Virus record (IMG/VR): IMGVR_UViG_3300020438_000044
Coordinates: 1 to 57,314 of that record
Source of the DNA: a virus
Taxonomy: Duplodnaviria > Caudoviricetes
DNA: 57,314 nucleotides
Strand: one strand, 5' to 3'
Shown here one piece after another: positions 1-57,314 of this stretch. The translations under genes and the position numbers were made by a program. How positions within the stretch are numbered: the first letter of the stretch is position 1; the number at the start of each line of letters is the position of its first letter. The notes under the pieces were generated by a model. The model was not told the origin of the DNA and searched no databases. It was given only the letters and a program-made list of their open reading frames with translations.

Positions 1-284
1 TCTCCTTCGCCAAATATCTCCTCCAACATCGGCTTATCCCAAGACCATCGCTCTCCTCTTGCACACGATACTTGAAATCTTGACGTTGTTTTCGACTGCT
101 CGCCCTCTACCTCTGGAAATGCCAAAGCAATCTCGTTCTGGAGTTGTTGTATCCTATCAAGTTTGTTTGGTAAATCTAACTCTAACGTGTAGAGTTCATG
201 GCATAGAAGGTCTAAGTGTTCTGATGGGGTTTCATCAGAGGCTTTGGTTGTACTGCCAAAGCTATCCCAACTGTCTGACGACAT
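1..284 (-). CDS. 5' part of the 141-aa protein at 56859-57284 (duplicate within the overlap)
   Basis: Same reading frame and RBS (AAGGAG) as the right-end copy. Confidence 0.85.
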   Translation of the reverse strand, partial: MSSDSWDSFGSTTKASDETPSEHLDLLCHELYTLELDLPNKLDRIQQLQNEIALAFPEVEGEQSKTTSRFQVSCARGERWSWDKPMLEEIFGEG

Positions 285-314
285 ATGCTTCTCCTTTTTT
301 GTTTTGCATCAGCG
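1..314. repeat. Terminal direct repeat / circular overlap, left copy (unit genome 57,000 bp)
   Basis: Matches 57001-57314 except at 7 positions (78, 99, 126, 138, 177, 250, 255). Confidence 0.97.
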
Positions 315-329
315 ATTATCGAATGATGC

Positions 330-372
330 TTTACATAAACCAGAATGTAATATATAAGTTACACAAATGCAA
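330..372. promoter_or_regulatory. Overlapping divergent sigma70-type promoters with operator-like dyads
   Basis: Plus strand TTTACA(330)-17-TATAAG(353). Minus strand TTGCAT(372)-17-TACATT(349). Inverted repeats TTACAT-N8-ATGTAA (331-350) and TGTAA-N8-TTACA (346-363). Confidence 0.7.
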
Positions 373-390
373 GCATTAAAGGAGAAAAAA

Positions 391-609
391 ATGTATAAAA
401 TAAATTTTTCTAGGCTTATCAATGACTTCGGAGGAGCATCGACAGTGGCTAGGAAGATAAAAAAAGCTAGAACAATACCTTATCAATGGGTAAAGAAAGG
501 CAAATGTTCAACACAAGTTCTGGAGGAACTAAAAAATATAAACCCAACATGCAGTATAGACGATTACTTTGAGGAGGATAATAATGGGAAAGGAAAACGT
601 AAAGCTTAA
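391..609 (+). CDS. Cro-like HTH transcription regulator (72 aa)
   Basis: AAGGAG RBS before ATG 391; 'LINDFGGASTVARKI...IPYQW' Cro-type pattern; first gene after the divergent promoter. Confidence 0.7.
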   Translation: MYKINFSRLINDFGGASTVARKIKKARTIPYQWVKKGKCSTQVLEELKNINPTCSIDDYFEEDNNGKGKRKA

Positions 610-2485
610 ACACGCTTTAGAATACTTAGAAAGAGGTTGGTCTGTTATACCAATAAAACCTCAAGGCAAACGACCTGCTATCAAGTGGCTTGAATATCAA
701 AATCGTTTACCAACAGAAGACGAGGTTACTAATTGGTGGACTCAATGGGAAGACTATGACATCGCACTTGTAACTGGCGAAATCAGTGGCGTTGTTGTTG
801 TCGATTGTGATAATGACAACGCTTACAATGCTTCTCAAGAAGCTAACATGAAGACACCAATCAAGGTGAAGACCAAACGTGGCATTCACTTATACTTTGA
901 ACACCCAAAAGACGGCATACGCAGAGGTCCGAGAGCAGGTGTAAACAGCAGAGGTTCAGACTGGCCCATGATTAATGGCTTAGACTTTAGGGGAGACGGA
1001 AGTTATGCGTTGTTACCACCTTCTAAGAACTATACGTGGGACTATCCAGTAGACGTATTCGATTATGATGAGATGTTTGTCTGGAAAGATTGGAAGCCGT
1101 CTTTAAAAGAACGTATTAACGATGGTGACTTTCATTTTTCAAAGCTAGACTTGAGTTCTGTCAAACCATTTGACCCTAATGAGATGCTTTCTGAATGGGA
1201 TAGAACGGCTAAGTATGTAAAAGAAACCTATCCAACTTCAATGAAGATACCATCTGGCATGAGTAATGGTAGGAATGAACGTGTTATGCGTTACATATCT
1301 GAGTGTATACTGAATGGATACTTTGGCTCTGAGTTAAGAGTCCGTGGTCTTGCGTTTATGAATGAGTTCTTTTTTGAATCTTTAGATGAGCGAGAGTTTG
1401 AAGCAACTGTCTGTTCTATGGAGCAGTCGGAGAAACGTAACCACCCAGAAAGATTCGATGAAGATGGAAACTTTATTGGGCAACCAGTTACTGAGGAGTT
1501 CAAAGACCGACCCAGAAAACTTATCCAGATGAAAGATGCAGACCAACTTATGGAGGAGAGTGCAGGCAAGACGTACTTGATTGAACCTTGGCTTCCTAAG
1601 AATACAATCGTGCAAGTGTATGGTTACAGTGGACATGGTAAGTCTATGTTTGTTCAACATTGTATATCTGCGTTGTGTAGTGGTAGAAAATACTTTGGTT
1701 GTTTCGAATTAGGTAAGCCTGCGAGAGCGTTGTACTTGGATTTTGAAATGGGTATGTCAACAATAGCTAGACGTCTGATTGAAATGAGACAGATGCATGG
1801 AGATACGCAGGACAGATTAAATATCTGGACACCATTTGTAGACAAGAAAGAAATAGACCTAAAGAAAAGAGAGGGACTCGAAGAACTGCAAGCGTGGATA
1901 ACATTCTCAGACCCAGACGTAATCATAATAGACACAATCAGGTCAGCTTATCCTGGCTTAATGGAGAACTCGGCAGACGAATGGAGCAGGGTTAACCAGT
2001 TAGCAGTTAAACTCAGGAACTCAGGACTTGCCGTCATTATGATACACCATTCTAACAAGCCGTCTGAAGGTGGTCTGGGTAGAGAAGCAGGCTCGACTAA
2101 CCAGTTGACTGTACTGGAGACACAGATAAAAGTGACTCAGGTATACAAAGACGAAGACACAGCAAAGCAAAATGCGGCTATCTGGGACGGAAGTTATCAG
2201 CGACCAGTGTTTCCTTTACTGGAGAGCAAGCTACCGAAAGACTATAGATTATATATGGTCATGGAGATTAAGTATGGGAAGGTCAGAGAGTGGACAGACA
2301 TGCATGACAGAGTGCAATGGGTGGGGTTCGGTGGACACAACACGAAAGATGAGCGATGCGTTGTCGCAAGTCAGTCAACAAAACAGAGAGCGAAAGCTAT
2401 GGCACTTGAAGGCAGTGACCCTACACACATTTCGGAGACACTTCAAAGACCCTTACGTCTCATCAATGAGTGGCTAGAACTTTAG
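584..2485 (+). CDS. Bifunctional primase-polymerase (Prim-Pol) fused to a RecA/AAA_25-type helicase
   Basis: N-terminal GWSVIPI..KRP, VVVDCD, RGIHLYF, LDFRGDGSY; GRN primase C-terminal motif; Walker A GYSGHGKS and Walker B IIIDT; GAGGAG RBS before ATG 584. Confidence 0.92.
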   Translation: MGKENVKLKHALEYLERGWSVIPIKPQGKRPAIKWLEYQNRLPTEDEVTNWWTQWEDYDIALVTGEISGVVVVDCDNDNAYNASQEANMKTPIKVKTKRGIHLYFEHPKDGIRRGPRAGVNSRGSDWPMINGLDFRGDGSYALLPPSKNYTWDYPVDVFDYDEMFVWKDWKPSLKERINDGDFHFSKLDLSSVKPFDPNEMLSEWDRTAKYVKETYPTSMKIPSGMSNGRNERVMRYISECILNGYFGSELRVRGLAFMNEFFFESLDEREFEATVCSMEQSEKRNHPERFDEDGNFIGQPVTEEFKDRPRKLIQMKDADQLMEESAGKTYLIEPWLPKNTIVQVYGYSGHGKSMFVQHCISALCSGRKYFGCFELGKPARALYLDFEMGMSTIARRLIEMRQMHGDTQDRLNIWTPFVDKKEIDLKKREGLEELQAWITFSDPDVIIIDTIRSAYPGLMENSADEWSRVNQLAVKLRNSGLAVIMIHHSNKPSEGGLGREAGSTNQLTVLETQIKVTQVYKDEDTAKQNAAIWDGSYQRPVFPLLESKLPKDYRLYMVMEIKYGKVREWTDMHDRVQWVGFGGHNTKDERCVVASQSTKQRAKAMALEGSDPTHISETLQRPLRLINEWLEL

Positions 2486-2608
2486 TTTCTTTCCGTCTAT
2501 GTACACGGCAACAAGTTTTGCGTCAGGAAAATGAACTCTAACTTTGTCCATTAATTCAGCAATGTCTGGGTGTTTCTTACGATTTTCTTCGGCTTGTTGT
2601 TGTGTCAT
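2474..2608 (-). CDS. Small hypothetical protein (44 aa, MTQQQAEENRKKHPDIAELMDKVRVHFPDAK...), below the ORF-track cutoff
   Basis: Translated by hand; protein-like amphipathic sequence; candidate promoter TTGCCA-17-TACAAC at 2721-2693. Confidence 0.6.
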   Translation of the reverse strand: MTQQQAEENRKKHPDIAELMDKVRVHFPDAKLVAVYIDGKKLKF

Positions 2609-2744
2609 TTATTTGTTACAACTACTTAAACTTCGTCTTATTGTTCCTTGTTTCCGTGGTTGGCTACGCCAAACCACGTAAGAACAAACGTAGTTGTAAC
2701 ATATTTTTTTTGATTTGGCAATACCCCTATGTTATTTAATTTAT

Positions 2745-3041
2745 ATGCCAAGAAGAGTATATGTAGATGAAGAAAATATATCATGGCTTAAAGCTAACCA
2801 TAGCAGGTTAAGCCACAAAGAGCTTGCTTCCAGATTTAATTGTTGCGTAGACACAATAAAACGGATACTTGTAAGACATAACTTACAAGACTTTGACGGA
2901 GCTAAGTACCAAGTCAAGAGAGTCAGTGATGAAAAGACATGGACTCGACCATGCATGGACTGTGGAGACACACATGCTAGACCAAAGAACTGGTACTACT
3001 GCGTTAATTGTAGACGTGAAAGGGGATACGAAGAACTATGA
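2745..3041 (+). CDS. HTH plus C4 zinc-ribbon protein, putative transcription regulator
   Basis: LSHKELASRFNCCVDTIKRIL helix-turn-helix; CMDC...CVNC. Confidence 0.65.
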   Translation: MPRRVYVDEENISWLKANHSRLSHKELASRFNCCVDTIKRILVRHNLQDFDGAKYQVKRVSDEKTWTRPCMDCGDTHARPKNWYYCVNCRRERGYEEL

Positions 3042-3427
3042 GTAAACAGAAAAGAAAAGGTGACACTTTCGAAAGAGAACTGGCAACGTACTTTAACGAG
3101 ACAGCAGACATGAACACAGCATATCGTGCGCCACTGTCTGGTGGAGGCAAGGTCAGTTCACATGGTGGAGCAGACTTAATCGGAGTGCCAGACCTATTTG
3201 TCGAAGCCAAGCGTGTAGAGCGTCTGAATTTTATGGACGCAATCAGACAGGCAGAAAGAAATTCACAGGAAACTAACAGCCCAGAGACGCCCATCGTTAT
3301 TAACAGACGAAACAGAATGACAACTGAAGAGAGCATTTGTTTCCTGCGACTAAAAGATTTTATGAAATATTACAACGCTTACCTACAACTAACTGGTAGA
3401 CAGAAAAGCAAAAATTCGGTAGCATAA
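3038..3427 (+). CDS. Holliday junction resolvase (Hjc-like PD-(D/E)XK)
   Basis: KRKGDTFERELA...ADLIG...VEAKR. Confidence 0.85.
   Translation: MSKQKRKGDTFERELATYFNETADMNTAYRAPLSGGGKVSSHGGADLIGVPDLFVEAKRVERLNFMDAIRQAERNSQETNSPETPIVINRRNRMTTEESICFLRLKDFMKYYNAYLQLTGRQKSKNSVA
3396..3425 (+). promoter_or_regulatory. Putative phage late promoter
   Basis: GTAGAC-N18-TAGCAT, same spacing as the copies at 3688, 17098 and 28594. Confidence 0.5.
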
Positions 3428-3449
3428 ACGCATAACTAAGGAGAAGTGT

Positions 3450-3629
3450 ATGGCGTACTCAACTAACAAAGGACTCGTCTTCGGTGCAAGTAAGATGAAT
3501 GGCACAAAGAAAAATGCTTTTCAAGGTTTGCAATTTCGTAATCGTTCACAATTACCATCACAGTTTGGCTCAAGTCTTAACAAACAAAAAGTCAACGTCT
3601 TCGGTGGCAGACTAAGAAAGCAGGTGTAA
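3450..3629 (+). CDS. Small basic protein (59 aa, MAYSTNKGLVFG...)
   Basis: AAGGAG RBS at 3438; translated by hand; no Asp or Glu. Confidence 0.75.
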   Translation: MAYSTNKGLVFGASKMNGTKKNAFQGLQFRNRSQLPSQFGSSLNKQKVNVFGGRLRKQV

Positions 3630-3630
3630 C

Positions 3631-3687
3631 ATGCCAGGACCTATGAAGAAGGGTAAAAAGAAAAAGAAGAAGATAGTCTACAAGTAA
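3631..3687 (+). CDS. Lys-rich micropeptide MPGPMKKGKKKKKKIVYK (18 aa)
   Basis: Starts 1 nt after the previous stop; AGGT upstream. Confidence 0.5.
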   Translation: MPGPMKKGKKKKKKIVYK

Positions 3688-3738
3688 GACGACTGTCTAC
3701 CACAATTAGTATACACTCTCCTTTGAAGGAGAGTGTAT
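3688..3738 (+). promoter_or_regulatory. Putative late promoter overlapping an SD-sequestering hairpin
   Basis: GACGAC-N18-TACACT; perfect stem ATACACTCTCCT/AGGAGAGTGTAT containing the SD. Confidence 0.7.
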
Positions 3739-4222
3739 CATCGAACCAATTAGTATAGCATTAGCCGCGTATTCGGCAATCAAGGCAGGCGTCTCGGCAG
3801 GACGTGAGATGCAAGACCTTGGCAAAGACATCGGAAAACTATTCGATGCCATTGACATTCTGCGTAACGACCACAACAAAAAAAAGAGTAGTCCATTTGC
3901 AGGCTCAGAGAATGAAGAGGCGATGGACACGTTCATCAACAAGAAAAAAGCTGAAGACTTGGAGAACGAACTGCGTCAGATAATCATGGAAACTAGGGGG
4001 TATGATGCTTGGCAAGAACTGCTCAAGCTACGTGCTGAAATCAGACGTAAAAGGAAAGAAGCCGAACGAGCAAGAATGCTCGCACGGCAGAAGTTGTGGG
4101 ATAATTTATGGTTGTACGGAGGTGTCTTTATTATCCTTGTTGGTATCTCCGTCATCTTGTTTTTTGTCGGCACTGCTCTCGTTGCCAGTGGCACTATCAA
4201 TAGTTGGCTCGGCAGAGGCTGA
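3737..4222 (+). CDS. Coiled-coil membrane-anchored protein, probable ATC start
   Basis: Frame of ORF 3809 extends upstream (IEPISIALAAYSAIKAG) to ATC codons 5-8 nt after AAGGAG; C-terminal TM helix. Confidence 0.7.
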   Translation: MIEPISIALAAYSAIKAGVSAGREMQDLGKDIGKLFDAIDILRNDHNKKKSSPFAGSENEEAMDTFINKKKAEDLENELRQIIMETRGYDAWQELLKLRAEIRRKRKEAERARMLARQKLWDNLWLYGGVFIILVGISVILFFVGTALVASGTINSWLGRG

Positions 4223-4447
4223 CTTGCGTGGTACTAATCTTGCCAACGTCTCGAATGTCCACCCACTGTAGTTGAGTGAGTTCCTCAACAAGTCAAGCAC
4301 TTGCATGCCACCTTGTATGTTGTCTATGTTGTCGGCAAATAATACCTCCGTACCGATAAGCTTTCCGTCTTTCTCTACGAGGTACAACTTACCTACCTCA
4401 ATCGTGTTGGGTCTTTTCTCTTCGCCATTGGCTTTTTGTTCTGACAT
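4106..4447 (-). CDS. Hypothetical protein, last gene of the early operon (convergent overlap of ~117 bp with the previous gene)
   Basis: AAGGAGG RBS; directly follows the integrase stop. Confidence 0.65.
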   Translation of the reverse strand: MSEQKANGEEKRPNTIEVGKLYLVEKDGKLIGTEVLFADNIDNIQGGMQVLDLLRNSLNYSGWTFETLARLVPRKSASAEPTIDSATGNESSADKKQDDGDTNKDNKDTSVQP

Positions 4448-5446
4448 TTAGTCCTCCTTTGGTTTGTTAATCAGATTTACTGTATCATGTAAATGAGATG
4501 GTGCAAGATGCGAGTATCTCATTACCATGTCAAGAGAAGTGTGACCAAGTAAGTCAGCAACTGCTCTCAAGCTTGCGCCTTTCTGCACAAGATGTGATGC
4601 AAACGTGTGTCTGCAATCATGGGGTTTAAAGTCTTCAATGTCTGCCTTAGCACATGCTTCACTGAAATACTTGTAAAATATATATTTGTTCCAAGGGTTG
4701 TAGTCGTCTGACCTAAAAACAAAATCATCGTTACCCTTGAACTCACGGAAACCATAGTCACTAACGTAGTCCACAAAGTTAATCGGAACTTTACGTCTGA
4801 GTGTACGTCCACCCTTACGAGAGACGACAACAACGTGGTAAGATTCCAACTCTCTTGCTTGCAGGTTGAATGCCTCGCCAAGTCTGACACCAGTATAAAA
4901 CAAGAACCTCAGTATCGGTTGCAAACTATAGTGAGACAAAGCAATCAACTTGTCTCGCTCTCTCTCCGTCAGCCATCGTACTCGTGCATCATCAGACGTT
5001 GGTTGCTTCAGCCTATACGTTGGCACACTACGACCCATGTCATTGTTATAGTTAATCATCGACTTAATAGACGTCATCTCTCTCGAAACACTATTGTCTT
5101 TGTTGCCTCGTCCCTTGAAATAGTCCATCACCTCGGCTTGTTCCAACGAACAGAGTACTCTGTGACCAAACTCATTCTGAAACAGACGTAAGTTAACCAA
5201 GTCTGTGCTGCCTGGCATGCTGCTTCGGCTGCCCAGGTACAACTTTATTGCGTCTGCCACTGTCGTCTTCGTACCCATGTCAACTTTCTTACCTGCGTCA
5301 CGGAATATTTCTCGCATTCTTTCTTTGGCTAACGTCTTCTGTCCAACAGAATACCCAGTTGACTTACGGATACGATGGGTGTAGCCCATCGTATCTTTAA
5401 CAAATCCATGAGCATACAGATGTCCGTTCCTTTCAACTAACTTCAT
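4448..5446 (-). CDS. int: Tyrosine recombinase / integrase
   Basis: Catalytic R (TGVRLGE), HxxR (HDCRH), LLGH, Y (MRYSHL). Confidence 0.95.
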   Translation of the reverse strand: MKLVERNGHLYAHGFVKDTMGYTHRIRKSTGYSVGQKTLAKERMREIFRDAGKKVDMGTKTTVADAIKLYLGSRSSMPGSTDLVNLRLFQNEFGHRVLCSLEQAEVMDYFKGRGNKDNSVSREMTSIKSMINYNNDMGRSVPTYRLKQPTSDDARVRWLTERERDKLIALSHYSLQPILRFLFYTGVRLGEAFNLQARELESYHVVVVSRKGGRTLRRKVPINFVDYVSDYGFREFKGNDDFVFRSDDYNPWNKYIFYKYFSEACAKADIEDFKPHDCRHTFASHLVQKGASLRAVADLLGHTSLDMVMRYSHLAPSHLHDTVNLINKPKED

Positions 5447-5651
5447 CTGTCTTCTCCTCTAGTATCTGTAATGCCTTTGTCTTCTGTCTTTTGTAGTATT
5501 CCAAAAGACTTTTACAATTCGCATCAAGTTCAAAAGTCTCAATGTAATCTATATGATTTTGAATTTCTTTGAGTGGCATATACTTACCAAACTTCCCTTT
5601 GTGTTGCTGTATTTTATTATGCGACACTCTTCTAAGATTTAACTTGTCCAT
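5433..5651 (-). CDS. Hypothetical protein
   Basis: GGAGG RBS; packed in operon. Confidence 0.65.
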   Translation of the reverse strand: MDKLNLRRVSHNKIQQHKGKFGKYMPLKEIQNHIDYIETFELDANCKSLLEYYKRQKTKALQILEEKTDEVS

Positions 5652-5652
5652 A

Positions 5653-7254
5653 TTATTTACCTCCCATTAGTTTGTATTCCTTGGTAATCGTACCAAGGTT
5701 CTTGTTACCTCTACCATGTTCCTTAACTCTTGTGGTAAATCCTTGTCTCTTAACAGAACCATCGTCATTATATAACGTCTTATACACTCTCGTATGTGCA
5801 TCAACCTCATGATACTTCTTCGGTGTACCAACACCACCTTGACCATTGCCATCAGTTCTGTAAAGATTGACACCCTCATCTTTCGGAAGGTTGACCTTGA
5901 GAACTACGTGGTCGTCCGATGGTATAGTCTCGCCACGTATCATAGTTCTTCTTCCCTTCGTCTCTCTAATCTCTTGAGTAATGTGTCGAGGATAGTTCCA
6001 TATATTCAACAACGACACAAGAAACCTTATGTCTCCCATAGCACCAAGCAATGAACTGAAGTCTGCCTTACTCTTCTGCACCTCATTCCTCACTGGGTCT
6101 ATGTCATGTCCAAGTCCTGCTTTCCACATGACGTGCTTTCTCAGCAGTTGCCAATCCTTATTGTGTTTCTTCTTGCTATTGTGGAAAGACCATATGTTTC
6201 CCCACAATGCTCTATCAACATTCAACGCAGACGGAATCGCTTTGTCTAACGACACATCGTGAGGATACAGTATCTCTTGCATTCTCTTCTTGAGGTCTTC
6301 CTCCTTCATGTACTTCTTACCATAAGTCGTCACATCGAATGGCGAATCTCTGTACTCCTTGATAACCTCATCATGGAAAGGCTCGGCAAAGTTCACGACC
6401 ATTCTCATGTCATGTATATAAACTTTGTTGTTCACATACTTAACTTTGTTGGCATCAATACCACTGTCAAACTCAGCATTGGTAAAGTATATAAAGCTAT
6501 CAAACGTATAAACGGAGTCGCCCAAATACATTCCATCTACGTCCTCGGTCTTGCGTATCCAATAACCAACAGACGGATTGACAATGGAAGACGTGACATC
6601 TCCATTGCTTATACCCCACTTGTCATCAAAGATTTTCTGTTGCCACCACTGCTTTGTTGGCTCGTTCCACTCAACGAAAAGGTTCTCAGATGGTGGCTCT
6701 GCATTACGTAAGGCAATCACTGCTTCCTCAGCCGTAAAGTTTGCACCTCTCCTTACAATGTCCTCCATCAAACTAGCATGAACAACTGCCTTCTTCGCCT
6801 TCATGAACTCCTTCTGATATTTCCTAATGGCTTTCTTACTCTGCTCATTGGCATCGTATATCTGCAACCCTTTGCTTGGTCGCTTGAAAGCATACGTCAC
6901 TTGCTCATGCAAGACTAGCTTGTTCATCTTGGACACAATTTTCTGCACAGTTCTCTCGTCTGCACCGACCTTGCCTTCTGAAAAACCTCTCGCTTTGTTG
7001 TAGGTTATCTTGCCCATCTGTATATCGTCCATCATTATATCTCTAAACGATGGTGGTTCATGCACCACTGGTGGCTCAATGTCAGACGACTTGAACTTGT
7101 GACCAGTGGCTTTGTCTCGTATCATGCTCTCCAAGAAAGGCATCATGTCTGCAAACTTTGGCATATCAAATAAGCCTACCCTCGCAGTAGACTTTTGAAG
7201 CTTTGGTGTCGCAGGCTTTACGAGTGTCCTTTTATTATGTGTCTTCTTTGGCAT
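5653..7254 (-). CDS. Early phage protein of unknown function (533 aa)
   Basis: Long ORF with RBS; C-terminal H-x-V-x-x-H-x-R...H-x-RG...G-x-I-x-K-x-Y pattern. Confidence 0.85.
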   Translation of the reverse strand: MPKKTHNKRTLVKPATPKLQKSTARVGLFDMPKFADMMPFLESMIRDKATGHKFKSSDIEPPVVHEPPSFRDIMMDDIQMGKITYNKARGFSEGKVGADERTVQKIVSKMNKLVLHEQVTYAFKRPSKGLQIYDANEQSKKAIRKYQKEFMKAKKAVVHASLMEDIVRRGANFTAEEAVIALRNAEPPSENLFVEWNEPTKQWWQQKIFDDKWGISNGDVTSSIVNPSVGYWIRKTEDVDGMYLGDSVYTFDSFIYFTNAEFDSGIDANKVKYVNNKVYIHDMRMVVNFAEPFHDEVIKEYRDSPFDVTTYGKKYMKEEDLKKRMQEILYPHDVSLDKAIPSALNVDRALWGNIWSFHNSKKKHNKDWQLLRKHVMWKAGLGHDIDPVRNEVQKSKADFSSLLGAMGDIRFLVSLLNIWNYPRHITQEIRETKGRRTMIRGETIPSDDHVVLKVNLPKDEGVNLYRTDGNGQGGVGTPKKYHEVDAHTRVYKTLYNDDGSVKRQGFTTRVKEHGRGNKNLGTITKEYKLMGGK

Positions 7255-7471
7255 TTGCTCCTCCTATTATACCATAAAAATCTTTTTCAGTGAGTGGCGA
7301 CAAGTCTTCTGTACTCTCAAGACTTGTAACCATAGCGACAGACTCGTTGTAAGTCCTTGAGTTTTTCATCAAGTCCTTCGCCAACTTCTCTGCGTCTTCA
7401 TACCTTGGTGTGTATACCAAGACCTTCTCATAAGATGTTATCTCCATCTTTACTATCCAACCTTTACTCAT
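7235..7471 (-). CDS. Hypothetical protein
   Basis: AAGGAGG RBS before ATG 7471. Confidence 0.7.
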   Translation of the reverse strand: MSKGWIVKMEITSYEKVLVYTPRYEDAEKLAKDLMKNSRTYNESVAMVTSLESTEDLSPLTEKDFYGIIGGANAKEDT

Positions 7472-7679
7472 TGCTATCCTCCTTAGCTTGTATGGCGAAC
7501 CCATGATACATAATTTCGCCAGAGTGTATTATTGTTGATTCATCGTAACATATTACGCAGTTGAAATTCTCTTCTAAGACATCGTTCAAAGCACCAATCG
7601 TGCCTTCAAAGGCTAGTCCCTCGTCTACGTCTTGTACTTTAAATCCTATGTTGTCTTTTATAAATGCATGCTTACTCAT
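7464..7679 (-). CDS. Hypothetical acidic protein
   Basis: Overlapping operon packing. Confidence 0.65.
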   Translation of the reverse strand: MSKHAFIKDNIGFKVQDVDEGLAFEGTIGALNDVLEENFNCVICYDESTIIHSGEIMYHGFAIQAKEDSNE

Positions 7680-8169
7680 TTTTTAACTTCCTTTCTGCTG
7701 CTGCCTCTACGTCTGCAAACGTATCGTACTCTCCAATCGGATTGAAAAACACGTCTACCTTGTAGCCAGTTTTGCTGTTTTCGATTTGATTTTTGTACTC
7801 ATGTGTGTAACCAACCACATAAGACTTTCTCTCAGGGTGGTTCGACTTGAACCCAAGCACACATAGTTTCTTCTCACTACATGGCTTGTCTGCATATAAC
7901 CAATCACCAACGATACGGAACATACCCTTCTTCGTGTAGTCAATCTCTTTGATTTCCTTTATCCAATACGAGTTATACTTTCGTCCCTTACTTGGATACT
8001 TGGATATACTACCTTTGATGGGTGTGCCTTTGGACACACCCCCACTCAACTCCTCTTGCGTAACAATGCCATCTTCTTTGGCTCTCTTCGCAACGATGAC
8101 CATGAACTCTTTCTTTTCGTCAACGTCTAGTATGTTGTACAAGTCGATAAGCTTTTCAATCACACTCAT
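7672..8169 (-). CDS. Hypothetical protein
   Basis: 165-aa ORF, TAATG coupling to the upstream gene. Confidence 0.75.
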   Translation of the reverse strand: MSVIEKLIDLYNILDVDEKKEFMVIVAKRAKEDGIVTQEELSGGVSKGTPIKGSISKYPSKGRKYNSYWIKEIKEIDYTKKGMFRIVGDWLYADKPCSEKKLCVLGFKSNHPERKSYVVGYTHEYKNQIENSKTGYKVDVFFNPIGEYDTFADVEAAAERKLKNE

Positions 8170-8738
8170 TACTTATCTCCCCTCGGTGGTTCGCCTTTCT
8201 CACACATATAGAAGTGAGAGAAATTTCCCTCTTCATTCATGTGAGAACATGAAAGTATCATCGACATTAACATCTCCTTGTTCTTGTCTTTGACACAACT
8301 CGCAGAATTGTATATCAAATCCATGCCTTCAAGCACGTCTCCAACATAGCGATACAAAACATCGACCATCTCTTTCATCAATGCCTCGTCTGCGAATGCC
8401 ATAGGTGGACACAAATGAGGTTGGAAAGCATACTTACCTGCAATCTCACGTAACTTCTCGTCCATCATCACTTTAGAAAATACAGATGGGGTCTTGACAG
8501 ACGGAAACCTTTTGCGATATTCTTCTCGTGACGTTGAAGTGTAACCATTTGCTCCTTTCTTTGTGTTAGACTTCCTCGATTGTGTGTACTGAAACAGAGA
8601 AGGGGTAGGATTAGAAATATTTTTTTCATTTGTTCCTCCCAAAACAGAAGCCTGCTCCTTCTCAACCACACCTAAGTCTTCTAGCTTTTTGTTCGCAATC
8701 TTCTGCGTTATGTTAGATTTTTCTTTCTTTAAAGTCAT
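8169..8738 (-). CDS. Hypothetical protein
   Basis: AAGGAGG RBS; 189 aa. Confidence 0.75.
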   Translation of the reverse strand: MTLKKEKSNITQKIANKKLEDLGVVEKEQASVLGGTNEKNISNPTPSLFQYTQSRKSNTKKGANGYTSTSREEYRKRFPSVKTPSVFSKVMMDEKLREIAGKYAFQPHLCPPMAFADEALMKEMVDVLYRYVGDVLEGMDLIYNSASCVKDKNKEMLMSMILSCSHMNEEGNFSHFYMCEKGEPPRGDK

Positions 8739-8904
8739 TGTCGACCTCCTTACATATTGTTGAAATTTTATCGTAATTGTCTGACTTGAGCCTCGCTTTG
8801 TCTACTCGCTTGCCAACCTCAAACCAAAACCTAAACTGCATACCACGTGAGGGATACAACTTCAGCCAGTGATTATGTATTGTTACTGGTTTCATCATTC
8901 CCAT
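8713..8904 (-). CDS. Hypothetical protein
   Basis: TAATG coupling to the CobT-like gene. Confidence 0.6.
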   Translation of the reverse strand: MGMMKPVTIHNHWLKLYPSRGMQFRFWFEVGKRVDKARLKSDNYDKISTICKEVDNDFKERKI

Positions 8905-10790
8905 TATGCAGACCTCCTATTGATACCAACCTTCGTACCCAATAGCATTTGTGATAGCTCGCCCATCGCACTCTTGGCAAGCTCTTCTACAGTCTCCACT
9001 ACTACGTGGTTCGTGTAGTATCTCTTCACTGACTCATCACAGATGCCGATACCAACAACGTCTGTGTCTTTGTCAGCCTCAATGTTCTTGACAGTGCGTT
9101 CAAGATGTAACCTCAAGGACGTATCATAGTATGTGTCGCATGCAGGACTACCATCAGACAAGACGATTAACACTTTACGTTTCTCGTTCCTATCTTTAAG
9201 TCTGTCATATGCATACTGCACACTCTCGCCATCGACATTGTTGCCACCACTACACTGAGCAATCGTAGATATTGCACCCTTAGCCTCAAACAATCGCTCC
9301 TTGAAGTGCTTGAATATCCACATGTCAATGTTCTCCCAACGTGTATGCATACGTCTGTCTTCCCATTCTTTACTCCTTGATGGCTTGCCAGGCGTGTCTC
9401 CTCTACCACTATTGAACCCAAGTATCTCGTATGCAATACCAGTTCTGTCTACACATTCAGCAATCGCCATCGCACACATCATCGCAGTGTGAACCTTTCG
9501 ACCACCCATAGAACCACTCAAGTCAACAAGCATGGTCAACGCAGTATCCATCTCACGTCTATCAGCTTTCATCTTGAATACATTTGGCTTGCCGTTGAAC
9601 GCAGACGGAAACCTACGACTATCCAATCGTCCGTCCTCCTTGCCAAAGTCCCAATCTCTCTGCGACTTGGCGAACAATGCTCTCTCAATGGAACGTCTCA
9701 TCATGTTCACATCGCCTTGCATCATGTTCAACAACTGGTCGTAATGAGATGCTTGACCTTTCGCAAGTCTCAGATTGCCATACGAATACCGACCATACTT
9801 TCTCGCATCGTCAGTTCTGTGATGCCATCTGTCATGTGCAGTACTCTGTGCAGAGTATGAAGTACCTTTCTTCAAGTCACTGTGTTCTGATTGCGTTCTC
9901 TTCTTGACGTCATCAACTGCGTTCTTGTACTCAAACTCTTCACATACCTCGTCTTCCTCAAAGTCATTCGTGGAAGATTCGTTGCCACCTTGCTCGTTTG
10001 TGAACCTCTCGCTTGGCTTATCGCCCTTGCCTTCGTCCTCGCCATCTCCTTTCTTCTTGCCTTGGCTAACGTCTGAGTCTCCGTCTCCTTTCTTGCCTTT
10101 CTCGCCATCTCCTCCAGTGGGTGTGTCCTCTGGTGGTGGTGTCTTCTTGCGTGGTTCGATGTCACGTATCTCTTTCTCAATCTTCTTGGCAAGTGCAATC
10201 ACGTCCTTTGTATTCTTGCAATCGTCAATCTGCTTAGTCCATCTCTCCACCTTGGCTCTCACGTCTGCGTTTAACAAGTCCATGCACTCCTTGGCAAGGT
10301 TATCGCCATAGTCTTTGCGACCTTCCCATGTGATGGCAACTGGTGCAACCCATGTGAGATTGTCCATGTCTTCCTTGTCAAACCCACCAGTGTTTAATGC
10401 CTCCATGAAGTTGTCATTGACACAGTGAGACGTGGCAATGAGGTTCTGCTTTGAACCTGCATACTCGTCCATTACTTTCTTCTCCAAGTAAATGTCCTCA
10501 CATGCGTTCTGCAATGACATCAACAACTTGTTCCCCTTGTTATCCTTGGCGAACTTGTTGAGTTCTCTGAAGTTTGTGTGACGAATGTGACCACTCTCAT
10601 GGTCAACGTATCCACGCACGATAGATTGGTCATACGTACTTATGTCTTTCTCAAAGTCCATCGCTGGCAGTATGATGTTCTTCCCATCTGTGCAAGCATC
10701 TGTACCTTGGAACTCAACTGATACGTCTTCCTTCCTACCGAATACTGATGAGGTCTTGCGAACCTCGTGTTGAAATAAATCCGATTTCAT
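8904..10790 (-). CDS. CobT-like vWA-domain protein with N-terminal HExxH motif
   Basis: VDHESGH; acidic linker; GRLDSRR; MIDAS LVDLSGSM, NVDGESV, VLIVLSDGSP. Confidence 0.88.
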   Translation of the reverse strand: MKSDLFQHEVRKTSSVFGRKEDVSVEFQGTDACTDGKNIILPAMDFEKDISTYDQSIVRGYVDHESGHIRHTNFRELNKFAKDNKGNKLLMSLQNACEDIYLEKKVMDEYAGSKQNLIATSHCVNDNFMEALNTGGFDKEDMDNLTWVAPVAITWEGRKDYGDNLAKECMDLLNADVRAKVERWTKQIDDCKNTKDVIALAKKIEKEIRDIEPRKKTPPPEDTPTGGDGEKGKKGDGDSDVSQGKKKGDGEDEGKGDKPSERFTNEQGGNESSTNDFEEDEVCEEFEYKNAVDDVKKRTQSEHSDLKKGTSYSAQSTAHDRWHHRTDDARKYGRYSYGNLRLAKGQASHYDQLLNMMQGDVNMMRRSIERALFAKSQRDWDFGKEDGRLDSRRFPSAFNGKPNVFKMKADRREMDTALTMLVDLSGSMGGRKVHTAMMCAMAIAECVDRTGIAYEILGFNSGRGDTPGKPSRSKEWEDRRMHTRWENIDMWIFKHFKERLFEAKGAISTIAQCSGGNNVDGESVQYAYDRLKDRNEKRKVLIVLSDGSPACDTYYDTSLRLHLERTVKNIEADKDTDVVGIGICDESVKRYYTNHVVVETVEELAKSAMGELSQMLLGTKVGINRRSA

Positions 10791-10800
10791 ATTGTCCTCC

Positions 10801-12816
10801 TTATGTAAAGATTCTGTTTACGATACCTTTGAGTACGGCTCTGTCTTGTTGCGTACATCTATCGAGTATCACTGCTTCAAGTGCCTCGTTAGTAGCATCT
10901 CTGCTATTGAAGAGGGTAGTAAATGCCACCATAGTGTCTGCAAGTGAAAGCATACCACGTGGTGATATTGGCTGAAGCACTTTCGATGTAGTAAATGCTT
11001 CAAGATGTTCCTCAACATACTTGTTGAGTTGGTCACGTTGCTCGTCTTTCAACGCAGGAACTTTGTTCTTAATGAGTTGGTCACGTTGAGCAATGTCAAG
11101 GTATGGCACACTGACCCATATGGTAAATCTGTCTATCATCGCCATACTCTGTGGTCTTGCTCCTTGATACATACCGAACTCATCGCCTTGACCTACTGTG
11201 TTACCAGTGGCAATCATTCTGAACTGTGGGTGTGGTTGAACGACACGTCCTCCGTCTTCTGTCAGCATCAATCCGTTACCCTCAAATGCTCTCTGCATCA
11301 CATAAGCAACGTCTGGTCTGATGAAGTCAATTTCGTCAAAGCAACCAATGCATGGTGTGGACATCATCTTTGGCAAGATACCCTCAACGAACTTGGACTC
11401 CGTAGCACCACTTGCACCAGTAGTCAGCACGTCTCTGCCAAGTAAGTCCATACGTGTGACCTCACTATCAAAGTTCACTCTCATGAATGGGAAGAGCAAT
11501 CTCGCACATATCTGCTCAACCAACGTGGTCTTGCCACTACCAGTGTGACCATGAATGTAGATACGTTGATTAGTAACCAACCCATGCAGAACTCTCAGCA
11601 AGCTTGATGGTCTGAACACATATCCGTGGTCAATCGCAGGGACGTAAGGGTGTGGACTATCCCATTCCCACACGAGAATGTCGAAGTCGAACATCTTTTT
11701 ACTCGAAGATGGAATGTCGAATACCTCATGTGCTTTCTTGGTCACTTGTTTGCCACTTGGTATCTCGCCACTCGCTTTGACCTCTGATGGTTTGACAGAC
11801 GTTACAGACATACGTGATAGTCTGCTCTCCATGTCTTTGAGTTGTGCCTCTATGTCATTCCTCACACGTTCACTCTCGTCAAAGTCTCTCGATAGTTGCT
11901 CAATGTTTGCCAACCCAACTGTCTTCAACGTCATGTTCACAAGGTTAAGGCTATCTTTACTCGCCTTCTTTACGATGTCAGACACAGAAGTACGTTTAGA
12001 TGTCGGCTCAGTTTTTAACCCAATAGGTGAACGCATTTGTGCAAGGTGGTAGACAACGTGAGTTACAATGCCATTGAATGGAACACCTTTCTCTGCGAGT
12101 TTCTCTGCTTGTCTCTCCCATTGACCATACTTGTCAGTGAAATCTCTAGCAACCAATGGCTCGTTCTCCATGAGAGCATCTAAGCCGTGCATCTTTGGCT
12201 CGAAGTCATTTGTGTCCCATGTATCGCCAAAGTTCTCGAACACCACTTTCATAGCCACTACGATGTCATTCGTCTCGACTTGGTAGTCTGTCAATAAGCA
12301 CGTCTTTGAGACAATGGCTAACATTGCAGATGCACCGAGTGCATTTGCATCAAAGCAATCAATCTCTTCGGCATCAATGGCAGTCCATGCAAGTGATGAC
12401 CTGCTTTTTGTCCCTGCTATCCAACGTAATCTTTCTTGGTGCAACTCGTCTGACACTTCTTTACCTCTGCCAAAGTCGTATCCACTGTGTGTCTTCGAGT
12501 TTGGAAAGCCATAACGAGTTGGGTCAAGTAGTGCATCAAGCACGTTACTGCAACCATAGTCGTTGAATACGATGTCAAACAACGCAGGAATTGAACAAGC
12601 CATGATGACACCACTCACAGTTGGTTTGTAGTCTGGCATTGTTGCGTGAGTACAACGTCTCTTTAGGTCTGCAATATCCACAGAGTTGTTTTTGTGAAAC
12701 TCTGCAAGTATTGGCGAAGCTAGGCTACGTAAGTGACTTCGCATTTTGCCATAGTCGTATTGGCTGAGGGTGTAAAGTTTGTCCCTCATGTGGTTTACTC
12801 TCTTCTCATCAATCAT
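10801..12816 (-). CDS. CobS-like MoxR-clade AAA+ ATPase with long N-terminal extension
   Basis: GHTGSGKT, VNFDSEVTRMDLLG, FDEID..RPDV, ATGNTVGQGD, DRF; AAGGAGG RBS places the start at 12816. Confidence 0.9.
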   Translation of the reverse strand: MIDEKRVNHMRDKLYTLSQYDYGKMRSHLRSLASPILAEFHKNNSVDIADLKRRCTHATMPDYKPTVSGVIMACSIPALFDIVFNDYGCSNVLDALLDPTRYGFPNSKTHSGYDFGRGKEVSDELHQERLRWIAGTKSRSSLAWTAIDAEEIDCFDANALGASAMLAIVSKTCLLTDYQVETNDIVVAMKVVFENFGDTWDTNDFEPKMHGLDALMENEPLVARDFTDKYGQWERQAEKLAEKGVPFNGIVTHVVYHLAQMRSPIGLKTEPTSKRTSVSDIVKKASKDSLNLVNMTLKTVGLANIEQLSRDFDESERVRNDIEAQLKDMESRLSRMSVTSVKPSEVKASGEIPSGKQVTKKAHEVFDIPSSSKKMFDFDILVWEWDSPHPYVPAIDHGYVFRPSSLLRVLHGLVTNQRIYIHGHTGSGKTTLVEQICARLLFPFMRVNFDSEVTRMDLLGRDVLTTGASGATESKFVEGILPKMMSTPCIGCFDEIDFIRPDVAYVMQRAFEGNGLMLTEDGGRVVQPHPQFRMIATGNTVGQGDEFGMYQGARPQSMAMIDRFTIWVSVPYLDIAQRDQLIKNKVPALKDEQRDQLNKYVEEHLEAFTTSKVLQPISPRGMLSLADTMVAFTTLFNSRDATNEALEAVILDRCTQQDRAVLKGIVNRIFT

Positions 12817-12841
12817 AAAGTCCTCCTTGTGTGTAATGATG

Positions 12842-12870
12842 ATTGTAATCAATGAATGACAGTTTGTCAA
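12842..12870 (-). promoter_or_regulatory. Near-consensus sigma70 promoter driving the CobS/CobT-integrase operon
   Basis: TTGACA-17-TACAAT. Confidence 0.85.
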
Positions 12871-12966
12871 CCCCCTATTGTGTCGTGATAAATAAATAAT
12901 GGAAAGTTGACAAAAACTGTCCCTCTATAATAAGTCCTTCGGACTAGGTGTGTGTGTGTCTGTGCG

Positions 12967-13458
12967 TTAGTTTAACCAATAAGGTTTTCTACTGTGTTTC
13001 CATCTCGCAAAGGAGAGTTTGTCTAGCTTGTAGAAGTCTCTGTACGCATTGATAGGATAGTCCTCGTCCGTCTTGATGGACTCATATTGTTGTCCAAAGC
13101 ATTGAGGGTGCTTTGTAATCTTGCCCTTTGGAATGTGATTCATTCCTCTCATGATTGCATGGAACGGCTTTCTTGCTCCGTGCATTCTTCGGTATCGCAC
13201 CTTGTATTCTAACAACATGCACCAATACAACATGAAAGCGAACTTGAAGTTTGCTCGTGTCTCCATGCACCATAAAGTGCATGGGTGTTTCTGATGTACT
13301 GGCTTGTACAAGTTGTTCTCAAAGGCGAACTCTGCGTTGTGATGCCACAGTGCAGTGCAAAGCATCTGTGCCTCTTCGAGTGGCATCTTCACAATGTGTT
13401 GGTCGCATAGAGATTCGGCTATGCTTTGTGGGTTACGTTCGATAAGGAATCGGTTCAT
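12967..13458 (-). CDS. Pyrimidine-dimer DNA glycosylase (DenV/endonuclease V-like family)
   Basis: MNRF...LCDQHIVKMPLEEAQML...HQKHPCTLW...AYRDFY..DK. Confidence 0.8.
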   Translation of the reverse strand: MNRFLIERNPQSIAESLCDQHIVKMPLEEAQMLCTALWHHNAEFAFENNLYKPVHQKHPCTLWCMETRANFKFAFMLYWCMLLEYKVRYRRMHGARKPFHAIMRGMNHIPKGKITKHPQCFGQQYESIKTDEDYPINAYRDFYKLDKLSFARWKHSRKPYWLN

Positions 13459-13745
13459 GTATTGCTACCTTTCTTCCACTTGTCGAACACACCCTTGATG
13501 ATGTTGTCGTTGCCTTCGATGGCTTTCTTGATTTCGTCATCGCTCATTTCGATAGGAGTTGAGAACGTGACACCAATCGACTCTTCTGGCACGTCAAACA
13601 CCTCGTCTGTAATATCAGACGCAAAGTCTGTCTGGTTTGCCGTGATGTCGTTCATCAAGTCTGCGTTAGCATCTGCCTCGCTATCGGCTTCGATTATTGT
13701 CGTGTAGGTTGTCGTCTTCGACCATTCAAATGTGTATTTCGGCAT
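13455..13745 (-). CDS. Small acidic early protein (96 aa)
   Basis: GGAGG RBS before ATG 13745; about 21 Asp/Glu. Confidence 0.75.
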   Translation of the reverse strand: MPKYTFEWSKTTTYTTIIEADSEADANADLMNDITANQTDFASDITDEVFDVPEESIGVTFSTPIEMSDDEIKKAIEGNDNIIKGVFDKWKKGSNT

Positions 13746-13936
13746 TAGTTCCTCCATGTACCAGTTGTTGTCTCGTAGGGAATGAAAGCACACGGCATCG
13801 TCTCCCACGTGCCGTTTGCAAAGTACTCTTTCGTGCCACAACCAACCATGAACTCAAGCAATATGAGCATGAAAAGATGTGCTATGAATATGATTGAGAT
13901 GAATACACCTATGGCTTTTAGTTTTGTGATAAACAT
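13745..13936 (-). CDS. Small membrane protein
   Basis: N-terminal hydrophobic helix ending in VGCG; TAATG coupling. Confidence 0.65.
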   Translation of the reverse strand: MFITKLKAIGVFISIIFIAHLFMLILLEFMVGCGTKEYFANGTWETMPCAFIPYETTTGTWRN

Positions 13937-14085
13937 GTTGTCGCCTTTCGTTGTTGTCTGCGTTGTTGTCTACGTTCCAAGAGCCTAGCTTGTTTCTCGG
14001 CTCGTAGTAAAGCGATAATGTTGCCGTGGTTGTACTCACGTTCTATGAGCCGTTGTAGTCGATGTTGTCGATGTTGTTGTCGCAT
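13918..14085 (-). CDS. R/Q-rich small protein (55 aa)
   Basis: GGAGGT RBS before ATG 14085. Confidence 0.55.
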   Translation of the reverse strand: MRQQHRQHRLQRLIEREYNHGNIIALLRAEKQARLLERRQQRRQQRKATTCLSQN

Positions 14086-14108
14086 ATTTACCTCCATGCG
14101 TCTGTGTG

Positions 14109-14152
14109 AAAAAAAAAGAAAAAAAAAGCAGAGACGCATTTGCGCCTCTGCT
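14109..14152 (-). terminator. Rho-independent terminator after the first early gene
   Basis: AGCAGAGGCGCA-AA-TGCGTCTCTGCT stem followed by a long T tract on the minus strand. Confidence 0.85.
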
Positions 14153-14160
14153 CATGTTGG

Positions 14161-14460
14161 TTACTTCGCTTTCTTCATGAAAGCTTGAACGATTTCGACC
14201 AACTCAGCTTTGCTGAGTGATGCGATTGATTGGTCAACCTTCGGAGAAGCCTTTGGCTTTGCCTTAGCCTTCGGCTTGCCTTCGAGTTGGCTGAGAAACA
14301 GTGTCCACTGTTTGCCGTGAAAGGAATCGCCTTTCTTCGAAATCATGTGCTTGCAACGTGCGATGGCTTGTGCCTTCGTCTTCGTGCCTTGTTCGAGTGC
14401 ATCGACCCATTCCTTGCGACTCTGCACCTTTGGTGCTACGTGTGTTTCTTTTTTCGCCAT
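14161..14460 (-). CDS. Basic (K/A-rich) protein, first gene of the early block
   Basis: GGAGG RBS before ATG 14460; KPKAKAKPKA tract. Confidence 0.8.
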   Translation of the reverse strand: MAKKETHVAPKVQSRKEWVDALEQGTKTKAQAIARCKHMISKKGDSFHGKQWTLFLSQLEGKPKAKAKPKASPKVDQSIASLSKAELVEIVQAFMKKAK

Positions 14461-14815
14461 GAGAACCTCCATTTGGCTGTTTGATTTCGACAACTATAAA
14501 GTCCTTCGGAGTGCGTACCTGTCTGTGTGTGTGAGGATTTTAACCCATTGTTTTGATTGACTTTGTGGTCTGCGAAGGTATTGTTTAGGCGTGTGTACGT
14601 TAATGTTTTGAAACGTGCAGACACATATACGAGGAAAATCCCCTTTTTTAGGGGATAAAAACGTAACAAATTCAACGCTTTAGCGTTACATGCGTCATAT
14701 GTGTGTCATGTATGTGTATACAGACGAGCTAGGGGGGGGTATGCCATCGAACGGCTTTTGGAAATTTGGAGAGTCACCTCCCCACCCCCACAACTTATCG
14801 GAGTAATTATTGAAA

Positions 14816-15271
14816 ATGTCTGAAAACGTGGTACAAATAACTTGTAAGACATGTGGAAAGAAGTTTAACACTAGGAAATCACATGAATTTCGTAGAAAGT
14901 TCTGTTCACATGAGTGTAGAAAACTAGAAAAAGAAGTAAAACAAATGAAAGCAGTAGCAAAGAAGATAGATGAAGTTAAATTAAGTCCTGCTATGTCTGC
15001 AAACATACGTGGTGAGATAGCTTCATACGTTAAAGACCAAATAAATCTTGCACATACAGTAGTATTAGGTCATACAGAATGGAATCCTACCCAAGCTAGA
15101 GTGTTTGGAATGCTCTTGAACAAGGTAGTGCCAGACTTAAACGCTAATTTTGTACAGCATGAGGTCAACATGAAACAATTAACAGACTTATCTAGGGAAG
15201 AACTAGAGCAAATCGCTCAAGGTGTGTCTGAAATAGACGTTCAAGGAGAAACCATTGAAGATAACAAATAA
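14816..15271 (+). CDS. terS: Terminase small subunit (N-terminal zinc finger)
   Basis: CKTC...FCSHEC; LLNKVVPDL motif; LTDLSREELEQI tail; upstream of TerL. Confidence 0.7.
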   Translation: MSENVVQITCKTCGKKFNTRKSHEFRRKFCSHECRKLEKEVKQMKAVAKKIDEVKLSPAMSANIRGEIASYVKDQINLAHTVVLGHTEWNPTQARVFGMLLNKVVPDLNANFVQHEVNMKQLTDLSREELEQIAQGVSEIDVQGETIEDNK

Positions 15272-15476
15272 ACAAAAGGACGCAAAGCCTTCTAATATAA
15301 CTTTACAGGACTTAGGCAAGGCAATGTCGCAGATAGACCTAAGCAATGTGCCACCAAACAAGATACAGAACGCAGTATTCGACCAATTCATGAGAGTAAT
15401 GCAAGACACAGTGCAGTGTGGCAAGACATCATACGAGATAAAGCAAAGCAGAAGGCTTAGAAACAGACTTGGCTAA
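15255..15476 (+). CDS. Hypothetical protein
   Basis: AAGGAG RBS, TTG start, fills the TerS-TerL gap. Confidence 0.65.
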   Translation: MKITNKQKDAKPSNITLQDLGKAMSQIDLSNVPPNKIQNAVFDQFMRVMQDTVQCGKTSYEIKQSRRLRNRLG

Positions 15477-17094
15477 ACTATCTCAGGCAGAAGTCGCCAA
15501 GTATCTACTAAAACTAAGGGATTCTCAGGAATCATTCATAGGTTTTGTACGTTTACAGTACCCAGAATGGGAACTTGCAGACTTCCAAGTAGAATTAATC
15601 AACACATTAGACAGATTAGAGAAAGGAACTCTAGGAAAGAACAACCTTCTCATTACTATGCCACCACGTCACGCCAAATCTACCTTTGGCACAGTCCTAT
15701 TCCCTTCATATTACATGGCTAAGAAGCCAAACAGGTTCACAATGTCCTGTTCCTACAACTCACAACTTGCCACAGACTTTGGCAGACAGATACGTGGGGT
15801 GGTAGAGCAGAAAAACATGAACCAAGCCTTCAAAGACTTTCACTTATCAAGAGATAGCCGTGCCGCAGACGTGTGGCGTACCGAAAGTGGTGGCGCATAC
15901 TTCGCTGTGGGTATCGGTGGTACAACATCTGGACGTCCTGCCAACTTATTAATAGTCGATGACCCAATCAAGTCTCGTGAAGAAGCAGAATCCATGACCC
16001 AACGCAACAAGACATGGAACTATTACACATCAGCACTGGCTACACGTCTTCAACCAGAAAGCGATGGGACTCCTCCACGCCAGATAATAATTTTAACACG
16101 TTGGCATGTGGACGACCTTGCAGGTCGCCTCATGCAGACCGAAGATTGGCAAGAAGGTAGGTGGGAACACGTCAACTTTCCTGCTATCAAAGAAGTAACG
16201 TCAGGTAAAATGAGCAGAAGAATGCTATCAGAAGACGACCCCAACTATCTAACTTCAGAACAGTATTCCAAAGTATCTCCTGCCAAAAGAAACATATCCA
16301 CAACTCAAGAAGAACCATTGTGGAAAGAAAGGTTTCCATTAGACGAACTCAAAAGACGTGAGCGTCTCAACCCACGTGAGTTTGCAAGTCTATACCAACA
16401 GATGCCATACGTAGAAGGTGGTAACTTAATCAAAACAGAATGGTGGCAAAAGTTTCCAGAAGGTCTAACCCCAGAAAACTTTACAAGCTTAGTCATTGGC
16501 GTAGACACAGCCTTCAAGAAGACAGAGACAGCAGACTACTCAGCAGCAGTAGTGGCAGGCATGGATAGAAACGGAGACATGTACATCATAGAAATAGTCC
16601 GTGGCAAGTACGACTTCCCAGAACTCAAGCAACGCCTCATACGCCTCAACAACAAGTGGAGAGGAAAAGGACTCCGTGGCTTATACATAGAAGACAAGGC
16701 ATCTGGTCAATCAATCATACAGGAACTCAAAAGAGAGAGTGGCATATCAATCATTCCATACAAAGTTGTACACGACAAGGTAGCAAGAGTGAACGCTATC
16801 CTCCCTCTCATAGAGGGAGGAAGAGTATACCTTCCACAGACAGCAGATTGGTTAGACTCATTCATAGACGAGACAGTTCAGTTCCCATCTGCCAATCATG
16901 ACGACCAAGTAGATGCCATGACAATAGCACTAGACACACTATCCAGAACCCATGTTGGCTCAGAAGCATGGGAACTTCAAGGCAGTATGTCATCACTCAA
17001 TAATGTTTCACGTGAAACATTGGGCAAGTCTCTATTAGACACAGCAACAAAAATTAAATCTAAATGGACAGGTTGGGGATTGCCGTCTAATTAA
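15469..17094 (+). CDS. terL: Terminase large subunit
   Basis: MPPRHAKS Walker A, LIVDDP Walker B, nuclease GVDTA, YIEDKASG, HDDQVDA. Confidence 0.97.
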   Translation: MAKLSQAEVAKYLLKLRDSQESFIGFVRLQYPEWELADFQVELINTLDRLEKGTLGKNNLLITMPPRHAKSTFGTVLFPSYYMAKKPNRFTMSCSYNSQLATDFGRQIRGVVEQKNMNQAFKDFHLSRDSRAADVWRTESGGAYFAVGIGGTTSGRPANLLIVDDPIKSREEAESMTQRNKTWNYYTSALATRLQPESDGTPPRQIIILTRWHVDDLAGRLMQTEDWQEGRWEHVNFPAIKEVTSGKMSRRMLSEDDPNYLTSEQYSKVSPAKRNISTTQEEPLWKERFPLDELKRRERLNPREFASLYQQMPYVEGGNLIKTEWWQKFPEGLTPENFTSLVIGVDTAFKKTETADYSAAVVAGMDRNGDMYIIEIVRGKYDFPELKQRLIRLNNKWRGKGLRGLYIEDKASGQSIIQELKRESGISIIPYKVVHDKVARVNAILPLIEGGRVYLPQTADWLDSFIDETVQFPSANHDDQVDAMTIALDTLSRTHVGSEAWELQGSMSSLNNVSRETLGKSLLDTATKIKSKWTGWGLPSN

Positions 17095-17097
17095 TAG

Positions 17098-17127
17098 GAA
17101 GACAAATTAAAACTAAAAGAGTATACT
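17098..17127 (+). promoter_or_regulatory. Putative late promoter giving a leaderless portal mRNA
   Basis: GAAGAC-N18-TATACT; the portal ATG follows 6 nt later and has no SD. Confidence 0.6.
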
Positions 17128-17133
17128 TTTCAC

Positions 17134-19068
17134 ATGGCTGATAAAACTGAACCAAGAAATTATAGAAGTGCTGATTATGTTCCTCCTCATAATGATGGGG
17201 TTATAGTTGACCTATCCGAATTTGCAGAACGTATCGTAGCATATGATGACATCTCATCTGACCTAACCGAAGAACAGGAAAGAAAGATTGTAGACTATGT
17301 TAAGTCAATGACTGACATGTCCTACAACAAAATCAGAAACAGGTACGACCACTGGAAAGAAGCAGACAGAGCGCATGACGTCTACGTAAAGCCTGGCACA
17401 ACAGACTTCAGAGAGAAAGCAGTCATTGCAGATACTCGTGCAATAGCAGACACAGTATTAACATACCTCATGGCAGCACTGGGTGGACGTAACCCAATGT
17501 TCCAACTTGAAGGTCTAAACAGAAAGTCTCGACAAGCATCACTCATACTTGAACGTGTCTTACACCAACAGATGAGACGTACAGCAGGCGAAGCACGTCT
17601 TGCACAGATGCTACTCGACAGCATACGATATGGTTTCGCACCAACCAAAGTCGTATGGAACGCAAAGACAAATCAAAACCAGATGATTAACTTTGACCCA
17701 CGCAGAGTATTCCCAGACCCACGTGTCAACTTTGGCGATTGGGAAAACATGCAGTTCGTAGTATTTGCAGACTACGTATCGTACAACTCAATACTCTACA
17801 GTGGTCTATATCCAAAGCTACGTAAGTTCCCAGAATTACGTAAGAAGATGTCGCCACCAAGAAACGCATGGAACGCACATCACTGGCATAAGGAACAGGG
17901 CAGAGGACTTTCAATCGACCCTGCAACAGCCAACCAACGTGAGAGAAAAGACCACGCCTACTTTACACTGGGCGACTCACGTGTACTTGATGAAGCTTGG
18001 GTACGTTTATCTGGACATGAAATTGGAATACCAACCATAGACCAAATCTATCTGGTCATAACAATCCTAGACGAGAACGTAGTTATACGTTTCCAACTGA
18101 ACCCATACGGCAGACAGATGCCTGTAGTTATTGGTGGTCTTTACCAAGACTCCCACAAAACTTATGGGCAGTCTCTCTACGATTTAATTTTACCTATGCA
18201 CGATATAGCAACCTACTTATTGCGTAGCCGTATCGACAACATATCAGCAGCCCTTAACAATCTTATATTCGTTGACCCTACACAAGTGTCTGTACCAGAC
18301 CTTGTGGACAGAAATCCTTGGGGTGTCGTTCGAACTCTGCCAGGCTCTAAGCCAGGTGATGGCGTATTCATAGCGCAAGTTCCAGACGTCACACGTGGAC
18401 ACTTCAGCGATATAAGTGCTATGTCAGAACTCAAACAACGTGTATCAGCAGCGTCTGATGCACAACAAGGTATACCGACACCAGACGTTAGAACAGCCAC
18501 AGAGATACAACGTCTGACCCAACTCGGTTCACAGCGTCTAGGTGTACTAGCACGTATCATGTCAGCAACAACAATGCGTCCTATGGTTCGTATGATGGTT
18601 TCTAATATACAAGATGCCCTTGCTCTTTCTGGTTCTGTCAAGCTTGAGAAAGAAAACATGCCGTCACAATTAGAGGGTATGGTAGAAGATGGATACATGG
18701 ATTTTGATGTATCTAAAGACCTTCAAGGGGACATTGACTATCTAGTAATAGACGGCACTCTTCCCCTTGAACCCACACGCAACGCAGAAACCTGGATGAA
18801 CATGCTACAGATAATGAACCAGACAGGCTTAACAATGGAATACAATGCAGGACAAATCGCAGAGGAAGCCATACGTGCAATGGGAATAACAGACCTAGAC
18901 AGGTTCAGAGTAAACCAAGAGCAAATGAATAAACAAGGTCCGACCCCATCACAGCAAATGCAAATCATGGAGAAGATGCGTGGCGCATCTGTCAAGTCTG
19001 GCGAGGACGTCAACAGAGAAGTAGAACGTGGAAACCTCGTTCCAATGAGAGGTGGTCAAGGTGGATAG
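17134..19068 (+). CDS. Portal protein (podovirus-type)
   Basis: Follows TerL; 644 aa; RTATEI motif; Q-rich C-terminus. Confidence 0.88.
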   Translation: MADKTEPRNYRSADYVPPHNDGVIVDLSEFAERIVAYDDISSDLTEEQERKIVDYVKSMTDMSYNKIRNRYDHWKEADRAHDVYVKPGTTDFREKAVIADTRAIADTVLTYLMAALGGRNPMFQLEGLNRKSRQASLILERVLHQQMRRTAGEARLAQMLLDSIRYGFAPTKVVWNAKTNQNQMINFDPRRVFPDPRVNFGDWENMQFVVFADYVSYNSILYSGLYPKLRKFPELRKKMSPPRNAWNAHHWHKEQGRGLSIDPATANQRERKDHAYFTLGDSRVLDEAWVRLSGHEIGIPTIDQIYLVITILDENVVIRFQLNPYGRQMPVVIGGLYQDSHKTYGQSLYDLILPMHDIATYLLRSRIDNISAALNNLIFVDPTQVSVPDLVDRNPWGVVRTLPGSKPGDGVFIAQVPDVTRGHFSDISAMSELKQRVSAASDAQQGIPTPDVRTATEIQRLTQLGSQRLGVLARIMSATTMRPMVRMMVSNIQDALALSGSVKLEKENMPSQLEGMVEDGYMDFDVSKDLQGDIDYLVIDGTLPLEPTRNAETWMNMLQIMNQTGLTMEYNAGQIAEEAIRAMGITDLDRFRVNQEQMNKQGPTPSQQMQIMEKMRGASVKSGEDVNREVERGNLVPMRGGQGG

Positions 19069-19465
19069 TGACGTTATAAATTTTGTAGAAGAAAAATTTA
19101 AAATCTTCAAAGAAGAGATGCAAAAATCTTTTGACATCAATAACGAAATAATCAAGGAGAATAAAAGCCACATAGAACATTCTATATCACAAGGTCATCA
19201 AAGAGATATTCAAATTCAAAAAATAGAAGGAAGCATAGTTCAGTATGTAAATGAAACAAGAGAGACTTTAAAAAAAGAAATCAAAGAAGAAATCAAAGAA
19301 GAGGTTAATGAAATGTTTCAACAAATTAAAAGCACGATAGATGAATGTGTTGGCAAAATTAATGAGGTTGCATTGGAACAAAGCAAAGTAACCACAGCAG
19401 AAAAATATTCACTTACAAAATCAAAACTGATAAGATTGATGAAAGATATGGGATATTATAAATAA
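19052..19465 (+). CDS. Coiled-coil hypothetical protein
   Basis: Operon packing; TAATG coupling to the next gene. Confidence 0.7.
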   Translation: MVKVDSDVINFVEEKFKIFKEEMQKSFDINNEIIKENKSHIEHSISQGHQRDIQIQKIEGSIVQYVNETRETLKKEIKEEIKEEVNEMFQQIKSTIDECVGKINEVALEQSKVTTAEKYSLTKSKLIRLMKDMGYYK

Positions 19466-21810
19466 TGGCTATAACTAGACCTACTGGCGAACAACTTCGA
19501 TTTCTTTCTGCTAACACAGGCGAACACATTCTCGACACCTACATGGAAGCAGCAGAAATAGGTGGTCGCCAACTCTCTGACCTTCTTGATGACCTATTCG
19601 ACCCTGCTAACAGTGGTACATTCCGTTCAGAAAATTTTGAGTTTAGATACAATGAAACAACAAGCACCCTACAATTTAGAGCAGGCGTATTCTCAAACTC
19701 AAGTGCAAGCTTTGTAGACGTAACAAGTTTCTTTAGCGTAGAAGGAACATTCAGCACATCAACATCTTACAACAACTTTGACCTTGTAACTGTAGCCAAT
19801 AGTGACGTATACTTAGTACATGGTCTTTCATCACCTTCAACCTTCGGCTCGGAATCTGCATTCATCAGTTCGTCAAGCACGAAGAAAATTGTCGATGTAT
19901 CAGGAGCGCAAGTCCAAGCCGCAATCTCAAGCGACCACAGAGCAGACGCAGCCAAGTACGCAATCACAGCAGAAGACACCTCGTTCACCTTAACCAGTAC
20001 TAATGGTAGTACATCAGGTCTTTTCTCAGCACTTCATTATAATGCAAAGGCAAGTGCCAATGCAACAACAGCAACCACTCAGGCAGGTCTGGCAAGTGAC
20101 CAACGTGCAGACGCAGCCAAATACGCAGTAACTGCACACAACACAACATTCAGTTTAACATCTACGAATGGTGGAACATCTGGTCTTTACTCTTCCCTGC
20201 ATTACGCAACAGAATCATCTAACTCAGCAGCAACAGCGTCAGGTCACAAAGACACAGCATCAAACTTTGCAACTGCACCAACAGGAACTCTATCATCTGG
20301 TTCTGCAAAAGCTTGGGCATTAGGTGGTGGTGCATCTTTTACAATGGCAACAGCCATAGCAGGTTCTAACTTCTCGTCTAAATACTATGCAGACCAATCA
20401 AGCCAACATGCATCAACATCTTTAGGTCACGCAAACACATCAAGCACCCATAAGAATACAGCGTCTGACCATAAAGACGATGCAGGCAAATATGCAGTTA
20501 CAGCACATAATACTACATTCACATTGACATCTACAAATGGTGGCACGTCTGGATTATATTCTGCATTGCATTACGCAACAGAATCAGCCAACAGTGCAAC
20601 AGACTCAGCAACTGCTAAGACAGGAGCTGAAACTGCAAGAACTGGTGCAGAAACAGCCGAGACTGATGCACAGACAGCTCAAGCTGCCAGTGAGGCAGCT
20701 CGTGATGCAAGTGTCGTAGCAAAGACTGCATCTGAAACTGCTCGTGATGCGAGTGTTACAGCTAAGACTGCTAGTGAGACAGCTCGAGATGCTAGTGTTG
20801 TGGCAAAAAATTCTAGCGAAACAGCTCGAGATGCAAGTATAGCAGCTAAGAATTTGTCCGAAACTGCTAAAACTAACGCAGAGACTGCTGAAACAAATGC
20901 AGAGACAGCCGAAACTAACGCATCTGCCAGTGCAACAGCAGCAGCAAATAGTGCTACAGCCGCATCTAATACAGCCTCTACAATAGGCACTATAGATAGT
21001 TTATCTGATGTGACTATTACTTCAGTAGCTGATAATGAAGTAATAGCTTATGATAGTTCGTCATCAAAATTTATTAATCAAACAGCAGCCGAAGCAGGAA
21101 TAGCAACTACTGCTTATACTGATACTGCTATTAGTAATCTTGTAGATAGTTCACCTGCAGCTCTAAATACACTTAATGAATTAGCATCAGCTCTTGGTGA
21201 TGATGCAAACTTCTCAACTACAGTTACTAATTCAATCGCTACTAAGATGCCATTAGCAGGTGGCACATTTACTGGTGATGTAACTATAAGCTCTGGAACA
21301 AGTGGAGATGCTGTTTTAACAATAGAAGCTGACACTGATAATAATGATGAAAATGACCACCCAGAAATACTTTTTAAACAAGATGGTGGAATACCAGAGG
21401 GTGGGATTAAATTAGCAAATAATAAAACAGCCGTGTGGAATAGTGTTAGTACAGGTGGTGGCTTATCATTTAGAACTGGTACTGCTGATACTGGTTATAG
21501 CAATGCCACTGAAAGAATGGAAATTTCATCAATAGGAGACATAACATTAAAAGGAGCAAGCCATGATGTTGTTTGGGATACTTCAGAAAATTCTTTAGAG
21601 TTTGCTGATAATGCTAAAATTACATTTGGAAATACTCCTGACACTACAATATCAAGAGCAAGTGCTGGAGTAGTCAATATAAATTCAAATGCAATATTAA
21701 CTTCAGCAACTGGTGCTGCTATATCTCATACTCAAGCCTCTTCAACAATAACTGACTTTGCCTCGGCAGCAAGTGCTGAAGCAATCCCATTTGCAATCGC
21801 ATTAGGATAA
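19465..21810 (+). CDS. Tail fibre / virion fibre protein with internal repeats
   Basis: Three ~37-aa 'DAAKYA.TA..T.F.LTSTNG.TSGLYSALHY' repeats; 14-aa ASETARDASV repeats; PAALNTLNELASALGDD fibre motif; ends AIALG. Confidence 0.85.
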   Translation: MAITRPTGEQLRFLSANTGEHILDTYMEAAEIGGRQLSDLLDDLFDPANSGTFRSENFEFRYNETTSTLQFRAGVFSNSSASFVDVTSFFSVEGTFSTSTSYNNFDLVTVANSDVYLVHGLSSPSTFGSESAFISSSSTKKIVDVSGAQVQAAISSDHRADAAKYAITAEDTSFTLTSTNGSTSGLFSALHYNAKASANATTATTQAGLASDQRADAAKYAVTAHNTTFSLTSTNGGTSGLYSSLHYATESSNSAATASGHKDTASNFATAPTGTLSSGSAKAWALGGGASFTMATAIAGSNFSSKYYADQSSQHASTSLGHANTSSTHKNTASDHKDDAGKYAVTAHNTTFTLTSTNGGTSGLYSALHYATESANSATDSATAKTGAETARTGAETAETDAQTAQAASEAARDASVVAKTASETARDASVTAKTASETARDASVVAKNSSETARDASIAAKNLSETAKTNAETAETNAETAETNASASATAAANSATAASNTASTIGTIDSLSDVTITSVADNEVIAYDSSSSKFINQTAAEAGIATTAYTDTAISNLVDSSPAALNTLNELASALGDDANFSTTVTNSIATKMPLAGGTFTGDVTISSGTSGDAVLTIEADTDNNDENDHPEILFKQDGGIPEGGIKLANNKTAVWNSVSTGGGLSFRTGTADTGYSNATERMEISSIGDITLKGASHDVVWDTSENSLEFADNAKITFGNTPDTTISRASAGVVNINSNAILTSATGAAISHTQASSTITDFASAASAEAIPFAIALG

Positions 21811-21814
21811 TAAT

Positions 21815-22138
21815 ATGCCAAATAACTTTAAATTAAAAACTGCTCAAACTACTGCTTCTTTAGTAACCATGTACACAGCCACAAGTGTCACAACAACAGT
21901 CATTGGAATGACAATGGCTAACATTAGTGCAAGTTCGGTTACTGCAAGTGTAAAGATTGTAAAAGATGGTGGAACAGATATTTACATTATCAAAGATGCA
22001 CCCATAGCTGTTGGCAGTTCGCTAGTTGTAGTAGGTGGAAATCAAAAAGTAGTCTTAGAAGCTGACGATGCAATTCAAATTGTTTCAAGTGTAACAGCTA
22101 CTGTTGAGGTCAGTTTATCTATATTGGAGATGAGCTAA
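21815..22138 (+). CDS. Small beta-rich fibre-associated virion protein
   Basis: 107-aa beta-strand pattern (KVVLEADD); follows the AIALG-ending fibre. Confidence 0.7.
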   Translation: MPNNFKLKTAQTTASLVTMYTATSVTTTVIGMTMANISASSVTASVKIVKDGGTDIYIIKDAPIAVGSSLVVVGGNQKVVLEADDAIQIVSSVTATVEVSLSILEMS

Positions 22139-22139
22139 T

Positions 22140-22814
22140 ATGTCTTACATAGGTCAAAATACAAATAATTCTAATTTTCCAATAGATGTAGCACAACAAT
22201 CAGATTTATTAAACGATGACAATCAACATAAAAAACTACTCAGTACAATAGATGCAGCAGGAGTAGCTAATCCTATATTTTCATCTTCAGTTATTACTGA
22301 TGATTATGATTATTATGATGTTTATGTGTACGATGTAAAAGTTACTTCAAATTCAAGTAATGCATCAAATTATATTTGGTGCAGATTTAATCAAAGTGGA
22401 TCAGAAGTAACTGGTACAAAGTACATGACCAGAGGTTATCATATAGGTATGAAAAGAGGTGACACTTGGGAAACTGGTGGTTGGGCGTATACTCAACAAT
22501 ATCAAATTTATTTAGTTGGTGCTAATCAAACTGATATTGCTCTTGGTGTAGATTCACAAGCTACATTTCATGCTTGGTATAGGTTTTACAATCTGCGTAG
22601 CACAACAACTTACAAAGGTGTTAGAGAATTAGATGCTCAGTATTGGAGTTTCGATGATAATTATGGTTCACCATATTATGTACACCCATTTGGATTTTTA
22701 GATGATGGTACTTCAACTTCATACGATACAAAAGTTGATGGCATAAAATTTGGAGTTGGTTATGGAAGTCCTTTTACTCAAGGTACATTCAAATTGTATG
22801 GGTGGAAAAAATAA
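22140..22814 (+). CDS. Putative receptor-binding fibre tip protein
   Basis: MSYIG start; YDYY...GTFKLYG C-terminal pattern; aromatic-rich. Confidence 0.65.
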   Translation: MSYIGQNTNNSNFPIDVAQQSDLLNDDNQHKKLLSTIDAAGVANPIFSSSVITDDYDYYDVYVYDVKVTSNSSNASNYIWCRFNQSGSEVTGTKYMTRGYHIGMKRGDTWETGGWAYTQQYQIYLVGANQTDIALGVDSQATFHAWYRFYNLRSTTTYKGVRELDAQYWSFDDNYGSPYYVHPFGFLDDGTSTSYDTKVDGIKFGVGYGSPFTQGTFKLYGWKK

Positions 22815-23107
22815 TGAGTGAAACAATATACAAAAGTGTTGATGGTGTTAAAATTCCTCTTTCAGAAGAAGAATTAGCACAAAGAGAAATAGATATAAAA
22901 AATGATCTAGATAATTTACCGATGTTTAAATTGGAAGCTTTAAGACAGGATAGAACACCTCTGTTAGAAGAAGCTGATTATAAGATAAATACTCTTGTCG
23001 ATAATGGTGCAGATGCAACTGCTTGGAGAAAGTATAGGCAAGAATTAAGAGATATTACCAATACGTCTGATTTAGATAATGTTACTTTTCCAACTAAACC
23101 AAGTTAA
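22814..23107 (+). CDS. Tail fibre assembly chaperone-like protein
   Basis: LRQDR..LL...D...WRKYRQELRDIT...FPTKP; TAATG start at 22814. Confidence 0.8.
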   Translation: MSETIYKSVDGVKIPLSEEELAQREIDIKNDLDNLPMFKLEALRQDRTPLLEEADYKINTLVDNGADATAWRKYRQELRDITNTSDLDNVTFPTKPS

Positions 23108-23126
23108 AAGATAAGGAAAAATTAAA

Positions 23127-25160
23127 ATGAGTTACATAGGCAGAAGCTCTGACGGCTTTGGATTACTAAATAAATATCGCTGGGTTGCATCAGGTGGTGA
23201 GACTTCTATTGCTTCTACGCTTACAGACAGCAACAATAAGCAATTAAGATTTACCGATAAAAACTTAGTTACCTTATTTAAAAATGGAACAAAATTAGAC
23301 CAAACAGCCTACAATTTAAACACTGCAAATACTATTAGTGGATTAACTGCACTGTCAGCAAGTGATATTATTGAAGCTCATGTTTTCGATACTTTTTCTA
23401 TAGCAACTTTTAATACTGTTCCGACTAGTGGTGGTACTTTTACTGGTGCTGTAAACGTAAGTGGAGCTGTTACAGCTACTTCATTTTCTGGTGATGGTAG
23501 TTCTTTAACAAATCTTCCAGTTACTGGTATGCCTACTACTGGTGGTACTTTTACTAATGATGTAGTTTTTGCAACTAACACTGAATTAAAGTTTGGTAAT
23601 AGTGCAAATTTTAAGATAACCAGTAATAATACTGATGGGTCTATACTAAATTATACTGGCGATATAAAAATTGAACAGTATGCAAATGATAAAGATATAA
23701 TTCTTTCTTCTGATAATTCGTCTGGTGGTCTTGCAGAGTATATAAAGTGTGATGGTAGTACTGGTAATGTATATTTATATAACTATGGTAACTGGAGGTT
23801 TAATACCAATTCTAGTGGAGTATATGTAAATGGTGTTGCTACACTCGATGGTGACGTAACTTTTACTGGTGCTAACTATAACGTAATATGGGATAAATCA
23901 GATAATAGATTAGAAGTTGCAGATGAAGCTAAAATTTCATTTGGGAGTAGTAATGATTTAGAAATATGGCATACAAACAGTGGTAGTAATTCCCTTATTA
24001 ATGCCTATAATGGTGATTTATATATTCAAAGTCTTACAGCTGATAAAGATATACTTATACGTGCTGATGATGGGTCTGGGGGAACTTCAACTTGGATTAA
24101 GTTAGATGGTGGCACTGGCGAAATAGATATTACTGCTCCTGGGGTAGTCGATATTAATTCATCTCTTGGTGATATAAATATTGGTGCTGTAGGTGGAAAT
24201 ACTATAATTTCTGGTGATACAGGTAATATGACTCTCACTAATAATGGAACTGGTGATATATCATTAGGTAATTTTAAGTTTGATAGCGACCAAACAGTTG
24301 GTTCTGGTCAAGATAATTATGTATTAACTTATGATAATTCTACTGCAAAGATTAGTTTAGAAGCTGCATCTGGTGGGGGTATGCCTACCACTGGTGGTAC
24401 TTTCACAGGAGATGTGACTTTTTCTGGCGATAATTATAATGTCTTTTGGGATAAATCTTTAGATGATTTAAGATTTGCACATGGTGCTTCTATAGACTTA
24501 CAGACGACTTCTGGTGGTGCTGGTTTAAGATTTTATCGAAATTCTGACCACTCCTATATTATGAATTACGATGGTTCTTTTAATATATTCCAAGGTGATG
24601 CTGATAAAGATGTAATTATATATGCTGATGATAGTACTGGTGGTTTTGCTAAGTACATTCAAGCTGACGGAAGTAGTGGTGAAACACAGTTATTTCACTA
24701 TGGCTCAGAGAAACTTGCAACCAAATCTACAGGAGTAGCTATTACTGGAGTATTAACACTTGGTGGTTCATTAGATGTTAATGGTAATGAAATAAGTTCT
24801 GCTTCTAATAATAATGTTGTCGTAAATCCAAATGGTTCTGGTGTAATTCAGTTAAATGCTTCTACTACTTTACAAGATGGTTCACACAATTTTGATGTAG
24901 CAAGTCACGATGGAACAAATGGATTGTTATTAGGTGGTACTCTTGTTACTTCAAGTGCAGCTGAACTAAATAAATTAGATGGAACTTCTGTAACTTCAAC
25001 AGAACTAGATAAGTTAAATGGTTATACTGGTACTACAGCAGAACTTAATCTTTTAGATTTAGGCACAGACCAACACTTAGGTATATTTAAAATATCTACT
25101 TCTGTTCCTTCTAGTGCAAGTGACTTTACTGGAAATACTAAAATAATAATGGTGTACTAA
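23127..25160 (+). CDS. Tail fibre protein with triplicated module
   Basis: MSYIG start; G/S/T-rich; three DKD(I/V)I...DG.(T/S)G modules; AELNKLDG repeats. Confidence 0.8.
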   Translation: MSYIGRSSDGFGLLNKYRWVASGGETSIASTLTDSNNKQLRFTDKNLVTLFKNGTKLDQTAYNLNTANTISGLTALSASDIIEAHVFDTFSIATFNTVPTSGGTFTGAVNVSGAVTATSFSGDGSSLTNLPVTGMPTTGGTFTNDVVFATNTELKFGNSANFKITSNNTDGSILNYTGDIKIEQYANDKDIILSSDNSSGGLAEYIKCDGSTGNVYLYNYGNWRFNTNSSGVYVNGVATLDGDVTFTGANYNVIWDKSDNRLEVADEAKISFGSSNDLEIWHTNSGSNSLINAYNGDLYIQSLTADKDILIRADDGSGGTSTWIKLDGGTGEIDITAPGVVDINSSLGDINIGAVGGNTIISGDTGNMTLTNNGTGDISLGNFKFDSDQTVGSGQDNYVLTYDNSTAKISLEAASGGGMPTTGGTFTGDVTFSGDNYNVFWDKSLDDLRFAHGASIDLQTTSGGAGLRFYRNSDHSYIMNYDGSFNIFQGDADKDVIIYADDSTGGFAKYIQADGSSGETQLFHYGSEKLATKSTGVAITGVLTLGGSLDVNGNEISSASNNNVVVNPNGSGVIQLNASTTLQDGSHNFDVASHDGTNGLLLGGTLVTSSAAELNKLDGTSVTSTELDKLNGYTGTTAELNLLDLGTDQHLGIFKISTSVPSSASDFTGNTKIIMVY

Positions 25161-26587
25161 TGGTTCTGTCTGTACTTGATGGTTCAACAATAAGAACACC
25201 ACATAATATTTATGTATTAGATGGTTCTACTGTAAGAAGAGTAAGACAGATAAGAGCATTAGATGGCTCAACATTAAGACACCCATTTACTAAAACAGAC
25301 TTCTTTGATTTTTCTGGTACAGCTAACACACTAAATGCAGCAACAGCAGAAGTTTATACTTACACTATAGGCAATTCGACTAATAGTGGAACTCAAACAA
25401 TTTATACTGGATATCAAAGTCAACATACTGGTACACAAAATCAAACAAATAGTTATAACTGGTATTTTGGTGCAGGAAATCCAGGCTCTTCTAATGGCAC
25501 AAGTTGGACAAGAGTATTCGGAAGTCAAACACAAGGTAGATATTTAACTGGTATAAATTACTGGCCCAACGCAAGTTCAATTAGCATGAATTATACAGTA
25601 GGTGGTTATGTATATTATGCTGCTAATTTTTGTTTTGGTAACGTTGGTGTTTATAGCAGTAATGCAAATATTGCTGGTGGTGCTAACAACTGGACAACTT
25701 ATACACACTTTGTTGGTCCTACAACTTGGTCAACTAAATATCATGAACCACATGGAGGTCCATCTGTATCAGGTGGAACATCAGGTGCAAGTCCACAATA
25801 CTCATTAGTTTCTGGTTCTACTGGTGGATATGGTTATTACGGAGGAAGTTACTCTTTTAATAATAGTTCATCTGCTGGTGTAGGTGTAAGAGTTTATGCA
25901 TCTTTCTATGCAGGCTATGGTTCATCTATGCAAAGTAACGGATATATAAATGTTAATATGGTTGGCACACAATATTATACCTACTACTTAAATGGTGTTA
26001 ACCAGTCATCAACTACTGTAAATTTAGGTGCGTCATATTCTATTAGTGGTGCTGGATTTAGTGGTAGTGGTACATTTACCAATTCGAATACTGCTAGTAC
26101 ACACGCAAACACTTTGAAAGCAGGACTATCAAGTATGTTACCTAGTGGTTGGTCTGTTTTCAGAAGTGGCAATACTGTAACAGTAACTGCTCCAGCTAGT
26201 TCTGGAAATGTAAACGATATGTCAATAAGTATTTCTAATGGGAGTGGTGTTAATACTGGAACAAATCCAAGTCCAGGCAATTCTTCTATTGTAAGACCAG
26301 CATCAAATGTTAGTGGCAGTGGTTCTACAACTCAAGGTGTAAATCAAACTGGTAACTTAACTACTGCTACAGTAACAAGTGGTGGTAATTCAACTTCTGT
26401 GAACTTATCAAATGGTGCAAGTACAGATACAGCAGGAAGTGAGATAGCAAGTGCAATGAATGGTTTAGCTGATACTACTGCAACCTATGATAGTGGAACA
26501 AATAGAATGACAGTAGTTGCTCCTGGTGATACATCTGTTTCATTAAGTAATCCTAATTCTTTAAGTGTATCGAAAGTGAGTTTATAA
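25160..26587 (+). CDS. G/S/T/Y-rich virion protein (possible adhesin)
   Basis: Three LDGST repeats at the N-terminus; few charged residues. Confidence 0.7.
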   Translation: MVLSVLDGSTIRTPHNIYVLDGSTVRRVRQIRALDGSTLRHPFTKTDFFDFSGTANTLNAATAEVYTYTIGNSTNSGTQTIYTGYQSQHTGTQNQTNSYNWYFGAGNPGSSNGTSWTRVFGSQTQGRYLTGINYWPNASSISMNYTVGGYVYYAANFCFGNVGVYSSNANIAGGANNWTTYTHFVGPTTWSTKYHEPHGGPSVSGGTSGASPQYSLVSGSTGGYGYYGGSYSFNNSSSAGVGVRVYASFYAGYGSSMQSNGYINVNMVGTQYYTYYLNGVNQSSTTVNLGASYSISGAGFSGSGTFTNSNTASTHANTLKAGLSSMLPSGWSVFRSGNTVTVTAPASSGNVNDMSISISNGSGVNTGTNPSPGNSSIVRPASNVSGSGSTTQGVNQTGNLTTATVTSGGNSTSVNLSNGASTDTAGSEIASAMNGLADTTATYDSGTNRMTVVAPGDTSVSLSNPNSLSVSKVSL

Positions 26588-26787
26588 TGGCAAGAACTTG
26601 TGAATGTGGTGAAGACACAGATGCTTTATATTATTACAAATCTACTGTTGAAGGTAAGTTTGATATATGGAGTGAAGTAAAATATGATACAGACCCAGAC
26701 GGATATAAATATGACCCAATACCTTGTGGTATAAATTGTAAGAATTGGGAGAACTTTGTTGTCAAAGAGGAAGGTGTACCTTACTAA
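26587..26787 (+). CDS. Small Cys-containing hypothetical protein
   Basis: TAATG coupling at both ends. Confidence 0.65.
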   Translation: MARTCECGEDTDALYYYKSTVEGKFDIWSEVKYDTDPDGYKYDPIPCGINCKNWENFVVKEEGVPY

Positions 26788-26981
26788 TGAAACAATCTGT
26801 TGAACCAACATTAAAAGTTCAAATGAATCTGGAAGCACATGAACGTGAGTGTGCTGTTAGATACCAAGCCGTTCAAGATAAACTTGATAGCCTTGATAAA
26901 CGTATGTGGAGACTAGAAGGTATGCAAGCTGTCACAACTTTATCTATTCTTGGACTTGTAATTTCAATCGTTTTAACTTAG
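26787..26981 (+). CDS. Small coiled-coil plus TM protein (XhlA-like)
   Basis: HERECAVRY...RMWRLE followed by a C-terminal TM helix. Confidence 0.65.
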   Translation: MKQSVEPTLKVQMNLEAHERECAVRYQAVQDKLDSLDKRMWRLEGMQAVTTLSILGLVISIVLT

Positions 26982-26990
26982 GAGTATACC

Positions 26991-27116
26991 ATGGGTATGC
27001 AATTAGATACTAAAAAAGTAATAACAAAACCAATCCCTAGTAAAGTAAAAGCTTTTAGGGCAGGTAAACCTATTCTTAGAAAAAGTAAGAAGATGGGTAA
27101 ACGTCAGGGAAAATAA
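26991..27116 (+). CDS. Small basic protein (41 aa)
   Basis: AGGAG RBS; translated by hand: MGMQLDTKKVITKPIP... Confidence 0.55.
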   Translation: MGMQLDTKKVITKPIPSKVKAFRAGKPILRKSKKMGKRQGK

Positions 27117-27404
27117 TTGTCGTCTAAGTCAAGATTACAAAATCTTTCTAAACTTACAGAGTCTACTGGTTGGAAACAAATAGTAGCAGTAATGGAAGAA
27201 GAAATCGTTAAGTCTGCTATGAGTATAGCTGAAAGTCCTAAGATGGATTTAGAAGAAATTAACTTCAGACGAGGCGCAATATGGGCAGCAAAACAATTAC
27301 TCGAAATGCCCAATCGTTTAAAAATACGCTATGAGAATGAAATTGCGTTAGAAAAGGTAGACGAAAATAAAAAAAAGAGTAATATAGATATAACTGAAAC
27401 TTAA
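27117..27404 (+). CDS. Conserved-type small protein preceding the scaffold
   Basis: 95 aa; INFRRGAI motif; position. Confidence 0.65.
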   Translation: MSSKSRLQNLSKLTESTGWKQIVAVMEEEIVKSAMSIAESPKMDLEEINFRRGAIWAAKQLLEMPNRLKIRYENEIALEKVDENKKKSNIDITET

Positions 27405-27435
27405 TCTTCGCTACGGCTGAGAAAGGAAAAACCAA

Positions 27436-28536
27436 ATGGCTACACAACAACAAGACCCTCAAATGGCAGCAGACGCAATCAATCGTATTGCTTCAAACCA
27501 GTTGGGCGTTCCAACGCAACAGGCGCAAACACAACAACCTGCTCCTCCTGCATCACAACCACAAGCACCTAAAGCACCACCTAAAGACTCTGCCGCTGAA
27601 CAAGCCGCTTCTAAAGGTTCGCCTGATACTGAAGGCGATAAGATGTCTGCTGAGGCAATCATCTATGAAATAGACTTTGGTGACATGGATAAAGAAGGCA
27701 ACAAGAAAAAAAGAGAACTTACGCCTAATCAAATTAAATCTACATTCGAAAGGTATTCGGCACTTAATCACAAGAATGCAGTATATAAACCAATCACAGA
27801 CGTTATTGACCAATATATGAGAACTAATCCTGGTGTATCAACAAAACAAATAGCAGAACAACTGGCAAATATTTCAAAGGCAGGCGAGTCAAATCCCACA
27901 ATGGGAAATACAAAAGGTGACAAGCCAGGCGTTTATGAAAAAGACACTGCTCTTAAATCTGGTGATGTAGAAGCGTCTCTCAAGAAATGGGAAGAAGACA
28001 ACGCAGTAACTCTACCACCTGGCTTTAGAGACATGATGAACATGTCTGCACAAGGCAATAGTAATGTTGGTGCTATGCAACAAGAACTTGCACAGGTAAA
28101 AAACATGTTACGTCAAGTCGTAGCACAGAGTGCAGGTATGGCAGACGCAGCAAAAGCAGGTTTCCAAACTGGTGAAAACGCACAAATATCAGCAGCTAAA
28201 CAAACAATAGCAAATAATTTAGACAGAGTTCAACAAGCTTTAGGTCTGGCAGACGGAGACGCACAAGAGTTTCAGATGTTTGCAGCAGAACGTGGATATA
28301 CAATGGAAGACTTTGCAGACCCACAGCTTACAATTAAAGTAATGACAGATTACAAAAATAACAAATCATCGCCAGAGATGGCTAGACTTAGAGACATCAT
28401 GGGCAAAAGACAAGCGTTTACTGGTAGCGTAGGTCAAACTGCCAATGCAGATGTTGGTGCAGGAGCATCAGAACAATCATCTCCCTCTACCTTTGATAGA
28501 TTTACAAATAATGTAATGACTCAAAAAGGTTACTAA
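27436..28536 (+). CDS. Capsid scaffolding protein
   Basis: Q/A/P-rich disordered N-terminus, helical body, directly upstream of the MCP. Confidence 0.75.
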   Translation: MATQQQDPQMAADAINRIASNQLGVPTQQAQTQQPAPPASQPQAPKAPPKDSAAEQAASKGSPDTEGDKMSAEAIIYEIDFGDMDKEGNKKKRELTPNQIKSTFERYSALNHKNAVYKPITDVIDQYMRTNPGVSTKQIAEQLANISKAGESNPTMGNTKGDKPGVYEKDTALKSGDVEASLKKWEEDNAVTLPPGFRDMMNMSAQGNSNVGAMQQELAQVKNMLRQVVAQSAGMADAAKAGFQTGENAQISAAKQTIANNLDRVQQALGLADGDAQEFQMFAAERGYTMEDFADPQLTIKVMTDYKNNKSSPEMARLRDIMGKRQAFTGSVGQTANADVGAGASEQSSPSTFDRFTNNVMTQKGY

Positions 28537-28549
28537 TTACCAAAAACTT

Positions 28550-28587
28550 ACCCCCTAGTTAAGGCATTTTCTAGGGGGTCTTTTTTT
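28550..28587 (+). terminator. Rho-independent terminator after the scaffold gene
   Basis: ACCCCCTAG/CTAGGGGGT stem plus T7. Confidence 0.8.
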
Positions 28588-28593
28588 ATAAGG

Positions 28594-28626
28594 GTAGACA
28601 GACTTATTATTATTAGTTAATACTAT
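28594..28626 (+). promoter_or_regulatory. Putative late promoter of the MCP gene
   Basis: GGTAGACAG identical to 3395-3403; N18 then TAATACT (imperfect -10); lies just after a terminator. Confidence 0.5.
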
Positions 28627-28723
28627 ATATATGCGCTACGGCTCATATATATAAGAGATTAACGATGGACTTCCGTGAACCTCGCTTAAAATTTTAATTT
28701 TGTTTTTTTAAGGAGAAACTACA

Positions 28724-29920
28724 ATGGCCCCTATTCAAGGCATGAGAGGGACAGGCGAGTTCGGTTCAGACTTCCGTCCTAAAAACTACAGAGAGTTATT
28801 CACTCTTTTAGAACCAAATGGTAATGCACCATTAAACGCTATGTTAGCTATGGGTTCATCAGAACCAACAGACGACCCTGAGTATAAAAACTTCAGAGAC
28901 GAGTTGCCTGATAGAGTTATCACAGTTAACGGAGCAGTAAACTCAACGTCTACAGCATCAATAACAATAGATGCAGCAGACGACAACAAGTTTGCAATTA
29001 AAGGTGCAATCGTTATAAACCAAACTACTGGTGAAGTTATGCATGTTACTGCTGATACAACAGCAACAACTCTTGCTGTTACTCGTAACATCGGAGGCAC
29101 TTCTCACCAGATTGCAGATAATGCAGTCCTGTTTGTAGCAGGCTTTGCGGCAGCTGAAGGTGCAACATCACCAACAGCAATCACATTTGATGCTACAGTA
29201 ACCAACAACTTCACTCAGATTTTTAGAACTGCTTTCCAAGTATCAAATACTTTGGCAAGTACCTACCTAAGAACTGGTGATAAGATGGACGAATCAATGA
29301 CTAAGGCATTAAAATTACATATGTCTGACATTGAAAGAGCTATGTTCTTCGGTAATAAAAACGAAGCAAGTGGTTCAACTGCAAGTCCAACTAGATACAC
29401 AGGTGGTTTAACTAACTCACTAACTAACGTGGTAGACTTGGCAACAAGTAACGCTACCTATGGTAGTAGTGCTGCAAACAATATGACTGAAGACGGCTTA
29501 GATAAGCTTTTGATTTCTACTATATTTAAATATGGTTCAAAGCAAAAGATAGCCTTTGTCGGTGAAACATGTGCAGCTTTATTACAAAAAATAGGTAAAG
29601 CACGTTGGCAACCAACAGCGATAGAAGGTAGCTATGGCATCAACCTAACACAATACAGCACTTTCGCAGGTGACTTGATGGTACACTTACACCCACAGTT
29701 CCGTCAGTTAGCTCATATGAAAACTGCAATGGTTATTGTTGATTTCCCATATCTTGTTTATCGTTACCTAGAAGGTCGTGACACTCAACTTTTAGAAAAT
29801 CGACAAGCAGTAGATGCTGACTCTATGAAGAGTGAATATCTAACTGAGTGTGGATTAGAACTTCTACAAGATAAAGTTCATGGTTATGTTAAAAACTGGG
29901 CAGGCGTAGCCGCATCTTAG
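28724..29920 (+). CDS. Major capsid protein (DUF5309/SU10-like)
   Basis: NFTQIFR, DIERAMFFG, TGGL, TECGLE; strong RBS; flanked by terminators. Confidence 0.9.
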   Translation: MAPIQGMRGTGEFGSDFRPKNYRELFTLLEPNGNAPLNAMLAMGSSEPTDDPEYKNFRDELPDRVITVNGAVNSTSTASITIDAADDNKFAIKGAIVINQTTGEVMHVTADTTATTLAVTRNIGGTSHQIADNAVLFVAGFAAAEGATSPTAITFDATVTNNFTQIFRTAFQVSNTLASTYLRTGDKMDESMTKALKLHMSDIERAMFFGNKNEASGSTASPTRYTGGLTNSLTNVVDLATSNATYGSSAANNMTEDGLDKLLISTIFKYGSKQKIAFVGETCAALLQKIGKARWQPTAIEGSYGINLTQYSTFAGDLMVHLHPQFRQLAHMKTAMVIVDFPYLVYRYLEGRDTQLLENRQAVDADSMKSEYLTECGLELLQDKVHGYVKNWAGVAAS

Positions 29921-29941
29921 GAGATTGATTTTCCTCAATGT

Positions 29942-29970
29942 AAAAAGGGAGCATTTTATGTTCCCTTTTT
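29942..29970 (+). terminator. Terminator after the MCP gene
   Basis: AAAAAGGGAGCAT-TTT-ATGTTCCCTTTTT. Confidence 0.8.
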
Positions 29971-30055
29971 ATGTTTTTTTAGGGTATAATCATACATAAG
30001 GATATAAAACTACCCACCTGGTGGTCTTTATACGAAGACATTTTTGGAGAGATAC

Positions 30056-30346
30056 ATGGCAGAATCAAGTAAAACTAAAAAAGTTAGAGCTAGAAACGCA
30101 GATGGCACACTCAAGTCAGATGACAAAAGTACACCGAATGTAAACGAAGCATGGGTACAACCAACTGCTTCTACTGTAATTTATGAAAGCAAAGAAAAAG
30201 AACCTTACATGTTTGAATGTGCAGACATTAGAAGCACAAGAAATACAATCTCTGGCTTATGCGAATGGGAAGTTGAAAAATCAGACACTGAGAGATTTGA
30301 AAAACACCACTTCTTTTTAAACGGCAGAGTAAGAAGAAAGGCTTAA
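30056..30346 (+). CDS. Small virion-associated protein
   Basis: GGAG RBS; RARNADGTLKSDDKSTPNVNEAW motif. Confidence 0.7.
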   Translation: MAESSKTKKVRARNADGTLKSDDKSTPNVNEAWVQPTASTVIYESKEKEPYMFECADIRSTRNTISGLCEWEVEKSDTERFEKHHFFLNGRVRRKA

Positions 30347-30349
30347 CAT

Positions 30350-30988
30350 ATGGCACTTTACCTACCAGACGGAAGAGTATGGACAGGCGACACGCATACT
30401 ATGACAGACGGAAGTGTTATGTCTGGAGCTACCCATACATCTGAAAGTCAAAAACTTTCTACTGAAAAAAGTAATTCTAACCCCCACATAAAATCTGGCT
30501 ACTCGCCTCTAAGAACTTTGTGCATGTCTGCACTAAGAAGATACGGAGAGTTTTCACCAGGCACTGTGGACGGAGACGTGCTTCTCATGTTTATAGAATT
30601 TGCAAACATGGTTATAGACGATATAAGAATGCACCCTTACGCACCAACAAAGAATGACACAGACAGTTCTGGTTCAAATATTGTTGTTCCAGTAACATTT
30701 GACTATTACGAAAGTCTTGATGATGTAAGAGAAGTTGATGATGTTATTATTGTGCAAGGTATTCTTTATCATTATGCAGTACAACAAGGCAGTGAAAAGA
30801 TACAGTTCTATATGCCTATGTACCACAGAACTTTAAATCAGCAGTTATGGAGACGACTTAACGGATATACAATTAGGTACAAAGAAAAAACTAATTACGA
30901 TAGGTCAGAGCCTTACGCAAATCTTGAATTACTTAATAGGAACAATAGCGGCACAACAAGTACATCATATACTGGCAGTTCCAGTTAG
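30350..30988 (+). CDS. Head-tail adaptor / tail tubular A-like protein with N-terminal His/Met mini-domain
   Basis: Position after MCP and size; HTMTDGSVMSGATH. Confidence 0.6.
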   Translation: MALYLPDGRVWTGDTHTMTDGSVMSGATHTSESQKLSTEKSNSNPHIKSGYSPLRTLCMSALRRYGEFSPGTVDGDVLLMFIEFANMVIDDIRMHPYAPTKNDTDSSGSNIVVPVTFDYYESLDDVREVDDVIIVQGILYHYAVQQGSEKIQFYMPMYHRTLNQQLWRRLNGYTIRYKEKTNYDRSEPYANLELLNRNNSGTTSTSYTGSSS

Positions 30989-30995
30989 GAGTTAA

Positions 30996-32507
30996 ATGAC
31001 AAGTCCTGTTAAATCACCAAGTGGAGTAAGGGTCAAAAGTTACCCTTACGAAGACTTTCAAGGATTAGATACTTCTCGTGATGTTACTTCTTTAGATACT
31101 GGTAAACAACAACATCTTGCAAAGCTTACCAACGCCACATGTGATTGGCGTGGTCAGATAGTAAGAGAGCCGTCTGCCAAGTTTAGAAAAGGAACTTTTC
31201 CTGTAAATCACGTTAGATACTTCAACACAACAGAAGCTTTTTTTGTAGAACAGACAGGTTCTGGTATTACATTTAAGTCTGAACGTGACCATGTTTTAGA
31301 AGACGTACACCCAACGTCTGCAATAGTATCGACAACAATTTTTAATCAAAAAGTACAAATTTCTTGCAGACAGCGACCAATGTATATGTACGATGGAACA
31401 ATATTTAAACGAAACCAATCAAAAGCCATTAACGATTTAAAGCCTGCATTCTGCACGTCTATACAAAGACGTCTGGTGGTAGCAGGCATTAATGGCAAAG
31501 AAACAGAAGTCCATTTTTCTCGTGTTGACCAAGATGAGATTTTTCCTGATGACGAACAAGATACAAGTACAAACGTGTTACGTGCAGGCTTTATTGACAT
31601 AGCAAATCTACTTGGTTCAGCAGACAAGATAACAGGGCTAGGTACATTCGAACAAAATAGACTTGTCGTCTTTACAAGTGACAAGGCTGTTATCTATAAG
31701 ATAGACCCTAGCATAAGCAACTGGTTATTAGATGACAATGCATACGTCAACATTGGTTGCGTAAGCCATAATACAATACAAAACGCAGGAACAGATTTAC
31801 TATTCTGCTCTCGCTCTGGCATACACTCTGTTAAAAGGTCAGAGGATAATGGGCTTCTGGTTTATTCGTACAGTCTTTCAGATAAAGTAGACATATTGTA
31901 CAGAGAACTTTTTAATTCATGTCCAAACCCAGAACTTATCAGTGCTGTCTTTGACCAAGACTCAGCACAGTATCATGTATTTTTTCCACAGTCTGGTGAT
32001 TTTTTATGTAAAAGACTTACATTATCTATGAACCCAGAAGGTGGTCAGGCACAACCTAAGTACAGTCAAGGTGATTTTTTAAATGCTAGATGTGGAGATT
32101 TTTTAAACGGCAAGCTTTTATACGGAACAACTGGTGGAATACATGAAGTTTTACAACCAGAACAAATAGATAAAGACGCTGTAACACCAAATATAGGTAT
32201 AACAACACCCTTACTTTGGCACGGAAGTTTAGAAGAAACAAAAGAAACACATAGCGTAGTAATACAAGCAGCAGGAAAAGGCATTATAAATGTAGATGCA
32301 CAAGACTTACACGGCAGAACAATAGGTTCATTAGTTATAGAAGTTGATGACACATCGGACGACAACTACTTCCAAGATGTGCCATTATCTAAACAATACG
32401 AAAGAAGTTGGAAACATAGATACAAAGCCGCACAGTATAGAATAACGACTACTGGTGGCGAAGGTTTATTAAGAGTTATAGGATTTGCAGTAACTGTGAG
32501 GGCATAA
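30996..32507 (+). CDS. Tail nozzle / tubular protein B-like (P22 gp10-like)
   Basis: FQGLD start, beta-propeller-like pattern, NIGCVS motif; position. Confidence 0.75.
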   Translation: MTSPVKSPSGVRVKSYPYEDFQGLDTSRDVTSLDTGKQQHLAKLTNATCDWRGQIVREPSAKFRKGTFPVNHVRYFNTTEAFFVEQTGSGITFKSERDHVLEDVHPTSAIVSTTIFNQKVQISCRQRPMYMYDGTIFKRNQSKAINDLKPAFCTSIQRRLVVAGINGKETEVHFSRVDQDEIFPDDEQDTSTNVLRAGFIDIANLLGSADKITGLGTFEQNRLVVFTSDKAVIYKIDPSISNWLLDDNAYVNIGCVSHNTIQNAGTDLLFCSRSGIHSVKRSEDNGLLVYSYSLSDKVDILYRELFNSCPNPELISAVFDQDSAQYHVFFPQSGDFLCKRLTLSMNPEGGQAQPKYSQGDFLNARCGDFLNGKLLYGTTGGIHEVLQPEQIDKDAVTPNIGITTPLLWHGSLEETKETHSVVIQAAGKGIINVDAQDLHGRTIGSLVIEVDDTSDDNYFQDVPLSKQYERSWKHRYKAAQYRITTTGGEGLLRVIGFAVTVRA

Positions 32508-32508
32508 A

Positions 32509-34068
32509 ATGGTTAGATTAAGACAACAATATCCACAAAACTATGGTTCAAGTGGCAATATAAATACTGAGTTTGAAAATCTTACTCGTTATTTAAATTC
32601 AGCAGAGCTTGGAGATAACACTGTTGGAGAGCTACTAGCTAAAATTTTTGATACAGGAGGAAACTGGACAGGTCCTGTTGAGATGAGATTAGATTCAAGC
32701 TCTGGTCTACAATACAGAGTTGGCTCGTACACAGACGCAAATACTGGGTGGCTAACACTTGCTACATTGGCAAATATAAAAGGTGCAGACGGCTCAACAG
32801 CAGGTACAGTTGGCGCACCTATTTTTCACGCAAGGCAAGACACAACTATCTCAGGAACTCCAACAGTTGTAGATTACGCTCACAATAGTACAGACGAACT
32901 TGTTGTGTATAGGGAGGGAAAATTACAACAGCCAGGTGGAAGCAATGACTATACTTCAAGCCCAACTGCTGGCACATCAAGTAATGGCGCAGTTACTTTT
33001 ACTGGTGCTTTAACTAATGGCGATAAAATAACTATATATAAAGTTCGTTCATCAGCGATAACAGGATACGTAAGACAAGACACTACAGTGTCAGGTTCGC
33101 CAACACAGGCTTTTATTTTTACCCATAATGAAAACCAAGAACTTAAAGTTTGGAGAAATGGTTTGCTTCAAAGAGGAGGGGGTAATGATTATACTTCAAG
33201 TTCTGCTACTAACACAGTTACATTTGCTAGTGCGTTACCTGTTAATGACCTTGTAACTATTATTACAGTTGAAAACACATCAGAAAATGCTGTGACAGGT
33301 CTTCTTATGGAATCAACTTATGCTGATACAGCAACAGGATTACTATTATTTAATAAAATAGGAATAGCTGATGGTGCAATAGCACAGGCAAAAGTATCTG
33401 GTCTTGCAACAGGATTAGCCGCAAAAGCAAAGATAACAGTTGCAAGCTCTACACCATCAAGTCCTGCAACTGGTGATTTGTTTCTTGATACATCGCAGAC
33501 ACCTAACATTCTAAAGTTTTATGATGGCACTCAATTCTTGCAGACGTCTCCAGAAAGTTCTTTGCCTACGTTTGCTGCATCTGACGCAGGAAAGTTTGTC
33601 CAAGTTAATGGAACAGGGACAGCACTTGTATATGGTGCTGTAGATTTAAGTAGTGTTATAGCTACAACTCAAAAGGGAGCAGCGAGTGGAGTGGCTACAT
33701 TAGATAGTGGTGGTCGTCTGCCTTCTACACAGTTGCCTACATCACTAGCAACAAATAGTTACTACCATACTATTGCAACTCCTTCTAATACAACGACTAC
33801 AATAAAAAGAGTATTTAAAGAGAAGATACAAATAAATGGTCTGTCAGTTTTTACAGCTTCTGGAACAATATCACTACAGTTGGCTGTAAATGGTGTTGGT
33901 CAAGGAAGCACATACTCTGTATCATCAACTAATCAAGATGTAACATTATCGACAGCAATAGAAGTTGATGCAACATCAGCAAGCAAATCAATACAATTTA
34001 TAACAACAAACAATAGTAGTGCTTCTGGACTTGAACTAACAGTAGCAGTAAGTATAGTATCGACTTAA
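32509..34068 (+). CDS. Tail fibre/spike protein
   Basis: Two VY/WR(E/N)G.LQ...NDYT repeats; GAASGVATLDSGGRLP fibre motif. Confidence 0.75.
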   Translation: MVRLRQQYPQNYGSSGNINTEFENLTRYLNSAELGDNTVGELLAKIFDTGGNWTGPVEMRLDSSSGLQYRVGSYTDANTGWLTLATLANIKGADGSTAGTVGAPIFHARQDTTISGTPTVVDYAHNSTDELVVYREGKLQQPGGSNDYTSSPTAGTSSNGAVTFTGALTNGDKITIYKVRSSAITGYVRQDTTVSGSPTQAFIFTHNENQELKVWRNGLLQRGGGNDYTSSSATNTVTFASALPVNDLVTIITVENTSENAVTGLLMESTYADTATGLLLFNKIGIADGAIAQAKVSGLATGLAAKAKITVASSTPSSPATGDLFLDTSQTPNILKFYDGTQFLQTSPESSLPTFAASDAGKFVQVNGTGTALVYGAVDLSSVIATTQKGAASGVATLDSGGRLPSTQLPTSLATNSYYHTIATPSNTTTTIKRVFKEKIQINGLSVFTASGTISLQLAVNGVGQGSTYSVSSTNQDVTLSTAIEVDATSASKSIQFITTNNSSASGLELTVAVSIVST

Positions 34069-34478
34069 TGAAAGTAAAGGTAATAACTGATGAACCAAAA
34101 AGAGTTACCGAATGGGCTTCAAAGTATCTTGAAAACCAACCGAGTTTTGATTCGACACAAGCATTTGGCTTTGAACTCAAAGGTAAACTTATTGGAGCAG
34201 TCGTCTTTACAGACTACAGTAAGAATGACATTCATGTATCAGTTGTCTCAAAAAATCCTATTTTGTGGCAAAGACGCTATCTTAAAGTTATGTATGACTA
34301 TGTATGGAATCAATGTGGCTGTTTACGAATATCTGCAATGGCTAGTGAAGTTAATCATAAATCAAGGAAACTTCTTGAAAAACTTGGGTTCAAAGAAGAA
34401 GGCAGACTTAGAAACTTTCACGGAGAGCATGATGGAATCGTTTATGGGCAGTTACGTTCAGAATGTAAATGGATATAA
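34068..34478 (+). CDS. GNAT-fold acetyltransferase-like protein
   Basis: NHKSRKLLEKLGFKEEG; typical position before ejection proteins. Confidence 0.8.
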   Translation: MKVKVITDEPKRVTEWASKYLENQPSFDSTQAFGFELKGKLIGAVVFTDYSKNDIHVSVVSKNPILWQRRYLKVMYDYVWNQCGCLRISAMASEVNHKSRKLLEKLGFKEEGRLRNFHGEHDGIVYGQLRSECKWI

Positions 34479-34492
34479 TAGGAGAATTTTAA

Positions 34493-36355
34493 ATGGCTAA
34501 AAATAGCGGCACTCCAATACCACCAGATTATACTGTTCAAAAAGGTGAGATTGCAAAAGCTACAGCAGAAGAATACAAAAAGAAAGCAGACGCATATAAT
34601 CAGTCTGTAGCAGATTATAATACTCAGTTAGGTGGATTTTCTACAAACTTAGGAAACATGAGTTCAAATCTTGCAGGTACAAGCTTTGTAGATTTTTATG
34701 ACGACCCCACTACTTCTATGAACGAAAATAAGTACAATCAATACTCTACAGATTTAAGAGGATACCAAACTGGTTTAAACCAGATGGGTATTTTTGATAC
34801 AGATAAACCAACATTTGCAAAAACAATCGACACTGAGTATGGAACAGTTACTATCAATGACATTCCAACATTAGATAAAGTAAACAATAATCTTTACAAT
34901 CAATTAGTTGGCTCTGCATCAAATCAGTTAGGTCAACTTGGCACTATGAAATCTCAAAGAGATGCAGAAGAAAAACGTATCCAAGATTTTAGAAACCAAT
35001 TACTAGGAGACTTGTCATTAGGAAGCACAGGCTTAAACCAACTAGGCATTGCAGACGAAAGAGGAATGAACCAGTTAGAAAGAGAGCTTGCACAACTTGA
35101 AGCAAGAAAAACTGGCTTTAGTTCATCTATCCTAGACCAAATGCTACCTACTGGCTTTGGAACTTTTGATACTCAAAAAGGAGTTTTAACAACAGGTCTT
35201 ACAGATTTAAGAAACCAAAGACAAGCAGAGCTTGATAGAATATCTCAATACGAAACAGATTTACTTTCTAATGTAGACGATTACAGAAATCGTTTTGGTG
35301 ACATGACTATCAGAGACGAAACAGGAATGCAGACATTACAAGACGAAATTGCTGATTTACAAAGAGGTGCAGGAAGATTTTCTAGTGAGCTTGGGTTTGA
35401 CTTTGGCGATGAGCTTGCAGAACTTAGTGGCGTTTCAAGAGATGTAAACAGGCTATCAGATGATAGAGCAAAAGAACTTGATAGAATACAAGGCTTTGAG
35501 TCAAATCTTCTTGATACAGCAAGAGGCATCGAATCAGCAGCAGAAACTGGTAGCATCTACAACGCAAACAACTTAAATGCTATTTCAGATGCTATAAGAG
35601 ATTTAGAAGAAGACAGGAAAGGGTTTACTTCCGAACTTGATTTTGATTTTAGTAATGTAGACAACCCACTCAACCAAGGAAGAACTGCATTAGAAAACTT
35701 GCAATCAGAAAGACAGACAGCACTAGACGACATATTAAATAATGTAACAGGTTTCGGTCCTGCATTAGAAGGTCTTGAACTGTCAGACGAAACAGGTATC
35801 AGAGACGTACAGTCAAACCTAAGAGAACAAAGAGGTGCTTTATCAGAGTTTACAGGTGGTAGAGTAGACGACATCAAAGCACAAATTGCTACAGGTCTTA
35901 CAAGTGTCGATGAAAAACTTTCTGAGCTTAGTACTAAAAGAAGCGAAATAGAAACTCAGGCACAAGAACTAAGAGATAAAATACTTAACTCTCAGTATTA
36001 TGGCACATCAGATTTGTCAGACCCTAATGCAGAGCTTACAGCTATGCAAGACCAAGTAGATTTATTTAACGCACAGCAAGCACTAGATGAGATAGATGCA
36101 ATTAGTAATGAGTTAAACTCTCAGCAGTACAGACTTGAGCAAGACGAAAGAAATGTACAAGCAAGAAAAGACAAGGAAATGCAAGACATCATAGCTTTGA
36201 TGGGCGAATCAGGAGTTGCTCAATTCCCAGAATACGCATTGCAAGACCCAATTTCTTTACAAAGGTATATGGCAATGCTGAACGATGAGGAAGAGTATGG
36301 TCAGTCAGGTGTTCCTGCGGCATCAACTTTTAGTCAAAATGTTATAAGGGCATAA
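34493..36355 (+). CDS. Internal virion / ejection protein with helical repeats
   Basis: Repeated I.DE.G...L...F(S/T)SEL.FDF units. Confidence 0.65.
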   Translation: MAKNSGTPIPPDYTVQKGEIAKATAEEYKKKADAYNQSVADYNTQLGGFSTNLGNMSSNLAGTSFVDFYDDPTTSMNENKYNQYSTDLRGYQTGLNQMGIFDTDKPTFAKTIDTEYGTVTINDIPTLDKVNNNLYNQLVGSASNQLGQLGTMKSQRDAEEKRIQDFRNQLLGDLSLGSTGLNQLGIADERGMNQLERELAQLEARKTGFSSSILDQMLPTGFGTFDTQKGVLTTGLTDLRNQRQAELDRISQYETDLLSNVDDYRNRFGDMTIRDETGMQTLQDEIADLQRGAGRFSSELGFDFGDELAELSGVSRDVNRLSDDRAKELDRIQGFESNLLDTARGIESAAETGSIYNANNLNAISDAIRDLEEDRKGFTSELDFDFSNVDNPLNQGRTALENLQSERQTALDDILNNVTGFGPALEGLELSDETGIRDVQSNLREQRGALSEFTGGRVDDIKAQIATGLTSVDEKLSELSTKRSEIETQAQELRDKILNSQYYGTSDLSDPNAELTAMQDQVDLFNAQQALDEIDAISNELNSQQYRLEQDERNVQARKDKEMQDIIALMGESGVAQFPEYALQDPISLQRYMAMLNDEEEYGQSGVPAASTFSQNVIRA

Positions 36356-36358
36356 ATT

Positions 36359-37876
36359 ATGGGTTTTGGTTTACAACTATTAGGTCTGGGCATGTCAGGC
36401 ATCGGAATGATGCAACAAAACAAACGTGCCAAAGAAGCTCAAAGACTTCAAGAGTATATGTTTCGAGAACAGATGGACCTTCAAAGAGCTAACTTTGGGT
36501 TAGCTCAAGATGCATTTAGACAGAACACAGAAGAGAATGCATACAGAAGACAGATAGAGCAACTCAATAGGTTGATGGCTCAAGAAGAAAGACAGTACCA
36601 AATAAATGAGCTTGAGAAAAACAAACAAATACTTCTCGAAGAAAGACGAGCAGTAATAGAAAGACAGATAAAAGAAGACAAAGAAGCAGCCAAGCTCGCC
36701 GCTTTTAGAATGGAAAGACTTCTTAAAAACGAAGCGTTATCAGAACAGGAAAGAGCGTTTGCAATACAAGAGTTAAGAGAAGCACAGCGTATAGCACAGG
36801 GAGAAGCAGACGAAGACAAGAGAAGATTTTTAGAAGCACAGGAACTTAAAAAGATAGAGCGTGATTTCCAGATGCAAGAATACCAAGAAGCAAAAGCTTT
36901 GGCTGAAGGAGAGAAGGCAGAGCAGATGGCTTTCCGTGATAGAATAATGAACAACATAGATGGTCTTAGAACTGCACTTAGCGAAACTGCATCTAATCTT
37001 GGAGACGTTCCAGAAATACAAAGAATTACCCAAGGTGATATAAACGCAGAAACAGACAGACGTACTAAAGCTTATCAAAGCGATATAGACAGAGCAGCAG
37101 AAGCAGTTGCGTCTGTTAATGAAGCTGACTTAATGAGAGGTGGCATTGACAGAAGTTCTACAGCAACTGATGCTCGTGGCGAAATAGCAAGAAGAATTGC
37201 AGACGAATATCAAGGTGCAAGAATGAGAGCAGGTGATGATGCTCTATCATACATAACTGGTCAGAACCAAGCTCTTAACGCAAACCTAGAAGCTATACTT
37301 GGCAGACGTGGTGCAATACTAGACGAGACTGCAAGAATAGGTGGTGTAGGTATAGACCAGATGATGAATATGCAAAACATGCCATCAAGTCTTGGTGTTT
37401 ATAATATGGCAACCTCTGCTCCAAGTGCAGTTTACGACAGAACTGGCTTATCAGCAGGAAACTATCAGTCTCCTGTAAATATAGGTTCTGCAATTTACGG
37501 AGGCATGAACCCTATATCAAGCATAGCACAATATAGAAACTTACCATCTATGGTAAACAACGCAGGAATGAATGTTAAGTCTGCTGCCACAGGTCCAATA
37601 GCAATCAACGTACCTAATGCAAGTACTTACATGAGCAATGCAAATAACATTGGTCAAAATTTATTAACAGGTGCTACCTCAAGTTACAACAATGCCTTAA
37701 CAAGTTTAGCAAATGCAAGCTCTGGTTTTGGAATGGACTTACAAAAATTAGGTGCTGATTCTTACTATAGACAAGACGAAGGTGGCAATTATTTTGGTAA
37801 AAGATTTGATGATTATATATACAGTGGAATGGATAAGGCAGGTCAATTTTTAGGTGGATTATTTAATAGGGGTTAA
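36359..37876 (+). CDS. Internal virion / ejection protein
   Basis: Gly-rich hydrophobic N-terminus, long coiled coil. Confidence 0.65.
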   Translation: MGFGLQLLGLGMSGIGMMQQNKRAKEAQRLQEYMFREQMDLQRANFGLAQDAFRQNTEENAYRRQIEQLNRLMAQEERQYQINELEKNKQILLEERRAVIERQIKEDKEAAKLAAFRMERLLKNEALSEQERAFAIQELREAQRIAQGEADEDKRRFLEAQELKKIERDFQMQEYQEAKALAEGEKAEQMAFRDRIMNNIDGLRTALSETASNLGDVPEIQRITQGDINAETDRRTKAYQSDIDRAAEAVASVNEADLMRGGIDRSSTATDARGEIARRIADEYQGARMRAGDDALSYITGQNQALNANLEAILGRRGAILDETARIGGVGIDQMMNMQNMPSSLGVYNMATSAPSAVYDRTGLSAGNYQSPVNIGSAIYGGMNPISSIAQYRNLPSMVNNAGMNVKSAATGPIAINVPNASTYMSNANNIGQNLLTGATSSYNNALTSLANASSGFGMDLQKLGADSYYRQDEGGNYFGKRFDDYIYSGMDKAGQFLGGLFNRG

Positions 37877-37879
37877 TGA

Positions 37880-40345
37880 ATGGTAGACTTTAGTGCAATG
37901 TCAGGTGGCTTCCGTAAATCTATGGAAGACGACAGGGCAACAAGAAAAGACATAGCAAATACATTTGCACAGTTTAGAAAAGATAATCCTTTTGCTACTC
38001 TAGAAGACATGCAAGACCAGATAAACATATTAAGTGGTGGGCGTAACTATCTTAAAGCAGGTCTTCCTAGTTCTAACGTCTTACAAGGTATTGCAACTTC
38101 TAATCAAGAAAATAAAGCACAAGCTGACCTTCAAAAAGAAATAAAAAACTTTGGGGAAATAAACGAAATTGAAGAAGTAATTCGAAAAAATGCTGAAAAA
38201 TATTTAACATCAGCTTTATTTGATGTTAATATTTTAGGTCAAACAGATGACAATGTGTTAAATAAATTAAATGAATTTAAAGATGACTACATAAAAACAC
38301 TTCCAGAAAACATAGCCACAAAACTTGATACAAACATGGAACAGCTTATCGGCTCTGTCTTTACAAGAGACAACGCTACTAAAATAAGAACAAAATCCAT
38401 TGATGAAAAGATGCCTAAAGCAAAAGAAATAATACTTGATTTATTTAAAAAGAAACGTGGTGAAGGAAATAATAATTATGATTTAACTCAAGCAGAAGCT
38501 AATAGGCTAATGAGAGAAACTGGTATTCCAGGCAATGTCCTTTCTGATTTAACTGAATCTATGACGGCAGAATTTAAATTAAATTTAACAAAAGAAAGTA
38601 ATCAATTTATTGCTCAAATAGAACCAATAATTACTACAAACATTCAGCAATACGAAAGTGAATGGCAAAATGGTAACAAAGACAAAGATGATATAAAAGC
38701 TTTAATTAAAACAAATTTAAAATTACAAGCAAAAAATCAAGGAGTTACAATAGAGGATACCCAAATAGATTTTTTAACTGATGGTATACTTTCTAAAGTA
38801 ACTGCAGCGTGGGACAATGGGAAAAGACAAAGATTAAATGAAGAAGATAATTTCATATCTCGAAAAAGAGAAGCAATATTAAAGAGCGTAAATGATTCAC
38901 TGCAAAGTGGTCAAGGAGCCGCTTTTGATGCTTTTGAAGGAGGTGGTATAGATAAATTAAAAGCATATGTACAATCCATTATAGATTCTGAATTAGATGC
39001 AAAAACAGTAGATGGTCTTTTTGGCACAGGTTCAAAAGACGCTGTATCTGCAAGACTTATGAACGAACTTACAAAACAATTAGATTCGGCAGGAGTAGCT
39101 GTTCTTGATGCACAAAAAAAAGCTTTTAAAACTCAACGTGAAAAGCAAGCAGGGATTGCTTTAAAAACAATTAATGAAGAAAAAGCATTAAGTGAAAAAC
39201 TAGGTACAAAATATTTTGGTAAGAACCAAGGCAATTATGCCTTTACTCAAATGGCAAATGGTCAGTTAGCAGGAGGTGCGGCAGAAATAGCTTTAAATAG
39301 ATTATCGTCTAAGTATTATATTACAGATGGTATGGTTGATTTCTTTATGACTGCTTTATCACAATATACACCTAGTGACCCTGACAAAAAAGTATTACCA
39401 GGAGAGATAGAAGATTATTTTATAAGTGTTGGTGGTAAAAATTTACAGACTTGGGCAGATAGAACAAAAGATATGACTAGCGCATTTGAAGGTGGTACTC
39501 CAGAAAGAATAATGACGTTTACCTCTTGGAAAAATCAATTTGAACAAGACGCTAACAATGCAATGGAACAAATAAATAAAAACATTGACGAACTAAGTTC
39601 AGTAATAACAGGTGGTAATGTAGACGAATTAACTTTGCCTAAATTAAATATGGTACTTTCACAAATAAATTCTGTTATGAATGAAGTTCAAACAGGAACA
39701 AATCAAGCAGGACAGACACAAACGATATGGGTGCAAGACGGACAGGAAGACCAATGGAATTGGGACCAATCAGATATTATGAAGTTTGGGTTGCTAGATA
39801 AATTAGAAGCAATGAAAGAACAAGTATCTGAATTAAAAGACAACCAAGCTGTTACAGGTTTTACAAAGACTAACGCAAAAAAAGAGATGGAATACGACCA
39901 AGATGTTCAAACAATACTATCTCAAAGTGGTAGCGCACAAGATAAAAGGGGAAAAATGCAACAAGTGTTTCAAGACAGAGCATTACAACTTATTCAAGCT
40001 ATGCAACAAGAAAGAAAAACATCTCTTACAACACCTACTTATGATAAAACATATGCTTACAAAGCTTTTAATGAAGACTTTTGGGGAGGTCTTGAATGGC
40101 TAAGAGATATATTAGGCGTTGCAACTAGACAAGAAAATTATAAAGACCCTTGGGACGGATATGAAACTTTAGGAGATTTAAAAATAGTCGATGATTTTTT
40201 AGCAAACCCCAAATCAATGTGGCTATTAACTCAGAATACTACTAGAATGCAAGAATTTATAAAAGACCCAATAGAATATATTAATTCAACAAAACAAGCA
40301 GGAAGCACAAGAACAATAGATATATTTAATCAAGCATTTAAATAA
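37880..40345 (+). CDS. Internal virion / ejection protein
   Basis: 821-aa helical protein between ejection genes. Confidence 0.6.
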   Translation: MVDFSAMSGGFRKSMEDDRATRKDIANTFAQFRKDNPFATLEDMQDQINILSGGRNYLKAGLPSSNVLQGIATSNQENKAQADLQKEIKNFGEINEIEEVIRKNAEKYLTSALFDVNILGQTDDNVLNKLNEFKDDYIKTLPENIATKLDTNMEQLIGSVFTRDNATKIRTKSIDEKMPKAKEIILDLFKKKRGEGNNNYDLTQAEANRLMRETGIPGNVLSDLTESMTAEFKLNLTKESNQFIAQIEPIITTNIQQYESEWQNGNKDKDDIKALIKTNLKLQAKNQGVTIEDTQIDFLTDGILSKVTAAWDNGKRQRLNEEDNFISRKREAILKSVNDSLQSGQGAAFDAFEGGGIDKLKAYVQSIIDSELDAKTVDGLFGTGSKDAVSARLMNELTKQLDSAGVAVLDAQKKAFKTQREKQAGIALKTINEEKALSEKLGTKYFGKNQGNYAFTQMANGQLAGGAAEIALNRLSSKYYITDGMVDFFMTALSQYTPSDPDKKVLPGEIEDYFISVGGKNLQTWADRTKDMTSAFEGGTPERIMTFTSWKNQFEQDANNAMEQINKNIDELSSVITGGNVDELTLPKLNMVLSQINSVMNEVQTGTNQAGQTQTIWVQDGQEDQWNWDQSDIMKFGLLDKLEAMKEQVSELKDNQAVTGFTKTNAKKEMEYDQDVQTILSQSGSAQDKRGKMQQVFQDRALQLIQAMQQERKTSLTTPTYDKTYAYKAFNEDFWGGLEWLRDILGVATRQENYKDPWDGYETLGDLKIVDDFLANPKSMWLLTQNTTRMQEFIKDPIEYINSTKQAGSTRTIDIFNQAFK

Positions 40346-40370
40346 ACCATAACGGATACTGGAGTACCAA

Positions 40371-43300
40371 ATGGCAGCGAATTTATACAATCAACGTAAC
40401 TTTAAAAATATAGACTTTAGTCTTGATAATGTTTCGATACCTCAAGACCAAGCAGATTATACATCATCTGTAAATCCAACAAAGATACTTAAAGACCCAC
40501 GTTTTCTTCAAGACCTTAGAGATTACTATGAAGAGAAAGAAGGGTATCCAGTAGGTTGGTCAGACGAAGCTTTAGTGGAAGCTTTTTATGGCGACTCAAC
40601 TTGGAGAGAACTCAATACAGTTTCTGCTATAGGTGGTGCATTCGAACCTTGGGGAATGGGAACTGAATCCAGAGAACGTGCAAAAAGAATTGAGTCCGTC
40701 TGGAAACAGCTACCTATGTTTTGGCAGGAAGGTGGAAGAGGAGCCGCAACTGCTCTTCCAGACATTGCAGGCGCATTAATAGCAGACCCACTTAACCTAA
40801 TCCCAGTAGGAGCCGCGGCTAATACAGCAAAGGCTGCAATTATTGGTGGTAAGACTGTTGCAGGTGCAGTCGCACGAGGTGCAGGAAAAGCCGCACTTTA
40901 CGAAGGTGGTATTGCAGGCGCACAAGAAGGCATTGTAAATGCATCTACGCAAGCAAGAGATATACAACTTGGTTTACGAGATGGGTTTAGTAAAACTGAA
41001 CTTGGTTTAGCTACAGGTTTAGGAGTAGGGCTAGGTGGTGTAGTGGGTGGTGGATTAGGTATTCCGTCTGCATTAGCAGGAGCAGCAGTAGGTAGGAACG
41101 TAGTCAATGACTTATTGGCTAAAGGTTTAACAAGAGAACAGATAGCCGCTTTACCTAAAGAATCTTTAGCAGGATACCAAGAAGTATCTGGCATACTAGG
41201 CGCACCACAACAGGCAGACGAAGTTGTTACAGAAACAGCAGAAGAAACAGTACCATCTCCGATAACTATTGACGAATTAATTGCGAAGCAAGAAGAAAAA
41301 ATAACTATCTATAAAGCAAGTGGTGCAGAAGTTGACGAAGAAGAAACATTCTTAGTTTTATTACAAGAAGCCAAAAAATTTGACGAAGTTATTAAACCTA
41401 ACACAGAAGAACTTATAACAAGTTTACAAAAGAAAGGTCCTAGAGGGGTCACAAAAGCAAGAGAAATGCAAAGGTGGCTCAATGAAGTAACCAGAGTAGT
41501 AGAAAATATTAGAAAAGAAGATGGTTCTGACTTTGATGGCGACCTTGACCAAATACTCGCATATCTAAGAGAAAATCCTTATGGTAAGAAACTTGAGCAA
41601 ATAGCATCAGACGATGTTATTCCTGTGACACCAGGTGGTCAGGCAGGCAGACCACGAGGAGACGTAGAATTACAGGGACAACAGGGAGACGCACAGGGAC
41701 AACAGGCACAGCCGCAGACGAATGCTGATACAATAGCAGACGAAGTTATTTCTGAAGCAGAAGCAGCCGATGCTGCTCTTCCTATGGAACAGGAAGTTAT
41801 AGATTACCTTAGAAAGAATGGAATTGAGCCAGACCAAGTTACTCCTAAAAAAGGAGAAACGACAGTCAGCATGAAAAGAGCGCAAAATGTTGTTACTTAT
41901 AGAAAAAGAAAAGCAAAAAACCAAGACCCTACTGTAGAAAGTTCTGAGCAACAAGAGTTTGATAGTTTAGTAAAAGACCTTAGAGCAAAAACAGGGATAG
42001 AAGTAGACGAGCCAACTAGAGTATCTTTGGCTAGAGCTTTTGAGGAAGAAAAAGGTTTAAATAAAAACACTGTTAAGATTGATATTGATGACCTTGCTGA
42101 TGACATGCTTCCAGAAAGAGATTGGATTGCAGACGAGCAACTTAATCCAGATGAAATAAAACAATACAAAAAGATTTTACAAAGATTTAAGAACCAAGCA
42201 GCGAAAGCACCAGAAGACTCTCCACTTAAAATTACAAAGGTAGTGGAAGCAAAAGCAAGAATGGCTTTTAGAAATCAAAGAACAAACATACCAGGCAAAG
42301 CAAGAACTACTGGTGAGTCAATAGAAAGAGCAGGACAAAACGTAGGAGCAGGCAGAGAAGAGTCTGGAAAGATACAAGGAATACTTAAAAAAGGCGAGAC
42401 TATTGGCAGAAGACCTGGCAGAGCAGATAACACTAAATACGCAGACAGAGAAACTGCTTATCTTAAATCTAAAGAAGCAAGAAGAGACTCACCAAACAGG
42501 CTTGTAGCTTTTTATGCAAATCAAAAAACTATGGCAATAGATGAGAATGGTGTAGAAGCACGTGCGCCTATAGGTGCTAAGTTATATGCAGACGGATACA
42601 CAAGAAAAGTATTCTTAAACAAAGAAGCCGCTTTTAAAAGGACAGGATTAAACGCTCCAGACGGAGAAGACACAGCTAGTTTAATTGGTCAAGCTACAAA
42701 AGAAGTTAAAAAAGATAAGCTACCACAAAAACTTACCTCATCAGAAGCAGTTCAAGAGGCTATAGAAAGTGGAGATGCAAAGGAACTATTAAGAGTTATA
42801 CGTGCAGTATCTAATGATACAGTTGATGACCTTCCTGTTAATCAAAGCACAATACAAACTCCAGACTCAGACGTTGCTCCTGTTACTAGAGGCGACAAAA
42901 GACTTATTGTACAAAACAAAAATAATCCTGATGACGTCAGGATTATTTCTAAAAAGCAAGTTGCTGACGGCAAAGGCATTGAAGCAATCATTGGTCAAAA
43001 AGGTGGAGTTGCTTCAGACCCAAGTAACTGGACTGTTAAATATGCTCCTGCCGATACAAAAGTATTTGGAAGAAAACTTAGAGAGTTGTTTGATAGTTTA
43101 CCAGACGAAAAAAACGCAACTGGTGCTGGTAGTAGAGTTGAAGCAGGTGGTGCTACAGGCATAGGTGAGCCTATAGATATAAAAGAAGCATTAAATTTAA
43201 GAACTAGACTAACAGATGAAGACCTTCAAATACTAGGTAGGTTTAAAATTCTAAACAAAAGTTTAAATCCTATGGGTGGTGGCGAAGAAATGTTTGGAGA

Positions 43301-46300
43301 GCTTCCTGCTAGTATTGGGACATCAGTAGTTGATATTGATTATAAGTCTGTTAGAGAAGCGATGCTTTTTTTAAGCATGCAAGCTAAATGGTCTAAAACA
43401 AGGAATGCTCACAAAGAAGTGATAGAGGTATTTAAAGGTCTTATGGATTTAGAAAATAGACTTCTGCCACCAGAAGGCTTTATTGATACTGAAGCAAATA
43501 GATTTGCAACAATTAATAATTTAGAAAAAATATTCTCAGGATATAGCTCAGACGAAATATCAGCAGCTAGAAAATTATTACAAAATCTTGGTGGCGACCC
43601 ATTTATAGGTCCAAGAATAACAAGTATGGGTTCAAATAATTACTATGTAAATAGAGGTTTCTTAGAAGGTCAACCAGAAGGCGTTCCTTCTATAAACATA
43701 GCGCAACCAAGTACTATAGGAGCAGGAAGCGTTCCAATGAACGCAAGGCTTCTACACGAAACAGCACATTGGGCTTTTGATAATATTCTTACAAGTAAAG
43801 ATAAGCTTGAGTTCTTAGAAAAGATGACAGAGTATTACACAGGAAAAGTTGTTGGTGGTGATGGCATACTAAACACAAGGAAGCTAGATGAAGGTTCTTA
43901 CACTAGCCCACTTAAAGAAGAGTTAGCTTCAGACCCAGAAGCAATGGTGTTTGCAAATGCCCTTGAAGGTCCTGGCGAATTTTTTGCAAATCAATTTAGT
44001 GCATGGGCAGGCAGACAAGATGGTCTTGTAATAAAAGACGAGGGATTTTGGAAAAGAATTGCAGGTTATCTCAAAGGAACATTTGATAGATTCTTTTACA
44101 AGACACCAATAGACCCAGAGCTAGAGCCATTCTTTTTAAAGATACTTCCAAACAAAGACGAGATTGGAAAGAGAAGTTTAGGTACACATAAACCTACTAC
44201 AAAAGCAGGCAAAGCAGCAGAAGAAAAACATAATCAAGTAATGCAGATTGTAACTAGGTTACAAGAATTTACAGAAATATACCCATTAGGAACTATGAGT
44301 TCAGAAGGATTTGTAAATCAATTTACTGAAGACCTCTGGTTTCTAGCTAATATAGTTTACAACAAAAAGAAGTCTGGTGAGTTTAAAATGATAAGCCCTT
44401 ATGCTAGAAGGCTTATTAAAGAAAGACTTAAAGACGTAAACGAAATATTTAAAAACGCAAACTCAAGAGGCGAAGATATAAATTGGGTATCATTGGCTAA
44501 TGAGATTGGCAATGCCACTGAAGCAGGAAATGCAGGTGTATCAATCATTGACCCTGCAAAAATGGATACAGTTGCACAGCATCTTACAGAGTTATATTGG
44601 CATGGATACCAAGGTCCAAACTTTAAAGGTGGCGACAGGTTTGCAGTAAGAGACGCAGACGGAAATGTAACTGGCTATAACTATGGCAAGATAAAAGACC
44701 TAGAAAGAACATCAATGACTCGTATGTTTGATTTTGTTCTTGATAGTCTTGAAAGAAACTTTTCAAAAGTTGAAGATACAAACAAGGTAATGAGAAACAC
44801 TCATACAGAACAACCAGACCTTATTGTTTCTAAAAAGAAATCTGAAAGAGGAGCAGGAAAACAGTCTAACTCAACTAAAAGAATATTAAATAAAGAAGAA
44901 GCTGACTACAATGAGACTATTGATACTGCAAAAAAAGAATTTAAAAGTAAAAAGAAAACTCCTAAAGAAAATGCCAAGGTCAATACATCAAGTGCAGGAG
45001 AATTAACAACTAAAACACTACCACAGTTACAAAAAATGTTGCGTGAGCATAGTGGTACAGACTACGGAAGGCAAATAGCAGAACACGTAGTACGTAAACT
45101 TAAAACATCTACAATGTCAGAGAAGGCTTTTGGTAAAAAGATACCTAGAGAATACGTTGAGATGAGCAAGTTTGAACTTGAAGCAGTATTAAATGATGCA
45201 AACTCAAAAGGCGATACAAAAGCTAGAGACTTTGCAGCTAGAGAAATACAAAGACGAGCTAGTAAAAGGGCATCAAAAAAGAAAGGCATGGATACATCAA
45301 AGCATGTTGGCATGATAGCTAGGTCAAATAAAATTGATAACACAATTAAAATAGAAATAGACGATTCTAATGGTATACAAAATTCTGATGGCATACCTGC
45401 AAACGCAAGACCAATGGTTAAAGAAATACTGTCTTACGTTACACATCGTGACCCAGAGAGAGAAATAGCGGCTCGTTCAATTATATACAGAATGCTTAAC
45501 ATAATGGGTAAAGTCTCAAGAAAAGACAGATTTTCAAATCCTATTTTATCAAAAGATATAGCAAAAATTATAGGTAGAGATTACCTTCTAAGAGGTACAG
45601 ACGAATTTTCTGATTTTAAAGGCTCAGATTTTTCTATACTTAGAACATTTGCAAGAACTCTAGGTCAAGAACTTAATGGAGTTCCTGGCGATGAGACAGT
45701 AAGGTTCTTGTCTGGCATGACTCTAAGAGCATCAATGACAAGAGATGAGCTTGACAAAGTAACATTTGCTTTTAACCAACTGACTCCAGACAGACAGAAT
45801 AAAATCATGGACACATATAAAAGAGGAGGTGGTACAAGCCTTGTAGCATCAGGTGCGCCAGACGAACTTGTTCATGAATACGCAATGATTGATTGGTTAG
45901 CAGGTAACTTCCAGAAGATTTACTCATCAGCAGACGATAGAACTTTAATGAACCTTACAGACGAAATGCTTATGGGTGTGGCTTCTAAGCTAGACCAAAG
46001 GTTTACAGAAGGAGATGTGTTTGGAACAGTTACTCAAATGTATCATAGAAATATGGAAGAAGTTGCTTACGTAATAAATGGTCTTGTTAAAAATGATGAG
46101 TTCAAAGATAAATACTTTGGATTAACTAGACTATATGGAGACATGTTTATAAGAAACAGAAGAGGGGGACTGACTTTTCCGATTATGGATAATGAAGTCG
46201 TGCATTCATCACAAGCAGCAGACGCAGGAAGGTCTGCTTGGAAAAATGCTACACAAGAAGAAAGAGTTAAGATTGTAAACTTTACTAAGAATGGTGTAGG

Positions 46301-49300
46301 TCACAACAGAATTGATGGTGAGCCAGTAGTTTTTTATCATGGCACACCAAATGGCAAAGCACTAAACGGAACTGATACTGGTACAGTTATGAACCTAAGT
46401 TCTTCAAATTCTTTATATGGTAGAGGTATTTATCTGACAAAGAACCCAGTGGTAGCTGAAGAGAGTTACGCAAGAAAACAAACTAAAGAGTCACTTAATG
46501 TACAGATTGAAAGGCTTGCAATAAGTCAAGAAGGCAAAGACGAATTAGAAGATATTGCATACGAGCTTGCTCAAGTTAGAGGTAAAATATCTCTTCTTAA
46601 AAGACAAAACGCAAAATTTGTTGATGCTGATGAAAATGGAAACGCAGATGAGTTACAAAGTTTTATAGAAACAGTTATTTTAGAAGACGAATTAAGAGTT
46701 TTAACTGCACAAGAAAAAGGAAAAGTTGCCCTTCTTGAAAGGTCAGGCATTACTCTTGACCCATATGTAATGCCTTCGTATGTTCAGCTTAGAAACCCAT
46801 TAGATTTTAGAGAGAATACAAGATACTCTGTTGATGACAGAATATTCCCTACAATATCTGAAGGTATTTATGCTCATCTAAGAAACTCAGGAGAAAGTGA
46901 TGCAGATATTCTTGATGCATTTGTTGATATGGAACAAGCTCTTGAAGGAAAAGAATTTATAACTGGCGTTGAATTGTATGAGTCTTTTGGCAGGCTTATG
47001 AATAAATTTTCTAGCACAAAGGCAGAGGCAAAAGATGCATTAACAGACGTTTTCCAAGAATTAGGGCATGATGGTCTTACTGTTAGTCATACTAATACAG
47101 TAACAGATGTTTCAGATGTAAATATAGGCAATCCAATTTACCATGAAGGTGTGGTTTTATTTAAACCAAATCAAATTAAACACGTTAGAGCTAAAAACTT
47201 TGATGCTGAGTCAGGTCAAGTGTTTAATATTGAATTAGGTGGAGGTGTTCCAGAGGGTACAAATGGTTCTATAATTATGGCTTCAATAGACGACCCATCA
47301 TTAAAAGTAGGAGATATATCAACAGGTAAGTTTGGAGAACTGTTAGAAATAGACGGCAAGTCCAGAACATTTACAGGTGTTGCGTCTTCAATGATTAAGA
47401 AAAGACCACACAACGAAGCAGAGGTAGAGGTAATTAGAAATTCTTCTGCTCCTACATGGTTTCAATCTCAGTCAGATAGACTAAATAAGATAGGTGCTAG
47501 ATGGTTAGGCAACTGGTACAAGAACCACTTTACAGAAATATCTGAAAAGTTTGCAGGTAAGTTCATGCCTATAAATAATTTAATGAGAGACTTGCCAGAC
47601 AGTGATGGTAGCCTAAGACGTTGGTTCAGAAAATCAACAGGTAGCGTCATGCAAAGTCAACCAGAAAGCTATGGAAAAATAGTCAGAGCTTTAAGACGTG
47701 ATGTAAATAGTAGGCAGTACAAGGCTCTTAATCCACAAGAAAGAGCAGTAGTAGACAAGATAAGACAAACACTTGATGCAGAACGTGTGGCATTAAAAGC
47801 GTCTGGTTTCCATGTTGGTTACAGGAAAAACTATTTACCACAGGTTTGGAATCAAAATTCTATACGAAAAAACAAAGACGAGTTCTTGCAAGGTATGGAA
47901 GAATACTATGTTAGAGAACAGGCTAGTCTAGGAAAAACGCCAGCAGACGGAGAGTCAAAAAAGTTTGCAGAGCAAATATATTTAAGACTGACAGAGGACG
48001 CAGCAGAAGATGGCGTCTTTCTTCCACACAAAGACATACGTGGTCTTTCTAAAAATCCTGGCAATGACAGTGTAGACTTCTCAAGAGTTCTTAACATTGG
48101 AGATTATCCAGAGTCACTTAATGCAATGGAGAAATTTTTAGAGAACGACCTTGATGCCATACTTGTTAAGTATCTTGAAGGTAGCACAAGAAGATTGGTA
48201 CACTCAGACAAGATGGGCGTTAATACACACGCTGTTAGCGATTACATATTGGCTTCAAACGAAGGAGCAGATGGTATTGCAAAACTTCTTTCAACATCAA
48301 AAGTATTTAAAAAGAATATTAGAGGAATGTCAGAAGACGGAAATGTAGTTGAGTCAGTTCTTACTGATACAATTAGAATGCCTTTTGAAGGAAACCAATT
48401 TAGAGCAAAACAATTTGCAGATGAACTTATTAAAGTTCATACACAAAGTGGTTCATCAGCAGCCAGAAAAATGATTTATGACTTGTACCCAAAGATGAGC
48501 GTGACATACAAAAGACGTGCTGATGCAATTATAGGAGCATTAGATGACTTTAAAGGTCAGTCTGGCTCAATAGCATACGAAAGCGAGAAGTTCATTGACA
48601 ATGCTATGAGAGTAGCAATGAAGAAGCCATTGAGTGGTAGCAAGTCTTTGATGGAAGCATCTAAGTTTATACGAACTGTAAACAACGTAACACTACTTGG
48701 CTTTACCACACTCACATCATTAGGTGATGTGGTGCTACCAATCATAAGGTCTGGCTCTTTCTCAAGTTGGGCTAGTGGTGTTGGTAAATGGGCTACTGAC
48801 CCAGATTACAGACGTATGCTTAACAACGTAGGTGTTGCAATGGAAAACATTGTGCATGAAAGAATGGTTCATATGTATGGTGCGCCAGACAATAAGCTTT
48901 CACATGCTTTCTTTAGTGCAACATTGCTTACTCCTTGGACAGACTTACAAAGAAAGATTGCAGGAGCTACAGGACTAGAAGCATTAAAGACAATGCAACA
49001 ACAGGCAACAAGACACCATAAAGCAGGAACTCCTTACTCGCAACAGAATGCTAAATATAAAACAGCACATAGGTTCTTAGTAAGATATGGATTAGAAGAG
49101 TACTTACCAAGAAAAAATAAAGCAGATGTAAGCTTAACTGATGATGCCGTCTTGAATAACGATAAGGTTAGAATGGCTATCATTAAATTTGCAGACGAGA
49201 GTATCTTCCAACCTAATCCAAATGACGTTCCATTATGGGCGCAGACACCTATAGGACAGCTTGTATTTCAGTTGAAATCTTTTCCACTTATGATGTCAAG

Positions 49301-49922
49301 AATGGGTGCTTACGTTCTGCAAGAAGCAAATCAAGGAAACTTAAAACCATTGATTTCATTAGCACTTCTCGGACCTACATTTGGTATGGCAACATTATCT
49401 GCCAAAGATATTATACAATCTCGTGGTGGAGAAGATGGTACAAGTCCAGAGCTTAGAAAAAGAAACATAGCAAAAGCACTTGGCTATGATTCAAAGACAC
49501 ATGGTGAAGATTACAATGACTTCTTGGGTTGGTACTTAGAGGGCATGATGATTATGGGTGGCTTTGGATTGATGGGAGACGTACTTCATTCTGTAACATC
49601 TCAAGTGGACAATGGTGCATATGGTCAAAACAGAATATGGTCTTCACTCCTCGGACCTTCCTATGGTCTGGGTAACGCAGCGATTACAGGAGCAGCAGGA
49701 ATACAAGACGCAGTTATTGGTGGAGACAACAGCAATGCTAAAGAGAGGTCTGCATGGAGAGAACTTGCAACTAGAATACCAATACTTGGTGGCATGAGAA
49801 ATCTTAGAGAAGGTATTGTAGACACTATGGCAGGAGAGCAAGGTGGAAAGAGTTCTTCTGAACCAGGTTGGGGTGATGCAAAGTGGACATCAAAAAGTAA
49901 TAAGTCAGGTTGGGGTGCATGA
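40371..49922 (+). CDS. Giant polyvalent internal virion protein (3183 aa): G/A-rich membrane segment, HExxH zincin-like module, ART-PolyVal-like module, gp16-like C-terminus
   Basis: LLHETAH...EFFAN; FYHGT...YGRGIYLT...A..YA...LRNPLD...GHDG...FKPNQIK; LVFQLKSF. Confidence 0.8.
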   Translation: MAANLYNQRNFKNIDFSLDNVSIPQDQADYTSSVNPTKILKDPRFLQDLRDYYEEKEGYPVGWSDEALVEAFYGDSTWRELNTVSAIGGAFEPWGMGTESRERAKRIESVWKQLPMFWQEGGRGAATALPDIAGALIADPLNLIPVGAAANTAKAAIIGGKTVAGAVARGAGKAALYEGGIAGAQEGIVNASTQARDIQLGLRDGFSKTELGLATGLGVGLGGVVGGGLGIPSALAGAAVGRNVVNDLLAKGLTREQIAALPKESLAGYQEVSGILGAPQQADEVVTETAEETVPSPITIDELIAKQEEKITIYKASGAEVDEEETFLVLLQEAKKFDEVIKPNTEELITSLQKKGPRGVTKAREMQRWLNEVTRVVENIRKEDGSDFDGDLDQILAYLRENPYGKKLEQIASDDVIPVTPGGQAGRPRGDVELQGQQGDAQGQQAQPQTNADTIADEVISEAEAADAALPMEQEVIDYLRKNGIEPDQVTPKKGETTVSMKRAQNVVTYRKRKAKNQDPTVESSEQQEFDSLVKDLRAKTGIEVDEPTRVSLARAFEEEKGLNKNTVKIDIDDLADDMLPERDWIADEQLNPDEIKQYKKILQRFKNQAAKAPEDSPLKITKVVEAKARMAFRNQRTNIPGKARTTGESIERAGQNVGAGREESGKIQGILKKGETIGRRPGRADNTKYADRETAYLKSKEARRDSPNRLVAFYANQKTMAIDENGVEARAPIGAKLYADGYTRKVFLNKEAAFKRTGLNAPDGEDTASLIGQATKEVKKDKLPQKLTSSEAVQEAIESGDAKELLRVIRAVSNDTVDDLPVNQSTIQTPDSDVAPVTRGDKRLIVQNKNNPDDVRIISKKQVADGKGIEAIIGQKGGVASDPSNWTVKYAPADTKVFGRKLRELFDSLPDEKNATGAGSRVEAGGATGIGEPIDIKEALNLRTRLTDEDLQILGRFKILNKSLNPMGGGEEMFGELPASIGTSVVDIDYKSVREAMLFLSMQAKWSKTRNAHKEVIEVFKGLMDLENRLLPPEGFIDTEANRFATINNLEKIFSGYSSDEISAARKLLQNLGGDPFIGPRITSMGSNNYYVNRGFLEGQPEGVPSINIAQPSTIGAGSVPMNARLLHETAHWAFDNILTSKDKLEFLEKMTEYYTGKVVGGDGILNTRKLDEGSYTSPLKEELASDPEAMVFANALEGPGEFFANQFSAWAGRQDGLVIKDEGFWKRIAGYLKGTFDRFFYKTPIDPELEPFFLKILPNKDEIGKRSLGTHKPTTKAGKAAEEKHNQVMQIVTRLQEFTEIYPLGTMSSEGFVNQFTEDLWFLANIVYNKKKSGEFKMISPYARRLIKERLKDVNEIFKNANSRGEDINWVSLANEIGNATEAGNAGVSIIDPAKMDTVAQHLTELYWHGYQGPNFKGGDRFAVRDADGNVTGYNYGKIKDLERTSMTRMFDFVLDSLERNFSKVEDTNKVMRNTHTEQPDLIVSKKKSERGAGKQSNSTKRILNKEEADYNETIDTAKKEFKSKKKTPKENAKVNTSSAGELTTKTLPQLQKMLREHSGTDYGRQIAEHVVRKLKTSTMSEKAFGKKIPREYVEMSKFELEAVLNDANSKGDTKARDFAAREIQRRASKRASKKKGMDTSKHVGMIARSNKIDNTIKIEIDDSNGIQNSDGIPANARPMVKEILSYVTHRDPEREIAARSIIYRMLNIMGKVSRKDRFSNPILSKDIAKIIGRDYLLRGTDEFSDFKGSDFSILRTFARTLGQELNGVPGDETVRFLSGMTLRASMTRDELDKVTFAFNQLTPDRQNKIMDTYKRGGGTSLVASGAPDELVHEYAMIDWLAGNFQKIYSSADDRTLMNLTDEMLMGVASKLDQRFTEGDVFGTVTQMYHRNMEEVAYVINGLVKNDEFKDKYFGLTRLYGDMFIRNRRGGLTFPIMDNEVVHSSQAADAGRSAWKNATQEERVKIVNFTKNGVGHNRIDGEPVVFYHGTPNGKALNGTDTGTVMNLSSSNSLYGRGIYLTKNPVVAEESYARKQTKESLNVQIERLAISQEGKDELEDIAYELAQVRGKISLLKRQNAKFVDADENGNADELQSFIETVILEDELRVLTAQEKGKVALLERSGITLDPYVMPSYVQLRNPLDFRENTRYSVDDRIFPTISEGIYAHLRNSGESDADILDAFVDMEQALEGKEFITGVELYESFGRLMNKFSSTKAEAKDALTDVFQELGHDGLTVSHTNTVTDVSDVNIGNPIYHEGVVLFKPNQIKHVRAKNFDAESGQVFNIELGGGVPEGTNGSIIMASIDDPSLKVGDISTGKFGELLEIDGKSRTFTGVASSMIKKRPHNEAEVEVIRNSSAPTWFQSQSDRLNKIGARWLGNWYKNHFTEISEKFAGKFMPINNLMRDLPDSDGSLRRWFRKSTGSVMQSQPESYGKIVRALRRDVNSRQYKALNPQERAVVDKIRQTLDAERVALKASGFHVGYRKNYLPQVWNQNSIRKNKDEFLQGMEEYYVREQASLGKTPADGESKKFAEQIYLRLTEDAAEDGVFLPHKDIRGLSKNPGNDSVDFSRVLNIGDYPESLNAMEKFLENDLDAILVKYLEGSTRRLVHSDKMGVNTHAVSDYILASNEGADGIAKLLSTSKVFKKNIRGMSEDGNVVESVLTDTIRMPFEGNQFRAKQFADELIKVHTQSGSSAARKMIYDLYPKMSVTYKRRADAIIGALDDFKGQSGSIAYESEKFIDNAMRVAMKKPLSGSKSLMEASKFIRTVNNVTLLGFTTLTSLGDVVLPIIRSGSFSSWASGVGKWATDPDYRRMLNNVGVAMENIVHERMVHMYGAPDNKLSHAFFSATLLTPWTDLQRKIAGATGLEALKTMQQQATRHHKAGTPYSQQNAKYKTAHRFLVRYGLEEYLPRKNKADVSLTDDAVLNNDKVRMAIIKFADESIFQPNPNDVPLWAQTPIGQLVFQLKSFPLMMSRMGAYVLQEANQGNLKPLISLALLGPTFGMATLSAKDIIQSRGGEDGTSPELRKRNIAKALGYDSKTHGEDYNDFLGWYLEGMMIMGGFGLMGDVLHSVTSQVDNGAYGQNRIWSSLLGPSYGLGNAAITGAAGIQDAVIGGDNSNAKERSAWRELATRIPILGGMRNLREGIVDTMAGEQGGKSSSEPGWGDAKWTSKSNKSGWGA

Positions 49923-50248
49923 GCAAGAAGCTACAAAAAGGCAGTCAATACGAACAGTTTGATTTAGATGGTGATGGTGTGGTTACAGACAAAGAACTAG
50001 CACAGTCTGAACATATGATACGTCTTGAGAACTCTGATAAGATGCAAGACCAACAGCGTATGTTATGTTGGGTATCGTCTATCTCGTCTATAATATTAAT
50101 AGCATTGGTCATGTCACCTGTAATACCGAATGCAAGAGTTGAGATGGTTACTGCTTTACTTTCTACTTATGTTATAGCAAACTTAGGTATAGTTGCTACC
50201 TTTATGGGTACGACAGCTTTTACGAGGTCGAAAGAAAATGGTAAATGA
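49919..50248 (+). CDS. EF-hand-like motif plus 2 TM helices (holin-like membrane protein)
   Basis: DLDGDGVVTDKE; two hydrophobic helices; ATGA overlap. Confidence 0.7.
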   Translation: MSKKLQKGSQYEQFDLDGDGVVTDKELAQSEHMIRLENSDKMQDQQRMLCWVSSISSIILIALVMSPVIPNARVEMVTALLSTYVIANLGIVATFMGTTAFTRSKENGK

Positions 50249-50424
50249 TATGGCTATTAGTAGTTATTTTACACGGAACGGAGATACAAGAAGATGTCTA
50301 CTTCAATGATTTGGATACGTGCCTTAGATATGCAAAACAAATTAGAAATCAAAACACCCACCAACAGACAGCGTTTAGCAGAGTGTATGTTACAACTTAT
50401 TGCATACCTCAGAAGGAGAAATAA
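50245..50424 (+). CDS. Small protein with two Cys (59 aa)
   Basis: Translated by hand: MIWLLVVIL...DTC...YCIP; ATGA overlap. Confidence 0.65.
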   Translation: MIWLLVVILHGTEIQEDVYFNDLDTCLRYAKQIRNQNTHQQTAFSRVYVTTYCIPQKEK

Positions 50425-50426
50425 AC

Positions 50427-50573
50427 ATGGCGAATAAAAGAGGAAGACCACCTAAGTCTACACCTTTAGGAATGAAGGTAGTAGGAAAAAAAAAGTCACT
50501 ATGGGATATAGTAGAATGGCTTAAAGGAACAGCGAAAAGAAAAAGTTTTTTTGATTGGTTATTAAGAAAGTAA
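50427..50573 (+). CDS. AT-hook microprotein (48 aa)
   Basis: AAGGAG RBS; KRGRPPK plus two W-containing amphipathic helices. Confidence 0.7.
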   Translation: MANKRGRPPKSTPLGMKVVGKKKSLWDIVEWLKGTAKRKSFFDWLLRK

Positions 50574-50577
50574 TATA

Positions 50578-50748
50578 ATGGCAGCGAAAACAAAAAGCAA
50601 AGGCAAGAAAGACGCCTGTTATCACAAGGTCAAGAGAAGTTATTCCGTCTGGCCCTCAGCGTATGCGTCTGGTGCTTTAGTAAAATGTAGAAAGGTTGGC
50701 GCAGCCAACTGGGGTAACAGTAAGAAGAAGAAAAAGAAAAGAGCATAA
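50578..50748 (+). CDS. Basic Cys microprotein (56 aa, KDACYHKVK...WPSAYASGALVKCRK)
   Basis: Translated by hand; TAATG-coupled to the hydroxylase. Confidence 0.8.
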   Translation: MAAKTKSKGKKDACYHKVKRSYSVWPSAYASGALVKCRKVGAANWGNSKKKKKKRA

Positions 50749-51488
50749 TGTTTAATAAAATTAAATTATTATTAACTGACCAGTATTATTTGCAAGAATC
50801 TTTGCAAAAGTTTTTCCAGAACAAGTTTAAATCTAACTCTTCCATAGGAGACAAGCCTTTCTTTAGTAATAAAAGTCTTAGTGCAACTCCAGACTTAGAG
50901 AAAAATTTTACAGATATTCGAGACGAGGCAACAGAAGTACTGAAAAGGTATGATGAGATTGTACCTTTTCAAACGATAAGTCCTGACCAGACGTTTCTAT
51001 CTAACGATGACAGATGGAAAATGTTTTATCTCAAAGCCGTAAACATTAAATTTGAAAAAAACCTAGCTATGATGCCAAAGACTAAAGCTTTATTAGAGCG
51101 TAATCCAAATATTATATCTGCTTATCTTTCTATTCTTGGTCCTAGAAAACATTTACCTCCACATTGTGGACCTTGGGCAGGGGTACTTCGAGCGCATCTT
51201 GGTCTAATTATACCAGACATTAAAAAATGTTTTATTCGTGTGGCAAATAAAAAATACTATTGGAAGAATGGTGAAGTAGTTTTCTTTGACGACACATATG
51301 AGCATGAAGCTTTTAACAATACAGACAAAATACGTGTAGTTTTGTTTATGGACATACTTAGACCAATGAAGTTTCCTTTTAATCTTATAAATAAATTTCT
51401 TATTTTCATTATTCGTTTTTTACCTTACGTAAAAATTCCATTGCAACGTCACAGAGATTGGGAAAAAGTATTTCATAGAGGGTTATAA
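50748..51488 (+). CDS. Aspartyl/asparaginyl beta-hydroxylase-family 2OG-Fe(II) oxygenase (AspH/LpxO-like)
   Basis: WKMFYL, PHCGP...LRAHLGL, FDDTYEHEAFN...RVVLFMD..RP. Confidence 0.9.
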   Translation: MFNKIKLLLTDQYYLQESLQKFFQNKFKSNSSIGDKPFFSNKSLSATPDLEKNFTDIRDEATEVLKRYDEIVPFQTISPDQTFLSNDDRWKMFYLKAVNIKFEKNLAMMPKTKALLERNPNIISAYLSILGPRKHLPPHCGPWAGVLRAHLGLIIPDIKKCFIRVANKKYYWKNGEVVFFDDTYEHEAFNNTDKIRVVLFMDILRPMKFPFNLINKFLIFIIRFLPYVKIPLQRHRDWEKVFHRGL

Positions 51489-51709
51489 TGGCAAGCGATA
51501 GTTTACATAAATGGTTTAAAAGAAACAACGGCAAGGGTTGGATAGACTGTAAAACTGGTAAGCCTTGTGGAAGAAAGTCAGCAAAGGGTAAATCAAAAAG
51601 ACCATACCCTGCTTGCAGACCAACGAAAGCACAATGCACATCAGCATCTAAGAAGAAGACGAGTTCAAAAAGAATTAGTTGGAAAAAGAAAAAGAAGAGG
51701 GCAGCGTAA
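51488..51709 (+). CDS. Basic Cys microprotein (LHKWF..GWIDCKTGKPCGR..YPACRP)
   Basis: TAATG coupling on both sides. Confidence 0.8.
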   Translation: MASDSLHKWFKRNNGKGWIDCKTGKPCGRKSAKGKSKRPYPACRPTKAQCTSASKKKTSSKRISWKKKKKRAA

Positions 51710-51966
51710 TGGGTAAGAAAGCACCAAAGCTTAACAAGAAAAAGATGCCATGTAACAAACCTAAGAGACAAGTCTCTGGTGGCAAGAAGTTTGTAGTTAA
51801 AGCATGTGCAAACGGAGTGGAAAAGATAATAAGATTTGGAGACGCCAACATGACTATAAAAAAGAGTCAGCCTGGCAGACGTAAAAACTTCAGAGCAAGG
51901 CATAGATGTGATAGCAAGCCACCATCTAAGCTAACTGCTAGGTATTGGTCTTGCAAGAAATGGTAG
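51709..51966 (+). CDS. Basic microprotein (RFGD.NM..RRKNFRARH.C..ARYWSC..W)
   Basis: TAATG start at 51709; recurrent viral small-protein motif recalled from memory. Confidence 0.8.
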   Translation: MGKKAPKLNKKKMPCNKPKRQVSGGKKFVVKACANGVEKIIRFGDANMTIKKSQPGRRKNFRARHRCDSKPPSKLTARYWSCKKW

Positions 51967-51970
51967 GGTT

Positions 51971-52093
51971 ATGCATAGTATAGGTAAAAAAGTAATTGTT
52001 ATTGGCAACAAAACAAAAACTGGCAACATGCAACATACAAACTGTCCTTGTGTTGTAAACAGAACAAGCAAGAAAAAAACTAAAAAGGCATGA
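51971..52093 (+). CDS. Small basic protein (40 aa, NCPC)
   Basis: Translated by hand; fills the gap and overlaps the next start. Confidence 0.5.
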   Translation: MHSIGKKVIVIGNKTKTGNMQHTNCPCVVNRTSKKKTKKA

Positions 52094-52290
52094 TGGAACA
52101 AACAATCAGTGATGTTGAAAATTTAACTAAGACAGTTAATTTCAACGAAGGTGGTGGCAGTGATGTCGAGGCAGGCATACAGTTCATATACCATATGAGA
52201 GAACATCTAGTAGATATAGGTATAGCAACTGTATATGGGTTGGCAGTCTACGCATTGTTCCTATGGATTACAAAAAAAATTAAGGAGTAA
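52090..52290 (+). CDS. Small membrane protein
   Basis: C-terminal TM helix. Confidence 0.65.
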   Translation: MMEQTISDVENLTKTVNFNEGGGSDVEAGIQFIYHMREHLVDIGIATVYGLAVYALFLWITKKIKE

Positions 52291-52293
52291 AGA

Positions 52294-52698
52294 ATGTTAC
52301 AAGCTATCTTAGGTCCGATAAGTTCCCTTGCAGGAACTTGGTTAGAGGGCAAAGTAAGTAAGTCAAAAGCAGAGTCAGAAGTTAAAGTAGCAAGAGCTAA
52401 AGCCGAAGCGAAAGTTTTCGAGACAGAAGCCACGTCTGCCATGCTTAATGAGAGGTCATTGACAGACCAGATGGGTGATAGTTGGAAAGACGAAGCGTGG
52501 TCACTTTGGTTTATAGCAGTATTAACTTGCTGTTTTTTGCCGTGGACACAAGAGTATGTGAAGGAAGGCTTCATATTCCTAGACTTACACACACCAAATT
52601 GGTTTCATAACATGTTATATATAGTGATAGGCAGCTCATTTGGGTATCGCTTTGGTAAACAAGGTCTGCAAATCATGAGTAAAAGGAGTTCAAAATGA
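52294..52698 (+). CDS. Holin (3TM-like)
   Basis: SWKDE motif, TM helices, SFGYR; upstream of the lysozyme. Confidence 0.7.
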   Translation: MLQAILGPISSLAGTWLEGKVSKSKAESEVKVARAKAEAKVFETEATSAMLNERSLTDQMGDSWKDEAWSLWFIAVLTCCFLPWTQEYVKEGFIFLDLHTPNWFHNMLYIVIGSSFGYRFGKQGLQIMSKRSSK

Positions 52699-53135
52699 AC
52701 ATAAACTTATTACGTGAAGAATTATCTGAAGACGAAGGCATCAAGTACGAAACATATTTAGACCACCTTGGCTTGAAGACATGTGGTGTGGGACATTTAT
52801 GCAGAGAACATGAGCCTGAGTTTGACGAACCTTTAGGAACTAAAGTATCTGAAGACAGAGTTAACGAATTGTTTGACCAAGACATCAAGATAACCATTGA
52901 TGATTGCAGGAAAGTCTATGATGATTGGGATAATATGCCTGAGCAAGCAAAAAGAATATGTGCAAATATGATGTACAATCTCGGCTATCCTCGTTATAGC
53001 AAATTCAAAAAGAAAATCCAGGCTGTGAAAGACGGAGATTGGTTCGAAGCGTCTGTCCAAATGCAGCAAAGTAGGTGGTATAATCAAGTTCCAAATAGAG
53101 CGAAGCGTTTAATTGAGCGTATGAAATCTATTTAA
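52695..53135 (+). CDS. Endolysin, T4-lysozyme-like
   Basis: EDEG...YLDHLG..TCGVGH; MMYNLG; SRWYNQVPNRAKRL. Confidence 0.92.
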   Translation: MNINLLREELSEDEGIKYETYLDHLGLKTCGVGHLCREHEPEFDEPLGTKVSEDRVNELFDQDIKITIDDCRKVYDDWDNMPEQAKRICANMMYNLGYPRYSKFKKKIQAVKDGDWFEASVQMQQSRWYNQVPNRAKRLIERMKSI

Positions 53136-54216
53136 TGTTTACGTCTGTAAATAACGGAGCGTCATTCATCACACGTTTATTGGCTATATCTATATAGTCT
53201 TTATTCAATTCAATAATCTGGGCATTCCTACCAAGTCTGTCTGCTACAAGTCCAGTAGTGCCAGACCCTCCGAAAGGGTCTAGCACTGTTCCGTCTTCTG
53301 GACAGCCTGCCTTCACACAAGGTTCTATAAGTTCTGTAGGAAAGACAGCAAAGTGTGCTTCCCTATATGGCTTAGTAGTAACTGTCCAAACAGACCTCTT
53401 GTTTTTTGTTTCGTAAGATTTTTCAAGACCACTATGTGGTTGCAACCCAGTACCCTCATTGTGATACTTGCCATTTACTCTGTCTCTTGTACCCCAATCA
53501 GTTGCCTTCTCTTTGATTGCCTCATTGTCGTAGTAGTAATTCTTATTCTTACTAAACAAAAATATATATTCGTGTGACTTGGTGCATCTATCCTTCACAC
53601 TCTCTGGCATTGGGTTGGGTTTGTGCCATATGATGTCTTGTCTCAAATACCAACCATCGTCTTGCAATGCAAACGCAACTCTCCAAGGTATACCAATCAA
53701 GTCTTTCTGTTTTAATCCTTCTATTCTATTGGCTCTGTGTGGACTTGACTCTGGAAAATCCTGCCTTGTGTTGGCAACTGTTTGCTTCACTTGCTTTCCG
53801 TCTGCTCTATAATTGTAATAGGAGTCGCCAAGATTTAACCAAAGAGTTCCGTCATCTCGCAACACTCTTCTAACTTCACGAAAGACTTGCACTAAATTAT
53901 TCACAAATTGTGATGGTGTTTCTTCTAATCCTAACTGAGAGTCTTTTCTTACTGCACCACACTTAGGACACTTACTTCTATATATTGCATCGCCTACAAC
54001 ATTACCTTGTTCATGCATGGCTTTGTGTCCAGTGACAGTATCCTTAGATATTTTTGTGGTTCTCATGTGAGGACAGTTAGGGTCGCCACCTTCCCAAGTA
54101 CCAGTTTGATAGTCCCTCAACCCCCAGTAAGGGGGTGAGGTGACACAACAATTTACTGATTTATCGGATAAATTTTTTAGAACGTCTCTGCAATCACCAA
54201 TATGAATATCAATCAT
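53128..54216 (-). CDS. N4/N6 DNA methyltransferase (beta class)
   Basis: VTSPPY catalytic motif; HFAVFP; VLDPFGGSGTT SAM motif; Cys/His insertion. Confidence 0.93.
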   Translation of the reverse strand: MIDIHIGDCRDVLKNLSDKSVNCCVTSPPYWGLRDYQTGTWEGGDPNCPHMRTTKISKDTVTGHKAMHEQGNVVGDAIYRSKCPKCGAVRKDSQLGLEETPSQFVNNLVQVFREVRRVLRDDGTLWLNLGDSYYNYRADGKQVKQTVANTRQDFPESSPHRANRIEGLKQKDLIGIPWRVAFALQDDGWYLRQDIIWHKPNPMPESVKDRCTKSHEYIFLFSKNKNYYYDNEAIKEKATDWGTRDRVNGKYHNEGTGLQPHSGLEKSYETKNKRSVWTVTTKPYREAHFAVFPTELIEPCVKAGCPEDGTVLDPFGGSGTTGLVADRLGRNAQIIELNKDYIDIANKRVMNDAPLFTDVNIK

Positions 54217-54424
54217 AGTACGGCTCTTTGTACTCAGACAAAGGCTTTTTAGTTTTCATAGTATAAAGCACACGTTTTGCTTGGTTAAAACTTAATGTAA
54301 ATCTATTAGCCGTGTCTTGTATTGTATGGTTCTTATCATGGTTATGCTTCTTTCTACTCTGCATTTCCTTGTGAAAAAGTTTTACCTGAGCTAAAAAATC
54401 GTCTGTGTATCTTGCGTTAGTCAT
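54209..54424 (-). CDS. Small HTH-like protein
   Basis: TIQDTANRFTLSFNQAKRVLY. Confidence 0.55.
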   Translation of the reverse strand: MTNARYTDDFLAQVKLFHKEMQSRKKHNHDKNHTIQDTANRFTLSFNQAKRVLYTMKTKKPLSEYKEPYYD

Positions 54425-54680
54425 TTGTTATCTCTCCATATAAAGCACTGTATCCTATTATATCTGTAACACTATCGGAATGTTTTGGTGTTTCGATTAG
54501 ACGTGCTAACTTAACAGCAATCATACATTTATAAACATCTTGTGGTGTCAGTTCTTTTTCTAACAAAACAGACCATAGCTTTGCTATCCTTGTGTGGTTT
54601 GTTAGGGCATCTCCATATATCTTGGCTCTGTCTTTGGCTATAAGTTTCCTAGCCTTGTCTAATATCTTGTCTCGTTTCAT
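54417..54680 (-). CDS. DUF6378-like phage protein
   Basis: DRAKIYGD...RIAKLW...KLAR...HSDS..DIIGY. Confidence 0.8.
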   Translation of the reverse strand: MKRDKILDKARKLIAKDRAKIYGDALTNHTRIAKLWSVLLEKELTPQDVYKCMIAVKLARLIETPKHSDSVTDIIGYSALYGEITND

Positions 54681-55495
54681 TGCTCCCTCTTTAATGGTTT
54701 ATATACTGTGTACGAAGAACAAACTTTCTTAGCTTCTGAGTCTGTCTTTATGCAAGTCCACCCTCCCTGATGGTTTGCTTCTGCAAATTGACAAGTAGTA
54801 CATGACACTGGTACTGGTGCATTGTGCCAACAAACTGATTTTTTAAAACAACCTCTACATCTCCAATCAGTTTCGTCTGTAGCTAACTTCTTTGCTTTAT
54901 TCTCTATAACATCTTCTATTCTTTTCTTTATGTATGCGACTTCAAACTCGTCTTGACTTACAATCTGAGCATGGTACTCGCTAGTATTTTTATTTATGGC
55001 AATAAAAAAACTTTCTTCAAACCCAGACATAGCCATCATCATCTGTAACTGTGAGAAATATTTGGGGTGAGAAACTCTCACTCCGTCTTTCATAAACTTC
55101 TTAAAGTTCGCATCGTTCATAGATTTTATTTCAAGAACTCTTAGTATGCCATCTTCTGTTTCTATATGTCCGTCCATATGACAGACGACATGACCACCTA
55201 ACTGTTCGTATGTATGTTGTCTTCCAGTAAGACCATCAACTTCCCATACTCTTACGTCAGCTTTTTCTTTTATATCTTTAACAACTATGTCTTCTAGTAT
55301 ATGACCAAGCTTGAATATTCTTTTTAGCTTTGGCTCTGCTACATCATTTGGGAAACCTCTCAAAGAGTATGCTTGGTAGGCATCGCACTGAGTGCCAATG
55401 CCAGATGCACCTATGTAGTCTCTTGCTCTTTCCTTGGGTTGTTTCCTATACCCTTCGTCTATAGCTTTGATTACATCATCTGCACTTTTAATCAT
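54677..55495 (-). CDS. Cas4-like PD-(D/E)XK exonuclease
   Basis: YIGASGIG..C, GH..E, HMDG, LEIKS, QLQMMM, C..C.....C. Confidence 0.85.
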   Translation of the reverse strand: MIKSADDVIKAIDEGYRKQPKERARDYIGASGIGTQCDAYQAYSLRGFPNDVAEPKLKRIFKLGHILEDIVVKDIKEKADVRVWEVDGLTGRQHTYEQLGGHVVCHMDGHIETEDGILRVLEIKSMNDANFKKFMKDGVRVSHPKYFSQLQMMMAMSGFEESFFIAINKNTSEYHAQIVSQDEFEVAYIKKRIEDVIENKAKKLATDETDWRCRGCFKKSVCWHNAPVPVSCTTCQFAEANHQGGWTCIKTDSEAKKVCSSYTVYKPLKREQ

Positions 55496-55644
55496 AATAA
55501 ATCCTATGGTGAGAGGTACTTGGCATTATCATTAAATATTGGTATTCATTTTTAAATAAGTATTAAGTTAAAAAGAAACCAAGCACCCCTCATAGTTGGG
55601 TGAGGGAGGCTGGCACCCCTGCGCACCTCCCTCATATTCCATTA

Positions 55645-56112
55645 CTAAAATGGAATCTCATCGTCAAGTTCACCACCACCACTTGGTGCTTTACCATCGG
55701 CTAGTTCTTTATACACCTTAACTTCCGTTTGTTCTCTTGTCTTACCATCGTCCCCAGTAAATGGCTTACCATTACCAACAACAATATTAAGTTCAAGGTT
55801 CTTCAACGAAGCCACGTCTTTCGGCTTGTCTGGGTTAGGGTGTTTAGCCGCTAACAGTAGAGACTTGAGTTGTCTTTTACCAATGTCAACTGCTTGTGGG
55901 TTGCTATTCACAAGATTAAAATTTGAATTGATGTCGCCAACTTCAGTGACACCTTTAAAATTAACTTGTAAATACTTACCACCTGACGAACTATCTTTCA
56001 TAATTGCATCAGTTATTTTTACATGATGTTCGCCTTTAGGCAACCTCACATAGTTACTGCTTGATTCTACTTTACTTAAATCAAGATTACCAAAACCATT
56101 CCAATCAGCCAT
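55645..56112 (-). CDS. DUF669-like single-stranded DNA-binding protein
   Basis: LPKGEHHVKI; acidic tail DDEIPF; follows the Sak4-like gene. Confidence 0.8.
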   Translation of the reverse strand: MADWNGFGNLDLSKVESSSNYVRLPKGEHHVKITDAIMKDSSSGGKYLQVNFKGVTEVGDINSNFNLVNSNPQAVDIGKRQLKSLLLAAKHPNPDKPKDVASLKNLELNIVVGNGKPFTGDDGKTREQTEVKVYKELADGKAPSGGGELDDEIPF

Positions 56113-56866
56113 TTTGTTTACCTCCTTCGCTCATTCTATTTAGTAGTTCTGTTACATCGTTTACTTCTTCAAAGGCTTTCAACGTGCCAAGTGGGTCACG
56201 AACTTTACCATGCCAACCACTTACCTCGTCTGTTACTATATACCTTTTGACTTTTGGTATGCCTTTATCATTAGTTTCTGTCTTCCTTACACCACACATA
56301 ACGTGGTCAAACAAGGCAGGAACATGTTTACTAACGGCAGTACCCTTAACTAAGGGCCAATATTGTGTCACATCATTTGCGTCTTTCTCTTCTTTGGCAA
56401 GACACGTAATGTAAACATGGTATGGTAAATCCCTTATCCATTTGAGAGAGCCAAGCATTAGTCTGCTATAGTCTCCCCACAATGCGAACCCATTACTAGA
56501 GTTCTCATGTTGCTTCTCAAGATGTTCAATCAATCTCTCAGATAATTCTGTCAAGCTATCAATAGCTATCCATTTATATCCTGCTTCTTTAAACTCTTTT
56601 GATTGTAGCATCTTAACAATACCAGTAAATGAATAGTCTCCATTCTCTGGGTCATGGTTTCCGTCCCAAGAAGTGAACGGAAGGTAATCAATAGAAATGT
56701 CTTCAACAGATTTTAGTCCTGCTTCGCCAGATAATATTATACCTTTACCATATCTTTTTTGGAAGTAACGACACTGAAATGTTTTGCCGTATCCGTGGTG
56801 TGCATATAACAATAACTTAACTGCTCCACCTTTTTGAATGTCAGAAGTTTTCATTACGTTAAACAT
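56105..56866 (-). CDS. Sak4-like (AAA_24) recombination ATPase
   Basis: LLYAHHGYGKT; IAIDSLTE. Confidence 0.85.
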   Translation of the reverse strand: MFNVMKTSDIQKGGAVKLLLYAHHGYGKTFQCRYFQKRYGKGIILSGEAGLKSVEDISIDYLPFTSWDGNHDPENGDYSFTGIVKMLQSKEFKEAGYKWIAIDSLTELSERLIEHLEKQHENSSNGFALWGDYSRLMLGSLKWIRDLPYHVYITCLAKEEKDANDVTQYWPLVKGTAVSKHVPALFDHVMCGVRKTETNDKGIPKVKRYIVTDEVSGWHGKVRDPLGTLKAFEEVNDVTELLNRMSEGGKQNG

Positions 56867-57284
56867 TTTGCACCACCTTTATCTTTGCTCTGTCAAGCTT
56901 CCTTGTTAAGGCAGGCTTCAGATTGTTTTGGTCTGTATTAGGTAGCTTTTTAAACTTCCTTTTGTCAACGGATAAACTTCTTGTAACGTACTCTGGCAAA
57001 TCTCCTTCGCCAAATATCTCCTCCAACATCGGCTTATCCCAAGACCATCGCTCTCCTCTTGCACACGATACTTGAAACCTTGACGTTGTTTTCGACTGTT
57101 CGCCCTCTACCTCTGGAAATGCCAAGGCAATCTCGTTTTGGAGTTGTTGTATCCTATCAAGTTTGTTTGGTAAATCCAACTCTAACGTGTAGAGTTCATG
57201 GCATAGAAGGTCTAAGTGTTCTGATGGGGTTTCATCAGAGGCTTTGGTTTTACTACCAAAGCTATCCCAACTGTCTGACGACAT
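56859..57284 (-). CDS. Hypothetical protein heading the recombination operon
   Basis: AAGGAG RBS; 141 aa. Confidence 0.8.
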   Translation of the reverse strand: MSSDSWDSFGSKTKASDETPSEHLDLLCHELYTLELDLPNKLDRIQQLQNEIALAFPEVEGEQSKTTSRFQVSCARGERWSWDKPMLEEIFGEGDLPEYVTRSLSVDKRKFKKLPNTDQNNLKPALTRKLDRAKIKVVQNV

Positions 57285-57314
57285 ATGCTTCTCCTTTTTT
57301 GTTTTGCATCAGCG
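57001..57314. repeat. Terminal direct repeat / circular overlap, right copy
   Basis: See 1-314. Confidence 0.97.

Follow-up and report, generated by a model that had tools for sequence, protein, structure and literature searches.

The window analysed here, a stretch of 57,314 nt, comes from a marine temperate phage whose genome carries a Prim-Pol plus AAA_25, a Cas4-domain exonuclease, a Sak4-like ATPase and an integrase. Its DNA similarity to CRP-810 is confined to 136 nt at 71%, and phages of the CRP-810 type are described as temperate (PMC11288001). The gene of interest (3740-4222) closes the replication operon and is convergent with the integrase (4448-5446), which comes next after a conserved minus-strand ORF. 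Genes from 569 to 3687 are all co-directional and a terminator scan found no terminator-like site on the + strand of 2400-5700, so that read-through from the operon into the gene is plausible. Between the operon and the gene lies a leader whose conserved motif is directly adjoined by the stop codon (TAA, 3685-3687) of a lysine-rich micro-ORF. In an alignment of the window with five IMG/VR loci (L001-L005), all four nucleotide differences in this micro-ORF are synonymous; its peptide is present in the eight clade sequences listed, identical in seven and divergent at its C-terminal end in L089. The lysis pair of the window (holin-like, 52294-52698; lysozyme, 52695-53135) is situated ~48 kb away, and the gene is thus adjacent to neither holin nor endolysin and stands outside the lysis cassette. 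No tRNA gene was found in the window, no sigma factor among the 36 ORFs scanned with PHROGs, and no relatives in a scan of GTDB genomes, which consequently identified no host or prophage. The idea that the leader holds attP or a fragment of a tRNA was set aside, as nothing similar was visible by eye. The features discussed below are collected in Table 1.

Table 1. Positions of observed, predicted and proposed features around the gene, in window coordinates.
Feature	Position	Strand	Basis
Micro-ORF, 18 codons, lysine-rich, last replication-operon gene before the leader	3631..3687	+	sequence, alignment
Conserved leader motif TAAGACGACT (TAGGACGAC in other clades)	3685..3694	+	leader alignments
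17-nt spacer between -35-like and -10-like elements; includes in-frame stop TAG 3707-3709	3695..3711	+	
Perfect 12-bp hairpin, loop TTGA 3723-3726	3711..3738	+	fold, inverted-repeat search, clade alignment
-10-like hexamer TACACT, within the hairpin 5′ arm, 17 nt after ACGACT	3712..3717	+	
Predicted transcription start, +1 ~3724, in the hairpin loop	3723..3726	+	inferred from promoter geometry
Shine-Dalgarno (SD) AAGGAG, 8 nt before ATC 3740	3726..3731	+	sequence; invariant in 10/10 clade sequences
Proposed initiation codon ATC (AUC)	3740..3742	+	aligned with homologues' initiator Met; invariant in 10/10 distinct clade sequences
Coding sequence, 160 codons + stop	3740..4222	+	ORF list, homologue alignment, PHROGs profile
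Internal ATG (Met24), gene callers' start; weak AGGA 3799-3802, 6 nt upstream	3809..3811	+	
C-terminal transmembrane segment, residues about 123-150	4106..4189	+	hydropathy; within continuous model helix 88-156
Convergent conserved ORF, 113 aa; 117-nt overlap with the gene's 3′ end	4106..4447	-	

The frame of the annotated ORF (3809..4222) is open back to the TAG at 3707-3709 and offers no ATG, GTG or TTG before 3809; the in-frame codons that follow the SD are TGT 3734, ATC 3737, ATC 3740 and GAA 3743. An earlier note on this DNA had named the two ATC codons as candidate starts and suggested checking whether homologues begin M(I)EPIS, and comparison with the family answers the question. Among the 90 homologues found, full-length members begin MEPIT, MEPIS or MDPLT (26 were aligned with the window) and conform to M-(E/D)-P-(I/L/V)-(T/S), against which translation from ATC 3740 reads I-E-P-I-S. 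We compared start codons in 81 sequences, comprising 80 IMG/VR loci and the window, by scoring the codon before (E/D)P or one further upstream. Canonical codons occupy this position in 75 (71 ATG, 3 GTG and 1 TTG), and ATC is found only in the window and L001-L005; when metagenome loci are added, it is present in all ten distinct sequences of the window's clade. ATC 3737 is replaced by ACC or ACA in the other nine of these, and nine of the ten carry an in-frame TAA at 3725-3727, four codons upstream of ATC. The gene therefore appears, from these alignments, to start at AUC 3740, and the alternative of 3737 falls away. A six-frame scan of the window, limited to frames that run at least 100 codons between stops and reach their first canonical start only after 15 codons or more, identified this site as its sole near-cognate codon behind a strong SD.

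Selection on the upstream segment points the same way. The dN/dS ratio is 0.21 for codons 2-23 and also for codons 24-160, and substitutions in codons 2-23 fall 3/0/6 on the three codon positions (six synonymous, three conservative; binomial P = 0.013 against neutrality), with no indel or stop in the ten sequences. The clade proteins are at least 84% identical across all ten, and the clade is accordingly young. AUC is a weak initiator in E. coli, where one reporter gave 1-2% of the AUG level and others 0.02-3%, and the same source gives two AUU genes as the only confirmed non-canonical starts in that species (10.1101/063800); non-canonical starts are described as disfavoured by IF3 (PMC2268962). 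In a literature search on AUC/ATC starts, the matches listed deal, by title, mostly with mitochondrial genomes or eukaryotic initiation, and no phage gene is among them. To our knowledge, natural AUC-initiated genes are almost undocumented in bacteria and phages.

The product comprises 160 residues and is all-helical and tail-anchored, as judged from its sequence and an AlphaFold2 model (mean pLDDT 85.1; helices 3-19, 24-50, 57-86 and 88-156). The first helix is modelled at pLDDT 88-92. The membrane anchor postulated by the earlier note is borne out as one C-terminal segment, with a Kyte-Doolittle 19-residue maximum of 2.85 at residues 129-147, the N-terminal helix reaching only 1.15. Residues 4-143 of 160 match phrog_32327 (E = 8.8e-10), a family of unknown function, and tblastn recovered 13 phage records at 28-37% identity, including CRP-type roseophages and Limnohabitans phage DC31. 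Searches of Pfam, NCBIfam, PADLOC (defence families), PDB sequence profiles and named ESM Atlas clusters gave no match, and a Foldseek search of the PDB gave none at E <= 0.001 (best E = 0.45). The relatives in CRP-type roseophages and phage DC31 share the profile with our gene; unlike it, they have canonical starts and lie beside a small terminase subunit or holin/endolysin genes. More broadly, homologues of holins and endolysins (Pfam GTA_holin_3TM, 62.1 and 42.9 bits; Phage_lysozyme, 40.3 bits) occur within 1.5 kb of the gene in 27 of 93 related loci and are absent in 66, and in some relatives the gene sits in a lysis cassette or next to the small terminase subunit. Synteny in relatives, the sole basis for this, suggests a lysis-related role.

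The second unusual feature of the locus is a hairpin formed by arms ATACACTCTCCT (3711-3722) and AGGAGAGTGTAT (3727-3738), the latter containing the SD, five of whose six bases are paired. An inverted-repeat search reports the same element as arms of 13 nt at 3711-3723 and 3726-3738, 100% complementary and 2 nt apart; among the best 25 of 33 inverted repeats by length in the 57,314-nt window, it is the only fully complementary pair. Folding of the RNA at 3680-3770 returns the 12-bp stem with an MFE of -21.6 kcal/mol (z = -2.95), equalled in 1 of 200 shuffles. The description of a perfect hairpin that buries AAGGAG, with which the earlier note began, is therefore accurate, and sequence and fold predict that the SD would be occluded on any RNA that contains both arms. 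Covariation within the clade is weak: ten of the twelve pairs never vary, one pair shows compensatory change (A3711-U3738 to G-C), and the covariation score is matched by 96 of 500 shuffles. In other clades, the SD zone has a probability of being paired of 0.52-0.96 when the leader is long and of 0.19-0.55 when it is short, and because alternative pairings compete, we treat SD sequestration there as a lead only. Two further roles for the hairpin were examined and rejected. An RNA thermometer is incompatible with a perfect 12-bp stem, which is too stable, and an N4-type hairpin promoter for the 3183-aa ORF fails since that ORF has no RNA polymerase match and the hairpin is the sole one of its kind in the genome.

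Overlapping the 5′ arm are elements with the layout of a promoter. ACGACT (3689-3694) occupies the -35 position, and the motif of which it is part extends across the family: GACGAC is invariant in all 15 aligned leaders, which represent four mutually unalignable leader types, and in the ten clade sequences. Leader types that bear an SD, though not alignable with the window's clade in any other part, have TA(A/G)GACGAC at a nearly fixed distance of 58-65 nt upstream of the start. TAnnnT follows the GACGAC motif at a distance of 17-18 nt in 17/17 leaders tabulated (seven leader types), 12 of which also have an extended -10 TGn just upstream of it (n = G, A, C or T). Among the ten clade sequences, spacer columns 3695-3706 vary at 8 of 12 positions and the hexamers on either side do not vary at all; because pairing in the stem also constrains TACACT, its conservation cannot tell promoter from stem. 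Three relatives (L016, L017 and L023) have no SD; their ATG, 5-6 nt after the hexamer, coincides with the predicted +1, and their mRNAs would by implication be leaderless. With +1 taken as the seventh nucleotide after the -10 hexamer, the geometry conserved across seven leader types predicts initiation at ~3724 in the window, the figure that the earlier note had also given.

Measured against consensus, TACACT agrees with TATAAT at 4/6 positions and has no TG, ACGACT agrees with TTGACA at 3/6, and a sigma-70 consensus scan called no promoter in the 5′ arm. Neither the GACGAC motif (10 matches versus 7.4 expected) nor the hairpin-arm motif (12 versus 11.0) is repeated in the window above chance, which indicates that this is not a late promoter of a class reused in the genome; the motif AGACGACT, with one mismatch allowed, has 69 matches versus 37.6 expected and is too short to interpret. 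The promoter that the earlier note saw in the 5′ arm is thus favoured by the cross-clade GACGAC-17/18-TAnnnT spacing, the extended -10 and the leaderless relatives, and disfavoured by the consensus scan and the lack of repeats. On balance, the left arm of the hairpin probably carries the gene's own promoter, and the ACGACT/GACGAC motif may also be a regulator site. Assembled contigs from four metatranscriptome runs over 2400-5000 include one (3443-3758) that spans the hairpin, although such contigs show no starts, strand or level. Another run yielded contigs 3537-3700 and 3739-4096; DNA is possibly present in these libraries, and neither coverage nor gaps are informative.

We propose, with a confidence only somewhat above even, that the locus combines a two-transcript gate on the SD, of the type known from T4 gene e, with a rare AUC start, for the production of a membrane protein at low dose. 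Read-through RNA from the upstream operon would hold both arms, the stem (about -21 kcal/mol) would lock the SD, and the full-length frame would be essentially untranslatable on that RNA. The gene's own promoter, composed of the GACGAC motif, the 17-nt spacer and TACACT, would start RNA in the loop at ~3724, and a transcript begun there would have no 5′ arm and would leave the SD exposed. Initiator tRNA could then read AUC 3740 as a near-cognate codon behind a strong SD to give the full-length product, although even on exposed RNA the AUC start would be expected to hold the yield to roughly a percent of that of an AUG gene. The net effect would be a dose-sensitive membrane protein, lysis-associated in relatives, whose synthesis depends on the firing of its own promoter and stays low even then.

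The closest parallel is provided by T4 genes e (lysozyme), soc, 49 and I-TevI, in which a late promoter located in the 5′ strand of an SD-sequestering hairpin provides a way around it (PMC3014915), a precedent that the earlier note had stated correctly for e, soc and I-TevI as far as that account goes. As in these genes, RNA that reads in from upstream is predicted to hold the SD in a helix, the DNA for the 5′ strand includes a promoter-like element whose transcript would not carry that strand, and the gene is placed among earlier genes while its product family is tied to lysis in relatives. There are also clear differences. The T4 late promoter reads TATAAATA, against TATACACT here and TGTACACT in nine of ten clade sequences; a PHROGs scan of 36 ORFs gave no gp55-like sigma; and the elements have a host-type -35/-10 look, with an extended -10 in relatives, while the invariant GACGAC is a possible regulator site. 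The phage, moreover, is temperate and unrelated to T4, its start codon is AUC, and its gate is a prediction from sequence. In E. coli, infC and pcnB likewise place a near-cognate AUN codon behind an SD, with low yield and IF3 sensitivity to be expected; theirs is AUU and ours AUC, and the support here is comparative only. Phage lambda S has a dual-start motif with an sdi stem-loop and resembles our locus in having an RNA stem at the ribosome binding site of a small membrane protein of the lysis module and two possible in-frame starts. The starts considered here (AUC 3740 and AUG 3809) are, unlike those of S, 23 codons apart rather than 2, and the protein has one C-terminal transmembrane segment and is not a recognised holin.

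It is also conceivable that the same gate operates with a private promoter that serves the prophage and is not a late one. The gene would then belong to a moron-like cassette expressed at a low level in lysogeny, with a role in, for example, superinfection exclusion or interference with the lysis of a related phage, and the hairpin would do nothing but insulate it from lytic read-through. We consider this unlikely, although several observations favour it. In many clades the gene closes its operon and has a convergent integrase as neighbour, and the conserved unit starts directly after the stop codons of unrelated upstream genes. The extended -10 of relatives is host-type and would work without a phage factor, and three leader types have the look of leaderless mRNA; lambda cI mRNA from P_RM is likewise leaderless and offers a parallel. 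The temperate lifestyle described for CRP-810-type phages (PMC11288001) is also in keeping with such a promoter. Against it, homologues elsewhere are located among late genes, in lysis cassettes or beside the small terminase subunit, and PADLOC found no match to any defence family.

A second alternative dispenses with the internal promoter. The hairpin and AUC would be constitutive attenuators on the operon transcript, and traces of protein would be made through rare opening of the stem or by ribosomes that finish the micro-ORF 52 nt upstream. The weakness of the window's promoter-like elements, which the consensus scan missed, fits this proposal, as does a micro-ORF that looks real by its exclusively synonymous differences. 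We nonetheless find it quite unlikely: a stem of -21 kcal/mol combined with a start codon of 1-2% leaves almost no expression, yet the protein is under purifying selection; the 23 nt between the micro-ORF stop and the stem are too many for a ribosome that terminates there to open the helix; and both the GACGAC-17/18-TAnnnT geometry and the leaderless relatives are left unexplained.

If, instead, the clade initiates only at ATG 3809, giving 137 aa, the 23 upstream codons would be the remnant of an ATG-to-ATC mutation and the hairpin would be unrelated. The seven closest protein clusters (P0001-P0007, 135-137 aa) are all annotated from Met24, including the more distant P0005-P0007 at 65-78% identity; AGGA lies 6 nt upstream, and the clade is young. 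Three observations make this reading very doubtful: dN/dS does not differ between codons 2-23 and the rest of the gene, and codons 2-23 show no second-position change, indel or stop in ten sequences; all ten retain a perfect AAGGAG at a distance of 8 nt from ATC; and helix 1 is modelled with confidence as part of the fold. A 137-aa short form from ATG 3809, translated from any transcript, is possible. We regard as highly improbable a more elaborate version in which the arm promoter, complete SD occlusion on every other transcript and an IF3-dependent AUC form a three-layer timer for a lysis-module protein, with the Met24 form, devoid of helix 1, as antagonist. Were it true, synthesis of the 160-aa form would report the translational state of the host late in infection and, with the 137-aa form available from any transcript, one frame would supply a holin/antiholin-like pair. 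Finally, a role for the hairpin as intrinsic terminator, or in RNA stability or processing, for the upstream or the convergent minus-strand operon is barely credible, for although a stable stem stands at a gene-block boundary and the palindrome folds on both strands, neither strand has a U-tract, the terminator scan is silent, Rfam has no match in 3300-4300, and the overlap with the SD is exact.

We read the gene as a variant of the T4 e-type gate that is new in its pairing with a rare AUC start. The case for AUC is unusually well supported by comparison, as the codon occupies the position at which 75 relatives have a canonical start, is fixed in the whole clade behind a perfect SD, and is bounded upstream by an in-frame stop. 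The T4 lysozyme trick appears to be matched in a family of temperate marine phages that is globally distributed and unrelated to T4, and sister lineages appear, from their leaders, to reach the same end by way of leaderless mRNA. Gene callers have cut 23 residues from the protein in every database copy seen, and the region represents a compact cassette for studies of near-cognate initiation and transcript-dependent translation.

In IMG/VR, the hairpin pattern retrieved six stretches, namely five contigs of the clade and a chance match in an unrelated coding region (L100), and the promoter-plus-start pattern retrieved 14, of which three (L105, L109 and L115) are chance matches and 11 are known loci.

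Occlusion of the Shine-Dalgarno (SD) sequence of the gene under study is real. An earlier note had proposed a perfect hairpin that buries AAGGAG and carries TACACT in its 5′ arm, and both elements are present, at the positions it gave, in the 52 nt leader between the replication block and an open frame whose stop is at 4222 (see table). In a repeat search the arms come out at 13 nt, with 100% complementarity and 2 nt between them; of the 33 inverted repeats in the window, no other among the 25 longest is perfect. RNA folding gives a 12 bp stem, with an MFE of −21.6 kcal/mol in a 91 nt context (z = −2.95; 1 of 200 shuffles was as stable). The hairpin matches no Rfam family, and a terminator was ruled out, as no U-tract follows the stem and the terminator scan made no call. 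In the window clade (10 distinct sequences), 10 of 12 stem pairs are invariant and one, 3711/3738, changes from A-U to G-C on both sides; the loop-closing pair is missing in three of five distinct rows, and 96 of 500 shuffles match the covariation score. Taken alone, stem conservation inside the clade says little. More telling is an invariant stem in variable surroundings: 8 of 12 columns vary at 3695-3706, whereas 3712-3721 and 3726-3737 are without any variation across the 10 sequences. Stable structure over a ribosome-binding site limits initiation. For T4 gene e, PMC3014915 cites a 100-fold reduction by such a hairpin. On these two grounds, SD-dependent initiation should be negligible on any RNA holding both hairpin arms.

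Features of the window and of homologue leaders (locus coordinates for L016, L017 and L023)
Feature	Position	Strand	Description
Replication-gene block	569 to 3687	+	Prim-Pol/AAA_25 protein, small DNA-binding-like ORF, PDDEXK/RusA-like resolvase, 59-aa ORF, 18-codon lysine-rich micro-ORF; ends just before leader of gene under study
Micro-ORF	3631-3687	+	18 codons, lysine-rich, MPGPMKKGKKKKKKIVYK; begins 1 nt past stop of 59-aa ORF
Perfect inverted repeat	3711-3722 with 3727-3738		Loop TTGA; within leader
TACACT	3712-3717	+	5′ arm of hairpin
AAGGAG (SD)	3726-3731	+	Loop edge and 3′ arm of hairpin
Sigma-70-like match	3752-3779	minus	TTGCCG, 16 nt, TATACT, with TG; consensus match only
Conserved ORF, 113 aa	4106-4447	minus	Convergent with gene under study; integrase next
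Holin-like gene and lysozyme	52294-53135		Far end of late operon
Window clade leader			Hexamer region TACACT
L006/L008/L012/L014/L021/L058 leader			Hexamer region TG(G/A/C)TAAAAT
L009/L013/L015 leader			Hexamer region TGTTAAACT
L063 leader			Hexamer region TATTTT
L016 leader, SD-less	790-830		Hexamer region TGGTATCTT; ATG 5-6 nt past -10-like hexamer
L017 leader, SD-less	1462-1503		Hexamer region TGGTAGGTT; ATG 5-6 nt past -10-like hexamer
L023 leader, SD-less	1462-1503		Hexamer region TACAAT; ATG 5-6 nt past -10-like hexamer

An ATC start is strongly supported. The frame has a stop, TAG, at 3707-3709 and no ATG, GTG or TTG before 3809, and ATC codons are indeed, as had been claimed, the only in-frame candidates at SD distance. 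Querying with the extended translation yielded 90 homologues. In the seven closest clusters (135-137 aa) the annotated start is an internal Met, and almost all of the rest have a length of 145-153 aa; the longer homologues open with MEPIT, MEPIS or MDPLT, agreeing with the suggested M(I)EPIS, and align residue for residue with I-E-P-I-S of the window (26 homologues plus the window). Among 81 sequences (80 IMG/VR loci and the window), the codon preceding [E/D]P is ATG in 59, TTG in 1 and GTG in 1, and 14 more have one extra residue, preceded by ATG (12) or GTG (2); ATC at the start position is limited to the window and loci L001-L005. With metagenome contigs added, ATC occupies the 3740 position in 10 of 10 distinct clade sequences. 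Both 3737 and 3740 had been put forward, but codon 3737, ATC in the window, is not kept, reading ACC or ACA in each of the nine remaining sequences, and 3740, which aligns with the Met of homologues and lies 8 nt downstream of the SD, is therefore the candidate start. An in-frame TAA at 3725-3727 is found in nine of the 10, with GGA GAG TGT ACA between it and ATC.

The alternative is initiation solely at ATG 3809 (Met24), which has a weak AGGA 6 nt upstream. Codons 2-23, which such initiation would leave out, show mean pairwise pS of 0.095 and pN of 0.021; their dN/dS of 0.21 equals that of codons 24-160. Changes by codon position are 3/0/6, six synonymous and three conservative (S/T, A/T, S/T; binomial P = 0.013 vs neutrality), and this segment is not decaying. 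An AlphaFold2 model (mean pLDDT 85.1) is a four-helix protein in which residues 3-19 form a confident helix and the last helix continues into a strongly hydrophobic C-terminal segment. We consider it highly probable that the full-length protein initiates at AUC 3740. Nowhere else in the window genome does a frame combine a long open lead with a near-cognate codon behind a strong SD.

Judged without other leaders, TACACT as a promoter would be a weak guess: a sigma-70 consensus scan makes no plus-strand call at the leader, and in the window genome the arm motif and the upstream GACGAC motif are not repeated above chance. Comparison across clades gives the putative embedded promoter independent support. 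TA(A/G)GACGAC is the invariant leader opening in clades with integrase synteny, directly 3′ of the stop codon of differing upstream genes, and its distance to the start codon is near-constant (58-65 nt) in SD-bearing leader types; between this motif and the SD, the window clade leader is unalignable with other clades. Each of the 17 tabulated leaders, which represent seven leader types, has a TAnnnT hexamer 17 or 18 nt past ACGA(C/A)N, and an extended -10 TG occurs in 12 of them, the base between TG and hexamer varying. An independent leader would have TAnnnT at either spacing by chance with a probability of ∼0.04-0.05, a rough, post hoc estimate for leaders that share ancestry. In L016, L017 and L023 the ATG sits at the expected +1, implying leaderless mRNAs, which we would predict in sister phages of this type. 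In other leader types the predicted +1 falls 15-22 nt before the start, just 5′ of the SD and downstream of C/U-rich segments able to pair with it. The same geometry predicts a window +1 at 3724, in the hairpin loop, where the earlier note had placed it, although the consensus scan calls no plus-strand promoter there. Given the common ancestry of the leaders and a geometry argument made after the fact, we rate the embedded promoter as likely, not shown. GACGAC is more strictly kept than an extended -10 promoter requires, which suggests that a regulator may also bind there; such a candidate could supply timing.

A hairpin-gated SD with an embedded promoter is of a known kind, and we read the window case as a variant of it; T4 gene e likewise lies behind early genes and is guarded by the same device. 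In E. coli reporters, 10.1101/063800 puts AUC initiation at ∼1-2% of AUG (0.02-3% overall), and PMC2268962 has IF3 disfavoring non-canonical starts; the design thus points to expression of the full-length protein that would be very low and conditional. Late timing and toxicity of the product are inferred, as in the earlier note.

The family, phrog_32327, is of unknown function, and the product matches nothing in Pfam, NCBIfam, PADLOC, PDB sequences or Foldseek PDB. From gene context in relatives, it appears to be a lysis-module accessory placed behind early genes in the window lineage. The homologue lies immediately before the small terminase subunit in roseophage CRP-2 and three genes before the endolysin in Limnohabitans phage DC31; in CRP-701 it is flanked by the tail fibre on one side and a holin/glycoside hydrolase pair on the other. 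Reference neighbors match Pfam GTA_holin_3TM (62.1 and 42.9 bits; a third, 21.0 bits, is below cut-off), Phage_lysozyme (40.3 bits) and Peptidase_M15_4 (at about cut-off). Of 93 metagenomic loci, 27 carry a homologue of a holin-type protein, lysozyme or M15 peptidase ≤1.5 kb away and 66 carry none. The association may be under-counted, as L033, whose clade has no holin or endolysin match within 1.5 kb, carries, ∼500 nt upstream of the homologue, a small ORF (837-1019) whose lipobox-like LTGC signal makes it a candidate o-spanin. The window's own likely lysis cassette comprises a 134-aa protein (phrog_2524) and an overlapping Phage_lysozyme gene; the N-terminus of the former is closely like that of a neighbor in L075, itself judged GTA-holin-3TM-type by eye (not called by Pfam). 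The lysis-accessory reading has a serious rival in a prophage-expressed role: the gene adjoins the integrase, relatives have a putative host-type promoter and in some cases a predicted leaderless mRNA, and the window genome, a complete virus record of 57,314 nt, resembles temperate CRP-810-type phages.

The 3′ ends of the gene and the convergent ORF overlap by 117 nt (4106-4222), an arrangement present throughout the window clade (83-89% identity) and absent from clades further away; transcripts of the convergent integrase operon would cross the gene antisense. The minus-strand sigma-70-like match lies within its first codons, directed leftwards over the hairpin (7 such sites in the scanned region vs 5.7 expected). 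The micro-ORF is probably translated, since 4 of 4 nucleotide differences among the window and L001-L005 are synonymous, and a similar K-rich tail is common at the end of the gene preceding the homologue in other clades. One RNA-library contig (run X3), probably misassembled, fuses 3428-3474 with 3545-3692 on opposite strands. Elsewhere, a giant ORF (40371-49922, 3183 aa) has no PHROG match and a sole Pfam match, an ART-PolyVal ADP-ribosyltransferase domain (residues 1982-2039, 37 bits), and an aspartyl/asparaginyl beta-hydroxylase domain protein (50748-51488; Pfam 161.7 bits) lies between it and the lysis genes. Two large minus-strand ORFs at 8904-12870 match CobT-like and porphyrin-biosynthesis/ATPase (CobS-like) PHROGs and look like auxiliary metabolic genes of the integrase-side operon.
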